This document shows positions 1-64,000 of a stretch of 64,000 bases of DNA, piece by piece (within the stretch, counting starts at the first letter, position 1; the number at the start of each line of letters is the position of its first letter). Source of the DNA: Anaeramoeba ignava BMAN. Taxonomy: Eukaryota > Protista > Anaeramoebae. Location of the stretch: positions 620,001 through 684,000 of the forward strand of contig JAPDFW010000059.1 in NCBI GenBank assembly GCA_028826165.1. The letters run 5' to 3'. The notes below the pieces were generated by a model, which saw only the letters and a program-made list of their open reading frames with translations, was not told the origin of the DNA and did no database searches. The translations under genes and the position numbers were made by a program.

Positions 1-1329
1 GTTTATGGAATTGGTTCAAATCAATATGGTCAACTTGGTTTTGATTCTGAAACACTTGAAGGAACAGAAAAACTAATTTTAATGATGAAAAATGTTTCTA
101 AAATATTTTCAGGAATTGATTCAGCTCATATTTTTCTTTTAAATTCAAATCAAGAATTATTTGGATGTGGTGATAATAGTTCTAGTCAAATTGGATTAGG
201 AAAATCAAGAAAAGAAGAAGAAAGTATCCAAAAATTAACCAAAATCCAAAATATTCCAAAAGGTAAAATAATTTATATTCAATGTGGAAGTATTCATTCA
301 ATAATGTTAATTGAAAATGAAGATGAAAATCAAAATCCAAAAAGAAAACTTTATTCATGTGGAGATTATCTATATAATGGACTTGGCGAAGATGAAAATG
401 CTTATGAATTTACTGAAATCAAATCATCTTTATTTGAAAATGATGATAATATTATTGATTTTTCTGTTGGATATACTCATACTTTGATTTTAACATCAAA
501 AGGGAAACTAATAGTATTTGGAGATAATTTTTATGGTCAATTAGGAACTGGAGATACAAAAAATCAATTAATTCCAATTCAAATTGAACTTCCTAAATTA
601 AGATTTAATGAAAATATTTCTAATTATTATCTTTCTTGTGGTTTTGATAATTCATTTATTTATTATTCTCTTCCTTCTTTTTCCAATCTTGAAGAAGATT
701 TGATAAAATTATTTGAAAGAAAAGAATTTTGTAATATTTCATTTAAAACCGAAAATGGAGAAATAATCAAAGCTCATAAATTAATATTGAAATATAGATT
801 AAATCAAAATCAAAATGAAATTGAAAAACTTCAAAAAATTATTTCAAATAAATCAATTAAAGAATCAAATCAAATATTTGAAATGATTTATTCAAACAAT
901 TCCAAAATAAATCCAAAATTATATTCAGAAATTAAAGAAATTATAAATTCCAATGAAAAAATAGAAGAAACAATGAAAAGAATTTATTTAAATGAAAATG
1001 AAAATGAAAAAGATTTTATTATTGAAAAAAAAGAAAAACAATATAAATTTCCTAAATTAATATTAATAATGAGAAGTGAATTATATCGAGGAATGTTTTT
1101 ATCTGTTACAGATGATACTTCTAATAAAGTTACAGATTATAGTGAATTAAGTAATAAATCATTTCAATTATTTGAATATTGGATTTATTCAAATCAAATT
1201 AAAGATGAAATTGAAATTACACAAGAAATAATTGAAGAATTAGAAATTGGAATTGATTATTTTCAATTAAATCAAACAAATCCAAATTTATTAGATTTAT
1301 TAATTAACAAATTTAATAATCAAAATTAA
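1..1329 (+). CDS. RCC1-repeat beta-propeller + tandem BTB/POZ protein, copy 1 (5' end outside window)
   Basis: Frame open from base 1 (VYGIGSNQYGQLGF...). RCC1 motifs GDNFYGQLGTG, VGYTHTLIL; BTB motifs FCNISF..IKAHKLILKYR and DFII..FPKLILIMRSELYRGMF; near-identical to the next three ORFs. Confidence 0.92.
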   Translation, partial: VYGIGSNQYGQLGFDSETLEGTEKLILMMKNVSKIFSGIDSAHIFLLNSNQELFGCGDNSSSQIGLGKSRKEEESIQKLTKIQNIPKGKIIYIQCGSIHSIMLIENEDENQNPKRKLYSCGDYLYNGLGEDENAYEFTEIKSSLFENDDNIIDFSVGYTHTLILTSKGKLIVFGDNFYGQLGTGDTKNQLIPIQIELPKLRFNENISNYYLSCGFDNSFIYYSLPSFSNLEEDLIKLFERKEFCNISFKTENGEIIKAHKLILKYRLNQNQNEIEKLQKIISNKSIKESNQIFEMIYSNNSKINPKLYSEIKEIINSNEKIEETMKRIYLNENENEKDFIIEKKEKQYKFPKLILIMRSELYRGMFLSVTDDTSNKVTDYSELSNKSFQLFEYWIYSNQIKDEIEITQEIIEELEIGIDYFQLNQTNPNLLDLLINKFNNQN

Positions 1330-1742
1330 AATTAAAATTAAAATTAAAATTAAAATCAAAATTAAAATTAAAATTAAAATCAAAATTAAAATTAAAATTA
1401 AAATTAAAATTAAAATTAAAATTAAAATTAAAATTAAAATTAAAATTAAAATTAAAATTAAAATTAAAATTAAAATTAAAATCAAAATTAAAATCAAAAT
1501 CAAAATCAAAAATTAAAAATTAAAATCAAAATAAAAATTTAAATTAAAATTAAAATTAAAATTAAAATTTAAATTCCAATTAAAATCAAAATTAAAATCA
1601 AAATTAAAATTTAAAATTAAAATCAAAATCAAAATTAAAATTAAAATCAAAATTTAAATTCAAATCAAAATTAAAATTAAAATTAAAATTAAAATTAAAA
1701 TTAAAATTAAAATTAAAATTAAAATTAAAATTAAAATTAAAA
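1322..1742 (+). repeat. (AAAATT/AAAATC)n hexamer microsatellite spacer
   Basis: Directly visible hexamer array starting in the stop codon of copy 1. Confidence 0.95.
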
Positions 1743-1780
1743 AATCATTTTTTCATTTTTTCATTTTTTTCTTTTCAAAA

Positions 1781-3571
1781 ATGAATGAAATTTTATTTTT
1801 TGGAAGAAATAAATATCCAAAACTTATCAAAAATAAACCAGAAGATATAACAAAACCAATTCAATTTAAATTTGAAAATGAAAATGAAAATGAAAATGAA
1901 AATGAAAAACAAATTAAACAAATTTCAACAGGAAATTATTCAACAATTTTCCTTTTTAAAAATGGAAAAGCAATAGAATATTTAAATAAAAATGATTCAA
2001 AACAAAATCCTTCAAAAATCCAAATTGAAAATATTCAAAAAGTAACTGTTGGTTCTGATAATGAAACTATTTTAACAATAGAAGGAAATGTATTTGCCAA
2101 AGGAAAAGATATTAATCCAAATAATTCAAAAGAATTTATCAATATTTCATCATTAATTGAAGATAAAAATGATAGAATAATTCAAGATATTGTTTCTGGA
2201 GATGGTTCAATTTACTTATTAACTTCAAATCAAAATGTTTATGGAATTGGTTTAAATCAATATGGTCAACTTGGTTTTGATTCTGAAACACTTCCAAAAA
2301 CAGAAAAACCAATTTTAATGATGAAAAATGTTTCTAAAATATTTTCAGGAATTGATTCAGCTCATATTTTTCTTTTGAATTCAAATCAAGAATTATTTGG
2401 ATGTGGTGATAATAGTTCTAATCAACTTGGATTAGGAAAATCAAGAAAAAAAGAAGCAAGTATTCATAAATTAACCAAAATACAAAATATTCCAAAAGGT
2501 AAAATAATTGATATTCAATGTGGAAGTATTCATTCAATAATGTTAATTGAAAATGAAGATGAAAATCAAAATCCAAAAAGAAAACTTTATTCATGTGGAA
2601 ATTATCAATATAACGGACTTGGCAAAGAAGATGAAAATATTTATGAATTTACTGAAATCAAATCATCTTTATTTGAAAATGATGATGATAATATTCTTGA
2701 TTTTTCTGTTGGAAATTCTCATACTTTGATTTTAACTTCGAATTCAAAATTAATTGGATTTGGATACAATTATTATGGTCAATTAGGAACTGGAGATACA
2801 AAAAATCAATCAATTCTAATTCAAATTGAACTTCCTAAATTAAGATTTAATGAAAATATTTCTAATTATCATATTCTTTGTGGATTTAACAAATCATTTT
2901 TTTATTATTCTCTTCCTTCTTTTTCCAATCTTGAAGAAGATTTGATAAAATTATTTGAAAGAAAAGAATTTTGTGATATTTCATTTAAAACCGAAAATGG
3001 AGAAATAATTGAAACTCATAAATTAATATTGAAATATAGATTAAATCAAAATCAAAATGAAATTGAAAAACTTCAAGAAATTATTTCAAATAAATCAATT
3101 AAAGAATCAAATCAAATATTTGAAATGATTTATTCAAACAATTCCAAAATAAATCCAAAATTATATTCAGAAATTAAAGAAATTATAAATTCCAATGAAA
3201 AAATTGAAGAAACAATGAAAAGAATTTATTTAAATGAAAATGAAAATGAAAAAGATTTTATAATTGAAAGAAAAGAAAAACAATATAAATTTCCAAAATT
3301 AATATTAATAATGAGAAGTGAATTATATCGAGGAATGTTTTTATCTGTTACAGAAGATAAATCAAATAAAGTTACAGATTATAGTGAATTAAGTAATAAA
3401 TCATTTCAATTATTTGAATATTGGATTTATTCAAATCAAATTAAAGATGAAATTGAAATTACACAAGAAATAATTGAAGAATTAGAAAGAGGAATTGATT
3501 ATTTTCAATTAAATCAAACAAATCCAAATTTATTTGATTTATTAATTAACAAATTTAATAATCAAAATTAA
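1781..3571 (+). CDS. RCC1-repeat + BTB-BTB protein, copy 2 (596 aa, intronless)
   Basis: Complete ORF with repeated GxNxxGQLG and (S/C/V)GxxH RCC1 motifs followed by two BTB-like domains. Confidence 0.93.
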   Translation: MNEILFFGRNKYPKLIKNKPEDITKPIQFKFENENENENENEKQIKQISTGNYSTIFLFKNGKAIEYLNKNDSKQNPSKIQIENIQKVTVGSDNETILTIEGNVFAKGKDINPNNSKEFINISSLIEDKNDRIIQDIVSGDGSIYLLTSNQNVYGIGLNQYGQLGFDSETLPKTEKPILMMKNVSKIFSGIDSAHIFLLNSNQELFGCGDNSSNQLGLGKSRKKEASIHKLTKIQNIPKGKIIDIQCGSIHSIMLIENEDENQNPKRKLYSCGNYQYNGLGKEDENIYEFTEIKSSLFENDDDNILDFSVGNSHTLILTSNSKLIGFGYNYYGQLGTGDTKNQSILIQIELPKLRFNENISNYHILCGFNKSFFYYSLPSFSNLEEDLIKLFERKEFCDISFKTENGEIIETHKLILKYRLNQNQNEIEKLQEIISNKSIKESNQIFEMIYSNNSKINPKLYSEIKEIINSNEKIEETMKRIYLNENENEKDFIIERKEKQYKFPKLILIMRSELYRGMFLSVTEDKSNKVTDYSELSNKSFQLFEYWIYSNQIKDEIEITQEIIEELERGIDYFQLNQTNPNLFDLLINKFNNQN

Positions 3572-3862
3572 AAATAAAATTAAAATTAAAATCAAAATTA
3601 AAATTAAAATTAAAATTAAAAATTAAAATTAAAATTAAAATTAAAATTAAAATTAAAATCAAAATTAAAATTAAAATTAAAATTAAAATTAAAATCAAAA
3701 AAATTTCAAAATCAAAATTAAAATTAAAATTAAAATCAAAAATCAAAATTAAAATTAAAATTAAAATTAAAATTAAAATTAAAATCAAAATTAAAATTAA
3801 AATTTAAATTAAAATTAAAATTCAAAATCAAAATTAAAATCAAAATCAAAATTAAAAATTAA
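3564..3862 (+). repeat. (AAAATT)n hexamer spacer
   Basis: Visible array between copies 2 and 3. Confidence 0.95.
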
Positions 3863-3903
3863 AAAATCATTTTTCATTTTTTTCATTTTTTTTCTTTTCA
3901 AAA

Positions 3904-5673
3904 ATGAATGATTGTTTATTTTTTGGAAGAAATGAATTCCCAAAACTTATCAAAAATGAACCAGAAGATATAATAAAACCAATTCAATTTAAATTTGAAA
4001 ATGAAAAAGAAAAACAAATTAAACAAATTTCTTCATCAGGTTATTCAACAATTTTCCTTTTTAAAAATGGAAAAGCAATAGAATATTTAAATGAAAATGA
4101 TTCAAAACAAAATCCTGAAAAAATCCAAATTGAAGAAAATATTCAAAAAGTAACTGTTGGTTCTGATAATGAAGCTATTTTAACAAAAGAAGGAAATGTA
4201 TTTGCCAAAGGAAACAATATTAATCCAAAAAATACAAAAGAATTTATCAATATTTCATCATTAATTGAAGATAAAAATGATAGAATAATTCAAGACATTG
4301 TTACTGGAGATGGTTCAATTTACTTATTAACTTCAAATGAAAATGTTTATGGAATTGGTTTAAATCAATTTGGTCAAATTGGTTTTGATTCTAAAACACT
4401 TCCAAAAACAGAAAAACCAATTTTAATGATGAAAAATGTTTCTAAAATATTTTCAGGAATTGATTCAGCTCATATTTTTCTTTTAAATTCAAATCAAGAA
4501 TTATTTGGATGTGGTGATAATAGTTCTAGTCAAATTGGATTAGGAAAATCAAGAAAAAAAGAAAAAAAAATCAAGAAATTAACCAAAATACAAAATATTC
4601 CAAAAGGTAAAATAATTTATATTCAATGTGGAAGTATTCATTCAATAATGTTGATTGAAAATGAAAATCAAAATCAAAATCCAAAAAGAAAACTTTATTC
4701 ATGTGGAAATTATCAATATAACGGACTTGGCAAAGATGAAAATGCTTATGAATTTACTGAAATCAAATCATCTTTATTTGAAAATGATGATGATGATATT
4801 CTTGATTTTTCTGTTGGATATACTCATACTTTGATTTTAACATCCAAACCAAAACTAATAGTATTTGGAGATAATTTTTATGGTCAATTAGGAACTGGAG
4901 ATACAAAAAATCAATTAATTCCAATTCAAATTGAACTTCCTAAATTAAGATTTAATGAAAATATTTCTAATTATTATCTTTCTTGTGGTTTTGATAATTC
5001 ATTTATTTATTATTCTCTTCCTTCTTTTTCCAATCTTGAAGAAGATTTGATAAAATTATTTGAAAGAAAAGAATTTTGTAATATTTCATTTAAAACCGAA
5101 AATGGAGAAATAATCAAAGCTCATAAATTAATATTGAAATATAGATTAAATCAAAATCAAAATGAAATTGAAAAACTTCAAAAAATTATTTCAAATAAAT
5201 CAATTAAAGAATCAAATCAAATATTTGAAATGATTTATTCAAACAGAATAATAAATCCAAAATTATATTCAGAAATTAAAGAAATTATAAATTCCAATGA
5301 AAAAATAGAAGAAACAATGAAAAGAATTTATTTAAATGAAAATGAAAATGAAAAAGATTTTATTATTGAAAAAAAAGAAAAACAATATAAATTTCCTAAA
5401 TTAATATTAATAATGAGAAGTGAATTATATCGAGGAATGTTTTTATCTGTAACAGAAGATAAATCAAATAAAGTTACAGATTATAGTGAATTAAGTAATA
5501 AATCATTTCAAATATTTGAATATTGGATTTATTCAAATCAAATTAAAGATGGAATTCAAATTACACAAGAAATTATTGAAGAATTAGAAACAGGAATTGA
5601 TTATTTTCAATTAAATCAAACAAATCCAAATTTATTTGATTTATTAATTAACAAATTTAATAATCAAAATTAA
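3904..5673 (+). CDS. RCC1-repeat + BTB-BTB protein, copy 3 (589 aa, intronless)
   Basis: Complete ORF, paralogue of copy 2. Confidence 0.93.
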   Translation: MNDCLFFGRNEFPKLIKNEPEDIIKPIQFKFENEKEKQIKQISSSGYSTIFLFKNGKAIEYLNENDSKQNPEKIQIEENIQKVTVGSDNEAILTKEGNVFAKGNNINPKNTKEFINISSLIEDKNDRIIQDIVTGDGSIYLLTSNENVYGIGLNQFGQIGFDSKTLPKTEKPILMMKNVSKIFSGIDSAHIFLLNSNQELFGCGDNSSSQIGLGKSRKKEKKIKKLTKIQNIPKGKIIYIQCGSIHSIMLIENENQNQNPKRKLYSCGNYQYNGLGKDENAYEFTEIKSSLFENDDDDILDFSVGYTHTLILTSKPKLIVFGDNFYGQLGTGDTKNQLIPIQIELPKLRFNENISNYYLSCGFDNSFIYYSLPSFSNLEEDLIKLFERKEFCNISFKTENGEIIKAHKLILKYRLNQNQNEIEKLQKIISNKSIKESNQIFEMIYSNRIINPKLYSEIKEIINSNEKIEETMKRIYLNENENEKDFIIEKKEKQYKFPKLILIMRSELYRGMFLSVTEDKSNKVTDYSELSNKSFQIFEYWIYSNQIKDGIQITQEIIEELETGIDYFQLNQTNPNLFDLLINKFNNQN

Positions 5674-5860
5674 AATTAAAATTAAAATTAAAATTAAAAT
5701 TAAAATTAAAATTAAAATTAAAATTAAAATTAAAATTAAAATTAAAATTAAAATCAAAATTAAAATTAAAATTAAAATCAAAATTAAAATTAAAATTAAA
5801 ATTTAAAATCAAAATCAAAATCAAAATTAAAATTAAAATCAAAATTAAAATTTAAAAAAT
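5666..5860 (+). repeat. (AAAATT)n hexamer spacer
   Basis: Visible array between copies 3 and 4. Confidence 0.95.
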
Positions 5861-5895
5861 CAAAATTCATTTTTCATTTTTTTTCTTTTTCAAAA

Positions 5896-7674
5896 ATGAA
5901 TGAAATTATATTTTTTGGAAGAAATGAATCTCCAAAACTTATCAAAAATGAACCAGAAGATATAATAAAACCAATTCAATTTAAATTTGAAAATGAAAAT
6001 GAAAATGAAAAAGAAAAACAAATTAAACAAATTTCTTCATCAGGTTATTCAACAATTTTCCTTTTTAAAAATGGAAAAGCAATAGAATATTTAAGTGAAA
6101 ATGATTCAAAACAAAATCCTTCAAAAATCCAAATTGAAAATATTCAAAAACTAACTGTTGGTTATGATAATGAAGCTATTTTAACAAAAGAAGGAAATGT
6201 ATTTGCCAAAGGAAACAATATTAATCCAAAAAATACAAAAGAATTTATCAATATTTCATCATTAATTGAAGATAAAAATGATAGAATAATTCAAGACATT
6301 GTTACTGGAGATGGTTCAATTTATTTATTAACTTCAAATGAAAATGTTTATGGAATTGGTTTAAATCAATTTGGTCAAATTGGTTTTGATTCTAAAACAC
6401 TTCCAAAAACAGAAAAACCAATTTTAATAATGAAAAATGTTTCTAAAATATTTTCAGGAATTGATTCAGCTCATATTTTTCTTTTAAATTCAAATCAAGA
6501 ATTATTTGGATGTGGTGATAATAGTTCTAGTCAACTTGGATTAGGAAAATCAAGAAAAAAAGAAAAAAAAATCAAGAAATTAACCAAAATACAAAATATT
6601 CCAAAAGGTAAAATAATTTATATTCAATGTGGAAGTATTCATTCAATAATGTTGATTGAAAATGAAAATCAAAATCAAAATCCAAAAAGAAAACTTTATT
6701 CATGTGGAAATTATCAATATAACGGACTTGGCAAAGATGAAAATGCTTATGAATTTTCTGAAATCAAATCATCTTTATTTGAAAATGATGATGATGATAT
6801 TCTTGATTTTTCTGTTGGATATACTCATACTTTGATTTTAACATCCAAACCAAAACTAATAGTATTTGGAGATAATTTTTATGGTCAATTAGGAACTGGA
6901 GATACAAAAAATCAATTAATTCCAATTCAAATTGAACTTCCTAAATTAAGATTTAATGAAAATATTTCTAATTATTATCTTTCTTGTGGTTTTGATAATT
7001 CATTTATTTATTATTCTCTTCCTTCTTTTTCCAATCTTGAAGAAGATTTGATAAAATTATTTGAAAGAAAAGAATTTTGTAATATTTCATTTAAAACCGA
7101 AAATGGAGAAATAATCAAAGCTCATAAATTAATATTGAAATATAGATTAAATCAAAATCAAAATGAAATTGAAAAACTTCAAAAAATTATTTCAAATAAA
7201 TCAATTAAAGAATCAAATCAAATATTTGAAATGATTTATTCAAATAGAATAATAAATCCAAAATTATATTCTGAAATTAAAGAAATTATAAATTCCAATG
7301 AAAAAATAGAAGAAACAATGAAAAGAATTTATTTAAATGAAAATGAAAATGAAAAAGATTTTATTATTGAAAGAAAAGAAAAACAATATAAATTTCCTAA
7401 ATTAATATTAATAATGAGAAGTGAATTATATCGAGGAATGTTTTTATCTGTTACAAATGATAAATCAAATAAAGTTACAGATTATAGTGAATTAAGTAAT
7501 AAATCATTTCAAATATTTGAATATTGGATTTATTCAAATCAAATTAAAGATGAAATTCAAATTACACAAGAAATAATTGAAGAATTAGAAATTGGAATTG
7601 ATTATTTTCAATTAAATCAAACAAATCCAAATTTATTTGATTTATTAATTAACAAATTTAATAATCAAAATTAA
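5896..7674 (+). CDS. RCC1-repeat + BTB-BTB protein, copy 4 (592 aa, intronless)
   Basis: Complete ORF, closest to copy 3. Confidence 0.93.
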   Translation: MNEIIFFGRNESPKLIKNEPEDIIKPIQFKFENENENEKEKQIKQISSSGYSTIFLFKNGKAIEYLSENDSKQNPSKIQIENIQKLTVGYDNEAILTKEGNVFAKGNNINPKNTKEFINISSLIEDKNDRIIQDIVTGDGSIYLLTSNENVYGIGLNQFGQIGFDSKTLPKTEKPILIMKNVSKIFSGIDSAHIFLLNSNQELFGCGDNSSSQLGLGKSRKKEKKIKKLTKIQNIPKGKIIYIQCGSIHSIMLIENENQNQNPKRKLYSCGNYQYNGLGKDENAYEFSEIKSSLFENDDDDILDFSVGYTHTLILTSKPKLIVFGDNFYGQLGTGDTKNQLIPIQIELPKLRFNENISNYYLSCGFDNSFIYYSLPSFSNLEEDLIKLFERKEFCNISFKTENGEIIKAHKLILKYRLNQNQNEIEKLQKIISNKSIKESNQIFEMIYSNRIINPKLYSEIKEIINSNEKIEETMKRIYLNENENEKDFIIERKEKQYKFPKLILIMRSELYRGMFLSVTNDKSNKVTDYSELSNKSFQIFEYWIYSNQIKDEIQITQEIIEELEIGIDYFQLNQTNPNLFDLLINKFNNQN

Positions 7675-7863
7675 AATTTAAATTAAATTTCCTTTCCAAA
7701 AATTTTATTTCTTTTTAATTTACTTTTTAAATTTCTTTTTAATTTACTTTCCAAATTCTTTTTAAATTTACTTTCCAAAAATTTTATTTCTTTTACCGTT
7801 CTTTTTTTAATTAAGAAAAAGAAAAAATTTTTCTTTTTAATTTTAAATTTTTTTTAAATAAAA

Positions 7864-7894
<31 letters not shown>

Positions 7895-7988
7895 AAAAAA
7901 TTTTTTTTAAAAATAAAAATCATTTTTTTTGCACTTTTATTTATTTTAAAATTCTTATTTTGGTTTTTTCTTTTCTTTTTTAATTATT

Positions 7989-10900
7989 ATGACTGAAGAA
8001 CAAATTATTGAGAAAGGAAATTTTTTGGTTCAAAATCGTAAATTTCATACAGCAACAACAAAATCTTCTAATTGGAAAGAATATTTTATTGAACTTCACG
8101 CAAATTGTTTGAAATATTACTTAGTTTCTGATAAGGTTATTATTTATTTTTTTTTTCAAATTTTTAATTAAAAATCAACATCAACAACATTTTGTCAACA
8201 AAATATTCAATTAAAAATTAAAATCAAATTTAAAATATAAAACTAATATTAAAATTAAAATTAAAATTAAAATTAAAATTAAAATTAAAATTAAAATTAA
8301 AATTAAAAATTAAAATTAAAATTAAAAATTAAAATTAAAATTAAAATTAAAAATTAAAATTAAAATTTAATATTAAAATTAAAAATTAAAATTAAAATTA
8401 AAATTAAAATTAAAATTAAAAATATAAAAATAAATGAAAATTAAAATTTAAAATTAAAATTAAAATTAAAATATTAAAATTAAAATTAAAATTAAAATTA
8501 AAATTAAAATCAGAATTAAAATTAAAATTAAAATTAAAAATTTAAATTAAAATTAAAATTAAAATTAAAATTAAAATTAAAATTAAAATTAAAATTAAAA
8601 TTAAAATTAAAATTAAAATTAAAATTAAAATTAAAATTAAAATTAAAATTAAAACTAATATTAAAATTAAAATTAAAATTAAAATTAAAATTAAAATTTA
8701 ATATTAAAATTAAAATTAAAATCAGAATGAAAATTAAAATTCATTTATAATATTAAAATTTGAAAAAAAAAAAAAGACTCATAAATTAAAAGGAACATTC
8801 GAGCTTGAAGATTGCTTTGTTATTCTTCCACAAATACCTCAGAAATATATTCTTAAAATATCAAGAAAAAATGTCAAACCAATTTTTCTTCAATTTTCAA
8901 CAACAGAAGAAATGGAAAAATGGCAAAAATTAATTGAACAAACAATTGCAAAACTTGTGAATTTCATTTTTTAAAACAAAACCTAAAATAAAATCATTTC
9001 AAATAATAATAATAATATTTATTAAAAAAAAACAATTTGATTTTAGAAACAAGAAAAATATTTAAATAGTTTAGAAAATAAAAACAAGAAAAAACAAAGT
9101 TTAAGATCTGGATGGCTAAGAAAAAAAGGGAAGAAAACTTTATTCAGACAAAAATGGCGACAAAGATTTTTTGATTTATCTCCTGATCATTCAAAAGGAA
9201 CATATGCTTTAAAATATTACAAAGATGAAGAAATGGTTCGAATATTTAATTTATTTTTTTAATTAAATTTAATTTTAATTTTAATTTTAATTTTAATTTA
9301 TTTTTTTTTAGGAAGGACATCCGTTAGGAATAATTTATTTATCAAATATTTCAAGTATTAAAGAAACTAAATTTACTAATGAACCTTTTGGATTTCAAAT
9401 CAATATTGAAAAAAGAGAATATCAATTAGCTGCTGGAAGTAAAGAAGAATTAACAAAATGGATTACTATTATTAATGAGAATCTTAATAAAAAAGTTGAA
9501 ATGAAAGAAGAACCTAAAAAGGATGTTCCTAAAAGCAAACCAAAAGAAACGAAAGATATAAAAGATATAAAAGATAATGAAGATATAAAAGAAACAAAAG
9601 ATAATCAAGAAAATCAAGAAAATCAAGAAAATCAAGAAAATCAAGAAACAAAAGATCTAAAAGATAATCAAGAAACAAAAGAAAATCAAGAAACAAAAGA
9701 TCTAAAAGATAATCAAGAAACAAAAGAAAATCAAGAAAATCAAGAGCCAAAAGATATAAAAGATAACCAAGAAACAAAAGATAATCAAGAAAATCAAGAA
9801 AATCAAGAAACAAAAGATATAAAAGATAATCAAGAAAATCAAGAAAATCAAGAAAATCAAGAAAATCAAGAAAATCAAGAAAATCAAGAAAATCAAGAAA
9901 ATCAAGAAAATCAAGAGCCAAAAGATCTAAAAGAAAATCAAGAAACAAAAGAAAATCAAGAAAATCAAGAAACAAAAGATCTAAAAGAAAACAAAAGATA
10001 TAAAAAATATAAAAGATAATCAAGAAAATCAAGAAAATCAAGAAACAAAAGAAAATCAAGAAACAAAAGATAATCAAGAAAATCAAGAAAATCAAGAAAA
10101 TCAAGAAAATCAAGAAAATCAAGAAAATCAAGAAAATCAAGAAACAAAAGAAAATCAAGAACCAAAAGATATAAAAGATCTAAAAGATAATCAAGAAAAT
10201 CAAGAAAATCAAGAAACAGAAGATAATCAAGAAAATCAAGAAAATCAAGAAAATCAAGAAAATCAAGAAAATCAAGAAAATCAAGAAAATCAAGAAACAA
10301 AAGATCTAAAAGAAAATCAAGAAAATCAAGAAAATCAAGAAAATCAAGAGCCAAAAGATATAAAAGAAAATCAAGAAAATCAAGAAAATCAAGAAAATCA
10401 AGAAACAAAAGATAATCAAGAAAATCAAGAAAATCAAGAAAATCAAGAAACTGAAGATATAAAAGAAAATCAAGAAACTGAAGATATAAAAGAAAATCAA
10501 GAAACTGAAGATAATCAAGAAAATCAAGATAATGAAGAAACAAAAGATAATCAAGAAAATCAAGAAACAGAAGATATAAAAGAAAATCAAGATAATGAAG
10601 ATAATGAAGATAATCAAGAAAATCAAGAAAATCAAGAAAATCAAGATAATGAAGATAATCAAGAAAATCAAGAAACAGAAGATATAAAAGAAACAGAAAT
10701 AAAAGAAACAGAAATAAAAGAAAATGATGAAAATCAAGAAACAGAAGATATCCCCGAAACAGAAATAAAAGAAACAGAAATAAAAGAAACAGAAATAAAA
10801 GAAACAGAAATAAAAGAAACAGAAATAAAAGAAACAGAAATAAAAGAAAATGATGATAAAGAAACAGAAATAAAAGAAAATGAAAATGATAAAGAAAATG

Positions 10901-11853
10901 AAAATGATAAAGAAAATGAAAATGATAAAGAAAATGAAACTGATAAAGAAAATGAAGATGATAAAGAAAATGAAAATGAAGATGATAAAGAAAATGATGA
11001 TAAAGAAAATGATAAAGAAAATGATAAAGAAAATGAAAATGATAAAGAAAATGAAAATGAAGATGATAAAGAAACAGAAATAAAAGAAAATGAAGATGAT
11101 AAAGAAAATGAAAATGATAAAGATAATAAAGAAAATGAAGATAATAAAGATAAAGATAATAAAGATAATGATAATAAAGATAATAAAGATAATGATAATA
11201 AAGATAATGATAATGAAGATAATAAAGATAAAGATAATAAAGATAATGATAATAAAGATAATGATATTCAATATATAAAAGATAATGATATTCAATATAT
11301 AAAAGATAATAAAGATATTAAAGAAAAAAAAATGATTCAGGAACAAAATGATGAAATAAAAAAAATTGAAGAGCAAAAAAAAAAAGAAAGACTTGCAAAA
11401 GTAAATCCACTTTTATCAGAAGAAATCAAAAATGCTTTCGCGGAAATGGGACATAAACCAAATGAAGATCTTAAAGAATATCATTCAGAATTACAAGAAT
11501 TTCTATCGAACGGATTTGATATTTTGAAAATTCGACCAAATGGAAAAACACATTTAAGAAAATTATGGATTACAAGCGATGGTTCTACAATTTGTTGGTC
11601 TGATTGTGAAAGAAAAGGAAAAGTTAAAACAATTCCTATTAATAAACTAGAGTTTATTCATGAAGGAATCAAAACAAAATTAATGAAAAAGGGAACAAGA
11701 GGTAAATTCCCTTCTGATCGTTGCTTTTCTCTCTATTCAAAAGCTCGTTCTGCTGATTTTATTGCCAAATCAAATCCTGAACAACAATTTTGGATCCATT
11801 GTCTTTCGGCTTTAAAATCAAATGACGAGAAGAAAATCAAATCTTTCAATTAA
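7989..11853 (+). CDS. Triple pleckstrin-homology protein (PH-PH, long acidic QEN/KD linker, PLC-type PH); exons 7989-8135, 8777-8956, 9047-9235, 9312-11853; one frameshift near 9990
   Basis: GT-AG splicing keeps the frame and rebuilds PH1 (KGNFLV..NWKEYFIEL..LKYY..EEMEKWQKLI) and PH2 (SGWLRKKG..KWRQRFF..LKYYKD..EELTKWITII). C-terminal PH: GFDILKIRPNGK..ICWS..CFSL..DFIA..QQFWIHCL. Confidence 0.85.
8205..8760 (+). repeat. Intronic (AAAATT)n array
   Basis: Fills most of intron 8136-8776. Confidence 0.9.
9560..11315 (+). repeat. Coding low-complexity repeats: (CAAGAAAAT)n = QEN, ETEIK, ENDK, DNK
   Basis: 9-, 15- and 18-nt tandem units in frame with the PH gene. Confidence 0.9.
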
Positions 11854-12002
11854 ATCAATTTTCTTTTTTAATTTTCTTTTTTATTTTTTTTAATTGAAAA
11901 AGAGAGAAATTTGCAATGATTTTCTTTAAAAATTTAATTTTTAATTTTTAATTTTTAATTTTTAATTTTTAATTTTTAATTTTGAATTTGTTTTGTTATT
12001 AT

Positions 12003-15000
12003 TTAAATATTCCATGATTGAATATTAATTGAAGGATTTTCAGATATAATTTGTCTTCGAATAGAATTAAAAACACAAACAGGACAAGCTGTTGAAATTA
12101 ATTTCTGAGAAAAACATTCTGATAGTAATTTTATAGTGTAAGTTAATGAAAAAGGTAAATTTGAAACTCTTTGATAAAATTCTTGAAGTAAAGTTGAATA
12201 AAAAGCAGATTTTGGATAAAAATGACCACAAGAAAAAATAACAATTTGTTTAATATTTTCTTTTTCATCATCTTCATTTTGATTTTGATTTTGATTTTGA
12301 TTTTGATCGATAAGATTTTGGATTTGATTTTGATTTTGATTTTGATTTTGATTTTGATTTTGAATTTGATTTTGATTTAAATTTTGTATAAGTTTTTCAG
12401 TAAAATCGTTTTTATCTTGTTTATCAGATGTTTCTGATTTTTTTTGGAGAATTTTTGTGATAGTTTTAACTGGAGTAACTGGTTCAAAATGTGACAAACA
12501 AGCCAATTTCAAATACAAAGAGTTTCTTTCAAGAAGAACACCAGCAACCGAAGTTGATTCGTTTGTATCGAGATTGGAGAAGAGATTTGACTTGATTTGC
12601 GCGAGTGTTCCATTTGTTTCTGGGTTTGTTTTCTGTTCCTTATTGAATTCCTTAAACATTTTCAGCATTTTTTGTCTTAAAACTTTGAGATAGAATTTTG
12701 ATGAGAATGGAAGCAATAGAGGCAACCGCTCTTTGGTTAAGACTTCGATTTGTGGAGAGCCGCAAAGAGCGCTGAAGTATTTTAATAATTGGGGATATTT
12801 TTCAAGGGCAGCCTCTTCAAATAAGTCAATGGGAAGCTCCATTTTCTTCCAAAATAAAAGAACTCTTGTTATTAGATTTGTGATCATTTGATGCCCTTTT
12901 TTGGAGGGTTTTTCCTCTTTCACTTTCTTTAGGGCGAGCTGGAGAATGTTGAAAACTTGAGAAAGGATGTCTTGATACAAAGATTCTGAGTTGTGGAAGT
13001 TTTGTTCCCATTGGATAAAAAGCATTTTCAGTGCAAGTGTGAATTTGGAAATTTTCAGGTAAATCAATGAAGCAAAATTGTAGTTATTTGTGTCAATGCA
13101 TCTTTGAATAATGATGGGTGTTCTGTAAACACCGAAGAAATCATCGAGAATTTTCTCCAAATGTTGTTGAATGGATTTGATTTTTTGGATTTTCTGCATT
13201 TTTTGGATGACATTTTGATTTGGATATTTTTTGGGGGATTCTTTTTGATTTTGATTTTGTTTTTGTTTTTGTTTTTGATTTTGTTTTTGTTTTTGATTTT
13301 CTTTTGATTTTGTTTTTCTTTTTGATTTTCTTTTTGATTTTCAAATTGATGATATTTATTCAAAAGTATAAGAAAACAAGTGATATAAATTTCCAAAGAT
13401 TCTATGATATTGAGTTGGGATTGAGGGTCATTGGGGTCAATCAAAGGTTTTGGCTTTATATTATCAGGAGATGATTTTGTGGGGGAAGATGGGGGGAATG
13501 ATGTGAATAATTGACGTATATCTTGGGAGGGTTGGAACTGTGTGATGCAATTATTGAGAGTTTTTTCTGTGGAAAATGGAAGTATGTCGATTAAGAGCAG
13601 GTAATATTTGGAGATCTCTTTGCGCTCGTTTGTGATGATGAGGTCGATCTGTTGTTCGATTGTCAGAAAGGAGAGGAGACTGCCGCGACGGAAGTTGAGG
13701 ATGACATTTCCATAACCGTTTGAAATGAGCATATCGATGTCACGAGTGTTGAGGAAAAAATTGCTGAATTCAATAAGTTGTTCAAGAGCAGACTCGACAA
13801 TTTGTCTTGAGATTGCGACCTTGAAAAACTCCTGCTTGAACCCGTACATAAGAAAGAGACCCAGTGCGCGATTTGCGTTATAAAAAGTGTTTGTGGAAAG
13901 AAAATGTTCGAGATCGTTAGTCGTTGTTGAAATTTGGTCCTGGTTAGGCGAAACACCCGACTTGAACTGCAACAATTGCTGGACATAACACATTAGAAGA
14001 ATATCCGACATGACTCTTGCGGAATCGGCATAGAGGTTCTCGGGGAATTGAAGCGCGGCTTTGAGATGCGAAATTGCGACGTCGATCCTATCCACCTTGG
14101 CAAATTGGGTTACGATCTTATTTGTCTTCACGTTGGAAAGACAGTAGAGCTCGTGAGCCTGAACAAAGTTTCCTGCCTCAAATTGCTTGTCGGCTGCTTG
14201 TTCATACAGGGAAAGAATATTGAGGCCGAATGTTTTGCCCAAGGTCTCCGCTTCTGTGTAGGATGACTCCTGTATCAGTTGGTTGAAGATCTGCTCGGGA
14301 TGATACTTGGGAACTAATTCATAAACAGACTCGTTTGTCCACACATAGCAAATTGCTGGTGGTTCGAGATTTTTGCGCAAAATTCCTCCGATTGTTTCAT
14401 TCTCACCAAGTTTGAATCTTTGAACAACAGTTTCGTCGATGCGTTTATATGCCATCCTGGGCATTGAGTTGGTCGAGGAAATCGACAGGAATTTCGAGAT
14501 CACATCGATTTGATTGAACGTTCTTTTAGCCTCGTCTCTTGAAGACGCAATAAAAAAATTATCAGTGGAAACAACATGCATTGAAACTGGTGTGACATCA
14601 TAAACAAAAAGTGGATACGTTGTTAAATCGGGTTCGTAGAGCTCGAGCTTGTGCAATGAGGGGTCGTAAACGCTGACAAACATACGGCTTTCCGAGTGCT
14701 GGACAGCCAGTCTTGAGCCTTGAGAAAATTTGGTCGCTTCCATTAATATAAAAGGTGATTTCCCACTGTGCGTAATTACTGAGTGATACTGATGCTGATC
14801 ATCAAACTCCTCCAACAGCAACCGGTGGATCTTCCCTTGATACGTCGTGATTAAAATGAAACTCTGATCTCTGCTTTTTATCAACGTGATATCTTTTATC
14901 GGATTTTTTGACTGGACAACAAAATCTTCCATTGTCACAAGATCAACAAAATATATGCATCCCTTTGTTGTTGCCACAACCGCATAGTCTCTCGGCTCTC

Positions 15001-15676
15001 CGCGCTGAAGAGAATTCCCCTTCGTCATCCCCTTGCCTGTGTTGGATGGCCCAGATACGCCGCTGTCCTGTATCAGCCGCGAGCGCCACCATATGCAATC
15101 CGAGATATCCTCGTTTTTGCGTATTTTTTTCGTTAGTGATTTCAAGTACACTGTGTTTCGGTCGTGGATCTGAGACGGTATTTTCTTCTTGTTCGTCTTC
15201 GACATCTCCTCGTGCTGGCTTAGCATCCCTTTTTTTGTTTGTGTCGATGTTTTTTCGGAACCATCCAAATTTTTTTCCATTTCATTCAATTCATCAAAAC
15301 TTAACATTTTTTTAATAGACAAAAGAAGTGGGATAATTGTGATCACTGAATCAGAAGAAACAACAAGTAAAAACTCCGCGCTGGGCGACATTTCAATGCA
15401 TATGATTTCCTTGCTAATTGCCTTGTTTGGCGGCCACTTGATTTGCCTTATCCATCCAAGTTGATTTGCTGTTGAACACCGAATTGTTATGTGTCCTGTT
15501 GATATTGCTGCTACTAATATTGAGTATTTGCTGTTGAATTCTCGCGAAATTACTGATATAAATCGTCCTTTTGTTTTCGTTTTCGTTGTTGTTGTTGAAA
15601 TTGTCAGTATTTTTTCTAATGAGAACAATTCAAACTGATGGAATTTTTCATTTTCATTTTCATTTTTTTGATTCAT
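12003..15676 (-). CDS. N-terminal beta-propeller + alpha-solenoid + C-terminal Zn-finger protein (HOPS/CORVET/BLOC-2-like architecture), ~1220 aa; one frameshift near 13303
   Basis: ORFs 13064-15676 and 12003-13199 join by restoring one A in a CAAAAA repeat (..QKESPKKYPNQNVIQKMQKIQ..). WD-like motifs (IICIEMSPSAEFLLVVSSDSVITII), helical repeats (LYEQAADKQFEAGNFVQAHELY), C-terminal FSCGHFY...CPVC. Confidence 0.7.
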
Positions 15677-15803
15677 TTTTAATTTATAAAAAAAAAAAAA
15701 GGAAAAAAGAAAAAAAATGAATTTTAGATTTTTTTTATCATTTTAAATTTCACATTAAAAATAATAAAAAAAATTCAAATCCAAAAACTTCAACTTCAAA
15801 ACT

Positions 15804-18800
15804 TCAAAGTAAATTTATTTGATAATCTTTTTTTAATGTTTCTCTTGCAATATTTTCAAGATTTTCAATTAAATCATTCTTTTCTCCTTTTTTTGCTTTT
15901 GTTTCTGGATTTTTCACATTAAAATAAATTTCTTTTCCAAAAAGTTTTCTAGCAAAAGTAATTGATAAAGGATTTCTTTTTTGTTTTGTTTTATATTAAA
16001 AAAAAAAAGAGTGAAAAATTTTTTAAATTAAATAATTAATATATTATTTACTGTAAAATCATTTGAGAAACATTTGAATTTTTATTAAATTCACTATGAC
16101 AAATTGATGAATCTTGAGTAAAATCTTCTAGATTTGTTGAATTGGGAATTGTTTGTGTAATTCTTGATGTTTCATCATCAAACATTAAAAAATTATAATT
16201 TTCTCCATTTGTTAACTAAAAAAAAGTAATTAAATAATTTTGATTTTCTTTCTTAAAGTTTTTAATTTAAAATACTGTTGATTTTTTTTCAAGTAATTTT
16301 TTGGATTGTGGATTTTTAAATAAATTTTCAAGTTCTCGACTCATTTTTAAAAGTTTTGTTTTCAAATTATTCTATATATATATATTAATAATAAAATGTA
16401 TAATTTATCAACATTTTTCTTATTAAATTCAAAAATTTTATTTTGTTTTTAGAAATACAATTTTATCAATTGTTTGTTGATCATTCATTATATCAATTTC
16501 TGTAATAACTGCTATTGTGATTAAATCAAATCTAGTCATTCTTAATCCAAAATATTTTCCATCAGGGTAATTTTGAGTATAAACCTGAAGCAAACAAATT
16601 AATATTTAATTTAAATCAATTTTTAAATCGATATTAAAATTAATTAAATCAATTTTTTTTTGAAAATACTTTTGAAAGTTCTATTTGAGCACGGTTTAAA
16701 TTTGTTTCACTTGAAAAATTTTGAATTTTTGAAGAATCAAATTCTATAGATGTAATATTTTCCATTTCAATTCGATTTTCATTTATATTTAGATTTTTAA
16801 TATCATTTATATTTTGAAATTCATTTTGATTTTGATTTTCATTTTGATTTTGATTTTCATTTTGATTTTGATTTTCATTTAGATTTTGATTTATATTTTG
16901 ATTTATATTTTGATTTTGATTTTGATTTTGATTTTGATTTTGATTTTGATTTTGATTTTGATTTTGATTTTGATTTTGATTTATATTTTCATTTTGATTT
17001 ATATTTTGATTTTCATTTTCATTTTGATTTTGATTTTGATTTTGATTTTGATTTTGATTTTGATTTTGATTTTGATTTTGATTTATATTTTGATTTATAT
17101 TTTGATTTTCATTTTCATTTTGATTTTGATTTTGATTTTCATTTTGATTTTGATTTATATTTTGATTTTCATTTTGATTTTCAATTTTATTTTGATTTTG
17201 GTTTTGATTTATATTTTGATTTTGGTTTTGATTTATATTTTGATTTATATTTTGATTTTGATTTTGATTTTGATTTTGATTTATATTTTGATTTTGATTT
17301 TGATTTTGATTTTGATTTTCATTTTCATTTTGATTTTCAATTTGATTTTGATTTATATTTTGATTTTGATTTTGATTTTGATTTTGATTTTGATTTATAT
17401 TTTGATTTATATTTTGATTTTGATTTATATTTTGATTTTGATTTTGATTTTGATTTTGATTTTGATTTTGATTTTCATTTTCATTTTGATTTATATTTTG
17501 ATTTTGATTTTGATTTTGATTTTGATTTTCAATTTGATTTTGATTTTGATTTTTATTTTCATTTTGATTTTCATTTTGATTTTCAATTTTATTTTGATTT
17601 TGGTTTTGATTTATATTTTGATTTTGGTTTTGATTTATATTTTGATTTTGATTTTGATTTTGATTTTGATTTTGATTTTGATTTTGATTTTGATTTTGAT
17701 TTTGATTTTGATTTTGATTTTGATTTTGATTTTGATTTTCATTTTCATTTTGATTTATATTTTGATTTTGATTTTGATTTTGATTTATATTTTGATTTAT
17801 ATTTTGATTTTGATTTATATTTTGATTTTGATTTTGATTTTGATTTTGATTTATATTTTGGTTTTCATTTTGATTTATATTTTGATTTTGATTTATATTT
17901 TGATTTTGATTTTGATTTTGATTTTGATTTTGATTTTGATTTTGATTTATATTTTGATTTATATTTTGATTTATATTTTGATTTTGATTTTGATTTTGAT
18001 TTATATTTTGATTTTGATTTTGATTTTGATTTTCATTTTGATTTATATTTTGATTTTCATTTTGATTTTGATTTTGATTTTGATTTATATTTTGATTTTG
18101 ATTTTGATTTTGATTTATATTTTGATTTATATTTTCATTTTCATTTTCATTTTGATTTATATTTTGATTTATATTTTCATTTTCATTTTGATTTATATTT
18201 TCATTTTGATTTATATTTTGATTTATATTTTGATTTTGATTTTGATTTTGGTTTTGATTTTGATTTTATATTTTGATTTTGATTTTGATTTTGATTTTGA
18301 TTTTGATTTTGATTTTGATTTATATTTTGATTTTGATTTTGATTTTGATTTATATTTTGATTTTGATTTTGATTTTGATTTTGGTTTATATTTTCATTTT
18401 GATTTATATTTTGATTTATATTTTGATTTTGATTTTGATTTTGGTTTTGATTTTGATTTTGATTTTGATTTTGATTTTGATTTTCATTTTGATTTTGATT
18501 TTGATTTTCATTTTGATTTTGATTTTCATTTTGATTTTGATTTTCATTTTGATTTTGATTTTCATTTTGATTTTGATTTTCATTTTGATTTTGATTTTCA
18601 TTTTCAATTTCATTTATATTTTCATTTTCATTTATATTTTCATTTTCATTTATATTTTCAATTTCATTTTGATTTTGATTTTGATTTTGATTTTCATTTT
18701 GATTTTGATTTTCAATTTTATTTTGATTTTCATTTTGATTTATATTTTGATTTATATTTTGATTTTCATTTATATTTTGATTTTGATTTTCATTTTCATT

Positions 18801-20532
18801 TTGATTTTCATTTTCAATTTCATTTTGATTTATATTTTGATTTTGATTTATATTTTGATTTTGATTTATATTTTCATTTTGATTTATATTTTGATTTTGA
18901 TTTTGATTTATATTTTGATTTTGATTTTGATTTTGGTTTTGATTTTGATTTATATTTTGATTTTGATTTTCATTTTGATTTATATTTTGATTTTGATTTA
19001 TATTTTGATTTTGATTGTGATTTTGATTTTGATTTTGATTTTGATTTTGATTTATATTTTGATTGTTGTTATTTTCTAAAGGAATATTTTCTTCATTTGA
19101 AAATTCTTTTTGAAGTAATTTTTCATTAAAAATAAAAACAGGAACATTTTCAAGAGTTTCAGAATTTTGTAATATTTTCCCAATATTAGATAATGAATTT
19201 GTTGAAAATTTAGTTGAAAGGAAAGTTTTTGGAATATCATAATCATTTAAAGAGTTATCAATATTATTTGTTTGAAATGTTCTCCATTTATCATATTCAT
19301 CTTGTTTATAAAGTAATCTATAATAAATCCATCGAGTAATTTCCAAATCAAGATCTGTGCAAAGAACATTTGTTTGATAAAAAATAACTCCTCCAAAAAA
19401 ATTATCCCAATTTCTAATTTCTTGTAAAATTTGAGAAGCAAGAATGAAATAACGATTGAAAGTCTAAAAATTGATTCCAAAAGAAAATATTTAAAAAAAA
19501 TATTAATATTAATATTATTATTATTAAACTACAGGTGGTAATTCTAAATATGGAAGAATAGGAAAAGATGGAAAAAGATGTAAATTTGGTTCAAATAATT
19601 TTTCTGGTTGTATAATAAAAGGAATTAATTCTTCACCAGCTCTTGAAATAAATGTTTTGAATTCTTCGTCTGATCCTTGAGCCTTCTGATTTTTATTTTA
19701 ATTTTAATTTTGATTTTAATTTTGATTTTAATTTTGATTTTAATTTTGATTTTAATTTTAATTTTGATTTTAAATTTTAATTTTGATTTTAATTTTAAAT
19801 TTAAATTTTAATTTAAGTTTTGATTTTAATTTTAATTTTTATATTAATTTTAAGTTTTGATTTTAAATTTTAATTTTAATTTTAATTTTGATTTTAATTT
19901 TGATTTTAATTTTGATTTTGATTTAAATTTTAATTTTAAATTTTAATTTTAATTTTAATTTTGATTTTGATTTTTATTTTGATTTAAATTTTAATTTAAA
20001 TTTTAATTTTAATTTTAATTTTAATTTTAATTTTAATTTTAATTTTAATTTTGATTTTAATTTTGATTTTGATTTTAATTTTAATTTTAATTTTGATTTA
20101 AATTTTAATTTCTAATTCAGTTTTAATTTTAAAAACCATTTCAAGATGATCAAAAGAATGATTATAAAATTGAAAACATTTCAAAAAATCATCATGTTTT
20201 TTCATCAAAGAAGAATCAGTAGTTTTATCTTTTTGACCACAAAGAACAGTAACAATATTACCAAGTTTTTTGATACTCAATTTGATATGAGAAAGATTAA
20301 TAATTTCAAGTTTACGTTTTGCAAAGAGGCTCATGAAATGTTCTGTAGCAGTAATAATACCAGCAAGCATTTCTTGATTATTTGGTGGCATTTCACTTGG
20401 ATAAAAAAATATTACTCTTTCTGGATAATCCTCATTATCATCTGAAACATCCTGTTCATCATCTTCACGAAACCAAAAGTAACAACCTTCTTGAAGTAAT
20501 TTAGAATCGAATTCTGGTTCTGGTTCAAACAT
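15804..20532 (-). CDS. HPS4: HPS4-like tri-longin protein (BLOC-3 Rab32/38 GEF subunit); multi-exon (20532-20137, 19685-19533, 19463-~16670, then several short exons to stop at 15804); one frameshift near 18265
   Basis: Exon 1 IFFYPSEMPPNNQEMLAG..LSHIKLSIK..FQFYN matches HPS4 longin 1. Exon 3 ASQILQ..GGVIFYQTNVLCTDL matches longin 2. The last exon NPLSITFARKLFGKEIYF...ARETLKKDYQINLL* resembles the HPS4 C-terminus (..VNLL). CCZ1 is the less likely alternative. Confidence 0.82.
16800..19065 (-). repeat. ~2.3 kb coding hexamer repeat (AATCAA/AATGAA/AATATA; N-Q/N-E/N-I) inside HPS4
   Basis: Entered and left in frame with unique HPS4 sequence, apart from one indel. Confidence 0.85.
19690..20130 (-). 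repeat. Intronic (AAAATT/AAAATC)n array in HPS4 intron 1
   Basis: Reads (TTTTAA)n on + strand within intron 19686-20136. Confidence 0.9.
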
Positions 20533-20724
20533 TGAATTTTTTAATTTTTAATTTTTAATTTTTAATTTGATTTAATTTGATTTGATTTGATTTTTAAATT
20601 GATTTAATTTGATTTTTAATTTTATTATCAAAAAAAAAGAAAAAAAAGAAAAAAAATGAATTCAAAAAATATCAAAAATAATTTTAATTTCATTTCATTT
20701 TTTTTTTTGATATTTTTTTTTAAA
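20533..20724. promoter_or_regulatory. Putative bidirectional promoter HPS4/ADAT2
   Basis: Head-to-head starts ~190 bp apart; TCATTTT motif on each strand (20651-20659 minus, ~20695 plus). Confidence 0.5.
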
Positions 20725-21249
20725 ATGAATAAAAATTTAGAAAAACATAAAAAATTTATGAATAAAGCTTTAATTCAAGCTCAATTAGCTTTTCAAGAAA
20801 AAGAAGTTCCTGTTGGTTGTGTTTTTGTTGATTCAAGTAATAATAAAATAATTGCAAAAGGAAGAAATCAAACAAATAAGAAAAAAATAGGAATTTCACA
20901 TGCAGAACTTGAATGTATTGAACAAATTTTAGAATCAAAAATAATTGAGAAAAGTGATTTTAAAAAAATAATTGTTTATGTAACATGTGAACCATGTATT
21001 ATGTGTGCAAGTGCTTTGAGGCTTTTAGGTGTTAAAAAAGTTTATTTTGGTTGTGCTAATGACCATTTTGGTGGTTGTGGTTCTGTTTTAAATATCAATC
21101 AAAATATTTCTATTATTCATGGTTTTCCTTATAAAGCTATTGGTGGTATTTTGGAGAAAGAATGTATTGAAATACTTCATCAATTTTATTTATTTGAAAA
21201 TGAAAATTGTGATATTGAAAAAAGAAAGAAAAAAAATAAAGTAAAATAA
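20725..21249 (+). CDS. ADAT2: tRNA-specific adenosine-34 deaminase catalytic subunit (Tad2/ADAT2)
   Basis: FM..AL..A..A....EVPVGCVFV, HAE, YVTCEPCIMC, FGCANDHFGGCGS, FY..EN. Start set at the second ATG (AAAATG context) because the upstream extension is poly-T/A UTR-like. Confidence 0.9.
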   Translation: MNKNLEKHKKFMNKALIQAQLAFQEKEVPVGCVFVDSSNNKIIAKGRNQTNKKKIGISHAELECIEQILESKIIEKSDFKKIIVYVTCEPCIMCASALRLLGVKKVYFGCANDHFGGCGSVLNINQNISIIHGFPYKAIGGILEKECIEILHQFYLFENENCDIEKRKKKNKVK

Positions 21250-21289
21250 TTTTTGTTCCACTTTTTTTTTAAATTTGATTTTTTTAGAT

Positions 21290-21512
21290 TTTGAATTTAA
21301 ATTTAAATTTAAATTTTAATTTTAATTTTAATTTTTGATTTTAATTTTAATTTTAATTTTAATTTTAATTTTGATTTTGATTTTAATTTTAATTTTGATT
21401 TTAATTTTTAATTTTAATTTTAATTTTGATTTTGATTTTAATTTTGATTTTGATTTTGATTTTGATTTTAATTTTGATTTTAATTTTGATTAATTTTAAT
21501 TTTAATTTTGAT
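21290..21512 (-). repeat. (AAAATT/AAAATC)n array between convergent ADAT2 and ferredoxin
   Basis: Visible (TTTTAA/TTTTGA)n on + strand. Confidence 0.9.
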
Positions 21513-21692
21513 TTGAAAAAATAAAAAAATTTTAAAGTAAAATTCCTTCCTTTTATTTCAAATTTGTTGTTTTTTTGTTATTTGAAAGAAAAAGAAAAAG
21601 AAAATCAAAAAGAAAAATGGAAAAAATTTCCTTTTTTTTTTTTAAAAAAGAAAAAAGAAAAAAGAACTTAAAATGTAAATAGGGAATGAAAA

Positions 21693-22097
21693 TTATTTTT
21701 TGCCTTTTAAAGGAGCAAGAGTAACTTCAATATCATTAGCTTTTTCAGTTAACAACATTGCACAAGCAAGACGAGAATTAGGTTGAGGTTTAAAAGAACG
21801 ATCTTTAATAGTTTGAGTTTCTTCTTCTTCAGCAGGATCAAGTTTTTCTAAATCAGATTGTTTAACATATACTTGACATCTTCCACAAGCCATATTTCCT
21901 CCACATGTTCCAAGTACATTCTTCATTTTTGCTTCATCTGCTGCTTCATAAAGTGTCATTCCTTCGTCAAATTCTAATTTATTCTTTTTGCCTTCTCGAT
22001 CAATTACTGTTAAAGAACTCATTAATCTTTTTGTTATTGTTTTGATAAATTGTTGTGAAATTTTGGGGGTTGTTTCTTTTTTAATAATTGATAACAT
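21693..22097 (-). CDS. [2Fe-2S] ferredoxin (adrenodoxin/hydrogenosomal type) with N-terminal organellar presequence
   Basis: GTCGGNMACGRCQVYV ... NSRLAC cluster ligands; basic N-terminal extension MLSIIKK...TITKRLMSS. Confidence 0.92.
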   Translation of the reverse strand: MLSIIKKETTPKISQQFIKTITKRLMSSLTVIDREGKKNKLEFDEGMTLYEAADEAKMKNVLGTCGGNMACGRCQVYVKQSDLEKLDPAEEEETQTIKDRSFKPQPNSRLACAMLLTEKANDIEVTLAPLKGKK

Positions 22098-22349
22098 TTT
22101 TATTATTTTTAAAAAAATTTAAAAAAATTGAAAAAAATTGAAAAAAATGAAAAATGAAAAAAATTAAAAATGAAAAAAATTAATTTTTTTATTATAATTT
22201 TTTTATTTTGGGGTGTTTTTTTTTTATGATTTGGATTTAAAAAATTTTTTTGATTTTGATGTCTTTGAAAAAATTAATTCAAAATTGATCCAAAAAATAA
22301 TAAAAAAAATAAAAGAAAAAAGAAAAGAAAAAAATTGAAAAAATTTTGA

Positions 22350-25119
22350 TCAATAAAATTTCCATAATAAAGTAATAATAAAGAATATAATTAAAATCAA
22401 TATTCTACTTATAAATTTAATATCCAAAGTTGTTCTTTTTTGATAAATTTTTTTTTCAATCTTTTCAAAAGTTTGCGAATAATTTCAATGATTTTTTCAG
22501 AACAAATAATTTTTCAAAAAGAAATTGTTTTTGTGTATAAATATCAGAAATATGAACTGCTAAAACACCAGCTACTTTTTCTTTTTCTTTATATTGTTGT
22601 TTTGTTACATCTTGATCAACTAAATCATAAATTTCATCGAATGATTCTTGTTCCAAAAAACCACGATAATTTGAATTAAAATTTTGTCCAAAATTTAATC
22701 CTTTTTGGGAAATTGGAGCAACTTTCTTTTTCAAAAAATTCATTTTTTGTTTTTGGTTTTGTTTTTGTTTTCCTTTTCCTCCCATTTTAGATAATTGATT
22801 TATAATTGATGAACTAGACTTTCTTTTTGATTGAGGTTCTTGGATTTCTGTATTTGGATTTTTTGAAAATGAATTAATTTCTATTAAATCACCAACAAAT
22901 TCAGAAAATTTATAATTTTTTGGAACATAAAGAGTTATGCATAAATAGTTAATAGGAAGATCAAATATTGGAGTTGAAATGAATAATTTCCCTGATTTTT
23001 TAAGTGGTGATTGATGATGTTTGATAAAAACAAATTCAATATCAAAAGGAGGTTGATCTGGATTTGAAGAATCTGATTTTTTCAATGGAACCAAAATTAA
23101 AGAATTTTTATCTATTGCTGGTTTGACAGATTTTCCATCAACTAAAGTTGACCACAATTCACAATCACTTGATTTGGAATCTTCATCTTCATCTTCATCA
23201 TTTTCTTTTTCTTTTTCTGATGTTTTTTCTTCCATCAACACTCTTAAGAATTGGTTTTGAGTGTTTCTTACTTTGAGTTTGCAAGTATAAAGAACTTCTC
23301 CATTTTCTGAATATAATACTTTAATGTGTGCGGTTTCAATAATAGATATTAATACTTTTGCATCTTTGTGTTTTGTAACTTTGAGAACAATATCAAATTC
23401 AGGAATTAAAAATTTATAAGCATAAAGAAGTGAACCTCCTCTTGAAAATTGATAAAATTTATCATAAATTTCATATGTACTAATTTTAATAAGATTGGTA
23501 ATTTCGCATTCATTAATTTCCACATTTGTTCTTGCTTCAACAGCAACAAATCCTGTTTCTCTATTAATTTTACCCATACATTCAAAAACAGGTAAAACTA
23601 CATCACAACTTGTAGATTTCATTTCCAATTCAGTTTCCAAAATGAGGTGGTAATTGTTTTCAACAGAACATTCAAGCCAAATTTTGAGTATTTGTTTTTT
23701 TTGGATAATATTTTCATCATTTTCATCATTTTCAATATTTTCATTATTTTCATTATTTTCATTATTTTCATTATTTTCATCATTTTCATCATTTTCATTA
23801 TTTTCATTATTTTCATTATTTTCATTATTTTCATCATTTTCATCATTTTCATCATTTTCATCATTTTCATCATTTTCATCTTCTTCTTTTCTTGAGGAAA
23901 CTTCCCATTTTTTAATTGAATGTCCTTTCAAATTTAAAATCTTAAACTTAGGTTTACTTCCTATATTTGGAATAGCAATCTCTAAATAAGATTTAGCTCC
24001 ATTACTAATTTCATAATTAAATTCAGCAATCGTTAAAACAACTCCTTCTCCAATGGAATGCAATACATTCTGTTCAACATTCGTAATCATTTCTTTTTTT
24101 TCTTCCTTTTCTTCTCCTTCTTTTTTTTCTTCTTCAATTTTATTTTCTTGATCTGATTCTGATTCTGATTCTGATTCTGATTCTGAAAATTCCATTTTTT
24201 GAGGTTCAATCCAAGAAATTGAAAGCTTATTTTGGGAGAGAAAATTTGATTTCAAAGTTGTTAAACCTTTGCCTTCAATTTTATTATCCACATTTTCCAT
24301 TTCTTTTTTCTCTTCCCATCTTTGATTTGAATTATCAATAGCTTCAGAACAAAATACCTTCACTTTTTGATCACTGGGGATTGAATAAATTAATTCATTT
24401 TTGATTGAAATGGGGATTCTAAAATTTAATTCTTTCCCTCTTTCTGTTGAATAAGGAACAAGATATTCAATTCCAACTTCAAAATTACCAGCTTGATTTG
24501 TAATGAAATTATAAGAACTCTCACCAACTTCAATATTTGAAAATCCTTGTTGTTCTTCTTTTGAAACTAATTGCTTTCCATTCTCAAGAAGTTGAATATC
24601 AGATTCTACAATCGAAATATTCTTATCAAATAAAGGAATTGTAATAAATCCATTTATTGGAACTTTCAAAACTGAAATATAAATAGTTGAATTGAATAAA
24701 GAATGTTTTTTGTAAGCCAATCCATTATAAACAGCATTATAAACAATAAATTTTAATTGAGGATTAGAATTTTTCATTTGAGAAAGAATTTTAAGTAAAT
24801 TTCTTGTTGTCAATTTGACGTTTGATTTCCATTTATCATTAATTATTGTTTTTGATTTTTCTGTAAGAATTTTGATAATACTAAACGGGATATCAAGTGG
24901 TCGAGGTGTAAATGATAAATAATTACTTGATTTTTCTGATTTTTCTAATTCTTCTAATTCTCTAAGAAGCTCATCATCATCAAAATTATCAATAATTTCA
25001 TCACACATATCAGTAAGGTTATTATATAAAACGTCTTCAATTTGATCCATTTCTACCATTTCATCCATAACATCATCACACATATCAGTTAATTGATCAG
25101 TATTAAAATTAAAACTCAT
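22350..25119 (-). CDS. Uncharacterised ~920 aa protein: ESCRT-III-like N-terminal helices, beta-rich body, probable C-terminal transmembrane anchor (frameshift near 22467)
   Basis: 884-aa ORF; removing one T at TTT-TGA extends it with EKIEKKIYQKRTTLDIKFISRILILIIFFIITLLWKFY* ending at 22350. Confidence 0.75.
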
Positions 25120-25197
25120 TTTTTTTTAATAATAATAATTCCAAAAAATAAAATAAAAAAATGAAAAAAATGAAATTTTATTTTTTAAAAAAAATTC

Positions 25198-27147
25198 TCA
25201 TAAATTTTTCATTTTATTTTTTCGAATTTTGGATAATTTTTTGTTGAAATAATCAAGTGAATAAATTTGGAAATATTCACTAATATTATTATTCATTTCT
25301 TCAATAACTTCAAATGGTAAATCATTTTCTAATTCATCAAAATAAAGATAATGAATAAAAGCTTGGATTGTTTCAAATTTCCGATTAGAATAATCATGAA
25401 CTTGATTTGAATCATCTTTAACATGAAGAAACATTCCTCTAAATAATTGACTTCTTGCAGCAATAATAATTTTATGAGTTTTGATTGGTTTACCTTCTGC
25501 AATTATTGAAAAATCCTTTGTTTGATCTTGAGTAAATAATTTTTGAAGATCTCTTTTCAATCCAGAACAAAATGATTTGGATTCAATCACTTTTTCTTCA
25601 AGTCCAAGTTTCTTTAAAATTTGAAGTGATTTATTTTCCAATTTTCCCCAATAAATCCATTGGAGAATCGAATCAACATCTTCTTTGGGATGAATTTTTA
25701 GAATAGTCTTTAAATTTCCAATTAATTCAAATCCAATTCGAAGTTGCAAAATTAAAGAATGCACAACTTTTTTCCCTTGTTTATATTCAATTTCATCATC
25801 ACAAAATTCTTCTCTTTCCAGTAACATTGCAAATTCAGAACTGAGTGATGTATTATTTCGAGAAAAAACAAACGAATTCAATGGTCCACAATGAACCACA
25901 AGTTCGTTTTGTTTGTCCAATCCTCTAATTTCCAATTTAGTCGGAATTGTTACCATACTGTTCTGAATTCCGAGTTGGCCATATCTATTTGAGCCCCACA
26001 CATAAATTTCATTCGCTTCATTCAAAGCAATGGTATGTACTCTTCCGCAAGAAATTTGCTTAATATTTTCATTTTTTAAAGTCGGAATTTTTTGGAACAT
26101 ACAAATATCTTTTGATAATCCAATTCCATTTTCAAAAGAACCAGTTGAATAAACTCTTCCAATCCCTTTTTCATTAGCTAGTAAAACTGAAAAATAGTAT
26201 CCACATTGGATATCTATCACTTCATCCACTTCTTGGGGAAGAGAAACTAATGTAGGTGAGTTTGTTGTTTGGAAATCATTTACTCCAAGTTGCCCATATG
26301 TATTTAATCCTGCTCCATATAATTTGTTATCCTTTGAAACAAAGAAATATCGATAAACTTGATTTCCTGAAAAAATTTTTTTGACATTTTTGGAAATTGT
26401 TTTCCATCTTAATTTATTTTGTTCTTGAACTGAAAAAGTGGAAGGCAAAAAAAATTGGAAAACGGATTGGACTGAAAAGTAAAAAAAAAATTTTTTTAAA
26501 AACAAACAAACAAACAAACAAACAAGTATTTGTTTTGATTATTCTTACGATTATCATCAATAGATTCAAAATTTTGAAATCCAAAAGAATAAAGAGCACC
26601 TTCTTCAATTAAAACAAAATATTGATCAGCTCCACAAGCAATATCAATAACATTCTCCTTAATAAAGGAATCAATGATTTGAGGATATAAATATTTTGCA
26701 TTTTCTTTTGTTAATAAATCTTTTCCCCAAAAATAAACATTTCCATCTTCAGATAATCCTAAAAAAATTAATTCTCCAGCACTTATTTTTGAGAAGTTGA
26801 TTTTCTTCTTTTTTTGTTGAGATTTTGATTCATCTTGTGAATTTATTTCTTTTGGAAAATTTCCAAAAATACAAAATTCTTTATTAGAACCAATTAAAGT
26901 TGTTTCTGTTTTACAAGAACTAATATAATTTACAAATCCATCATCAAAAACAGAAAAAGGTTGAGGTTTTTTAATTTGATTTAGATTTGAAACAAATGGA
27001 AGTTGTTTATATTGATTATCTCTATTAAATTTTTGAATTTTGATTATTTTTTTATATTTTGTTTGTTTGTTCCAATAAAAGAATAAAAATAAATAAATAA
27101 ATAAATAAATTTATAAAAACTAACCCCCAAGTAAAATTATTATTCAT
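25198..27147 (-). CDS. Divergent RCC1-repeat + BTB-BTB protein with ~2 introns (~27125-27022 and ~26520-26473)
   Basis: MNNNFTWG|DNQYKQL..ISAGENYFLGLSEDGNVYFWG..IACG..; GLNTYGQLG, ISCGRVHTIAL, GSNRYGQLG; BTB KDFSIIAEGKPIKTHKIIIAARSQLFRGMF. Exact second donor is ambiguous inside a GTTT repeat. Confidence 0.85.
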
Positions 27148-27395
27148 TTTATTTTTAAAAAGATTAGAAAATAAACTAAATAACTAATAAATTAATTAAT
27201 TTAAAAAAAAAATGTCAAAATGAAAAATGAAAAAAATGAAAAAATGAAAAAAATGAAATTTCATCATTAAGTGGAAAAGGAGAAAAAGAAAAAAAAGAAG
27301 AAAAGAAGAAAAGAAGAAAAATTATTTTTTCATTTTTTCTTCTTCATTTTTTTCCTTTTTTTCCTTTTTTTTTTTTAAATCAATTTAATTAATTA

Positions 27396-30300
27396 ATGAA
27401 TCAAAAGTATTATTTTTTTTTCTATCCTGGAAAGAATGAAACTTCAAATGATATAAGTTTTTTTATTATAAATGATCCAAAACATTCAAAAGAATTAAAT
27501 TTATTAGAAAATGAAAATGAAAATGAAAATGAAAATGAAAATAAAAATGAAAATGAAAATAAAATTTCAACATTTATTTATGTTTTTGAAGATAAAGATG
27601 AAAATATTCAACAAATTGGTTCAATAAAAATTTCAATTTTTTATCAGAAAACAGGAAAGAATATCAGTTCTAATTTAAAATTTGAACCTAATAATTATTT
27701 CTATTTTATAATAAGTGATACTTTAAAAGAAAAAGATCATACTCAAATTGGAATTTTTTTTCTTCACAAAATTTTTGGTGAATTTATTATTCAAAATGAT
27801 ACTCAAAATTCTTCTAAATTTTTTCAAGTTCTAAAAGCAATTAAATCTCTTGAAAAATTAGAAATTTTTCAAAATGAATTTCCATTAATTATTTCAAAAT
27901 ATTTGAGAATGATTTTTAAAAATCAAATTCAAAATCAAATTGAAATTGAAAATCAAAATGAAAATCAAAATCAAAATCAAAATCAAAATCAAAATCAAAA
28001 TCAAAATCAAAATCAAAATCAAAATCAAATTGAAAATTGAAAATCAAAATCAAAATCAAAATCAAAATCAAAATGAAAATCAAAATGAAAATCAAAATCA
28101 AAATCAAAATCAAAATCAAAATCAAAATCAAAATCAAAATCAAAATCAAAATCAAAATCAAAATCAAAATGAAAATGAAAATGAAAATGAAAATCAAAAT
28201 GAAATTGAAAATCAAATTGAAAATCAAATTGAAATTTATGATAATTACTTTGATTCAAATGAAAATGAAACTAATATTGAACTATTCATGGTTTATCGAA
28301 TTATATTAACTAAATATCGCCAAGAGTTTAATGAATATTTTATTCATTTTTTGAATGATAAAAAATCAACTCTCTTTCATTTATTAGAAATATTCCAAAG
28401 TAATTGCGAAAATTATCAATCTGAAGTTAAAGAATTTCAAGAAATTATCATTAAATTATTCGATAGTAATAGAGAGAATTCTATTAATATAATTATAAAT
28501 TTATTAGTTTCCTTATTTATCGAAGATTTTGTAATAAAAGAAAAGAAGGAATATCTAAATAATAACAACAAAATAGAATTATATAAAACATTTCATAAAT
28601 TAAATTTTGAAGAAGAGAAAGAGGATGATATTTTTAATAGAAATAAATTTTTGGATACATCATATTATCCTTATCTTAGGGGGTTATTATCTATGATTTT
28701 CGAAAAATTTACAAAACTAAATAATAATCTACTGGATATTTTCCTTAAAGATAAACTATACATTTTAATTTTGATGATGATTCAACAAATTGGCAAATTT
28801 GGATTAGAAAAATGTTTCCAAGGTTATCTACAAATTTATGAAAAAATCCATCAAAATACAAATCAAAATGATGAAAATGATAATGATATTGATATTGATA
28901 TTGATATTGATATTGAAAATGAAAATGAAAATGATATTGAAATAAATGAAAATGAAAATGAAAATGATATTGAAATAAATGAAAATGATTCTTATACTGA
29001 TAGTGATACTGATTATGATACCGATAGTGATATGGAAAATCAAAATAATGAAAATAATAATAATAATGAAAATGAAAATGAAAATGAAAATGATAATGAA
29101 AATAATGAAAATAATGAAAATAATGAAAATGATAATAGTGATGATAATGATAGTGATACTGATACTGATTATGATACCGATAGTGATATGGAAAATCAAA
29201 ATAATCAAAATAATGAAAATAATGAAAATGATAATGAAAATGAAAATGAAAATAATGAAAATGATAATAAAAATGAAAATGAAAATGATATTGAAATAAA
29301 TGAAAATGATTCTTATACTGATAGTGATACTGATACTGATACTGATACTGATAGTGATATGGAAAATCAAAATAATGAAAATAATAATAATAATGAAAAT
29401 GATAATGAAAATGATAATGAAAATGAAAATGAAAATGATAATAATAATGAAAATGAAAATGATAATGAAAATAATGAAAATAATGAAAATAATGAAAATG
29501 ATAATATTGATGATAATGATAGTGATACTGATAATAGTGATACTGATACTGATTATGATACCGATAGTGATATGGAAAATCAAAATAATGAAAATAATGA
29601 AAATAATAATAAAAATGAAAATAATAATGAAAATAATAATGAAAATAATCAAGATGAAGATGATAATAATGATAATAATGATAATAATAATAATAATGAT
29701 GATAATGATAATAGTGATGATAATGATGATAATGATAATAGTGATGATAATGATAATAATAATAATAATGATAATAATAATCAAAATAATCAAAATAACC
29801 AAAATAATCAAAATAACCAAAATAATCAAAATAATAATGAAAATAATCAAGATGATAATGATGATAATGATAATAGTGATAATAATGATAATAATGATAA
29901 TAATGATAATAATAAAAATGAAAATAATAATGATAATCAAGATGATAATGATAATAATAATAATAATAATAATAATGATAATAATGATAATAGTAATAAT
30001 AATGATAATCAAGATGATAATGATAATAATAATAATAATAATAATAATGATAATAATGATAATAGTAATAATAATGATAATAATGAAGATAATAATAATA
30101 ATGATAATAATGATAATAATGACAATAGTGATAATAATGACAATAGTGATGATAATGATAATAATGACAATAATCATAAAAATGAAAATAATGAAAATAA
30201 TAATGATAATAATGATAATAATCAAAATAATAATAATGAAAATCAAAATCAAAATAATCAAGATGAAGATGATAATAATGATAATAATGATAATAATGAT

Positions 30301-33300
30301 AATAGTGATGATAATGATAATAGTGATGATAATGATAATAATGATGATAATGATAATGATAATAATGATAATAAATAAAAAATAATGATAATAAAAATCA
30401 AAATCAAAATAATCAAAACATTCGAAATTATGATCAAATAATTGATCCAGTATATAAAAAACAAACCATAATAGATCTTACTAATTATGATAACAATCAA
30501 CATAAAAAGAAAAAAAATATTTTTGTTAATATTGGAAAAAAAATAATCAAACCTTTTTCATATATCTACAAAAAAATTATGAAACTTATCAAAAAATCAA
30601 ACTCTGAGGATAGTAATCAAAATGAACAACATTCAGATTTACATAGCATTTATTATTCAATTAATTACATAGAACAATATCAAATTATTATTAAGGAAAT
30701 ATCAAATTCAGAATCTAATTTTGGGAATAATAAAAACAAAGATTTCTTAAATTTCAATGATTATTTAAAATTCAAAGAAAATGCAAAAAAAATAATGCAA
30801 AAAACTATTGAAAATGAATTTTTTAATGAAAAAGATGATTGGCTCAAAGTATTCAGTTCATCTTCTCTAGAACCCATTTCAATTCTTTCAGATTTTATAA
30901 TTCGAAATCTATTAAAACAATTTCTCTCAATTCCCAAAAAAATTCCTTTATGGGAAAAATTAATTAAAACAATCCCAAATAATTTAGAAGAAGCTTTCCA
31001 ATTTTTAAATTAGAAAACTCAGAAATCTTAAAATGCTGTTTATTATTTACATGGATCAGCAAATTGAAAGAAAAAAAAGACAATTCAATTCAAAAATTTG
31101 AATTTCTAAAAGAAATTGATCAATATTATAACCAAATATTAACATTCTTGAAAAAAGAAACAAAATTAATCAGCTTTATTGATTTGAAGTTGTTAATTAA
31201 AAAAAAAATTTTATTATTGGGGGAATGCAAATCTCTTTATCAAGAAACGGAAGTATTTTACCAAACAATATTTAAGGATTTGAATGACAAGAAAAAAAAA
31301 CTTATAGAATTAAAAAAGAGTGGAAAACTAAACCATGATGATCAATCAAATGTTGAAAAAGCAATTTCGGATTATGAAAATACTTTAATACCAATTCAGG
31401 AACTCGAACAGTCTTTAATTTTTTTAGAAACACTCATTAATTCAATTAATAAAGAAAAGATTATTTTTAATCCTATAAATCTATCAAAAAGCATTTCGCA
31501 AGTAAATCCATCTAAAGATAAAACAGAATTACCAGATGGTTATTTGGAAAGGAATATGGCAAATTCTATGTTTGTTTCAACTAAAAATCCTCGGAAAGAA
31601 AAACCAAATTTGCAAAGATACAAAGATCTAGAGAATTTCCAGAAAAGATTCAACGCAACTCTATCTTTAATTCCAAATTTTCTTTCTCATTTTCATTTTC
31701 AAAATGAATATTACATCAAGTTCTTTAATCCAATTTGGCAGAAAAAAAGATTAAAAAATGAATTGAAAGAACTCGATAATATTCTCAAACAAGTAGAAAA
31801 TTTACACGAAAAATTACATTTTTCAAATAAAAAGAATTTGCTTTTATTTATTCAGATAATTGATATTTTCCAAAATTTCAAAAATGATAACCATTTCGAT
31901 AGTTTTCTCAACTCTTCAAACGATATCAATAAAATTGCACAAATTTTATCAGAAATCAGAGAAAGAATGAGAAAATACATTTATCATGAAAAACCATTTG
32001 CTTCTTTCACTGAACTGATTGATCTTATCAACAAAATAGAACAAAATCAAAAACCATCTATTGAGCAACTTATTTTACAAAAAAAATTAATTCCCGTTCT
32101 TCCAGCAATCAAAGAATCACTCAAATCAAAACTCATTTCTATTCATCAAGCATTAGAGAAATTATCTCATTTTTTTGGAAATCAACAATCTACCTTAATA
32201 TTCGATTATTCATTTTCAATTAAAGAAGTATTTTTATCTGAAATAGAAGGAATAAGAGCATTCTCATTGTATGATTTTTTCCAGATTAACATTATTTGCA
32301 ATAACACCGATTTCCAAAATGACCAAAACTTTTTAAATAAATCAGGAAATATTCAGAAATTTATCGTCGATTTCCCTCAAATATTTCGATTTATTGATAA
32401 AATTTCGCTCCTTTGTAGAGAATTGAAGAAATGGTTTTATGTTGATTTCCAACAAAATTATCAAATTAAAATTCAATCTTCTTCATCATTAACCTCTAAC
32501 AAATTACTTAAAAAATTAGCACAAGTTGAAAAGGAACTTTCTGAAAAATTGTCCAAATGGATAAGCCAAATGAACAATATTCGTCAAAAATACTTTTCAA
32601 TTGCTATATTTTCTCAAAAACAAATTTCTTATATTCTCAATTACATCTTACTCAAAAAAGAAAAAGAAAAAGAAAAAGAAAAAGAAAAAGAAAAATTTCT
32701 TGCTCTTCTTTCTTCTTTTAATCCAAAAATATCTGAACAGGATATTGATAAATTACAAAATATATTTTTATCAAAAGAAAGAGACTCAACTAATTTGGAA
32801 AAATTTGCTCAAAATTTAATTGATATTGAAGATTCAATTAGGAAAAGAATAATCAAAATACAAATAGAGGATGAAGATCAAGCACTGAATACATTTTTGG
32901 ATTCAGGAAATCAAAATCTTGTTTTCTTCTATCAATTACAATATAAAACACAAGTTTATGAAATTGCAACAAGTTTTTATTTTGCATATTGCAAGCATTT
33001 CCCATTAAAAGAAAATGTTTTGATTTGTGATTCTAACACAAAACAGGAGCATATTGAGAATTTCTTTGCTGTTTATCAAATATACAATCAAAATTGCGAT
33101 AAAATTGGAAAAGATCATTTGTTCACAATTTTTCATGCTCAAAAATTATCTAAAGAACTTTCTAATTTCCTATCTGAAAAGATACAATCAGTCAAATTCA
33201 AAACATATATCCCGCTGATAATTTTCTTTTACAAAAGAAATATTTATTCTTTTGATATAATAAATGATTTTTCTTTGGATTTGATTTTGCAAAACATTTC

Positions 33301-36300
33301 CCCTCTTTCTCATAAATCCTTGGAATCAATTTTCAAAAAATCTTGCAAATTATATCAAAATATTCGTTTATTTACTTCTCAATTATGTGGAACGGGGAAA
33401 AGTTATCAAATAAGAAAAGAATGTTTTCTATTAAAAAACCAGAAATATTTCCATATTGTACTTACAAAAGAATCACCATTAGAAATTATCCAAAAAATAA
33501 ATTTTTTCAGATCCAAAAATTCAAACCCTCAAAACAAATCCAATTTCTTCCATATCGAATTGCCTTTCTTTCCAAAATTGAGAACCTTAGATTTTCTTTG
33601 GGCATTAACGATGTGGAATCTAATTGAAACCAAAAATAATATTTCAAGTATCAATAACTCAATTTGTACTTTTGCTAATAATAATGAAATATTAATGTTT
33701 GAAATCCCAAGTAACCAAAATCCAGACTCTGAAAATGGATTGAATCATTTCCCGCCGTTGAAGTATTTTCAAAACAAAGAATGCAAAGTGAGTTCAAAAG
33801 AATTTGGTTTCAAAAAATATGTTTTCAATCAAAAACAATTTCAAATTGAAAAACAAACAGATGAAGAATTGAAAAAATTTATGATAAATGTTGAAGTGTT
33901 TCAAAAGAAAAGATCAAAAGATGATCAAAAAGAGTCTAAACTTAAGAAAAAAGAATTGTTTTTCAAATTTGTCAAAAAATATCTTTCACAAAAATTACCT
34001 GACAAAATTTTCACTTTTAGGATGATTTCAGATTTTTGTTCATTTCTGAGAAATAAAAATAGTTTACTATTAGTTGATCCCAAAATCAAACAACAGTTGC
34101 AGTCAAAAATTAATCAAAATGAAAATAGCAAAACCACAAAAAAAGACAAGGGAACGATCGAAAATTTATAGCTCAATATGTTGATCTTTATTTGTATTCA
34201 ATTACAAATCTTGTTGCACCTTCACTTAAATGGAAAACAAGTAAAATGACAAATTATTCTGAATTGGAAAATCTATTTTTTTTATTAAAAGAAAAAATTA
34301 CTTGGAATCAAAGAACGTTTTGCTTTCCAATAATATCAAAACAAAAGAAAGTGAATAAATACAAATTTAAGATTATCAGCAACAAAGAAATGAAGTCATT
34401 ATTTTTTAGGGATTTCCAAGCATTTATTGATTCTCAAGAATATTTTTCTTTTGAAGAAATGATACCAACACAATCCAAAGATGGTATTTCTTTATCAAAT
34501 TTTTACAAATTTGCAACCAATTTAACTCAGAAGATATCAAAATCAATAAGACAAAAGTTAACCAGCAAAATAACAAGACAAAAGAACTTGGCAATTTCCT
34601 TACATATAATAACGCACTAAAGATTTTCCATATCAAATTCAGGTTTTTTTCGAATATTCCTGTAATTTTTGTTGATGGAAATGATTACGAAAAGATATTT
34701 TTAATCAAGTATTTGGTTGAAGTTGTAATGAACCAAAAATTGATAATTTTTTTAATCAATCCAAACACATCAGAACAAGATATTATTCAATTTATAAATC
34801 AACAAGAAGAAAATACTCATTTAACTATATTATTCCATGAGATTAATACTGCTTCAAAAGGATGCATCATCTTATTAAAGGAAATACTACTAGATCGCTC
34901 TTGTAATGGAGTGCCTTTGGATCCCAAAATTAATTTATTGGCTTCATTGAAAACTTTCTCACAAAAGGAATTTAAAGAACTTCAAACTAAAATTCAAATC
35001 CAAAAAGAAATTGATGATGCAAATGATAATAATAGCAATAGCAATAACATGGACAAAGAACTTAAAAACAAGAAAATAAATGAAACCATTATTTATCCTC
35101 GCTTGATTCCTGATTCATTTTATGATGAAATTTTTGATTTTGGATCACTGGAAAATAACGAAGAAACGAAATATATTTCGCTAATTGTGGAAAGAAAACT
35201 CAAAGAAATTGAAGAAGCATATCTCCAAAAGTCACTATTTTTCAATTTCTCTAATGACAAAAAATATATTTTTGAGATCATAAACTACTCACGTAATTAT
35301 ATTCAAAAAGAACGAGAAAAAGGTTTTTATTTGTTTTATGACGTGATTTATTTTGTTCGAGTGCTTTCATGGATTTTATCAAATCAATCAGCAGAGACAT
35401 TGATAGAGCAATCTAATCCTTCAATAAGATTGAAATTATCTATTCCAATTTCATTATATTTTGTTTATGCTTCAAATTTAATTGGGAACGACAGAAATGC
35501 ATTTTTATCAGGAATAGAAAATGACTTAATTAAAGAAAATATCCAAGAAACTATAAATAAAATTTCAAATAGAGCAATTCAATTATTCAATATTAATTTT
35601 TCAAAGAGAAATATTGCTGAAACTCTTCCATTAAAAGAAAATATATTATTCATTCTAATTTCATTTTTTACAAGAATACCTTTATTGATAAATGGCAAAT
35701 CGAAAGGTAAAATATCACAAAAAAAATTATTAAATTTCCAAAAAGAAAACTAAATAATAAATATATTTTTTTTCCCTTTATTTTCCTCATTATAAACTAG
35801 GAACTTCTCGATCAATAGCATTTCAAATTATTTTGGATTCTTTTAACAGAAATTCAAACCAAAAAAACAAATTTACAAAATTAGAAATAATTGAAATTCA
35901 TTGTTCTGAATTAATATCATCTTCTTTTCTGAAACAAAAATTTGAAGATGCTAAAAAATTGGAAAACCAACAAAACATAATTCCTGTTATAATTTTTAAG
36001 GAAGTTGAGAATTTAAAGAAAGAAGCTTTTTGTGTTCTCCATTCAGAAATCCGGAAAAATTTATCTGAAGAAATAATTTCGGAAAATTCAAATTTGTGGA
36101 TTGTTTTATTTTCAAATTTGGATGATGAATTTGATATTCCAGCAGTTGTTTTAAATGAAAGAAAATTAAATGAAAAAGAGTTAGAAATGATAACAACAGA
36201 GATTTTAGGATCTCTTTCTAAAGAATTTCCTGAAAAGTATCAGCAAGATTTTGTGGCAGAGTTTCTGCTAATTCTTAATAACAAAAAAGAGAAGAGAAAA

Positions 36301-39300
36301 TCTCCATTTTCTTCAATACTATCGAAAATGGAAAATCCACCAACTAATATTTATGATATTTCTGATTATTATGCTTTTCTCAAATATATTGAATATTATT
36401 ATTCACATGAAAACCAAGAAAAGAAGTCACTCTCACAAATTGTTTTGGATTCTTTTTTCAGAAATTTTGGATTTAGGAAAAAAATACCGAAAAACTTATT
36501 CAATGAAAACAAATTGAAAGAACTTCCAGATCTGAAAAATTTGAATTTAGCAAACTTGATATCAGGAAATATTCAAACAAATCAAACAAATAAATTTAGA
36601 ATTCAACAAAGGATATCATTACAAAAAAATTCACAAATTCTAAAATGTTCAAGGCATTTAATGTTAGTTATTCCAGAAAGTTCATTATTTCCTTTTATTC
36701 AAGAAAAATTTTTCAAAGATTCCATTTTGCTATTTGAATCAAACCCGAAATTTGAATCTTCTTCAATTAGAAGTAACAATATTGAAAAAAAGAAAATGGA
36801 GAAGGAAGAGGAAGATGAAATGATCAAGAATTTGATGCTAATTAAGAATTGCATTTCTGAAGGAAAATTACTTGTTCTTTTTGATTATCAAAAACTGTAT
36901 CCGTTCTTATATGATTTATTACATCAAATTTATTATGAAAAAAATAAGATTGTGTATACAAAGATTTTCCTTAAAAATGAAGCGATAAGTGTTGCTATGA
37001 ACCCTAATTTCAGATTAGTTATTGTTACATCAAAAGCAATAGAATATGAATTTAACCAAGAGAAAATGCTGAGACATTTTGAAAAACAGTATGTTGATTT
37101 TCCATTATTGTTCCCACTTTCAGAAAACAACCAAAAATTAGTTGAGCAATTGAAACTAAATTTAACAAGGATTGAATCTGAATGTAAAATCTATACTCAA
37201 AAAGAGTTTGTTTTCGGTTTTAATGAAAATTTTCTTCCATCAATTGTTATGAAATATGAAAATGAAGATGATGATCATAAACTTGAAATCATGAAAAAGA
37301 AATTATTCCAATTCTTCATATTTGGGAAAATGGTTCAGATTGACCAAATGATATCAAAAAAATCTGAATCAAAAAGCATTTTGAAGAAATATTTTTCTCA
37401 GCTTGACAATTCTTTTGATGATTTGATGAAAAAGGAAATCCTCTCAAAAAATGTCCAAAAATCTATCATTTTTACAAAATCAATGAAAATCAAACTTGGA
37501 AATCTTGCAGACAAATTTCCAGATTACTTATTTAGGGTTGTGGATTTTGAAAAGGAAAATATTTTAGAAAAGGAAGAAATTATTGAAGAATTTTTGAATA
37601 ATTGTGAGAAAAAAAAGAATTTTTTGGTGGTTCACTTTACACAAAATGAAATTGAACACTTTATTCGAATGAAAGTTTTTATTGATGAAATGATTACCTC
37701 AAAATTAGAAAAGCAAAAAAACAAAGACAAAAAGAAAAACCAAAAAGATCAATTTTATGTGATATTTTTCATGCACTTCTCTTCAGATTCCAGATCACAA
37801 AAAATCTCGTTTCAATTTGAAATGAATTGGGAATATTTCTATCTTGAAGAGCTATATCCAAAATTATCACTCAAAAACTTGCCAAAATCTCTTTTGTCGA
37901 TATTTGATCATTTTCAGCAAAAACAGGAATTGGAAAATTTGTGGAAAGATATCATTGGAGTATGTCTTTCAAAAATGGTTGATTCTACAAGTAAAAGTTT
38001 CAAAGACTTCAAGACATCATTTATAGAGTTATTTTTGGAAGAAAAAAAGAAAGAGCAAGTATTTCAGAAAATTCGAAGAATGATTAAAATGGGAATAAAA
38101 AACAAGCATTATATTTATGATTGGAATTTTAGTAAATTAAAAAAAGAGAAAGAAAGACCCATTCCTTTTCGATTGTTTGCTAAATTTATGAGCATATTGA
38201 TAGGGATTACTGATATATTTTTATCCAATATTAATCTTAATGGGGATTTATTTGAGTTGTTGTCTCCAGAAAAGAATGTAAATCGAGAATTATGGTTTGA
38301 GATGTTTGAATTGTATCAAATTCCATATTTTAAGATTTTGGATAATAAAAATCATGGTTGCGATGAAGAAAAAAGGATTGAAACCAAAGTTCCATTTGCT
38401 TTTCAATTATACTTATCAATACAAAATCCACAAAAAGAACCAAATGTATTTTTCAAGACTCCTTTAGATACTCCCAAAAATAAGCAAATATACAAAGAAT
38501 ATTTAGAAGATTTTATCAAATTAACACTCAAAATGAAAAAGTATTCCATTTTCAATTCTCTGAAAATTCATTTAAGGAGATGGATGCTGAAGTTTCAAGC
38601 GAGAAATAAAAAGCATTCTTTCCAGAAAATTCATTCCATTTATTTTGAAAAAATCCATCAAAATTTGAATTCAATACTTGAAATTAGTCCATTAATAAAT
38701 TATAGTACCAAAAAGAAGAGTTTTTCTCTTCTTTTGTTTATGCAAGAATTGATGAAGAAAATACAAGAAGATAAGGAAATACAAAAAGAAATGATGCAAA
38801 GAAAAAGATCTAGTCAAATTACGAATTTATTTAAATTTCTTGTTGAAATTGAAAACAAAGAGAAAGAAAGTGAAAATGAAAGTGAAAATCAAAATCAAAT
38901 TGAAGAATTAAATAATATTTGGCTTCTTGAATTATTTAAGTATCATTTCAATATAAATTTAGAAACACTAAATTCAAAAGAGAACTATTCAATAATGGAA
39001 AAAAAATTTATGGTGAACAAGATATCAGAAGTTTTGTTGAAAAAAATATTCCACAAACCATTTCGTTATAAGAATCTTTTTATTTGTAAGGCATCTGAAG
39101 AAAAAGAGTTACCGGTTTATATCACTTTGAAACCAAAAAAAGAAGAAGAAGAAGAAAAATGTCCGATTTGTAGAAAAAAGACGAAAGATCAAGATTCACA
39201 TTTTGAGAAAGTGGAAAAGAAAGATCGGATGAGAAGCAGGAAATCCATTAAATCTACTCTTGAACAATTTGCACAGTGTTTATCTTTTTATGGAGAATTA

Positions 39301-42300
39301 ATTTTTGAGAAGTTTGTTTTGAATGAACAAATAACAGGGAATTACAATATTGCACTTATTCAGGAATATTTGGATTATTTGCAAAAAAAAGCAAAATTGC
39401 TTCTTTTATTAAACTCAAAAGAAGTTCTTTATTCTGTGTATATTCCTTTCTTCAGAAATTTGCTTTTTTTAAGTGATAAAAAGAAAGTTTTTGATTTTAT
39501 TGATTCAATTTTAATTAAAACAGATTTGCAGCCTTTGAAGGATAAAATAGAAAATGTTAATCTTCTTTGTTGCATGAAAACACTTGAAGAAGATTATCGA
39601 TTGAGAGAGAAAATAAGAAAAGTAAAACAAGAAAGAACAAAGCAAAAAAAAGATTCTTCTCCAAGGAAAAGTAGTTTAACTCTTTCTCAAATTTCAACCT
39701 TAATTTCACAAAAGAAAAATTGTGAGAGAAATCCAAAAAAAATGGAGAGGTTGATAAAGAAAAGAAAGATTTTGAAGGTTTCAGGAAAAGAAATCCTGAG
39801 GAAGATGTTTCAGGATATTTATAATTTAAAAGGAAGGGATGGAGTGATAGGTTTTATTGAAAATGAAGCTCCAGAAAAAGTACGAAGTTTAGAAATTACA
39901 AAAGGAATTCTTTCTAAAGTTCAAAGTTTTCCAGTGATACAAAATATCATCTCAAAACGCAAGCTTTCTTTGCAGTATTATTATGACCAATATAAAATAG
40001 GGAATGATCTTTCATCACAATTTAGAAAAACACATATTGAATACAGTTCTGAAAATAAAATAGGTTATGTGGAATCAATTTTATATCGAAATTTTTGGGA
40101 AATTGAAAAAAGATTTGAAAACAAAGAAATTTTCAAAATGATGCTCCATTCCATTGAATTAATCGACGATTTGAAGATTCAACCTTTTAATTTTCTATTT
40201 TCCTCAGATATGATATCCGAAGTTGGAGAACCAAAGATAAAACAAGAATTACTTGAAAAACTTTATTGGCCATTGTCTACTTCTTATGATATTCCAGAAA
40301 AATATAGAAATGAGCAAAACTCATGGGAATTATGTGAAAAGAAGCATTTAAACTTTACGAAGTTTTCACACATCAAATTACAGAATTGGTGTGAATTTTG
40401 CCATGAAAATATGCAAGGAACGGAAGTTGAGGAAAGTTTTTTTATGAATACTTTATCTTATTCATTTCCCAAATATATCAATAAAAATCCTTCATTTACG
40501 GTCAGAGACATGGATCCAAAATGTTACAGGATTGTTTTCTTATTGATGCATTTGTCGATTATTCCCTTCATCATTATATCAGAAAAATTCTCAAATCATT
40601 TCATTTCATTGATTAATAATTTTGTTTTCAAGCCAGAAACCCAACAAGAATTAGAAACACAATTCATTTCTCATATAGAAAATTCATTATCAATTTTATC
40701 TGGTTTGATGGACCTTACTCAATATCAAACAATAATATATTACCACAAGTTTTTGGATTTAGTTTCAAAAAAGAAAATTCCTAGTGTATTTTTGAACAAG
40801 GAAAAATTTAAGCAAATGGAAACACGCAAAAGCATGGAAGATTTCTTCCAAGAAATCTACAAACAAAACGACAAGGAACTTATGCAAGAAGTTAATCAGG
40901 AAATTCCTCGAGAAATAATGGAAATTTCACAAAAAATTGAACCAGATTTATTTTCTTTTGAAAAAACAAATTTTGATGGGATTATTAATTTGTATCACAA
41001 AAACAAAGAAGAACCAAAGGAAGAACCAAAGAGAAATGAATATCCATTGACTCATTTTGTAATTGAGAATATGAATCAATTAAAAATTTTAAATTTGTTT
41101 GGAGGTTTTGTGAAATTTGCAAGCTTTTTAATTCAGAAAGTAAATGGGAAAATTACTAGAGAAGAATCCAAAAGAATTACAATTCAGAATTTGATTGCTA
41201 GAGAAGGAGAAAATGTTTTGCATTTGTTTTCTGAATTCAAGAGATTTTGGAAGCGATGTTCGAAAGAATTGAGAAGTCTTCAAATAATAAAAGATATTCC
41301 CAATAGCATATTTAAAAATGAGATTGATGAAGGAGCTCCAATAGAAATATGTTTACCTGGGAAAGAGAAAGAAAATTTACAAATTTCTATATTGATTGAA
41401 TATTCAATCGAATTACATAATCGTTTGATTTTTTCAAAAGATTTAGAAAGTATTTTTGGAGAAAACAAAGTTGAAATTAAATCAAAAATCAAATTTCCAG
41501 TTGATTTGGATGATTTTAATTCATCTCAGTTTCTGAGGTTTGATATGCAAGATTTTATTAAGAATAATTTTGTTTCAGAACTTGTTCTTGTTGAAAAGCG
41601 AATTAAAGAAACGTTTTGTGATGTAAAACAAAAAGTGGAGTTTGATTTTGAAATTGAGAATTTTTCTTATTTGGATCAAAAACCAGAATTGGAAACAGAT
41701 TTTCTTCAAAAAACAATATGGAAACAAAAAGATATGAAAATATATCAATGGAAAAGAATAGAAAAAGAAGCAGGGAAGCATGGTATGTTAAGAATAAGTG
41801 AAAGAATTATTGGAGATATGATTGAAAGTTGTAAGAGGATTAGAAAGGAAGAAAATATATCAAAAGTAAGGAAAATGAAGATTTTTGAAATGATAAGAAA
41901 TTCATATTTTGAAGATATTGAAAAATTTTCTCCATCATTTAAACAATTTGCGAAAATAAAACATCTTTTATTTATTCATAAAAAGTTAAAAGAAAATACT
42001 GAAAAATTAATTAATTCAATTCCAAAAAAGTTCAGAGTTCAAATGACAAATTTTCAAATGAATGAATTGAAAAAGTCTTTAGAAAAAATTCATTTGAATG
42101 ATTTTCTTGGAGTTTTTGAAGGTTTTATCAAGAAAATTGGAGAACAATTTAATCGAAATTATCCAATTAGGGATTTATTACTTTTATCAATTGAAGATAA
42201 AAAATCAAAGATTTATATTCAAACTGAGGAATATTTTGATTTAAATAAGACAATTTTTTTAGGGAATTGTTTATCTATTCGTTTATATTATTGGAATATT

Positions 42301-42312
42301 TTCAAAATCTAA
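27396..42312 (+). CDS. RNF213: Giant RNF213/mysterin-like AAA+ protein (~4900 aa), intron 35707-35800, five single-base frameshifts (~28036, ~30376, ~31005, ~34140, ~34530-34580)
   Basis: Ordered RNF213-type blocks: LFTSQLCGTGKSYQI; LTYNNALKIFHIKFRFFSNIPVI; LFHEINT..LKEILLDRSCNGVPL; IFDFGSL..EETKYI; IAETLPLKENI..RIPLLING; SRHLMLV; IKNCISEGKLLVL...LYPFLYDLLHQIY; NPNFRLVIV; RHFEKQYV; RZ-like C..H..C..C; VRDMDPKCYRIVFLLMH. Confidence 0.8.
28860..30410 (+). repeat. Coding N/D/E low-complexity tract with 4 copies of a DSDTD(Y/T)DTDSDMENQNN unit
   Basis: In frame in ORF 27940-30378; units near 28990, 29150, 29310 and 29535. Confidence 0.9.
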
Positions 42313-42540
42313 AATTCAATTCAATTCAAAATTAAAATTCAAAATTAAAATTAAAATTCAATTCAAAATTCAATTCAAAATTAAAATTCAATTTGAAATT
42401 AAAATTCAATTCAATTCGAAATTAAAATTCAAAATTCAAAATTAAAATTCAAAATTAAAATTAAAATTCAATTCAAAAATAAATTCAATTTGAAATTAAA
42501 ATTCAATTTGAAATTAAAATTCAAAATTAAAATTAAAAAT
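42313..42540 (+). repeat. (AAAATT/AAATTC/AATTC)n array downstream of the RNF213-like gene
   Basis: Directly visible. Confidence 0.85.
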
Positions 42541-42774
42541 GAAAAATTTTTTTTGCTTCTTTTATTTCTTAAAAAAAAAAGAAGAACAAAATGAAGAACA
42601 AAAAATTCAAAACAAAATCTTTTCATTTTCTTTATTATTTTATTAATTTTAATTTTAATTTTAATTTTTTGGATTTTTTTAATTGAAAAGAAAAAAGAAA
42701 AAAGAAAAAGAAAAAAAAATTTTTTCATTTTTTTTTATTTCATTTTTTTTTTCATTTTTAATTTAAAATTTATA

Positions 42775-45700
42775 ATGACAACAGAAAAAAATGAAGAAAT
42801 AAAATTAAATACAACAGATCAAGAAATAAAAAATGATTCAAAAAAACCAGAAGAAGATGAAGATAAATTTAAAATTGAAGAAGTTAAAAATAAAGAAGAA
42901 AAAGAAGAAGAAAATAAAATTGAAGAAGAAAAGAAAGAAAATAAAATTGAAAAAGACAATATCGAAACAGATAAACAAAAAGAAGAAGAAGAAACAAAAA
43001 CAAATGAAAAGAAACGGAAAGAAGAAAATGAATTGGAAAACAAAGAAGAAAAACAAAATTCAAAAGAAGAAGAAAAAAAAAAAGCAAAAGAAGAAACGCG
43101 AAAATTTTCAGGAATTCTTCGCGGAAAACTGAAGAGTGTAGCGAGACATTCTATACAGATTGCGAATACGCAACCAGTTATAGCGCGTTCACAAACATTT
43201 CGCAATCAAAAAAAAGGATTTTTTGATGAGCTAATTGAAATCAATAAAGCATTTGAAACTGAAAATGTAAATGAAGATGTTTTAAAAAGATTTCCAACAG
43301 CAGGAAGACTTATGGGCTATTGGGATTCTTATTCAAGAAATACTTTTGCAGCAAAAAATCTTATGGTCCAAAGTAAAACAACCAACGGAAAATCCAGTAC
43401 AACATCAACTAAGCAATCAACTAAAAAATCTAACTTTGCAAATGAAAAACAAGTTAAAAAATCTCCACTTTCTATTCCAAACAATCAAAATCATGATTCA
43501 AAAGAAAATATTATTCCTTCTCTTGAAAATGCAGATAATCAAAGTGAAAATTTGAATGATGATTTGTTTGGTAATATTTCAAAGGAAAGTGTTAGTGATT
43601 CAGATAGTTCAGAAAATTTAAAAGAAAATTCAAAAGAAAATCTAAAAGAAAATTCAAAAGAAAATTTAAAAGAAAATTCAAAAGAAAATTCAAAAGAAAA
43701 TTTCAAAAGAAAATTTAAAAAACGAACCAAAAAAAACGAAAAAAAATCAATCAAAATCAAGATCAAATTCAAATCCAAAACAAAAAACAAGATCAAAATC
43801 AAGATCAAATTCAAAATCACAAGAAAAACAAATTCCTCAAGAAATTCAAGTCGATTCTAACCAAGAAATCAAACCTCAAAAAATCAGGAAACAATCAGTT
43901 CTTAGTTATGCTGAACAATTATTTCTTGATCCATTTGCTTTGGATTCAGATTCGATTTTTAATTCGGATTCAGATGCTATTGATAAAGAAAGTGATGAAA
44001 TTGAATTACCAAAATCACCTAAAATAAAAGCAAATTCGAAACTAAAATCAAAACAAAAAATTACAAAGAAAAAAGAAAAACAAGTTGAAAATGTGAATCA
44101 AAAAGATGATCAAAAAACTGCAACTCCTGATCAAATTCTCAAAGTGCAAACTATGGAAATTACACAAAGAGAATTTATTCAAACAGGATATGAACTTTGT
44201 GAAATTCCAGAATTTAATTTAGAATTTCCTTTATTATCAAATGAAAAACCAAAAGGTTAATTTAATTTAATTTGAAATTTAAATTTAAATTTAAATTGAA
44301 AAAAAAAATATTTTATCCAAAAATTAGAAAATATATTCTTTAAAGCTTTATTGGATTTTGGAGATGATACTCAACTTGAATTCGAAATTGATAATTTAAT
44401 GAAGCATTCTTTACTAAAAGATTTTTCTATTGAAAATGTTCTGAAGATAATAGAAGATGATAAAATTGAATTGAAAAAATCATCACATTTAGAATTAGTT
44501 AATTTAAAGAAATGCTATATTTCAAAAGATATCATTTCAATGTTTGTGTTATTGTTTTTTTAAAAGAAAATTGAAAAAGTAATTGGAAATTCTTTTATAA
44601 ATTTTTAGATGTCGAAAAGCATATCAAATTTATTATTTGACACTTGATCTGGTGGAGATTCTATTTGAAAAGAAAGAATCTTTGCAAGAAAATGATCAAA
44701 CTGATGAAAAGATTCGAAATCAAAAAATAATATCCAAAATTGTTCAATTTTTAACAAAATTCCAAGTTGTAAAACATGGATATATATCAAAAAAAACTAT
44801 GATTGAAAATTCATTTATAAATGAAGAAGAACGAAAAGGAAAAATTCATAAATTAATACATAAAATGACGAAAATAAGGAAAAAAAGAAGCGAAGAATAT
44901 CAAGAAAAATTCAACAAATTATTTGGAGATGTAAGAACAACATCTGGATTAAGAGTTGACAAGTTGGCTCAAGTAGTTGAGTCAGAAGAAGAGCAAATCC
45001 AATCAAGTGATATTTATCTATTTATAAATGCTTTTACAAAACACTTAATATTTAAATATGATATTCCAGATGAGTATTATAAGTTGATTTATATTTTATC
45101 ATCAAGATTAATTTTCCCAAAAATCTCGTCTTTTTGCTCGAAATTGATTGAATCTAAATACGGCCAAAAAGACAGAGAATTTGCAAAGAAAACTTTTTTA
45201 TTGAAGAAAATGCAACTCAAAAAAATTGGTTTATCTTCTTGTTTACTTCCAAGAAAAAATCAAAATGCACCAAAATATGAAATTATAAAAAACAAACCTG
45301 AAAATGAAAACATAGAATCCAAACAAACCAATTCAAAAAATAATTCTTTTCCTTTTGAACATGCTATTCAAAAATTTATTACAATTGGATTTCGTTCAGT
45401 TCCTTATGATTCTTTAATGTTTTTCAATAAAATTTTTAATTTAATAATTGAAGAAGCGAAATTTTATAAATCTTCACAAAAAAAGAAAAGAAATCCAAAT
45501 CAAGTTGTTTTAACTCCTAAAGAAGTAAATGAATTATTAAATTATTTAATTTAAATTATTTAATATTAATTATTTTTTTTTTTTCAAAGATTTCATCAAC
45601 TTTAAGTTATGTATTGATTCAAGCTAATCCAGTTAATCTTCAAACTTGTGTTGCTTTTATTCAGAATTTTTCTTCTCCAGAAGATTTAGAATCAAATGCT

Positions 45701-45834
45701 GGAAAAAATTTTAAACTTTTTTGTGGTAAAATTATAAAATATAAATTAAAAATTAAATATAAATTAAATTAAAAATTAAATATTAAATTCTTTTTTTAGA
45801 TTCAATTGAATTTATTGAACAACTAAAAATTTGA
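42775..45834 (+). CDS. VPS9-domain protein with long charged N-terminus; introns ~44256-44327, ~44542-44608, 45525-45589, 45726-45799; frameshift near 43702
   Basis: Spliced C-terminus FPFEHAIQKF...VPYDSL...VLTPKE|ISSTLSYVLIQANPVNLQTCVAFIQNF...FCD|SIEFIEQLKI* fits the VPS9 fold (YVLIxANPxNL). Confidence 0.78.
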
Positions 45835-45937
45835 AAGAGTTGATTTTAAGGAAACATTAATATTTTCTTTTTTTTTTTTTCATTTTTCATTTTTCATTTT
45901 TCATTTTTTTTCTTTTCATTTAAATGAAACAATTTAA

Positions 45938-48623
45938 TTAATTTACTTCATTTGAATTTTCTTTTAAATTTTCTTTTCTTTTTTTTGAAAGAAGTAATTG
46001 AAGGAAATTTTGAAATTTTTCTTTTTGAAAATGAAAAACAAAGAATTGATTTGTTTCTGAATTTGAAATTTGAAGAATTGGTTGATTTGGGAATTTTTTA
46101 ATTTTGATAAATTTTAAAGGAAAATGATATAAATCAGAATTATTAATTGAAATTTGTAAATCTTTGTTTTGAAAAGAAAGTTGACCAGAACCTAAAGTAT
46201 TTTGATCATTAGGATTAATCCAAACAACAAAAAATAATTGATTTTCTTCTAAAATAATTTTGTTTTCATTTTCTTTTAAAATAATTTTGTTTTCGTTTTC
46301 TTTTTCTTCTTCTATTAAAACTCGTATTTGTTTTAATTTCAAACAAAATTCTTCACAATCATTATAATTTAAAAATTCAAAAGTAAATTTTTCTTCTTCA
46401 AATTCTAAAATACTTTGAATATGAAGATCTCTTTTCATTGAAATTTTGAAAGAATTTATAATTGAAATTTCTTTTTTGTTTTGAAATTGATCTATAATTT
46501 TAAAAATCCATATTTTTGATTTGTTATTAAAATTGAGTTGTATTTTTCCATTGTAAATAGAATTTTGGGAATCATAAATAACACAATTAAACCATCGAGA
46601 ACTTTTAAATAATAATAATAATTGTTTGGATTCATTTGATTTTGTTGAATCTTGAAAATTATCTACAAATTCATCTTCTTCAATTTTTATATTTTCAAAA
46701 CAATTCAAAATTTGATCTTTTCTTTTTTGCAAAAAAGATTCAATAAAATGAGAAATTTCAACTTGATTTTTTGATGAAGATATTGTATAAAAATGCTCTT
46801 TATCAAAAAAAATTTTCAATAAATTTGATTTTGCAGAATTTTGAATCAACTAATTAAAAAGAAAATGATGAATTTTTTAATTTTCAATTTTAAATCATTT
46901 CCAATTTTAAATTTACTCTTGCTGAATTTAAATTAGAACAAGAAAAAAAACCATCATTCAAAGAAATGAATATTTCATCTTTTGTAAGAATAATTGTTGA
47001 ATTAAAAGGTTTTGAAAATGTTTCTTTTTCTTTTTCATTTTCATTTGATAGAAAAAATTGAAAATATTCTCTTTTGGAATTATCAATTAAATTTGATAAA
47101 AGTGTTTGAAGTAATAAATAGAAATTTGTTGAATCAAATTGATTTTGGAAGAAAAGATGATATTCAACTTGTTTTTGAGGTTGAATTTTAAAATGATTTT
47201 CTGATTGATTTAAAATTTCAAACTAATTGATTTTGAAAAAAAAAACAAAATATTTTTTGTTTTTAAATAAAGGAAGAAAGAAATTGATTTGGAAAAGATG
47301 ATAAAAATGATTAGCAAACTTGAAATTTTGGAGTGAACGGATAAAATATTGTCATTTCATTTGTAAAAATTGTAAAACCAAAACGGCAAAAAGAAATGAA
47401 GCAATTTTGATCAAAAGATTTTTCTTGATAATTTAATTTGATTGGAAAACTGAATTTGGAATCCATTTGTGTTTTTGATAATATTTCAAATTGAGGAATT
47501 AAATTTAAAATGGGATTTTTTGTTTGTTCTTGATTTTTTTGGAAGAATTGATTAAAAAATGCATGAAAACATCGAAAAAGTAATTCAATTATTAAAACAT
47601 CTTCTGAAAATATCAATAAAGAATCATTTTCAATTGAAATGATTAGAATATTTGTGTTTGACTGATCAATTTGAAACTATTGAAATCCAAATGAGAAATA
47701 TTTAAAAAATGGATTCCTTTCTTTTTCTTTTTCTTTTTCTTTTTCTTTTTACATTTAAATTGAAATTCCAATTAAAAATGAGTGTTTGAAATTCATCAGA
47801 AATGAATTGAAAATTTTTTTGATTGAGAATAACTTCGACTGGAATAAATTTAAAATTTTGTTTTGAAATAAAATGAAGAGGGAATTTAACTGTCCCATTT
47901 TCAACACATCTCTTTGTTATTGCATCTAATTCAGAAGTTTCTAAAAATAAAAATATAAAACAAAACAACAAAAACAAAGTGGAATTTTTTGTTTGTCAAT
48001 TTTCATCAATAATGAAGACACTTTGATATAATTGTTCATCACCAAAATTTTTGGTTCGAATTTCAAAGATGTTGTTTTCTAATTTAATGTCTTGTTGGAA
48101 GACTTACTGTTTTGGAAAATTCCTGATAAATTAATTGATCCTGCTTGAATTATATAAAAATCTTGATAAAAATGTTTGAATAATAAAAATGTTTTATATA
48201 AAATAAACTGTTCAGAATAGTTTTTTGTATAAATAACATATTCTTGTTTCTCGTTTGATAATTGAATCATTTTGTCACTTTTATTAGAAAGCGTTATCTT
48301 TTTGAAATTTAAAAGGAAAAAAATTTTTTAAAATTGTTTTTTCATTTTTAAATTATTTTTTTTACATTTATTTTCGGAATTTCAATTAATATATCCTTTT
48401 TTTCAGAAGAAATACGAATTTGAAAGTATTGTGGATTTAAAATCACAACACAATCTTGAAATTTTCCATTTTCATTTTGGAAAATACACTAAAAGAAAAA
48501 TTTTTTTTTTCAATTATTTTTTTTTAAATTTTTTTTTTTCAAAATCAAAAATACTTGAAAATGTGCATTTTTTTTAGCAAAATTATTTTGTGAAATGAAA
48601 ATTAACTTTTGATAATTAAACAT
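45938..48623 (-). CDS. Unknown multi-exon protein, apparently several degenerate PH-like beta-sandwich modules
   Basis: Series of minus-strand ORFs separated by short GT-AG AT-rich introns; probable start MFNYQKL..AHFQ|CIFQNENGKFQDC..; strand-rich modules ending in helices (FEFLNYNDCEEFCLKLKQ). Exon boundaries only partly resolved. Confidence 0.5.
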
Positions 48624-48661
48624 TCCAAAAAGAAAATGATGAAAAAAATGAAAATAAAATT

Positions 48662-50344
48662 TTAATTTTGATTATTAAATTTGTTAATTAATAAATCAAA
48701 TAAATTTGGATTTGTTTGATTTAATTGAAAATAATCAATTCCAATTTGAATTTCATCAATTATTTCTTGTGTAATTTCAATTCCATCTTTAATTTGATTT
48801 GAATAAATCCAATATTCAAATATTTGAAATGATTTATTACTTAATTCACTATAATCTGTAACTTTATTAGATTTATCATTTGTTACAGATAAAAACATTC
48901 CTCGATATAATTCACTTCTCATTATTAATATTAATTTTGGAAATTTATATTGTTTTTCTTTTCTTTCAATTATAAAATCTTTTTCATTTTCATTTTCATT
49001 TTCATTTAAATAAATTCTTTTCATTGTTTCTTCAATTTTTTCATTTGAATTTATAATTTCTTTAATTTCAGAATATAATTTTGGATTTATTATTCTGTTT
49101 GAATAAATCATTTCAAATATTTGATTTGATTCTTTAATTGATTTTTTTGAAATAATTTCTTGAAGTTTTTCATTTTGATTTTGATTTAATCTATATTTCA
49201 ATATTAATTTATGAGCTTCAATTATTTCTCCATTTTCGGTTTTAAATGAAATATCACAAAATTCTTTTCTTTCAAATAATTTTATCAAATCTTCTTCAAG
49301 ATTGGAAAAAGGAGAAAGAAAAGGAGAATAATAAAGAAATGATCTATCAAATCCACAATGAACATGATAATTGGAAATATTTTCATTAAATCTTAATTTA
49401 GGAAGTTCAATTTGAATTGGAATTAATTTTTAATTTTGATTTGGAAGTTAAAATCAAAGTATGACATTTCCAACAGAAAAATCAAGAATATTATCATCAT
49501 TTTCAAATAAAGATGATTTGATTTCAGTAAATTCAATTGATCCACATGAATAAAGTTTTCTTTTTGCATTTTCATCTTCAATCAACATTATTGTATAAGC
49601 ATATCCAGATTTAATATCAATTATTTTACCTTTTGGAATATTTTGGATTTTGGTTAATTTTCTAATTTTTGTTTCTTCTTTTCTTGATTCTCCTAATCCA
49701 AGTTGACCATCGTCATTATTTCCGCATACAACTAATTCTTGGTTTGAATTTAAAAGAAAAACATGAGCTGAAGTATTTCCTGAAAATATTTTAGAAACAT
49801 TTTTCATCATTAAAATTGGTTTTTCTGTATTTTTAAGTGTTTCAGAATCAAAACTAAGTTGGCTATATAGATTCGAACCAATTCCATAAGCATTTTGATT
49901 TGAAGTTAATAAATAAATTGAATTTCTTCCAGAAACAATATCTTGAATTATTCTATCATTTGTATCTTTAATTAATGATGAAATATTGATAAATTCTTTT
50001 GGATTTTTTGGATTAATATCTTCTCCTTTGGCAAATACATTTCCTTCTTTTGTTAAAATAGCTTCATTATGATAACCAACAGTTACTTTTTGAATATTTT
50101 CTTCAATTTGGATTTTTTCAAGATTTTGTTTTGAATTTCTTTCATTTAAATATTCTATTGCTTTTCCATTTTTAAAAAGGAAAATTGTTGAATAATTTCC
50201 TGATGAAATTTGTTTAATTTGTTTTTCATTTTCATTTTCATTTTCATTTTCAAATTTAAATTGAATTGGTTTTGTTATTATATTTGGTTTATTTTTAATA
50301 AGTTTTGGATAATTATTTAAACCAAAAAATATAATTTCATTCAT
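48662..50344 (-). pseudogene. RCC1-BTB-BTB copy A, disrupted (internal deletions ~49538 and ~49430, frameshift)
   Basis: ORFs 49454-50344 and 48662-49288 are the two halves of one family member; the NGLG loop and the last GxNxxGQLGTGD motif are missing. Confidence 0.8.
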
Positions 50345-50388
50345 TTTTGAAAAAGAAAAAAATGAAAAAATAATTTTTGATTTTAATT

Positions 50389-52019
50389 TTAATTTTGATT
50401 TTGATTATTAAATTTCTTAATTAATAAATCAAATAAATTTGGATTTGTTTGATTTAATTGAAAATAATCAATTCCAATTTGAATTTCATCAATAATTTCT
50501 TGTGTAATTTGAATTTCATCTTTAATTTGATTTGAATAAATCCAATATTCAAATATTTGAAATGATTTATTACTTAATTCACTATAATCTGTAACTTTAT
50601 TAGATTTATCATTTGTTACAGATAAAAACATTCCTCGATATAATTCACTTCTCATTATTAATATTAATTTTGGAAATTTATATTGTTTTTCTTTTCTTTC
50701 AATTATAAAATCTTTTTCATTTTCATTTTCATTTTCATTTAAATAAATTCTTTTCATTGTTTCTTCAATTTTTTCATTTGAATTTATAATTTCTTTAATT
50801 TCAGAATATAATTTTGGATTTATTATTCTGTTTGAATAAATCATTTCAAATATTTGATTTGATTCTTTAATTGATTTTTTTGAAATAATTTCTTGAAGTT
50901 TTTCATTTTGATTTTCATTTAATCTATATTTTAATATTAATTTATGAGCTTCAATTATTTCTCCATTTTTGGTTTTAAATGAAATATCACAAAATTCTTT
51001 TCTTTCAAATAATTTTATCAAATCTTCTTCAAGATTGGAAAAAGGAGAAAGAAAAGGAGAATAATAAAGAAATGATCTGTAATCTCCACAATAAATATGA
51101 TAATTGGAAATATCTTCACTAAATCTTAATTTAGGAAGTTCAATTTGAATTGGAATTAATTGATTCTTTGAGTTTTAAAATCAAAGTATTAACATTTCCA
51201 ACAGAAATATCAAGAATATTATCATCATTTTCAAATAAAGATGATTTGATTTCAGTAAATTCATCGCTATCTGTATATTGGCCAAGTCCATTAACTACAT
51301 AATCTCCAGTTGAATAAAGTTTTCTTTTTGTTTTAAATTCAACCAACATTATTGAATGGAAATATCCACATTGAATATCAATTATTTTACCTTTTGGAAT
51401 ATTTTGGATTTTGGTTAATTTATGGATTTTTTTTTCTTCTTTTCTTGATTTTCCTAATCCAAGTTTACTATGGTTATTATCACCACATCCAAATAATTCT
51501 TGATTTGAATTTAAAAGAAAAACAGAATAAGAAAAGGTTCCTGAAAATATTTTAGAAACATTTTTCATCATTAAAATTGGTTTTTTTGTTTTATCAAGTG
51601 TTTCAGAATCAAAACTAAATTCAGTAGCAGTATTATCACCAATTCCATAAGCATTTTGATTTGAAGTTAATAAGTAAATTGAATGAGCTCCACAAACAAT
51701 ATCTTTAATTATTCTATCATTTTTATCTTCAATTAATGATGAAATATTGATAAATTGATTTAGATTATTTGGATTAATATCTTTTCCTTTGGCAAATACA
51801 TTTCCTTCTTTTGTTAAAATAGCTTCATTTCTATAACCAACAGTTACTTTTTGAATATTTTCAATTTGGATTTTTTCTTCTTTTTCATTTAAATTTGTTT
51901 TAATTTTCATTTTCATTTTCATTTTCATTTTCAAATTTAAATTGAATTGGTTTTTATTTTGGTTTATTTTTGAAAAGTTTTGGAGAAGCATTTAAACCAA
52001 AAAATATAATTTCATTCAT
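50389..52019 (-). pseudogene. RCC1-BTB-BTB copy B, disrupted (early stop ~51955, deletions ~51895 and ~51170)
   Basis: ATG at 52019 (MNEIIFFGLNASPKLFKNKPK*); propeller half frameshifted, BTB half intact. Confidence 0.8.
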
Positions 52020-52069
52020 TTTTGAAAAAGAAAAAAATGAAAAAATAATTTTTGATTTTAATTTTAATT

Positions 52070-53700
52070 TTAATTTTGATTATTAAATTTGTTAATTAAT
52101 AAATCAAATAAATTTGGATTTGTTTGATTTAATTGAAAATAATCAATTCCAATTTTAATTTCATCAATTATTTCTTGTGTAATTTGAATTTCATCTTTAA
52201 TTTGATTTGAATAAATCCAATATTCAAATATTTGAAATGATTTATTACTTAATTCACTATAATCTGTAACTTTATTAGATTTATCATTTGTTACAGATAA
52301 AAACATTCCTCGATATAATTCACTTCTCATTATTAATATTAATTTGGGAAATTTATATTGTTTTTCTTTTCTTTCAATTATAAAATCTTTTTCATTTTCA
52401 TTTTCATTTAAATAAATTCTTTTCATTGTTTCTTCAATTTTTCATTTGAATTTATAATTTCTTTAATTTCAGAATATAATTTTGGATTTATTTTGGAATT
52501 GTTTGAATAAATCATTTCAAATATTTGATTTGATTCTTGAATTGATTTGTTTGAAATAATTTCTTTAAGTTTTTCAATTTCATTTTGATTTAATCTATAT
52601 TTCAATATTAATTTATGAGCTTCAATTATTTCTCCATTTTCGGTTTTAAATGAAATATCACAAAATTCTTTTCTTCCAAATAATTTTATCAAATCTTCTT
52701 CAAGATTGGAAAAAGGAGAAAGAAAAGGAGAATAATAAAGAAATGATCTGTAATCTCCACAAGAAATATGATAATTGGAAATATTTTCATTAAATCTTAA
52801 TTTAGGAAGTTCAATTTGAATTGGAATTATTTGATTTTGTATCTCCAGTTCCTAATTGACCATGTTAAAATCAAAGTATGGTTATCTCCAACAGAAAAAT
52901 CAAGAATATTATCATCATTTTCAAATAAAGATGATTTGATTTCAGTAAATTCATAAGTATTTTCATTTTTGCCAAGTCCATTATATCGATAATATCCACA
53001 TGAATAAAGTTTTCTTTTTGGATTTTGGTTTTCATTTTCATTTTCAATCAACATTATTGAATGAAAATATCCACATTGAATATCAATTATTTTACCTTTT
53101 GGAATATTTTGGATTTTGGTTAATTTTTGGATTTTTTCTTGCTTTCTTGATTCTCCTAATCCAAGTTGACCATATTAAATAATTCTTGATTTGAATTTAA
53201 AAGAAAAATGGAATAAAGAATTTCCTGAAAATATTTTAGAAACATTTTCATCATTAAAATTGGTTTTTCTGTTTTTAAGTGTTTCAGAATCAAAACCAAG
53301 TTGACTGAAGTTAATAAATAAATTGAACTATCTCCAGAAACAATATCTTGAATTATTCTATCATTTTATCTTCAATTAATGATGAAATATTGATAAATTC
53401 TTTGGCAAATACATTTCCTTCTATTGTTAAAATAGCTTCATTTCTATAACCAACAGTTACTTTTTGAATATTTTCAATTTGGATTTTTTCTTCTTTTTCA
53501 CTTAAATATTCTATTGCTTTTCCATTTTCAAAAAGGAAAATTATTGAATTATTTCCTGATAAAATTTGTTTAATTTGTTTTTCATTTTCATTTTCATTTT
53601 CATTTTCAAATTTAAATTGAATTGGTTTTTTTATTTTATATGGTTTATTTTTGAAAAGTTTTGGAGAAGTATTTAAACCAAAAAATAAAATTTCATTCAT
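52070..53700 (-). pseudogene. RCC1-BTB-BTB copy C, heavily disrupted (deletions ~53400, ~53306, ~53176, ~52863 plus homopolymer indels)
   Basis: Fragments 53353-53700, 52827-53054, 52423-52692 and 52070-52426 are collinear with the intact copies. Confidence 0.82.
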
Positions 53701-53833
53701 TTTTGAAAAGAAAAAAAATGAAAAAAATAATTTTTAATTTTGATTTTGATTTTAATTTTGATGTTAATTTTGATGATTAAATTGTTTTGGATTTGAAAAG
53801 AAAAAAATCAAAAAAAAAAATCAAGCAAGAAAA

Positions 53834-56821
53834 TCATCTTGCGAAAACATCTTCAGTCCAAGCATAGAAATCATAACCATCATCAAGTTTAGGCGCAGTT
53901 TTTGAGATGTAATCGATATCATGGTCATCCATAACAAGTTCCATTAAGTCTTTCTTAGCGACTTTAAAACCACGATTAATCAAAATGAATGAGTTGATGA
54001 TTTCGTCTTTTGTATCAGTATCACCGAAAATGACGATCATAAAGTCCTTGAAGCGCTCATAGGAGATTTCATTACCATCACCGTACTCCTGCATTATCTT
54101 GGCAATTTCCTTAGGGGAGCGTTCCTCACCGAGAGAATAAAGACAAGCAGTAAGTTCTTTTCTGTCAATAGTGCCGGAATTATCGAAATCAAATTGTTTG
54201 AAGTTTTCTTCGATTTCCTGCATTTGTTCCTCAGTGATGCCTCGGAGTTTCTGGTGCTCGATTTCCTCCTCAAGCATTTTCTTCTTGCGTGTCAAGAAGA
54301 TTTCAAATTGTTCAAATTGAACAAGAACGTCTTTAAGCGTTAGACTTGTGTGTCTGTTATTTTGGATTCCTTTTTTTTCCATCTCGTCCTGAAGGGATTT
54401 AAGCGGGTCAAGCTTTTTCTTTTCGCTTGGGATTGATGAGATGTTTTTGGTGACAAAGTTGAGTTGGCCTTCAAGAGTGTCTTTTGAGATTGTAATTTTG
54501 TCTTTTTGTTCGGAAATCCATTTTGAAAACGGTTCGGCCATTTGCGCAAATTTCTTGCACAGCGCGTCGTTGTCTCTCTGGCGCTTGAGCTCTGCGTCGT
54601 AAGCGGACTGTCTGTCTGAGATGGCTTTTTCTAGCGAGCGAAGTGCGGATTCTGCCTGGTTGAGATCGTATGTTGAGTAGGGGTTTTCTGTGACAGATAA
54701 AGCGTCCATTTGTTTTTTAGTTTTTTGGATCGCTTCTTTTTTTTTATTTGCTTGTGAACGTGCGTCGGTTGTGAGTTTTTCGAGAGTTTTCTGGTAGTTT
54801 TCGACCTCTTCGAGAGTGAATCCGAAGTCATGAAGACCTGCATCTTCGATAGCGAATTTCATGAATTTAAGATAGTCGCTTGAGAGATCGGCGAATTCAA
54901 GACGAAGACGTTCTTTTTCTTGTTCGGTTGCAAGTGAGTGATCGAGATACTTTTTTTTTTCTTGAGCCAAAGTAACGAATTCTTCAAGCGCTGCGTTGAT
55001 TGTGTCGTGTCTGTCCTGGATGTCCTGTAGCTTGTCTGCGCCGAAGCTCTTGTTCTGGTACTGTCGCAGATCGAAGATGTATTGGGAAAGATTCGACTCG
55101 TATTTCATTCCCATGATTTCGTTTCCAAAACGGACAAATTCATTGATTGTTGTTTTTTTTGATGTTTCAATATCTTTTTGGGTTGAGTCGAAAATATTCA
55201 GGTATTTTCTTGCTTGATAAACAGAAGAGATCTCCTCGTGCGTTTGGAGATTTGTTCTTTTGGACTCTGCCCATTCGTTGATTTTGTCGAATTGGTTGTG
55301 GTGGTTGTCGTTGAGTTCCTGGACATGTTCAATGAATTCTTCTCTTTTCAAATGGTCATCAAGAATGACTTTTTTTTGCTTAGCCAAGTCGTTGAGAATT
55401 TTGAACTTGCTGTCAACATCTGCATCTCTTGATTCGATGTGTTTCTGATTTTCGTATTTCTCTTTTTTAAGCTCTGCAGAAAGACTTTTAAGCTTAGCAA
55501 CGCCAGTGGCGATCATTGAAGCGTTTTCCTTAACGACACCGTCCAAAATTCTTAATGCCAATTGGGCTTCTGAGACGGAGCTGATTTCCTCGCGGATCTC
55601 GAGGTATTCTTGCTTGTCCTTGCAGTAATCCGCAATTTTGTTGTATCGCGATTCGTGCTGCTGTGCAAGATTCACAAGTCGTAATTGTCGGTTGAGTTCG
55701 GCGTGAAGCGCGATTTTTCGCTCCTTCTCGCACTCTTCCAAATGAAGCATATCTTGCTCAACTTCTTTCAATGAGCACCCCTTTTCTGGCTTGAATTCGG
55801 GGCGTTTGTGGTGTGCAAGACGCATTGCTAGATTGTTGTAATTTGACTCCAAATTGAGCTGATCCGAAATCAACGAACTTTTGTCTTTTGCTTTATAATC
55901 ATAGAACTCTTCCAAACGTCTTTTTGCGCCTGCCATTGTGTTGTCGATTGTGCGGTCTTCAAGAACTTTCTCGACTTTCTTGAGAGTTGCCTTGAAGTTT
56001 CTTGCTGTTTTGTTGTATTCAGCTTTCAAACGGTCGTTCTCCTTTGTTAATAGAATTAACTTCTTAATTCTTCTGGCTGCCAAATCAAGTTTTCTTTGCT
56101 CCGCAATTCCGTAATAATACTCACTGACATAAACAACCATTGAATTTTCGTCGAGTCTTCTAATTTCATCAGGGGTTATATACTGTTCCAAAGCGAAGTA
56201 TTTCTCTGCGGCATCTTGGGCGGTTTTTAACGTCTTTATTGGATCGCTTGAATCAAGACTTTCCCAGTCGATCATCTTGGGTCTGTGCTTGTGGATGATT
56301 GCGCACAAGGCCATTCCGTCTGCAAAACTTTTCTTAAAGTCCGTTATTTCAACGCCTTTATATCCGGCAGTTTTGTTTTTGCACCACATCAACAACGCAT
56401 CCTTTGCGTTAAGTGCCTCGCCACCGCTGCCGTCGTCGATCTTGATGTACTTCATCATAATAGCCCAGACCAATGCAAGCGTCCCTCTTTGATCCCCTTT
56501 TTCAAGTTGTTCTGCTGACGGCTTCACTTTCATGTCAACCCCTTTGCTCCATGCGAATTTTAATCCGTTGTTTAGGTTGTCGATACGGTGAATCGACATC
56601 TTTGGCTTCGCTACGTACTTTCCATCGTACTTACTTTCACTTAGAACTTCTATTAAGTTGATGAGCAATACTCCATCTTTAATGTCTTCTACTACATCGT
56701 TAACTTGTATTTCTGGTCGTGTGCGCAGTAGTTTTTGTTTTACCCATCGTGAAAAGATTTTTCGTTGCAATCGAACCCAATCTTGATTTTTTGGTCCTGC
56801 AGTTCTTCCTGTTCTTGACAT
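53834..56821 (-). CDS. ACTN: Alpha-actinin-like protein (CH-CH, spectrin-like rod, EF hands), 995 aa, intronless
   Basis: WVRLQRKIFSRWV, DIKDGVLLINLIEVLS, AKDALLMWCKNKTAGY..ITDFKKSFADGMALCAIIHKHRP, GITEEQMQEIEENFKQFDFDNSGTID. Confidence 0.95.
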   Translation of the reverse strand: MSRTGRTAGPKNQDWVRLQRKIFSRWVKQKLLRTRPEIQVNDVVEDIKDGVLLINLIEVLSESKYDGKYVAKPKMSIHRIDNLNNGLKFAWSKGVDMKVKPSAEQLEKGDQRGTLALVWAIMMKYIKIDDGSGGEALNAKDALLMWCKNKTAGYKGVEITDFKKSFADGMALCAIIHKHRPKMIDWESLDSSDPIKTLKTAQDAAEKYFALEQYITPDEIRRLDENSMVVYVSEYYYGIAEQRKLDLAARRIKKLILLTKENDRLKAEYNKTARNFKATLKKVEKVLEDRTIDNTMAGAKRRLEEFYDYKAKDKSSLISDQLNLESNYNNLAMRLAHHKRPEFKPEKGCSLKEVEQDMLHLEECEKERKIALHAELNRQLRLVNLAQQHESRYNKIADYCKDKQEYLEIREEISSVSEAQLALRILDGVVKENASMIATGVAKLKSLSAELKKEKYENQKHIESRDADVDSKFKILNDLAKQKKVILDDHLKREEFIEHVQELNDNHHNQFDKINEWAESKRTNLQTHEEISSVYQARKYLNIFDSTQKDIETSKKTTINEFVRFGNEIMGMKYESNLSQYIFDLRQYQNKSFGADKLQDIQDRHDTINAALEEFVTLAQEKKKYLDHSLATEQEKERLRLEFADLSSDYLKFMKFAIEDAGLHDFGFTLEEVENYQKTLEKLTTDARSQANKKKEAIQKTKKQMDALSVTENPYSTYDLNQAESALRSLEKAISDRQSAYDAELKRQRDNDALCKKFAQMAEPFSKWISEQKDKITISKDTLEGQLNFVTKNISSIPSEKKKLDPLKSLQDEMEKKGIQNNRHTSLTLKDVLVQFEQFEIFLTRKKKMLEEEIEHQKLRGITEEQMQEIEENFKQFDFDNSGTIDRKELTACLYSLGEERSPKEIAKIMQEYGDGNEISYERFKDFMIVIFGDTDTKDEIINSFILINRGFKVAKKDLMELVMDDHDIDYISKTAPKLDDGYDFYAWTEDVFAR

Positions 56822-56949
56822 TTTCTTTTAAATTTAATTTGAAAAAAAAAATGAAAAAAATTTTTTTGCTTTTTTTTTTTTTATTTTTTTTTTTGCTTTT
56901 TTTTTTAAATTAAAAAATAAATTAAAATAATTAAATTAAAATTAAAATA
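56822..56949. promoter_or_regulatory. Putative 128-bp bidirectional promoter alpha-actinin/GAPVD1
   Basis: Head-to-head ATGs at 56821 (-) and 56950 (+); back-to-back poly-A and poly-T tracts. Confidence 0.5.
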
Positions 56950-59900
56950 ATGTTAAAAGGTGATGAATTAATTAAATTACAAGAAAGTTTAAAAAAAGAA
57001 CAATTTTGTACAAAAGCTGGTAATTAAATTCAACAACAATTTTATCAACAATTTTAATTCAAAATTTATAATTAAATTTATAATTAAATTTATAAACAAT
57101 TCCTTAATAAATTTATTTCAAAATTTATAATTAAATTTATAAACAATTTTATCAACAATTTTAATTCAAAATTTATAATTAAATTTATAAACAATTTCAA
57201 TTCAAAATTTATAATTAAATTTATCAACAATTTCAATTCAAAATTTATAATTAAATTTATAAACACTTTTATCAACAATTTCAATTCAAAATTTATAATT
57301 AAATTCATAAACAATTTTAATTCAAAATTTATAAACAATTCCTTAATAAATTCATTTCAAAATTTATAATTAAATTTAATTATAAATTTATAAACAATTT
57401 CAATTCAAAATTTATAATTAAATTTATAATTAAATTTATAAACAATTTCAATTCAAAATTTATAAACAATTTCAATTCAAAATTTATAAACAATTCCTTA
57501 ATAAATTCATTTCAAAATTTATAATTAAAAGAACAAGATTCTCTTGATAAAATCAGACAAAAAGCTCAAGAATTAGCATTTCAATTACAAAGTGATATAG
57601 CAGAATGTACAAATATGAATCGATTCATGGAATCTTTAACACCAAGAAATATTTCTTCATTTCTTCTTTCTCCTGAAAATTCTCATCCTTGGAAAGTGAA
57701 ACTTTACGATCCATTAGAATCTCCTTTTTCAACTGTTCAAAAAAATGTATTTTTAAAAGACAAATTTCAATTTAATTTCAATTTAATTTCAATTTTCAAT
57801 TTAATTTATTCATTTATTAATTAATTATTATTTAAAGAGATATCAACAAATGCTTCGTTTATTACGTTCAAATATTCCTGTTCTTATTGAAGCTATTTCT
57901 TTTCCATCTGTTTTATCTCTTGAATGCACTGAAATTTTATCACATTCTGCAATTTTTTCAGTTTTTGGAAATTTAATTAATGATGAAGAAGAAGATCAAT
58001 TTCTTTTATTAATTCAAGTAGAGATTAAATCCAAAAATCAAATTCAAATTCAAATTTAAATTCAATTCAAAATTAAATTCAAATTCAAATTCAAATTCAA
58101 AATCAAAATCAAAATCAAAATCAAAATCAAATTCAAATTCAAAATCAAAATTCAAATCAAAATCAAATTCAAATTCAAATTCAAATTTAAAATTAAAATT
58201 AAATTCAATTCAATTTTAAAATTAAAATTAAAATCAAATTCAAATTCAAATTCAATTCAAATTTAAATTAAAATCAAAATCAAAATCAAAATCAAATTTA
58301 ATTCAAATTCAAATTCAAATTCAAATTCAAAATTCAAATTCAAATTCAATTCAAATTCAAATTCAAATTCAAATTCAAAATCAAAATCAAAATCAAAATC
58401 AAAATCAAAATCAAAATCAAAATCAAAATCAAAATTCAAAATTCAAATTCAAATTCAAATTCAAATTCAATTTCAAAATTAAATTCAAATTCAAATTCAA
58501 ATTCAAATTCAAATTCAAATTCAAATTCAAATTCAATTCAATTCAATTCAAATTCAATTCAATTCAAATTCAAATTCTAATTCCAATATTCAATTTAAAA
58601 TCAAATTCAATTCAAATTTAATTCAAATTCAATTTAAAATCAAATTCAATTCAAATTTAATTCCAATATTCAATTTAAATTCAATTCAATTCAAAATCAA
58701 ATTCAAAATCAAATTCAAATTCAAAATCAAAATCAAATTCAAATTCAAAATCTAAATCAAATTCAATTCAAAATTAAAATCAAATTCAATATAAAATTCA
58801 AATTCAAATTTAATTTCAAATTCAAAATCAAATTCAAATTCAATTCAAATTTAAATTCAAATTCAAATTCAAATTCAATTCAAATTTAATTTCAAATTCA
58901 AAATCAAATTCAAATTCAAATAAAAATTAAAAATTAAAAATTAAAAATTAAAAAAATCTAAAAAAGGGATCAATGGAAAAACAATTACAAACTCTTCCTG
59001 ATCCTAAAAAATTACTCTCTGAAAATAAATTACTAAACAGAATAATCTCAGCTTTCTCAAAAAGCTCTTCTTGTTACAATTATTTATTCTCAAGTTTACG
59101 TCAACCTCTCATGTCCGTTATTCAAGACACTTTATTTGATGATGTACTTCTCATCTTTATCCTTTTATTATCAAAATAATTTAATATAATTTAATTACAA
59201 AAATCATCTTTTTATTTATTTAGCTTACTTCTCAAAATTTCCAAGAAAAAGACAAAGAAGGAGAAAGTAAAACAACTTATATTTAAATTTTTAAATGAAT
59301 TTTTCATTTTCTTTTTAAATCAAATTTTTTCCCAATTTTCTTTAGTTTCGGGAAAATTAATTTCTTACGCTTCAGAAATTTTACGCTCTCTTGAAGCAAA
59401 ACTTTCATTAATGCCTTATGGAATCCGTTGGATTTGCAAATCAATTAAAAAGTATTCATTTCTTTTTAAATAATATAATTTTATTTTCAATATTCAATTT
59501 TTAATACAATTTTTTTTAGCTTCTGTATTAAATATAAGAAGAAAAGCTCCATTATTAAATCAATCGCAGATTTCTTTTTTGTTAGAGTAATTACTCCTGC
59601 TGTTGTTTCTCCAGGGTATTAAATTACATTCTTAATCAAAACAAAAATTTTTTATATTTTATTATATTTTATTATATTTTATATTTATTTAGTAAGTAAA
59701 AAATAATCATCTTTTCAAAACATTCATTAATTTTCCTCAACTTTTTATTTCTAGAACGATATGGAATTGTTACTGAGGTTTCCATATCAAAATTTCATCG
59801 ATTTAGTTTAACTCAAGTTAATATTTATTATATCTATTCTTTCAAATTAAAAATTAAAAATTTAAAATTAAAAATTTGAAAATTAAAATAGATTGCTAAA

Positions 59901-61903
59901 ATATTAATGAGTATGTGTTATGGAACAACAAGTCTTAGAACTTCAAATATTTCTGAGAAAAAATTACAATCTTTAACAACAGATATTTCAAAGTTTTTTG
60001 AACTTGTTGTGAATATTTCAGACCGAATGAATGATGAATCTGAAGAAAAATATGAAGGAATTTCAAAAGTTTGTTTTTTTTTTTCCAAAAACAAGACAAG
60101 AAAAAAAATTTATTTAGTTGATTTCAATTTAATTTAATAGCAAGAATATGAATTTCTTGTAAACATGAAACCTCATGCAAGATCAACTTTGATTTCGCCA
60201 AATGATTTATTCTCACTTCATAATTTATTAGATGAATATTTATCATATCTTCTTAGCAATGACCCAGATAATCCAATAACCAAAAATGCACTTATGGAAT
60301 TAATTGTTAAAATGGGAAAACCACCTGCTTTTCTTCCCGAATCTCGCAATAAATATTTATCTATATCCTTGTCTTATTCACTTCCAACACTTCCAAAATT
60401 AAAAGAGAAAGAGCAAATTCAAGAGAAAAAAAGCCATTCGGTTGTTCTTGATACACTCGAGCAAATTGATGAATTCGGAACTGCTTTTCAATCGCAAGAT
60501 GAAGAGCTTATGAAAGATGCTGAGAAAAAATTGAGACAAACTTTATGCAATCTTGATTTTTTTGATTCTGAGAAATACAAAGGAAAAAATTTTACTGAAA
60601 TATTAAAATCAGAAAAAGAAATTGCTTATGCTTCTCGATCTCTTCTTGTTGCTTGCCAACTTGATTCTTCATTGAGAATGCTTGAGCAAATGCCTTCTAT
60701 TTTTAAAAATACAGAATATCGACCATTAATTTGGAAAATGAAGAAAGTAAAGATTTTTCTTTTTATCGAGCATTTCATGTTTTTGGAAAATTTTCTTTAC
60801 ATTTATTTATTTATTTATTTATTTAGGAATTTAATAATCGTCAAGAAAATTTAAAACAGTTGTTGAGAAGCAAACATGAATATCAACTTGTTATTAATCA
60901 ATTAGAAGAACTTTTAAAACAAACCCAATTTAGAAAAGAACTTTTTAATAACTTTATTATATCTCTTGTTGCTAATTTCTTTATTGATGCTCACGATCTT
61001 GAATTGGAGGCAATGAGACAATTGATTTTACAAGCAAATACTGTAGAAGAACTTGAAAAAGGTGTTATTCATTTTTTTGAAAACACCCAAATATTAATTA
61101 AAACACATCAAATTACTTCATCTTTTTCAAATTCCCATTTAACTTCAATATTATCAATTATTGAAAATTATGGGTTTATATCCATTTATAATGAGTAAAA
61201 CTAAATTAAATTATTTAAAATTTAGAATTTAAAATTTTAATTTTCATTTATTTAAAATTTTAGTTTATTCTGTCCTGAGTTTATTCGTTCTAAATCTCAG
61301 TTTCAAGATGAGCAATTTCATTTAGCTATTGAAAAATTAAAAAAATTAAATCCAATTCAAATACTTGGAATTTCTAAAGATTTATCAAAACCTTCAATTT
61401 GGAGTTTTCCATTAGAAGGTTTGATTTTTAATATTAATTTCAAAATGAATTTTAATTTTAATTTCAAAATGAATTTTAATTTTAAATTTTTTAGAATTAT
61501 CTGCTTTAAATCTTTATAAATCTCCTCTACTTAAAATTGCTTGTCTTTCAAAATGTACTGAAACAGTTGATATTATCCTTAATTTTAATTCTTTCACAGA
61601 TGATAATCAATTGAGAATAACCATTTTAGTAAAAAAAATTAATCAATTAATTTAAAAAGAAAATTCACATCTTTTTATTTTCTTTAAAAAAAAAATTGAA
61701 AGGTTTATGTTATAATTCTTTCAAATCCACAAAATCTTCCTTCTAATATTTCTTTTATTGAAATGTTTGTTGATCGAGAAATAATTGATCCAAAACAAGA
61801 ATATTGGTTCACAATTTTTAAAACAGCTTTTGCTTATTTACAAACATTAAGCAATGAAGAAAATTCAAAAAAAGTTCGATTTTCACAAACAGAAATTAAA
61901 TGA
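56950..61903 (+). CDS. GAPVD1: RasGAP + VPS9 domain protein (GAPVD1/Gapex-5/RME-6 like), ~14 exons; large introns 57020-57531 and 58018-58966
   Basis: Spliced N-terminus MLKGDELIKLQESLKKEQF..E|QDSL, YQQMLRLLRSN, SVFGNLINDEEEDQFL, DPKKLL, YLFSSLRQPLMSVI; RasGAP MPYGIRWICK, FFFVRVITPAVVSPE, LTQ|IAKIL; VPS9 YKSPLLKIACL, VYVIILSNPQNLPSNISFIEMF, EYWFTIFKTA. Confidence 0.85.
57022..57530 (+). repeat. Intronic AT-rich minisatellite (units such as TCAAAATTTATAATTAAATTTATAAACAATTTCAAT, ~24-48 nt)
   Basis: Imperfect tandem units built from 12-nt blocks fill GAPVD1 intron 1. Confidence 0.85.
58030..58950 (+). repeat. Intronic (AAATTC/AAAATC/AATTC)n array
   Basis: Fills GAPVD1 intron 58018-58966. Confidence 0.9.
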
Positions 61904-62034
61904 GAAAAATTATACAATTAAAAACCAAAAATATAATTTTTCTTTTTAAAAAAAAGAAGAAATAAAAAAAATTTATTTTTTCATTTTTTTATTTTTTCAT
62001 TTTTTCATTTTTATTTTTATTTTTATTTTGCAAA

Positions 62035-63126
62035 ATGAAAAATATTAAATTTAAATCCGTTGCTGTAACTGGACAAGATGCAATTAGAACAAAATATTCT
62101 GCTGTTCAATTGGGTTATTATAATGATCCTTTTGTTCAATTTTTTGTTCAAAACCCTCGAAAATCACAACCTATTATGAATCGAGGTTATTTTGCAAGAG
62201 TTTATTCAATAGAAAAGTTAATTTTGCAATTTCTTAATGTTTCAAAAAAAATAAAAGAAAAAAACAAAGAAGAAAAAAAAGACGAAAATTTTCAAAATGT
62301 TGTTCCTCAAATTGTGTCTCTTGGTTCTGGTCTAGACACAACTTTTTGGAGGATTTCACAAGACGAGAAATTCTCCAGTTTCCAATTCCGTTATTTCGAA
62401 GTGGATCTTGATCAAGTTAACGCAAAAAAAATTGACGTTATTTTAAAACATAAAGAATTATCAAGTATAATTGGATGTGAGGAAAAAAATAATCAAAAAA
62501 AGGAAGAACAAATTGAAGAGATTTTGCATGGATCAAAATCTGGGTTTTTTTTGGATCGCAAAAACGCGGAGATCATCTCATCAAAATATAGTCTGATTTC
62601 TGGAGATCTATGCGCACTTGACAGCATAATTGAGCGAATGAAGATCCATAAGATCAACTTTGAAGCGCCCACAATATTCTTTTCGGAATGTTCGCTTGTG
62701 TATTTGGATCCCAAGTATTCCGACGCGATTATTGGCTGGATTGCAAAGGATTTTCACGTTGTTTTTTTTGCTAATTATGAACATATTAATCCAAATGATC
62801 CATTTGGAAAACGAATGTTATTAAATTTTGAAAAACGCAATGCGCCTCTTCTTGGGATACATCAATATCCTTCTCTATCTTCTCAAATACAGAGGCTCAA
62901 GGATGCTGGTTTTGTTTTTGCAGGCGCTGATGATATGTTGAGTATTTATAATAGGTTCTCTACTTCTGATGAAGTGGATCGTTTGGTGATTCAAAAAATT
63001 CAGAAATTGGAGTTTTTTGATGAATTAGAAGAGTGGAATTTAATTATGAGACATTATATGATTTCTTGGGGTGTGAAAATTGAATCGGAATTTATTGATT
63101 TAGTTTCTGAATTTTTTCATTTGTGA
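62035..63126 (+). CDS. LCMT1: Leucine carboxyl methyltransferase 1 (PP2A C-terminal methyltransferase, PPM1)
   Basis: K.SAVQLGYYNDPF, PIMNRGYFARV, QIVSLGSGLDT, YFEVD, PTIFFSECSLVYL, YEHINPNDPFG, LEFFDELEEW..HY. Confidence 0.93.
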   Translation: MKNIKFKSVAVTGQDAIRTKYSAVQLGYYNDPFVQFFVQNPRKSQPIMNRGYFARVYSIEKLILQFLNVSKKIKEKNKEEKKDENFQNVVPQIVSLGSGLDTTFWRISQDEKFSSFQFRYFEVDLDQVNAKKIDVILKHKELSSIIGCEEKNNQKKEEQIEEILHGSKSGFFLDRKNAEIISSKYSLISGDLCALDSIIERMKIHKINFEAPTIFFSECSLVYLDPKYSDAIIGWIAKDFHVVFFANYEHINPNDPFGKRMLLNFEKRNAPLLGIHQYPSLSSQIQRLKDAGFVFAGADDMLSIYNRFSTSDEVDRLVIQKIQKLEFFDELEEWNLIMRHYMISWGVKIESEFIDLVSEFFHL

Positions 63127-63207
63127 TGGAAGAAATTTTTAAAATGTTCAAAATTTTCAAAATGTTCAAAATGTTTTTTTTAGAATTGGAAGGAAATAAA
63201 GAACCCA

Positions 63208-63710
63208 AATTTAACAATTTATTTACAAATTTATTTACAAATTTATTTACAAATTTATTTACAAATTTATTTACAAATTTATTTAACAATTTATTTACAA
63301 ATTTATTTACAAATTTATTTACAAATTTATTTACAAATTTATTTATAATTTTATTTACAAATTTATTTAAAAATTTATTTACAAATTTATTTAAAAATTT
63401 ATTTACAAATTTATTTACAAATTTATTTAAAAATTTATTTACAAATTTATTTACAAATTTATTTATAAATTTATTTAAATTTAAAAATTTATTTATAAAT
63501 TTATTTACAAATTTATTTACAAATTTATTTATAAATTTATTTACAAATTTATTTACAAATTTATTTATAACTTTATTTACAAATTTATTTATAAATTTAT
63601 GGTTTTATTAAATTTATTTAAAAATTTATTTATGATTAAAATTTATTTATAAATTTATTTATAAATTTATTTACAAATTTATTTACAAATTTATTTACAA
63701 ATTTATTTAA
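63208..63710. repeat. 12-bp tandem repeat (AAATTTATTTAC/AT)n
   Basis: Roughly 40 visible copies. Confidence 0.92.
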
Positions 63711-64000
63711 GATCTAATTAAAATTATTTTAAAAAAAGGGATTAAAATGATTAATTGAATTAAATTGGATTTTATTGATTAAAAAATTTATTTAAAAAAT
63801 GTGGAATAAAATTGATTAAAATTTATTTATAAATTTATTTACAAATTTATTTATAAATCTAATTAAGATCTAATTAAATTTATTTTAAAAAAAGGGATTA
63901 AAATGGTTAATTGAATTAAATTGAATTTTATTGATTAAAAAATTTATTTAAAAAATGTGGAATAAAATTGATTAAAATTTATTTATAAATTTATTTAAAA
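63700..64000. repeat. 156-bp higher-order tandem repeat (about 2 copies, runs off window)
   Basis: GGGATTAAAATG at 63738 and 63894; GTGGAATAAAA at 63801 and 63957. Confidence 0.85.

Follow-up and report, generated by a model that had tools for sequence, protein, structure and literature searches.

The window analysed here is a stretch of 64,000 nucleotides from Anaeramoeba ignava BMAN (assembly GCA_028826165.1, contig JAPDFW010000059.1, positions 620,001 to 684,000 of the forward strand; coordinates below are window positions). It carries a series of closely similar genes in which an RCC1-like propeller is followed by BTB domains. The question raised by this locus is whether these genes belong to a repertoire of intracellular receptors that vary in their propeller loops and deliver what they bind to a Cullin-3 (CUL3) ubiquitin ligase, as the initial annotation had proposed. 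It appears moderately probable that the family is an A. ignava-specific germline library of intracellular binders, with a constant BTB tail that would dock targets on CUL3; the domain architecture, number of copies, pattern of variable sites, contrast in selection and signal of recombination are shown by the analysis, the binding function, the coupling to CUL3 and the kind of target are inferred from them and from homology, and several alternatives are weighed below.

Gene copies in the window and across the genome

The four plus strand and three minus strand (48662-53700) copies listed by the initial annotation were all found (Table 1), with RCC1-like domain and BTB matches in each of the plus strand copies W1-W4. 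Three copies are intact, one has a frameshifted N-terminus and three are pseudogenes, so that 4/7 are broken. The frameshifted copy, W1, whose gene start lies upstream of the window, is probably a pseudogene or the product of an assembly indel, because the initial ~20 codons lie in another frame, with a TGA stop. W1-W4 are recent duplicates with a mutual identity of 90-97%; few of their variable sites differ, and the sequence differences among them are clustered in blocks. The loop motif variants quoted in the annotation are all present, but most of their variety comes from the three minus strand copies, which are pseudogenes. The T-rich leader and its TCATT repeats may represent a core promoter or 5' UTR. 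The divergent relative listed last is outside the hypervariable family, and tRNA and Rfam scans of the window gave no matches.

Table 1. Members of the RCC1-BTB-BTB family and associated elements in the window
Feature	Position	Strand	Basis or remark
W1, RCC1-BTB-BTB copy, partial in window (start at G000:C1:619581)	1..1329	+	family match
(AAAATT)n microsatellite spacer, ~72 units, W1-W2 interval	1309..1742	+	repeat
T-rich conserved leader with TCATT repeats, immediately 5' of W2 ATG	1745..1780	+	common to dispersed copies
W2, intact 596-aa gene, seven-blade RCC1-like propeller + BTB1 + BTB2	1781..3571	+	
(AAAATT)n spacer, ~52 units	3551..3864	+	repeat
W3, intact 589-aa gene	3904..5673	+	97% identity with W4
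(AAAATT)n spacer, ~34 units	5653..5856	+	repeat
W4, intact 592-aa gene	5896..7674	+	reference copy
Divergent relative, propeller blades and two BTB regions	25198..26517	-	30% identity to W4
M1, pseudogene	48662..50344	-	frameshifting deletions of 5, 31, 1 and 53 nt in propeller half; BTB half open
M2, pseudogene	50389..52030	-	11-nt insertion, 62- and 59-nt deletions (frameshifting), 1 in-frame stop
M3, pseudogene	52070..53700	-	ten frameshifting deletions

The description of the family as expanded holds on a scale far beyond the window. A 24-mer signature of the BTB half has 1,357 matches genome-wide and a propeller signature 1,120, against 0 for a reversed-pattern control, which corresponds to ~1,100-1,360 copies with identities above 80%; many of the copies lie in short tandem runs, visible in the match lists. 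By our own arithmetic the family makes up ~5% of the DNA (~2-2.4 Mb of 42.8 Mb). All homologues of the family, as well as its nearest relatives (35-57% identity), are A. ignava proteins; among the 30 matches whose source was looked up, the closest from A. flamelloides has 35% identity. Intact open frames of ~590 codons are found in 69 of the 70 best copies, and about one third of the BTB signatures on contig C1 are without a properly spaced propeller signature, a rough estimate of intactness. On the sequence evidence, the family has expanded within this lineage in tandem clusters, its copies subject to birth and death.

Transcript evidence for the family was not found. None of 120 full-length and none of 99 short family matches has a EukProt transcriptome record, although two divergent relatives do have one; no RNA sequencing run is on record, and coding parts are covered only by one small run (X8), in short collapsed contigs that are uninformative on expression. 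The proteomics of the intein paper concern A. flamelloides, not A. ignava.

Fold and variable surface

The encoded proteins share a seven-bladed RCC1-like propeller followed by two BTB domains, which in W4 occupy residues 1-378 (propeller), ~387-458 (BTB1) and ~490-584 (BTB2). The RCC1 repeat profile PF00415 gives 78.9-86.7 bits (cut-off 21.7), the RCC1-like domain profile PF25390 gives 221 bits for W4 (cut-off 150), and the BTB profile PF00651 gives 24.2 bits for BTB1 and 28.4 bits for BTB2 (cut-off 20.5). BTB1 is a shortened BTB that spans profile positions 3-80 of 110, and BTB2 is a complete core BTB. The AF2 model of W4 (pLDDT 89) has 26 strands, and its propeller matches HERC2 RLD1/2 (TM 0.80-0.81), RCC1 (TM 0.74-0.76) and RPGR in Foldseek. 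Source annotations name some family members after RCC1-type exchange factors, e.g. claret.

Variability between the copies is confined to a small part of this structure. Among 69 intact paralogues, 37 columns have an entropy of at least 2 bits and 495 are below 1 bit. All 37 high-entropy columns fall in one topological class of loops, with none in the strands, the opposite-face loops or the BTB half, so that the variable sites lie on one face of the propeller as defined by the strand order and topology of the model rather than by inter-residue distances. The profile was replicated in 67 other annotated paralogues (r = 0.97), with 33 of the top 37 sites in common. In each blade the variable positions are the x-x of a G-x-x-H hairpin, the start of a G-x-N-x-x-G loop and a few residues preceding the first strand, and they adjoin invariant Gly, Asn and His anchors at homologous places in every blade. 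The annotated pattern of substitutions in short loops of an otherwise nearly invariant framework and BTB half is therefore a property of the family at large, and scatter of the variable sites over both faces is not seen.

From copy to copy, ~37-50 residues are nearly random. The strings of variable-site residues are unique in 69/69 paralogues, with a median of 30/37 sites different, and the sites are almost statistically independent of one another. The loops are rich in Y (15.4%), N (14.8%), D (9.6%), S (8.3%) and R (4.4%), as had been noted from the window. Tyr, Asp, Arg and Trp are enriched at the variable sites, as are residues requiring G or C codons, and Ile and Leu are strongly depleted (Ile 2.1% vs ~24% expected). 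Judged by its residues, the variable-site composition is binder-like rather than AT-drift-like, and each copy would most likely be an intracellular binder with its own propeller surface.

The BTB tail and CUL3

A single CUL3 orthologue is present in the genome (protein P0269, 736 aa, at G000:C58). Its best PDB match is human CUL3 with 401 bits, vs 343 for CUL4B, it is most closely related to the CUL3 of plants and dictyostelids, and it has the invariant SFEELY..Y helix. Five other cullin loci examined were rejected as CUL3, L071, L072, L075 and L076 as CUL4-like and L074 as CUL1/2-like.

Several features of the tail bear on whether it engages this cullin. A 3-box or BACK region after BTB2 is absent, because the protein ends within ~10 residues of the last BTB helix, which ends at residue 591/592 in the W4 model. 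A 3-box is not present in all CUL3 adaptors, and its absence here weakens the CUL3-adaptor assignment but does not exclude an adaptor role. At the phi-x-E position, aligned with L-K-E of KBTBD4, W4 has T-N-D; the acidic residue is E, N or D among copies, and the family consensus is V-T-E-D, in which a one-residue shift gives V-T-E. Co-folding of the BTB-BTB tail with the N-terminal 380 residues of CUL3 gave 0.64, vs 0.47 for one unrelated control, a result that weighs neither for nor against binding. The tail model itself (pLDDT 92.6, pTM 0.87) matches the BTB domains of BCL6, Miz1, KBTBD4 and KLHL26, and its best structural matches are the single-chain tethered Miz1-BCL6 and Miz1-Nac1 POZ heterodimers (TM 0.50-0.60, ~230 columns).

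These last matches, together with the shortened BTB1 and the missing 3-box, argue for a serious though distinctly less probable alternative, in which the family is a binder repertoire but the BTB-BTB tail is an intramolecular pseudo-dimer that serves as a stalk, an oligomerisation module or a dock for another effector rather than as a CUL3 adaptor. Against this, the complete BTB2 aligns with KBTBD4, annotated as a Kelch repeat and BTB domain protein, and another KBTBD member has been solved in a CUL3 ligase (CRL3) complex (8h38). Conservation within the protein is also highest in the tail, as a partner common to all copies would lead one to expect. Finally, RCBTB1 and IBTK, in which a propeller likewise precedes the BTB, are reported as CUL3 adaptors (PMC4974088, PMC4447969). 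Because of the homology with RCBTB1 and IBTK, the constant tail of the A. ignava binders would most likely dock a bound target onto the single CUL3 for ubiquitination.

Selection, recombination and relation to known systems

Rates of change were compared in sister pairs on a FastTree tree, with site classes defined leaving out each pair. Nucleotide diversity in variable codons is 0.64/0.52 at positions 1/2 vs 0.143 at four-fold sites, i.e. four to five times the latter. Variable-site dN is 0.57, near saturation, vs a framework dS of 0.07, and variable-site pN exceeds pS in 26/26 pairs. By counting methods rather than recombination-aware codon models, local dN/dS is 1.95 at the variable sites, 0.36 in the framework and 0.27 in the BTB half, and the excess of change is Bonferroni-significant at 50 sites, or at 16 with a doubled neutral rate. 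Purifying selection acts on the scaffold and the BTB half, and the pattern at the loops fits diversifying selection on a binding surface.

The proposal that the family is rapidly diversifying stands only in part. Amino acid change in the loops does exceed the synonymous rate, but in the three youngest sister pairs (pS 0.014-0.021) variable-site pN is about equal to pS, with only 2-3/37 variable sites different. All older pairs are already saturated at the variable sites, whatever their framework distance, with framework divergences of only 2-5%. The PHI test detects recombination within the framework (p = 0.006). Because the youngest duplicates show no excess and the framework recombines, the apparent rate may be inflated by gene conversion and framework homogenisation or by an old burst, rather than reflect ongoing fast change.

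The same observations, with the blocks of difference among W1-W4, lend some force to the improbable reading that the family is a selfish or neutral amplified repeat, largely unexpressed, in which the loops are merely under relaxed constraint and the rest is kept uniform by gene conversion. The (AAAATT)n microsatellites that bracket each unit would favour unequal exchange, pseudogenes and truncated gene models are many, and the family is without a EukProt transcriptome record. However, conversion without selection would homogenise the loops as well. A neutral repeat also accords poorly with the intact frames of nearly all the best copies, the low dN/dS of framework and BTB half, the diversity of variable codons relative to four-fold sites, and a composition depleted in Ile and Leu and far from AT drift. 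Programmed, site-directed diversification of the loop codons by targeted mutagenesis or templated conversion is very unlikely: sharp localisation of the variability beside invariant residues at homologous blade positions, and near-independent sites saturated on a little-diverged framework, are what it would produce, but the youngest duplicates differ at the variable sites at about the synonymous rate, codon usage there has no single-base signature, and no reverse transcriptase, template repeat or other candidate machinery was seen beside the genes, whose flanks are microsatellite only. It is likewise very unlikely that the propellers are exchange factors or regulators of the expanded Anaeramoeba small GTPases with loops tuned to different GTPases, as the claret-type names and the large Rab and TBC expansions reported in the genome paper (PMC11550330) might suggest, since more than 1,000 near-random surfaces far exceed any GTPase repertoire and the variable positions contain no conserved catalytic wedge or fixed subset of contact residues.

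In the favoured reading, that of a binder library coupled to CUL3, purifying selection keeps the BTB tail, the strands and the opposite face constant, probably aided by exchange between copies through gene conversion or unequal crossing-over. A stronger form, in which several hundred intact "paratopes" each capture a different foreign protein for CUL3 destruction as an antibody-like repertoire on the RCC1 fold, is put forward only tentatively. We infer binding from the composition and placement of the variable sites; what is bound is a matter for conjecture. A working recognition system might target proteins of the sulfate-reducing symbionts, of bacterial prey, or of viruses or mobile elements; a role against microbes, viruses or symbionts is wholly speculative.

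If the genes encode expressed binders, a combinatorial recognition library takes up about a twentieth of one protist's DNA, similar in scale to the immune gene families of vertebrates or plants. The RCC1 fold is not known to serve as such a library. It would bear on how symbiont-bearing unicellular eukaryotes distinguish partners, prey and parasites, and would provide a natural compact cytosolic scaffold with ~40 tolerant surface positions. In the text searched of the genome paper, the intein paper and a 2026 preprint, RCC1 or BTB genes are unmentioned, apart from a BTB family of CUL3 adapters and a few "claret"/RCC1 names in supplement tables of the genome paper.

Among known systems, RCBTB1/RCBTB2 and IBTK (PANTHER name "BTK-binding protein-related") share the order of propeller then BTB, and source annotations and Atlas look-alike clusters place the family beside them. 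Relatives outside the A. ignava family have ~30-40% identity, and the likeness to RCBTB/IBTK is one of domain order. RCBTB1/RCBTB2 and IBTK number one to a few conserved genes per genome and lack a hypervariable face, unlike the >1,000 copies in one species, with >80% identity and ~40 randomised surface positions, of the A. ignava family. The nematode MATH-BTB and F-box adaptor expansions, which Thomas in 2006 reportedly found to be under positive selection, are likewise lineage-specific, in tandem clusters and rich in pseudogenes, with adaptive change in the substrate-binding domain and a conserved cullin-docking part (see also PMC8120010). The A. ignava family differs in its variable domain, an RCC1 propeller in place of MATH or FTH, in a several-fold higher copy number and in a much closer similarity between copies outside the variable sites; its host, moreover, is a free-living protist.

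In UVR8, a plant photoreceptor of the RCC1 fold that is also among the fold matches, the same G-x-x-H positions are functional, with the Trp and Arg of GWRHT in blades 5-7 and functional tryptophans at the x-x positions of G-W-R-H-T (PMC5108777); UVR8 is, however, a single conserved gene that lacks a BTB domain and in which the residues at these positions are fixed. The WD40 domains of fungal NLR proteins (HNWD, HET-E/D/R) likewise consist of conserved propeller repeats with a few hypervariable positions on the interaction face, and show diversifying selection together with concerted evolution and recombination (PMC1805685, PMC2873952). There the variation lies between repeats within a few genes and the WD40 fold is joined to NACHT, whereas in A. 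ignava it lies between >1,000 separate genes and an RCC1 fold is joined to BTB.

The gene family in the window and in the genome

The window is AT-rich (16-20% G+C over the region of the family copies) and comes from a 42.8 Mb assembly in 147 contigs; the close protein matches to its family copies are all from Anaeramoeba ignava, an anaerobic free-living metamonad that hosts sulfate-reducing symbionts (PMC11550330). The tandem copies W2, W3 and W4 are 90-97% identical in pairwise comparison, and the minus strand copies M1-M3 are pseudogenes. The initial annotation described a nearly invariant framework with substitutions concentrated in short loops, and illustrated it with loop variants from the window. 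That pattern is real, but much of the variety quoted stems from the broken copies M1-M3; the pattern itself holds genome-wide in 69 intact coding sequences. Copies also differ in the length of a (GAAAAT)n tract, which encodes ENENEN in frame and KMKMK upon a one-base shift; since W1 and M2 have the latter reading in their broken N-termini, the tract looks like a frameshift hot spot.

Features of the window
Feature	Position	Strand	Remarks
Four head-to-tail family genes	1-7674	+	RCC1-like propeller (PF25390, PF00415), then BTB (PF00651)
W1	1-1329	+	start upstream of window; first ~20 codons out of frame, with TGA stop
W2	1781-3571	+	intact, 596 aa
W3	3904-5673	+	intact, 589 aa
W4	5896-7674	+	intact, 592 aa
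(AAAATT)n arrays	1309-1742, 3551-3864, 5653-5856		34-72 units; gene's last codons run into array
T-rich TCATT leaders	1745-1780, 3867-3903, 5857-5895		immediately before ATG
(GAAAAT)n tract	1873-1908, 5988-6017		in frame
(AATTAA)n array	8209-8760		~90 units, downstream of last tandem copy W4
Open frames, 398 and 870 aa	12003-15676	-	in 32-37% G+C island; no Pfam match
Low-complexity stretch	16000-20000		16% G+C, GC skew ~ +0.4, AT skew ~ -0.37; overlapping open frames on both strands
Divergent RCC1-BTB-BTB relative	25198-26517	-	same architecture, 30% identical to W4
Very large open frames, 1,035 and 2,159 aa	31064-34171, 35833-42312	+	no Pfam match at 1e-5
M1, M2, M3	48662-53700	-	several frameshifting deletions each, 1-62 nt, mostly in propeller half
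Alpha-actinin-like gene	53834-56821	-	two calponin-homology domains, spectrin repeats, EF-hands; ~41% G+C, far above surroundings
Leucine carboxyl methyltransferase gene	62035-63126	+	PF04072

A search of the whole assembly scored 74 full-length matches of 82-100% identity among 2,806 first-look candidates. A 24-nt signature of the BTB half occurs 1,357 times genome-wide (at most 2 mismatches) and a signature of the propeller half 1,120 times, against 0 occurrences of either pattern when reversed as a control. On the contig bearing the window ~28 of 43 BTB signatures (counted by hand from the two sets of signature matches) are paired with a propeller signature at the usual distance of 1,143-1,194 nt, so that perhaps two thirds of the copies are full length, and many truncated gene models in the protein database belong to the family. 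RCC1+BTB proteins as a class are widespread across eukaryotes. The divergent nearest relatives of this family, at 35-57% identity, are all from A. ignava, and the closest protein of another species among the 30 matches with source looked up is from A. flamelloides, at 35% identity; the expansion is thus specific to A. ignava. The divergent relative within the window has ordinary G-x-N-x-Y-G-Q-L-G motifs, with its N-terminal blades outside the open frame, and is possibly of an older type ancestral to the hypervariable family.

A search for RNA sequencing runs returned none. EukProt transcriptome records are found for two divergent relatives and for none of the family's own database records, which is only weak negative evidence on expression because short reads from such closely similar paralogues are hard to assemble. 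RCC1 is not mentioned in the main and supplementary text of the genome paper, the latter including part of its largest supplement; in the same portions BTB and cullin occur solely within PANTHER family names listed in a table, and among its lateral-transfer candidates a supplementary table has a few entries named "regulator of chromosome condensation" and "claret". The Anaeramoeba intein paper and the 2026 A. pumila preprint make no mention of the RCC1-BTB family.

Arrangement of the variable sites

An AlphaFold2 model of W4, the copy of 592 aa, reaches a mean pLDDT of 89; in it residues 1-378 form a propeller of seven blades, with fold matches to the RCC1-like domains of HERC2, RPGR and RCC1 (target TM at most 0.81). 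Alignment of 69 distinct intact coding sequences, out of 70 fetched loci, yields 495 columns with entropy below 1 bit, 37 with at least 2 bits and 26 with at least 2.5 bits. When residue classes are assigned from the strands of the model, with loop windows that were drawn after the data were seen and are descriptive rather than blind, each of the 37 variable positions belongs to one of three loop classes: the hairpin joining strands 2 and 3 of a blade, with the x-x of G-x-x-H (13 positions), the residues just past strand 4, with the x positions of G-x-N-x-x-G (15), and the short stretch that leads into strand 1 (9). Strands, the BTB half and both loop classes on the other face contain none of the 37. 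Since the three classes are connections at the same strand end of a four-stranded antiparallel blade, the model predicts that 37/37 variable sites lie on a single propeller face. The regularity of these positions across all seven blades is plain despite the post hoc windows, and the hypervariable-loop observation is real and striking. The entropy profile is repeated in 67 further annotated paralogues outside the first set (r = 0.97), with 33 of 37 top positions in common. The string of variable residues is unique in each of the 69 copies; copies differ at a median of 30 of the 37 sites, near the 79% expected under independent draws, and mutual information among variable sites is almost nil, neighbours included.

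Origin of and selection on the loop diversity

In the youngest three sister pairs, W3/W4 among them (pS 0.014-0.021), only 2-3 of the 37 variable sites differ, about the synonymous rate, and the pairs whose framework is only 2-3% diverged are all already saturated at these sites; a steady high rate of change therefore does not fit. The gene tree is star-like, with 84% of its length in terminal branches. The pairwise-homoplasy test on framework sites (observed 0.389, permuted 0.423 ± 0.012, p = 0.006) indicates recombination, and the differences among W1-W4 are arranged in blocks. An (AAAATT)n microsatellite brackets every copy, tandem or dispersed (in the window and in the flanks of loci L005-L016), and a conserved ~45-nt T-rich leader with TCATT repeats, common to copies on many contigs, directly precedes each ATG. 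The leader is presumably similar to promoters of the initiator type in related metamonads. With microsatellite and leader flanks unequal exchange would be favoured, and the (AAAATT)n repeats could be what drives unequal crossing-over and lets the arrays grow. Two histories are candidates, an old burst of diversification followed by stasis, or conversion that keeps homogenising the framework while selection retains loop differences, and both entail selection for loop diversity. There is no need to invoke a programmed mutator, to which the youngest pairs give no support.

Nucleotide diversity at codon positions 1-3 is 0.64, 0.52 and 0.34 in variable codons, 0.043, 0.023 and 0.055 in framework codons, and 0.143 at four-fold degenerate sites. 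In 26 phylogenetically independent sister pairs, with site classes set each time from the other 67 sequences, dN of the variable codons is 0.57 vs a framework dS of 0.07; measured against their own inflated local dS the variable codons have a dN/dS of 1.95, whereas that of the framework is 0.36 (propeller 0.43, BTB half 0.27). In all 26 pairs pN at variable sites is higher than genome-copy pS. When each site is tested binomially on these pairs, 50 show an excess of amino-acid differences that is significant after Bonferroni correction, 46 of them in the propeller, and 16 are still significant when the neutral rate is doubled. Tyr makes up 15.4% of residues at variable sites vs 3.8% in the framework; enrichment extends to Asp, Arg, Trp and His, and Ile and Leu are strongly depleted relative to the expectation from the AT-biased mutation of the genome. 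Loop dN/dS above 1 and loop residues rich in Tyr, Asp and Arg agree with the initial annotation, whose "rapidly diversifying" the youngest pairs qualify, and neutral decay of exposed loops, given the excess of dN and a composition unlike that of AT drift, is a poor explanation. That the family is a diversified repertoire of predicted binding function is well supported.

The BTB tail and CUL3

The C-terminal 215 residues comprise two BTB units, both over the Pfam cut-off, and a separate model of this tail has a pLDDT of 92.6 and a pTM of 0.87. Its best structural matches, at a modest TM of 0.50-0.60, are the single-chain tethered Miz1-BCL6 and Miz1-Nac1 POZ heterodimers (~230 columns), and BTB1 and BTB2 may accordingly pack together as an intramolecular pseudo-dimer. 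The modelled chain terminates just past the last core BTB helix and hence has no 3-box or BACK region after the second BTB.

Among about eight cullin loci in the genome one encodes a clear CUL3 orthologue (P0269, 736 aa), which keeps the SFEELY..Y helix that is invariant across 56 CUL3 proteins and that contacts BTB domains in the SPOP and KLHL complexes. The absent 3-box counts against CUL3 coupling of the family tail, as does a phi-x-E position that is only approximately kept. A co-fold of the tail with the N-terminal 380 residues of CUL3 scored 0.64, but one unrelated control reached 0.47, so that it counts neither way. Overall such coupling is about as likely as not. A Cullin-3 role and an immune-like role of the family, both suggested at the outset, are plausible. 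A role as CUL3 adaptor has been reported for RCBTB1 and IBTK (PMC4974088, PMC4447969), whose domain order is that of the A. ignava family.

Follow-up and report, generated by a model that had tools for sequence, protein, structure and literature searches.

Three broken copies of a gene that encodes an RCC1 propeller followed by a BTB domain occupy 53700-48662, minus strand, of the window, the 64,000-nt stretch of the Anaeramoeba ignava assembly sequence that was analysed, and their large deletions all lie in the propeller half, where deletions in decayed members of this family are biased towards hypervariable loops. The explanation that we favour, and to which we give about an even chance, is that these copies (D1, D2 and D3) are real, old and dead, that conversion has homogenised their scaffold and BTB sequence, and that deletions have arisen where heterology between loops interrupts homology. 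Positions, lesions and junctions are collected in Table 1.

Table 1. RCC1-propeller/BTB copies, their deletions and the neighbouring anchor gene in the window (the two numbers of a junction are the flanking positions).
Feature	Position	Strand	Deletions and remarks
Fourth family copy	1-1329		Cut off by the start of the window
Three intact paralogues (596, 589 and 592 aa)	1781-7674	+	References
D3, decayed copy	48662-50344	-	Propeller deletions of 12 (polymorphic site), 36, 1 and 53 nt; BTB half a clean 208-codon open frame
D3 large-deletion junctions	49542-49535; 49430/49429		36 nt; 53 nt
D3 last-blade junction	49429-49430	-	53 nt lost
D2, decayed copy	50395-52019	-	Propeller deletions of 6, 62, 15 (D1 has the same 15), 3, 15 and 52+7 nt; BTB half a clean 210-codon open frame
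D2 large-deletion junctions	51895/51894; 51175-51170		62 nt; 52+7 nt
D2 last-blade junctions	51170-51175	-	52+7 nt lost
D1, decayed RCC1-propeller + BTB copy	52070-53700	-	Directly downstream of alpha-actinin; 13 lesions: propeller deletions of 15, 3, 30, 1, 37, 2, 1, 2, 16, 38 and 2 nt; BTB-half deletions of 6 nt (common polymorphism) and 1 nt
D1 large-deletion junctions	53404/53403; 53306/53305; 53177/53176; 52864/52863		30 nt; 37 nt; 16 nt; 38 nt
D1 last-blade junctions	52838-52864	-	38-nt and 2-nt deletions; GxNxxGQ loop gone
Alpha-actinin gene, intact (995 aa)	53834-56821	-	41% GC; unique anchor of the D1-D3 locus

The family numbers about 1,200 copies in A. ignava, with motif counts of 1,270 for the BTB half versus 1,148 for the propeller. 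The intact copy at 1781-3568 matches the Pfam families PF25390 (1e-42), PF00415, PF13540 and PF00651; in D3, the propeller ORF hits RLD/RCC1 families and the BTB ORF hits PF00651. Constant propeller codons depart from the family consensus at 3.6% (D1), 7.8% (D2) and 5.7% (D3) of positions, versus a mean of 7.0% in intact copies, and BTB codons at 1.2%, 3.7% and 1.2%, respectively, versus 5.1%. By domain order and near-identity of the scaffold, D1-D3 are thus assigned to the A. ignava RCC1-propeller + BTB expansion. A word search with a D3 junction fragment returned only three A. ignava proteins at NCBI and no independent assembly. The animal RCC1-plus-BTB proteins RCBTB1/2 and IBtk have the same domain order, an RCC1-like propeller and then BTB, but are single-copy and conserved, whereas the A. 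ignava family is lineage-specific, has some 1,200 copies and carries hypervariable loops. A paralogue of the alpha-actinin gene is found on a second contig, C60, and its downstream neighbour is likewise a deletion-bearing RCC1-BTB copy, in the arrangement seen at D1.

Lesions in D1-D3 were called with MAFFT and by pairwise alignment against the intact paralogues and the family consensus. The first-pass annotation had described eight multi-nucleotide deletions, all in the propeller half; every one was recovered where it had been placed, at consensus nt <1230 (the chance of all eight falling in the propeller is about P=0.05). Its claim that the GxNxxGQ loop of the last blade (codons 324-326) had been lost from all three copies with different breakpoints also held, the missing consensus nucleotides being 944-981 in D1, 943-1005 in D2 and 961-1013 in D3. 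The same is true of the BTB halves, which show just 3- and 6-nt repeat-length changes that are seen in intact copies too, plus a 1-nt deletion at 52443/52442 in D1, whose BTB half is frameshifted. Reading frames are broken by deletions of 37, 16, 38, 62, 59 and 53 nt, D2 has an in-frame TAA close to its 5' end, and the longest ORFs in D1-D3 encode 118 to 296 aa, versus 589 to 596 aa in intact copies.

Nearly all deletions had been said to remove a loop. All eight do touch a hypervariable codon, but 6.2 of 8 would be expected to do so (P=0.10). Together they have taken out 27 hypervariable codons where 16.8 would be expected (P=0.007). The comparison of deletions with loops was widened to 19 unselected large deletions in 13 decayed copies, where the bias was clear: 18 touch a hypervariable codon, against 12.2 expected (P=0.001), and 58 such codons are lost, against 29.6 (P<5e-5). 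Hypervariable bases make up 26.8% of the deleted sequence versus 12.9%, a 2.1-fold excess; the other 73% is conserved, and several deletions take at least 30 nt of invariant sequence. Deletion edges tend to be flush with loop clusters, the left edge at a cluster start in 7 cases versus 3.5 expected (P=0.046) and the right edge at a cluster end in 8 versus 3.3 (P=0.010), with no enrichment for the opposite pairings. The aligner does not create this bias, as 376 simulated deletions gave 1.70 called versus 1.67 true. Seven of the 19 deletions are multiples of three, which equals chance expectation, so they have not been filtered by selection for an open frame. The microhomology that had been noted at junctions stood only in part: AAAG is present at the 30-nt junction of D1, but across 32 large deletions microhomology against the consensus averages 1.28 nt, a chance level (1.10 expected, P=0.24). 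Cryptic splicing or a retrocopy origin was rejected for the deletions, the deleted segments lacking GT..AG ends.

Gapped-pattern counts over the whole genome, together with 48 copies drawn at random and 10 selected ones, served to assess how common such lesions are; the copies sampled are about 60 of roughly 1,200, 10 of them picked for a last-blade deletion. Of 585 scorable copies, 10 have a shortened last-blade interval, with at least 8 different junctions among them, and the seven such copies outside the window are all on C60. For a BTB interval of equal size the count is 12 of 934, 11 of which share a single 14-nt variant, and only one of the shortened BTB intervals is in an RCC1 gene (propeller versus BTB within RCC1 genes, Fisher P=5e-4). 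Dispersed solo BTB-tail fragments in the genome carry this truncating 14-nt deletion. None of 45 randomly sampled copies had a deletion of at least 25 nt, and further large propeller deletions were present in about 8 of the 10 copies with a last-blade deletion, the neighbours of which are decayed too; large deletions are concentrated, with several in one copy, in a small number of dead arrays at the D1-D3 locus and on C60. Common descent of the deleted copies was rejected, since they are scattered in trees and form no clade. Their only sister pair is two adjacent copies on C60, at 253,725 and 255,561, with 91% loop identity; one of the two has a private 40-nt deletion flanked by a GAAGA direct repeat, which we take to be a real mutational signature in this one case. 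As to small lesions, 24 of the 45 sampled copies are broken solely by 1-nt indels, without nonsense codons, and 1-nt indels elsewhere in the family are as frequent in the BTB half as its length would predict.

Several observations directly indicate that the family undergoes concerted evolution by gene conversion. At third codon positions the alpha-actinin paralogues of the two syntenic loci are 58.5% identical, versus 95.8% for the adjacent RCC1-BTB copies (D1 against its C60 counterpart), and this difference implies that conversion resets the substitution clock of the copies. Over 296 nt of the BTB half (consensus 1332-1628), D2 and D3 show 100% identity, versus 95.9% at constant sites of the propeller; the 14-nt BTB variant seen in the dispersed solo fragments recurs in the full-length gene L035; and trees of the propeller and of the BTB half disagree. 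In their BTB halves, deleted copies are nearer the consensus than intact copies are (P=0.03). Deleted copies showed no excess of private substitutions, a result that is uninformative on relaxed constraint because conversion is expected to reset the clock.

On the favoured explanation, D1-D3 would occupy an old locus, an alpha-actinin gene and then an RCC1-BTB copy, the arrangement that C60 also has. The data show that ectopic conversion from the many intact relatives keeps overwriting their conserved sequence and so erases the record of point substitutions. The BTB half, about 550 nt with uninterrupted 96-99% identity to more than 1,200 donors, could have nearly every lesion repaired. Homology along the propeller, by comparison, would be broken every 50-90 nt by hypervariable loop codons, and recombination intermediates may hold unpaired bubbles at the loops, where breaks could be resolved by deletion. 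Deletions made in this way would take the loop with them and would often stop exactly at its border. Selection would remove them from working genes, and in dead arrays several could accumulate per copy. The first-pass annotation had proposed loop-targeted breakage or failed gene conversion; the loop bias, the flush edges and the indications of conversion support this in part, and failed conversion is a reasonable mechanism because conversion is directly indicated in the family. On the favoured reading, the loop bias would be left passively by recombination between paralogues with divergent loops, and not by a dedicated loop-cutting machine.

An error of assembly or polishing is the rival that we take most seriously, although we consider it unlikely. 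The true copies would be intact or less damaged, and long-read consensus (ABruijn, Racon, Nanopolish) would have dropped sequence where reads from paralogues or haplotypes disagree, a loss that base-only short-read polishing could not restore. The assembly does come from a 2017-era nanopore pipeline in which Pilon was run with '--fix bases' only, a setting that we count both for and against this account, and it fits the 24 of 45 copies broken solely by 1-nt indels without nonsense, as well as the 1- to 2-nt homopolymer deletions within about 60 nt of large ones, which are expected if such stretches were unpolishable. DNA runs contain just 0.42-0.60 of the sampled 31-mers of the stretch (four runs, one sample), which also fits an artefact; no RNA run was among those listed. 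Deletion edges that match the borders of variable clusters, too, would be expected of an artefact, but lesions are not restricted to positions where paralogues disagree, only 26.8% of deleted bases being hypervariable, and loops are equal in length among paralogues, so misaligned reads should give mismatches and not gaps of 30-60 nt. Errors of this kind in collapsed repeats resemble D1-D3 in that indel-type lesions fall where paralogues differ and the sequence is consensus-like elsewhere; they are usually short, however, whereas here they are of 30-62 nt, remove mostly conserved bases and lie at two anciently paralogous loci. The clustering of cases on C60 counts for an artefact, but the two loci that bear deletions share alpha-actinin synteny as ancient paralogous segments, and the consensus-like sequence of deleted copies, without private substitutions, is independently explained by concerted evolution. 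Also hard to reconcile with an artefact are the size and setting of the array, just 5 kb between unique error-free genes, the private deletion with its 5-nt direct repeat, and the 45 other copies, none affected though the loops are common to all.

If the deletions are real, neutral decay at sequence hotspots might produce them. The only stable microhomologies in DNA of 80% A+T would be the glycine codons (GGA/GGT) on either side of each RCC1 loop; slippage between them, or end joining, would delete loops and spare a BTB half that is poor in such motifs. GG dinucleotides are indeed denser in the propeller (24.4 per kb) than in the BTB half (5.5 per kb), breakpoints are closer to GG than random ones (P about 0.02 in both sets), and both edges lie at GG in 3 of 9 last-blade deletions (P=0.013). 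Against this, both edges coincide with GG in none of the unselected deletions, microhomology as a whole does not exceed chance, and GG is confounded with loop borders because each loop follows directly on a glycine codon. Nor would hotspots explain why copies with 6-13 lesions keep clean BTB halves, since 1-nt indels elsewhere in the family strike that half proportionally. We regard this account as improbable. Still less probable, and in our view quite a small chance, is an active diversifier, a dedicated activity that nicks or breaks hypervariable loops and leaves deletions as products of mis-repair. It would account for the loop enrichment and flush edges, and for the same loop being struck with different breakpoints in D1-D3 and in the C60 sister pair. 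Yet most of the deleted sequence is conserved scaffold, the events are limited to a few dead arrays, and the sole recurrent breakpoint motif is the GG of glycine codons, part of conserved coding sequence; with no deletion of at least 25 nt among the 45 random copies, the earlier suggestion of by-products of a diversifier active across the repertoire is unsupported. Selection might instead retain BTB-only remnants, whether as decoys or to regulate the Cullin-3 pathway, while the propellers decay, as the 208- to 210-codon open BTB frames of D2 and D3 and the solo BTB-tail fragments dispersed in the genome could suggest. Those open frames start with TTG (in a table-11 listing) without an upstream ATG, and the first ATG leaves at most 150 aa; the D1 BTB half is frameshifted, the dispersed fragments carry the truncating deletion, and the motif counts reveal no large BTB-only excess. 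Homogenisation accounts for BTB conservation more simply, without selection, and we think a decoy role very improbable indeed.

Several known systems offer comparisons. In families under concerted evolution (rDNA, primate Y ampliconic genes, Trypanosoma VSG, Plasmodium var), as here, paralogues are far closer to one another than is the flanking DNA, pseudogenes participate and mosaic tracts occur; unlike in those families, conversion in A. ignava appears to spare, and perhaps create, length lesions at hypervariable loops, and dead copies lose the variable parts rather than store donor cassettes. Systems with donor pseudogenes (chicken Ig pseudo-V, VSG, Anaplasma msp2, Borrelia vls) likewise combine a constant scaffold with variable segments across a large family, in which numerous broken members lie close to intact ones. 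The A. ignava family differs in having no known expression site and in the rarity of its broken copies (1-2%); and since the variable loops are exactly what these copies lack, they cannot act as donors of diversity. Birth-and-death families such as olfactory receptors and plant NLR clusters share tandem arrays with dead members, in which whole arrays decay jointly, but their pseudogenes gather substitutions and nonsense codons, whereas the A. ignava copies have almost no excess substitution and lesions that are nearly all deletions.

These results bear on how the loops of the A. ignava family diversify while the scaffold stays constant. Concerted evolution holds the scaffold, with enough strength to hide the age of copies that lie beside a neighbour gene saturated at silent sites, and once selection is off, the lesions that remain are deletions biased to loop borders, as expected from recombination between paralogues whose loops diverge. 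In this assembly 1-nt indels interrupt roughly half of the sampled 'genes', so copy counts and selection analyses need validation at the level of reads; should the large deletions prove to be artefacts, they would be a warning for all analyses of repeat families in this assembly. That loops are preferred sites of breakage, whether in recombination between paralogues or through a dedicated activity, is a doubtful proposition. If it is true, a protist would vary the binding face of a germline-encoded library of intracellular receptors by a process whose fossil traces are the deletions in its dead arrays.

The three decayed RCC1-propeller/BTB copies D1, D2 and D3 were aligned to intact copies and to a consensus built from 21 intact family members. 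Every deletion listed in the first-pass annotation was reproduced at its coordinates, and the deletion pattern it described is confirmed. All eight large deletions (16 to 62 nt) lie inside the propeller; the GxNxxGQ loop of the last blade is absent from each copy, with different breakpoints; and the BTB halves carry just 3- and 6-nt length variants, also seen in intact copies, plus one 1-nt deletion in D1. The window is ∼20% G+C. The alpha-actinin gene upstream of D1 has 41% G+C, against ∼20% for the genome; its composition, and that of a second G+C-rich region, may reflect strong codon bias in highly expressed genes.

Features of the window discussed in the text (window coordinates)
Feature	Position	Strand	Description
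Intact paralogues	1781-7674	+	589-596 aa; same family as D1-D3
Second G+C-rich region	12000-16000		32-37% G+C (genome ∼20%)
Head-to-tail repeat	16600-19350	+	∼200 units, 12- and 18-nt spacing, within a 747-codon open frame
D3	50344-48662	-	RCC1-like propeller + BTB; third tandem copy
D2	52019-50395	-	RCC1-like propeller + BTB; second tandem copy
D1	53700-52070	-	RCC1-like propeller + BTB; first of three tandem copies after alpha-actinin
Alpha-actinin	53834-56821	-	Intact, 995 aa; CH, spectrin and EF-hand domains

Hypervariable codons, defined by an amino-acid entropy of ≥1.5 bits among 42 copies, make up 56 of the 410 propeller codons and fall into 26 short clusters, 18 to 30 codons apart. At this density a long deletion readily touches a loop. 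All eight deletions do so, against 6.2 expected (P = 0.10); the hypervariable codons lost number 27, against 16.8 expected (P = 0.007). The chance that all eight would fall within the propeller is about 0.05. Given these chance levels, the evidence from the window alone is modest.

Motif searches of the 42.8-Mb assembly gave 1,270 BTB and 1,148 propeller matches. We examined 48 copies, from 200 kb fetched around motif hits and from the window; 45 of them form a random sample, comprising 21 intact, 21 interrupted and 3 heavily diverged copies. None of the 45 carries a deletion of ≥25 nt. A full ORF is missing in 24, and 21 of these are broken by short indels alone, mostly one or two of 1 nt, essentially without nonsense codons. 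Among the short indels of the sampled copies, 46% lie in homopolymers of ≥4, and some are shared, site for site, by unrelated copies; they are either residual long-read errors or the product of an indel-dominated mutation spectrum. In L023, L030 (e.g., L030:2369-2901), L024 and C62:419406-419884, stretches between copies match consensus nt 1212 to 1513, the first-BTB part of the gene, at only 66 to 70% identity. The matches overlap and are staggered, and the stretches resemble a degenerate tandem repeat that arose from this segment.

Gapped-pattern counts over the whole genome extended the search for large deletions. The last-blade interval (consensus nt 875 to 1043) has normal length in 575 copies and is shortened in 10, namely D1, D2, D3 and seven copies at six loci on contig C60; two more propeller intervals showed large shortenings at D1 and on C60 only. 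A BTB control interval of equal size (nt 1483 to 1643) has normal length in 922 copies and is shortened in 12, of which 11 represent one 14-nt variant. This identical BTB-tail deletion (consensus 1573) occurs at eleven loci on nine contigs (L032 to L042, including G000:C64:1239386, C69:236174, C71:736610 and C71:1202967) and creates a stop ('...TSNK*'). Ten of the loci are solo ∼330-nt BTB-tail fragments without an upstream propeller, and not RCC1 genes; the eleventh, L035 at C71:1202967, is an RCC1-BTB gene of full length, cut to 530 aa by the variant.

All deletion-bearing copies found outside the window lie on C60 (1.65 Mb), at ≥6 separate loci (positions 81890, 230627, 253725, 255561, 927789, 1028500 and 1634008; also 1568519), a restriction with a chance of ∼3e-9 from length alone. 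The seven C60 copies have further large deletions elsewhere in the propeller, clean BTB halves with one exception, and neighbors that are decayed too. A GAAGA repeat, the mark of ordinary mutation, flanks one private 40-nt deletion in a sister pair.

Loop bias was then assessed in 19 large deletions from 13 copies, leaving out the last-blade interval used for selection. Eighteen include at least one hypervariable codon (against 12.2 expected, P = 0.001), and together the 19 remove 58 such codons against 29.6 expected (P < 5e-5). Of the deleted bases, 26.8% are hypervariable, compared with a background of 12.9%. Deletion edges match the outer borders of loop clusters: left edges coincide with a cluster start 7 times (3.5 expected, P = 0.046) and right edges with a cluster end 8 times (3.3 expected, P = 0.010), with no enrichment for the reverse pairings. 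Simulating 376 deletions in intact copies and recovering them with the aligner used above shifted their placement negligibly (1.70 hypervariable codons per called deletion, 1.67 per true one), so the loop bias really belongs to the assembled sequence. The bias is two-fold and not exclusive, as 73% of deleted bases are conserved scaffold.

At constant codons, D1-D3 and the C60 copies have diverged no more than intact copies, and no excess of private substitutions was found in them. This appears to clash with an old pseudogene and, at face value, favors an assembly artefact, the first-pass annotation's own alternative. The clash is resolved by synteny and by a contrast in identity. On C60, one copy (C60:1027770-1029484, minus strand) is the downstream neighbor of an alpha-actinin paralogue, ∼127 nt away, and matches D1 in order, orientation and spacing. 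Over their last 171 residues the two alpha-actinins (L024, G000:C60:1027000-1030126, for C60) share 86% protein identity, but their third codon positions agree at only 58.5%. For D1 and the C60 copy, third-position identity within constant codons reaches 95.8%. Barring a later replacement of the RCC1-BTB copies, the segment is of ancient origin and the RCC1-BTB genes in it have been homogenized with the family. The shared arrangement points to a segmental duplication of ancient date; about 11 alpha-actinin paralogues are present in the genome. Further signs of conversion are the D2/D3 BTB identity (100% over 296 nt, against 95.9% at propeller constant sites), conflicting propeller and BTB trees, the presence in L035 of the variant typical of dispersed solo fragments, and BTB halves nearer the consensus in deleted than in intact copies (P = 0.03). 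We conclude that the family is under concerted evolution.

An artefact stays a live, if less likely, alternative. The assembly came from an ABruijn 1.0, Racon, Nanopolish and Pilon "--fix bases" pipeline (PMC11550330), and the many 1-nt indels across the family make base-level quality in repeats uncertain. However, the large deletions remove mostly invariant sequence, paralogues' loops are equal in length, the array spans just 5 kb between unique error-free genes, the lesions repeat at two anciently paralogous loci, and no such lesion is seen in 45 other copies that have these loops. Hotspots set by the sequence itself, at glycine codons, have some support: GG is denser in the propeller (24.4 per kb) than in the BTB half (5.5), and breakpoints lie closer to GG than random placement would put them (P about 0.02), but GG positions are confounded with loop borders and microhomology is at chance overall.

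The lesions are deletions confined to the propeller, biased to loops and concentrated in a few dead arrays. That distribution, with no large deletion in the random copies, gives no support to a dedicated loop-cutting diversifier or to the proposal that the deletions are by-products of active diversification. The suggestion of failed gene conversion is plausible and has partial support from the conversion signs and the loop bias. The BTB half offers ∼550 nt of unbroken identity with >1,200 donors, and lesions there would be converted away; BTB-only decoys are unnecessary to account for its cleanness. In the propeller, loop heterology would interrupt homology every 50 to 90 nt, recombination intermediates would hold unpaired bubbles, and mis-resolution could leave deletions edged at the bubble border. 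Selection would purge these from working genes, and dead arrays would retain them.

The domain architecture is that of animal RCBTB/IBtk proteins; RCC1 is not mentioned in the main text of the genome paper (PMC11550330). In its population genetics the family resembles the VSG, var, rDNA and Y-ampliconic families, which undergo concerted evolution, and birth-and-death families with pseudogenes. Pseudogene donor repertoires keep their variable segments, whereas the dead A. ignava copies have lost theirs. Any count of "1,200 genes" is affected by the short-indel interruptions.
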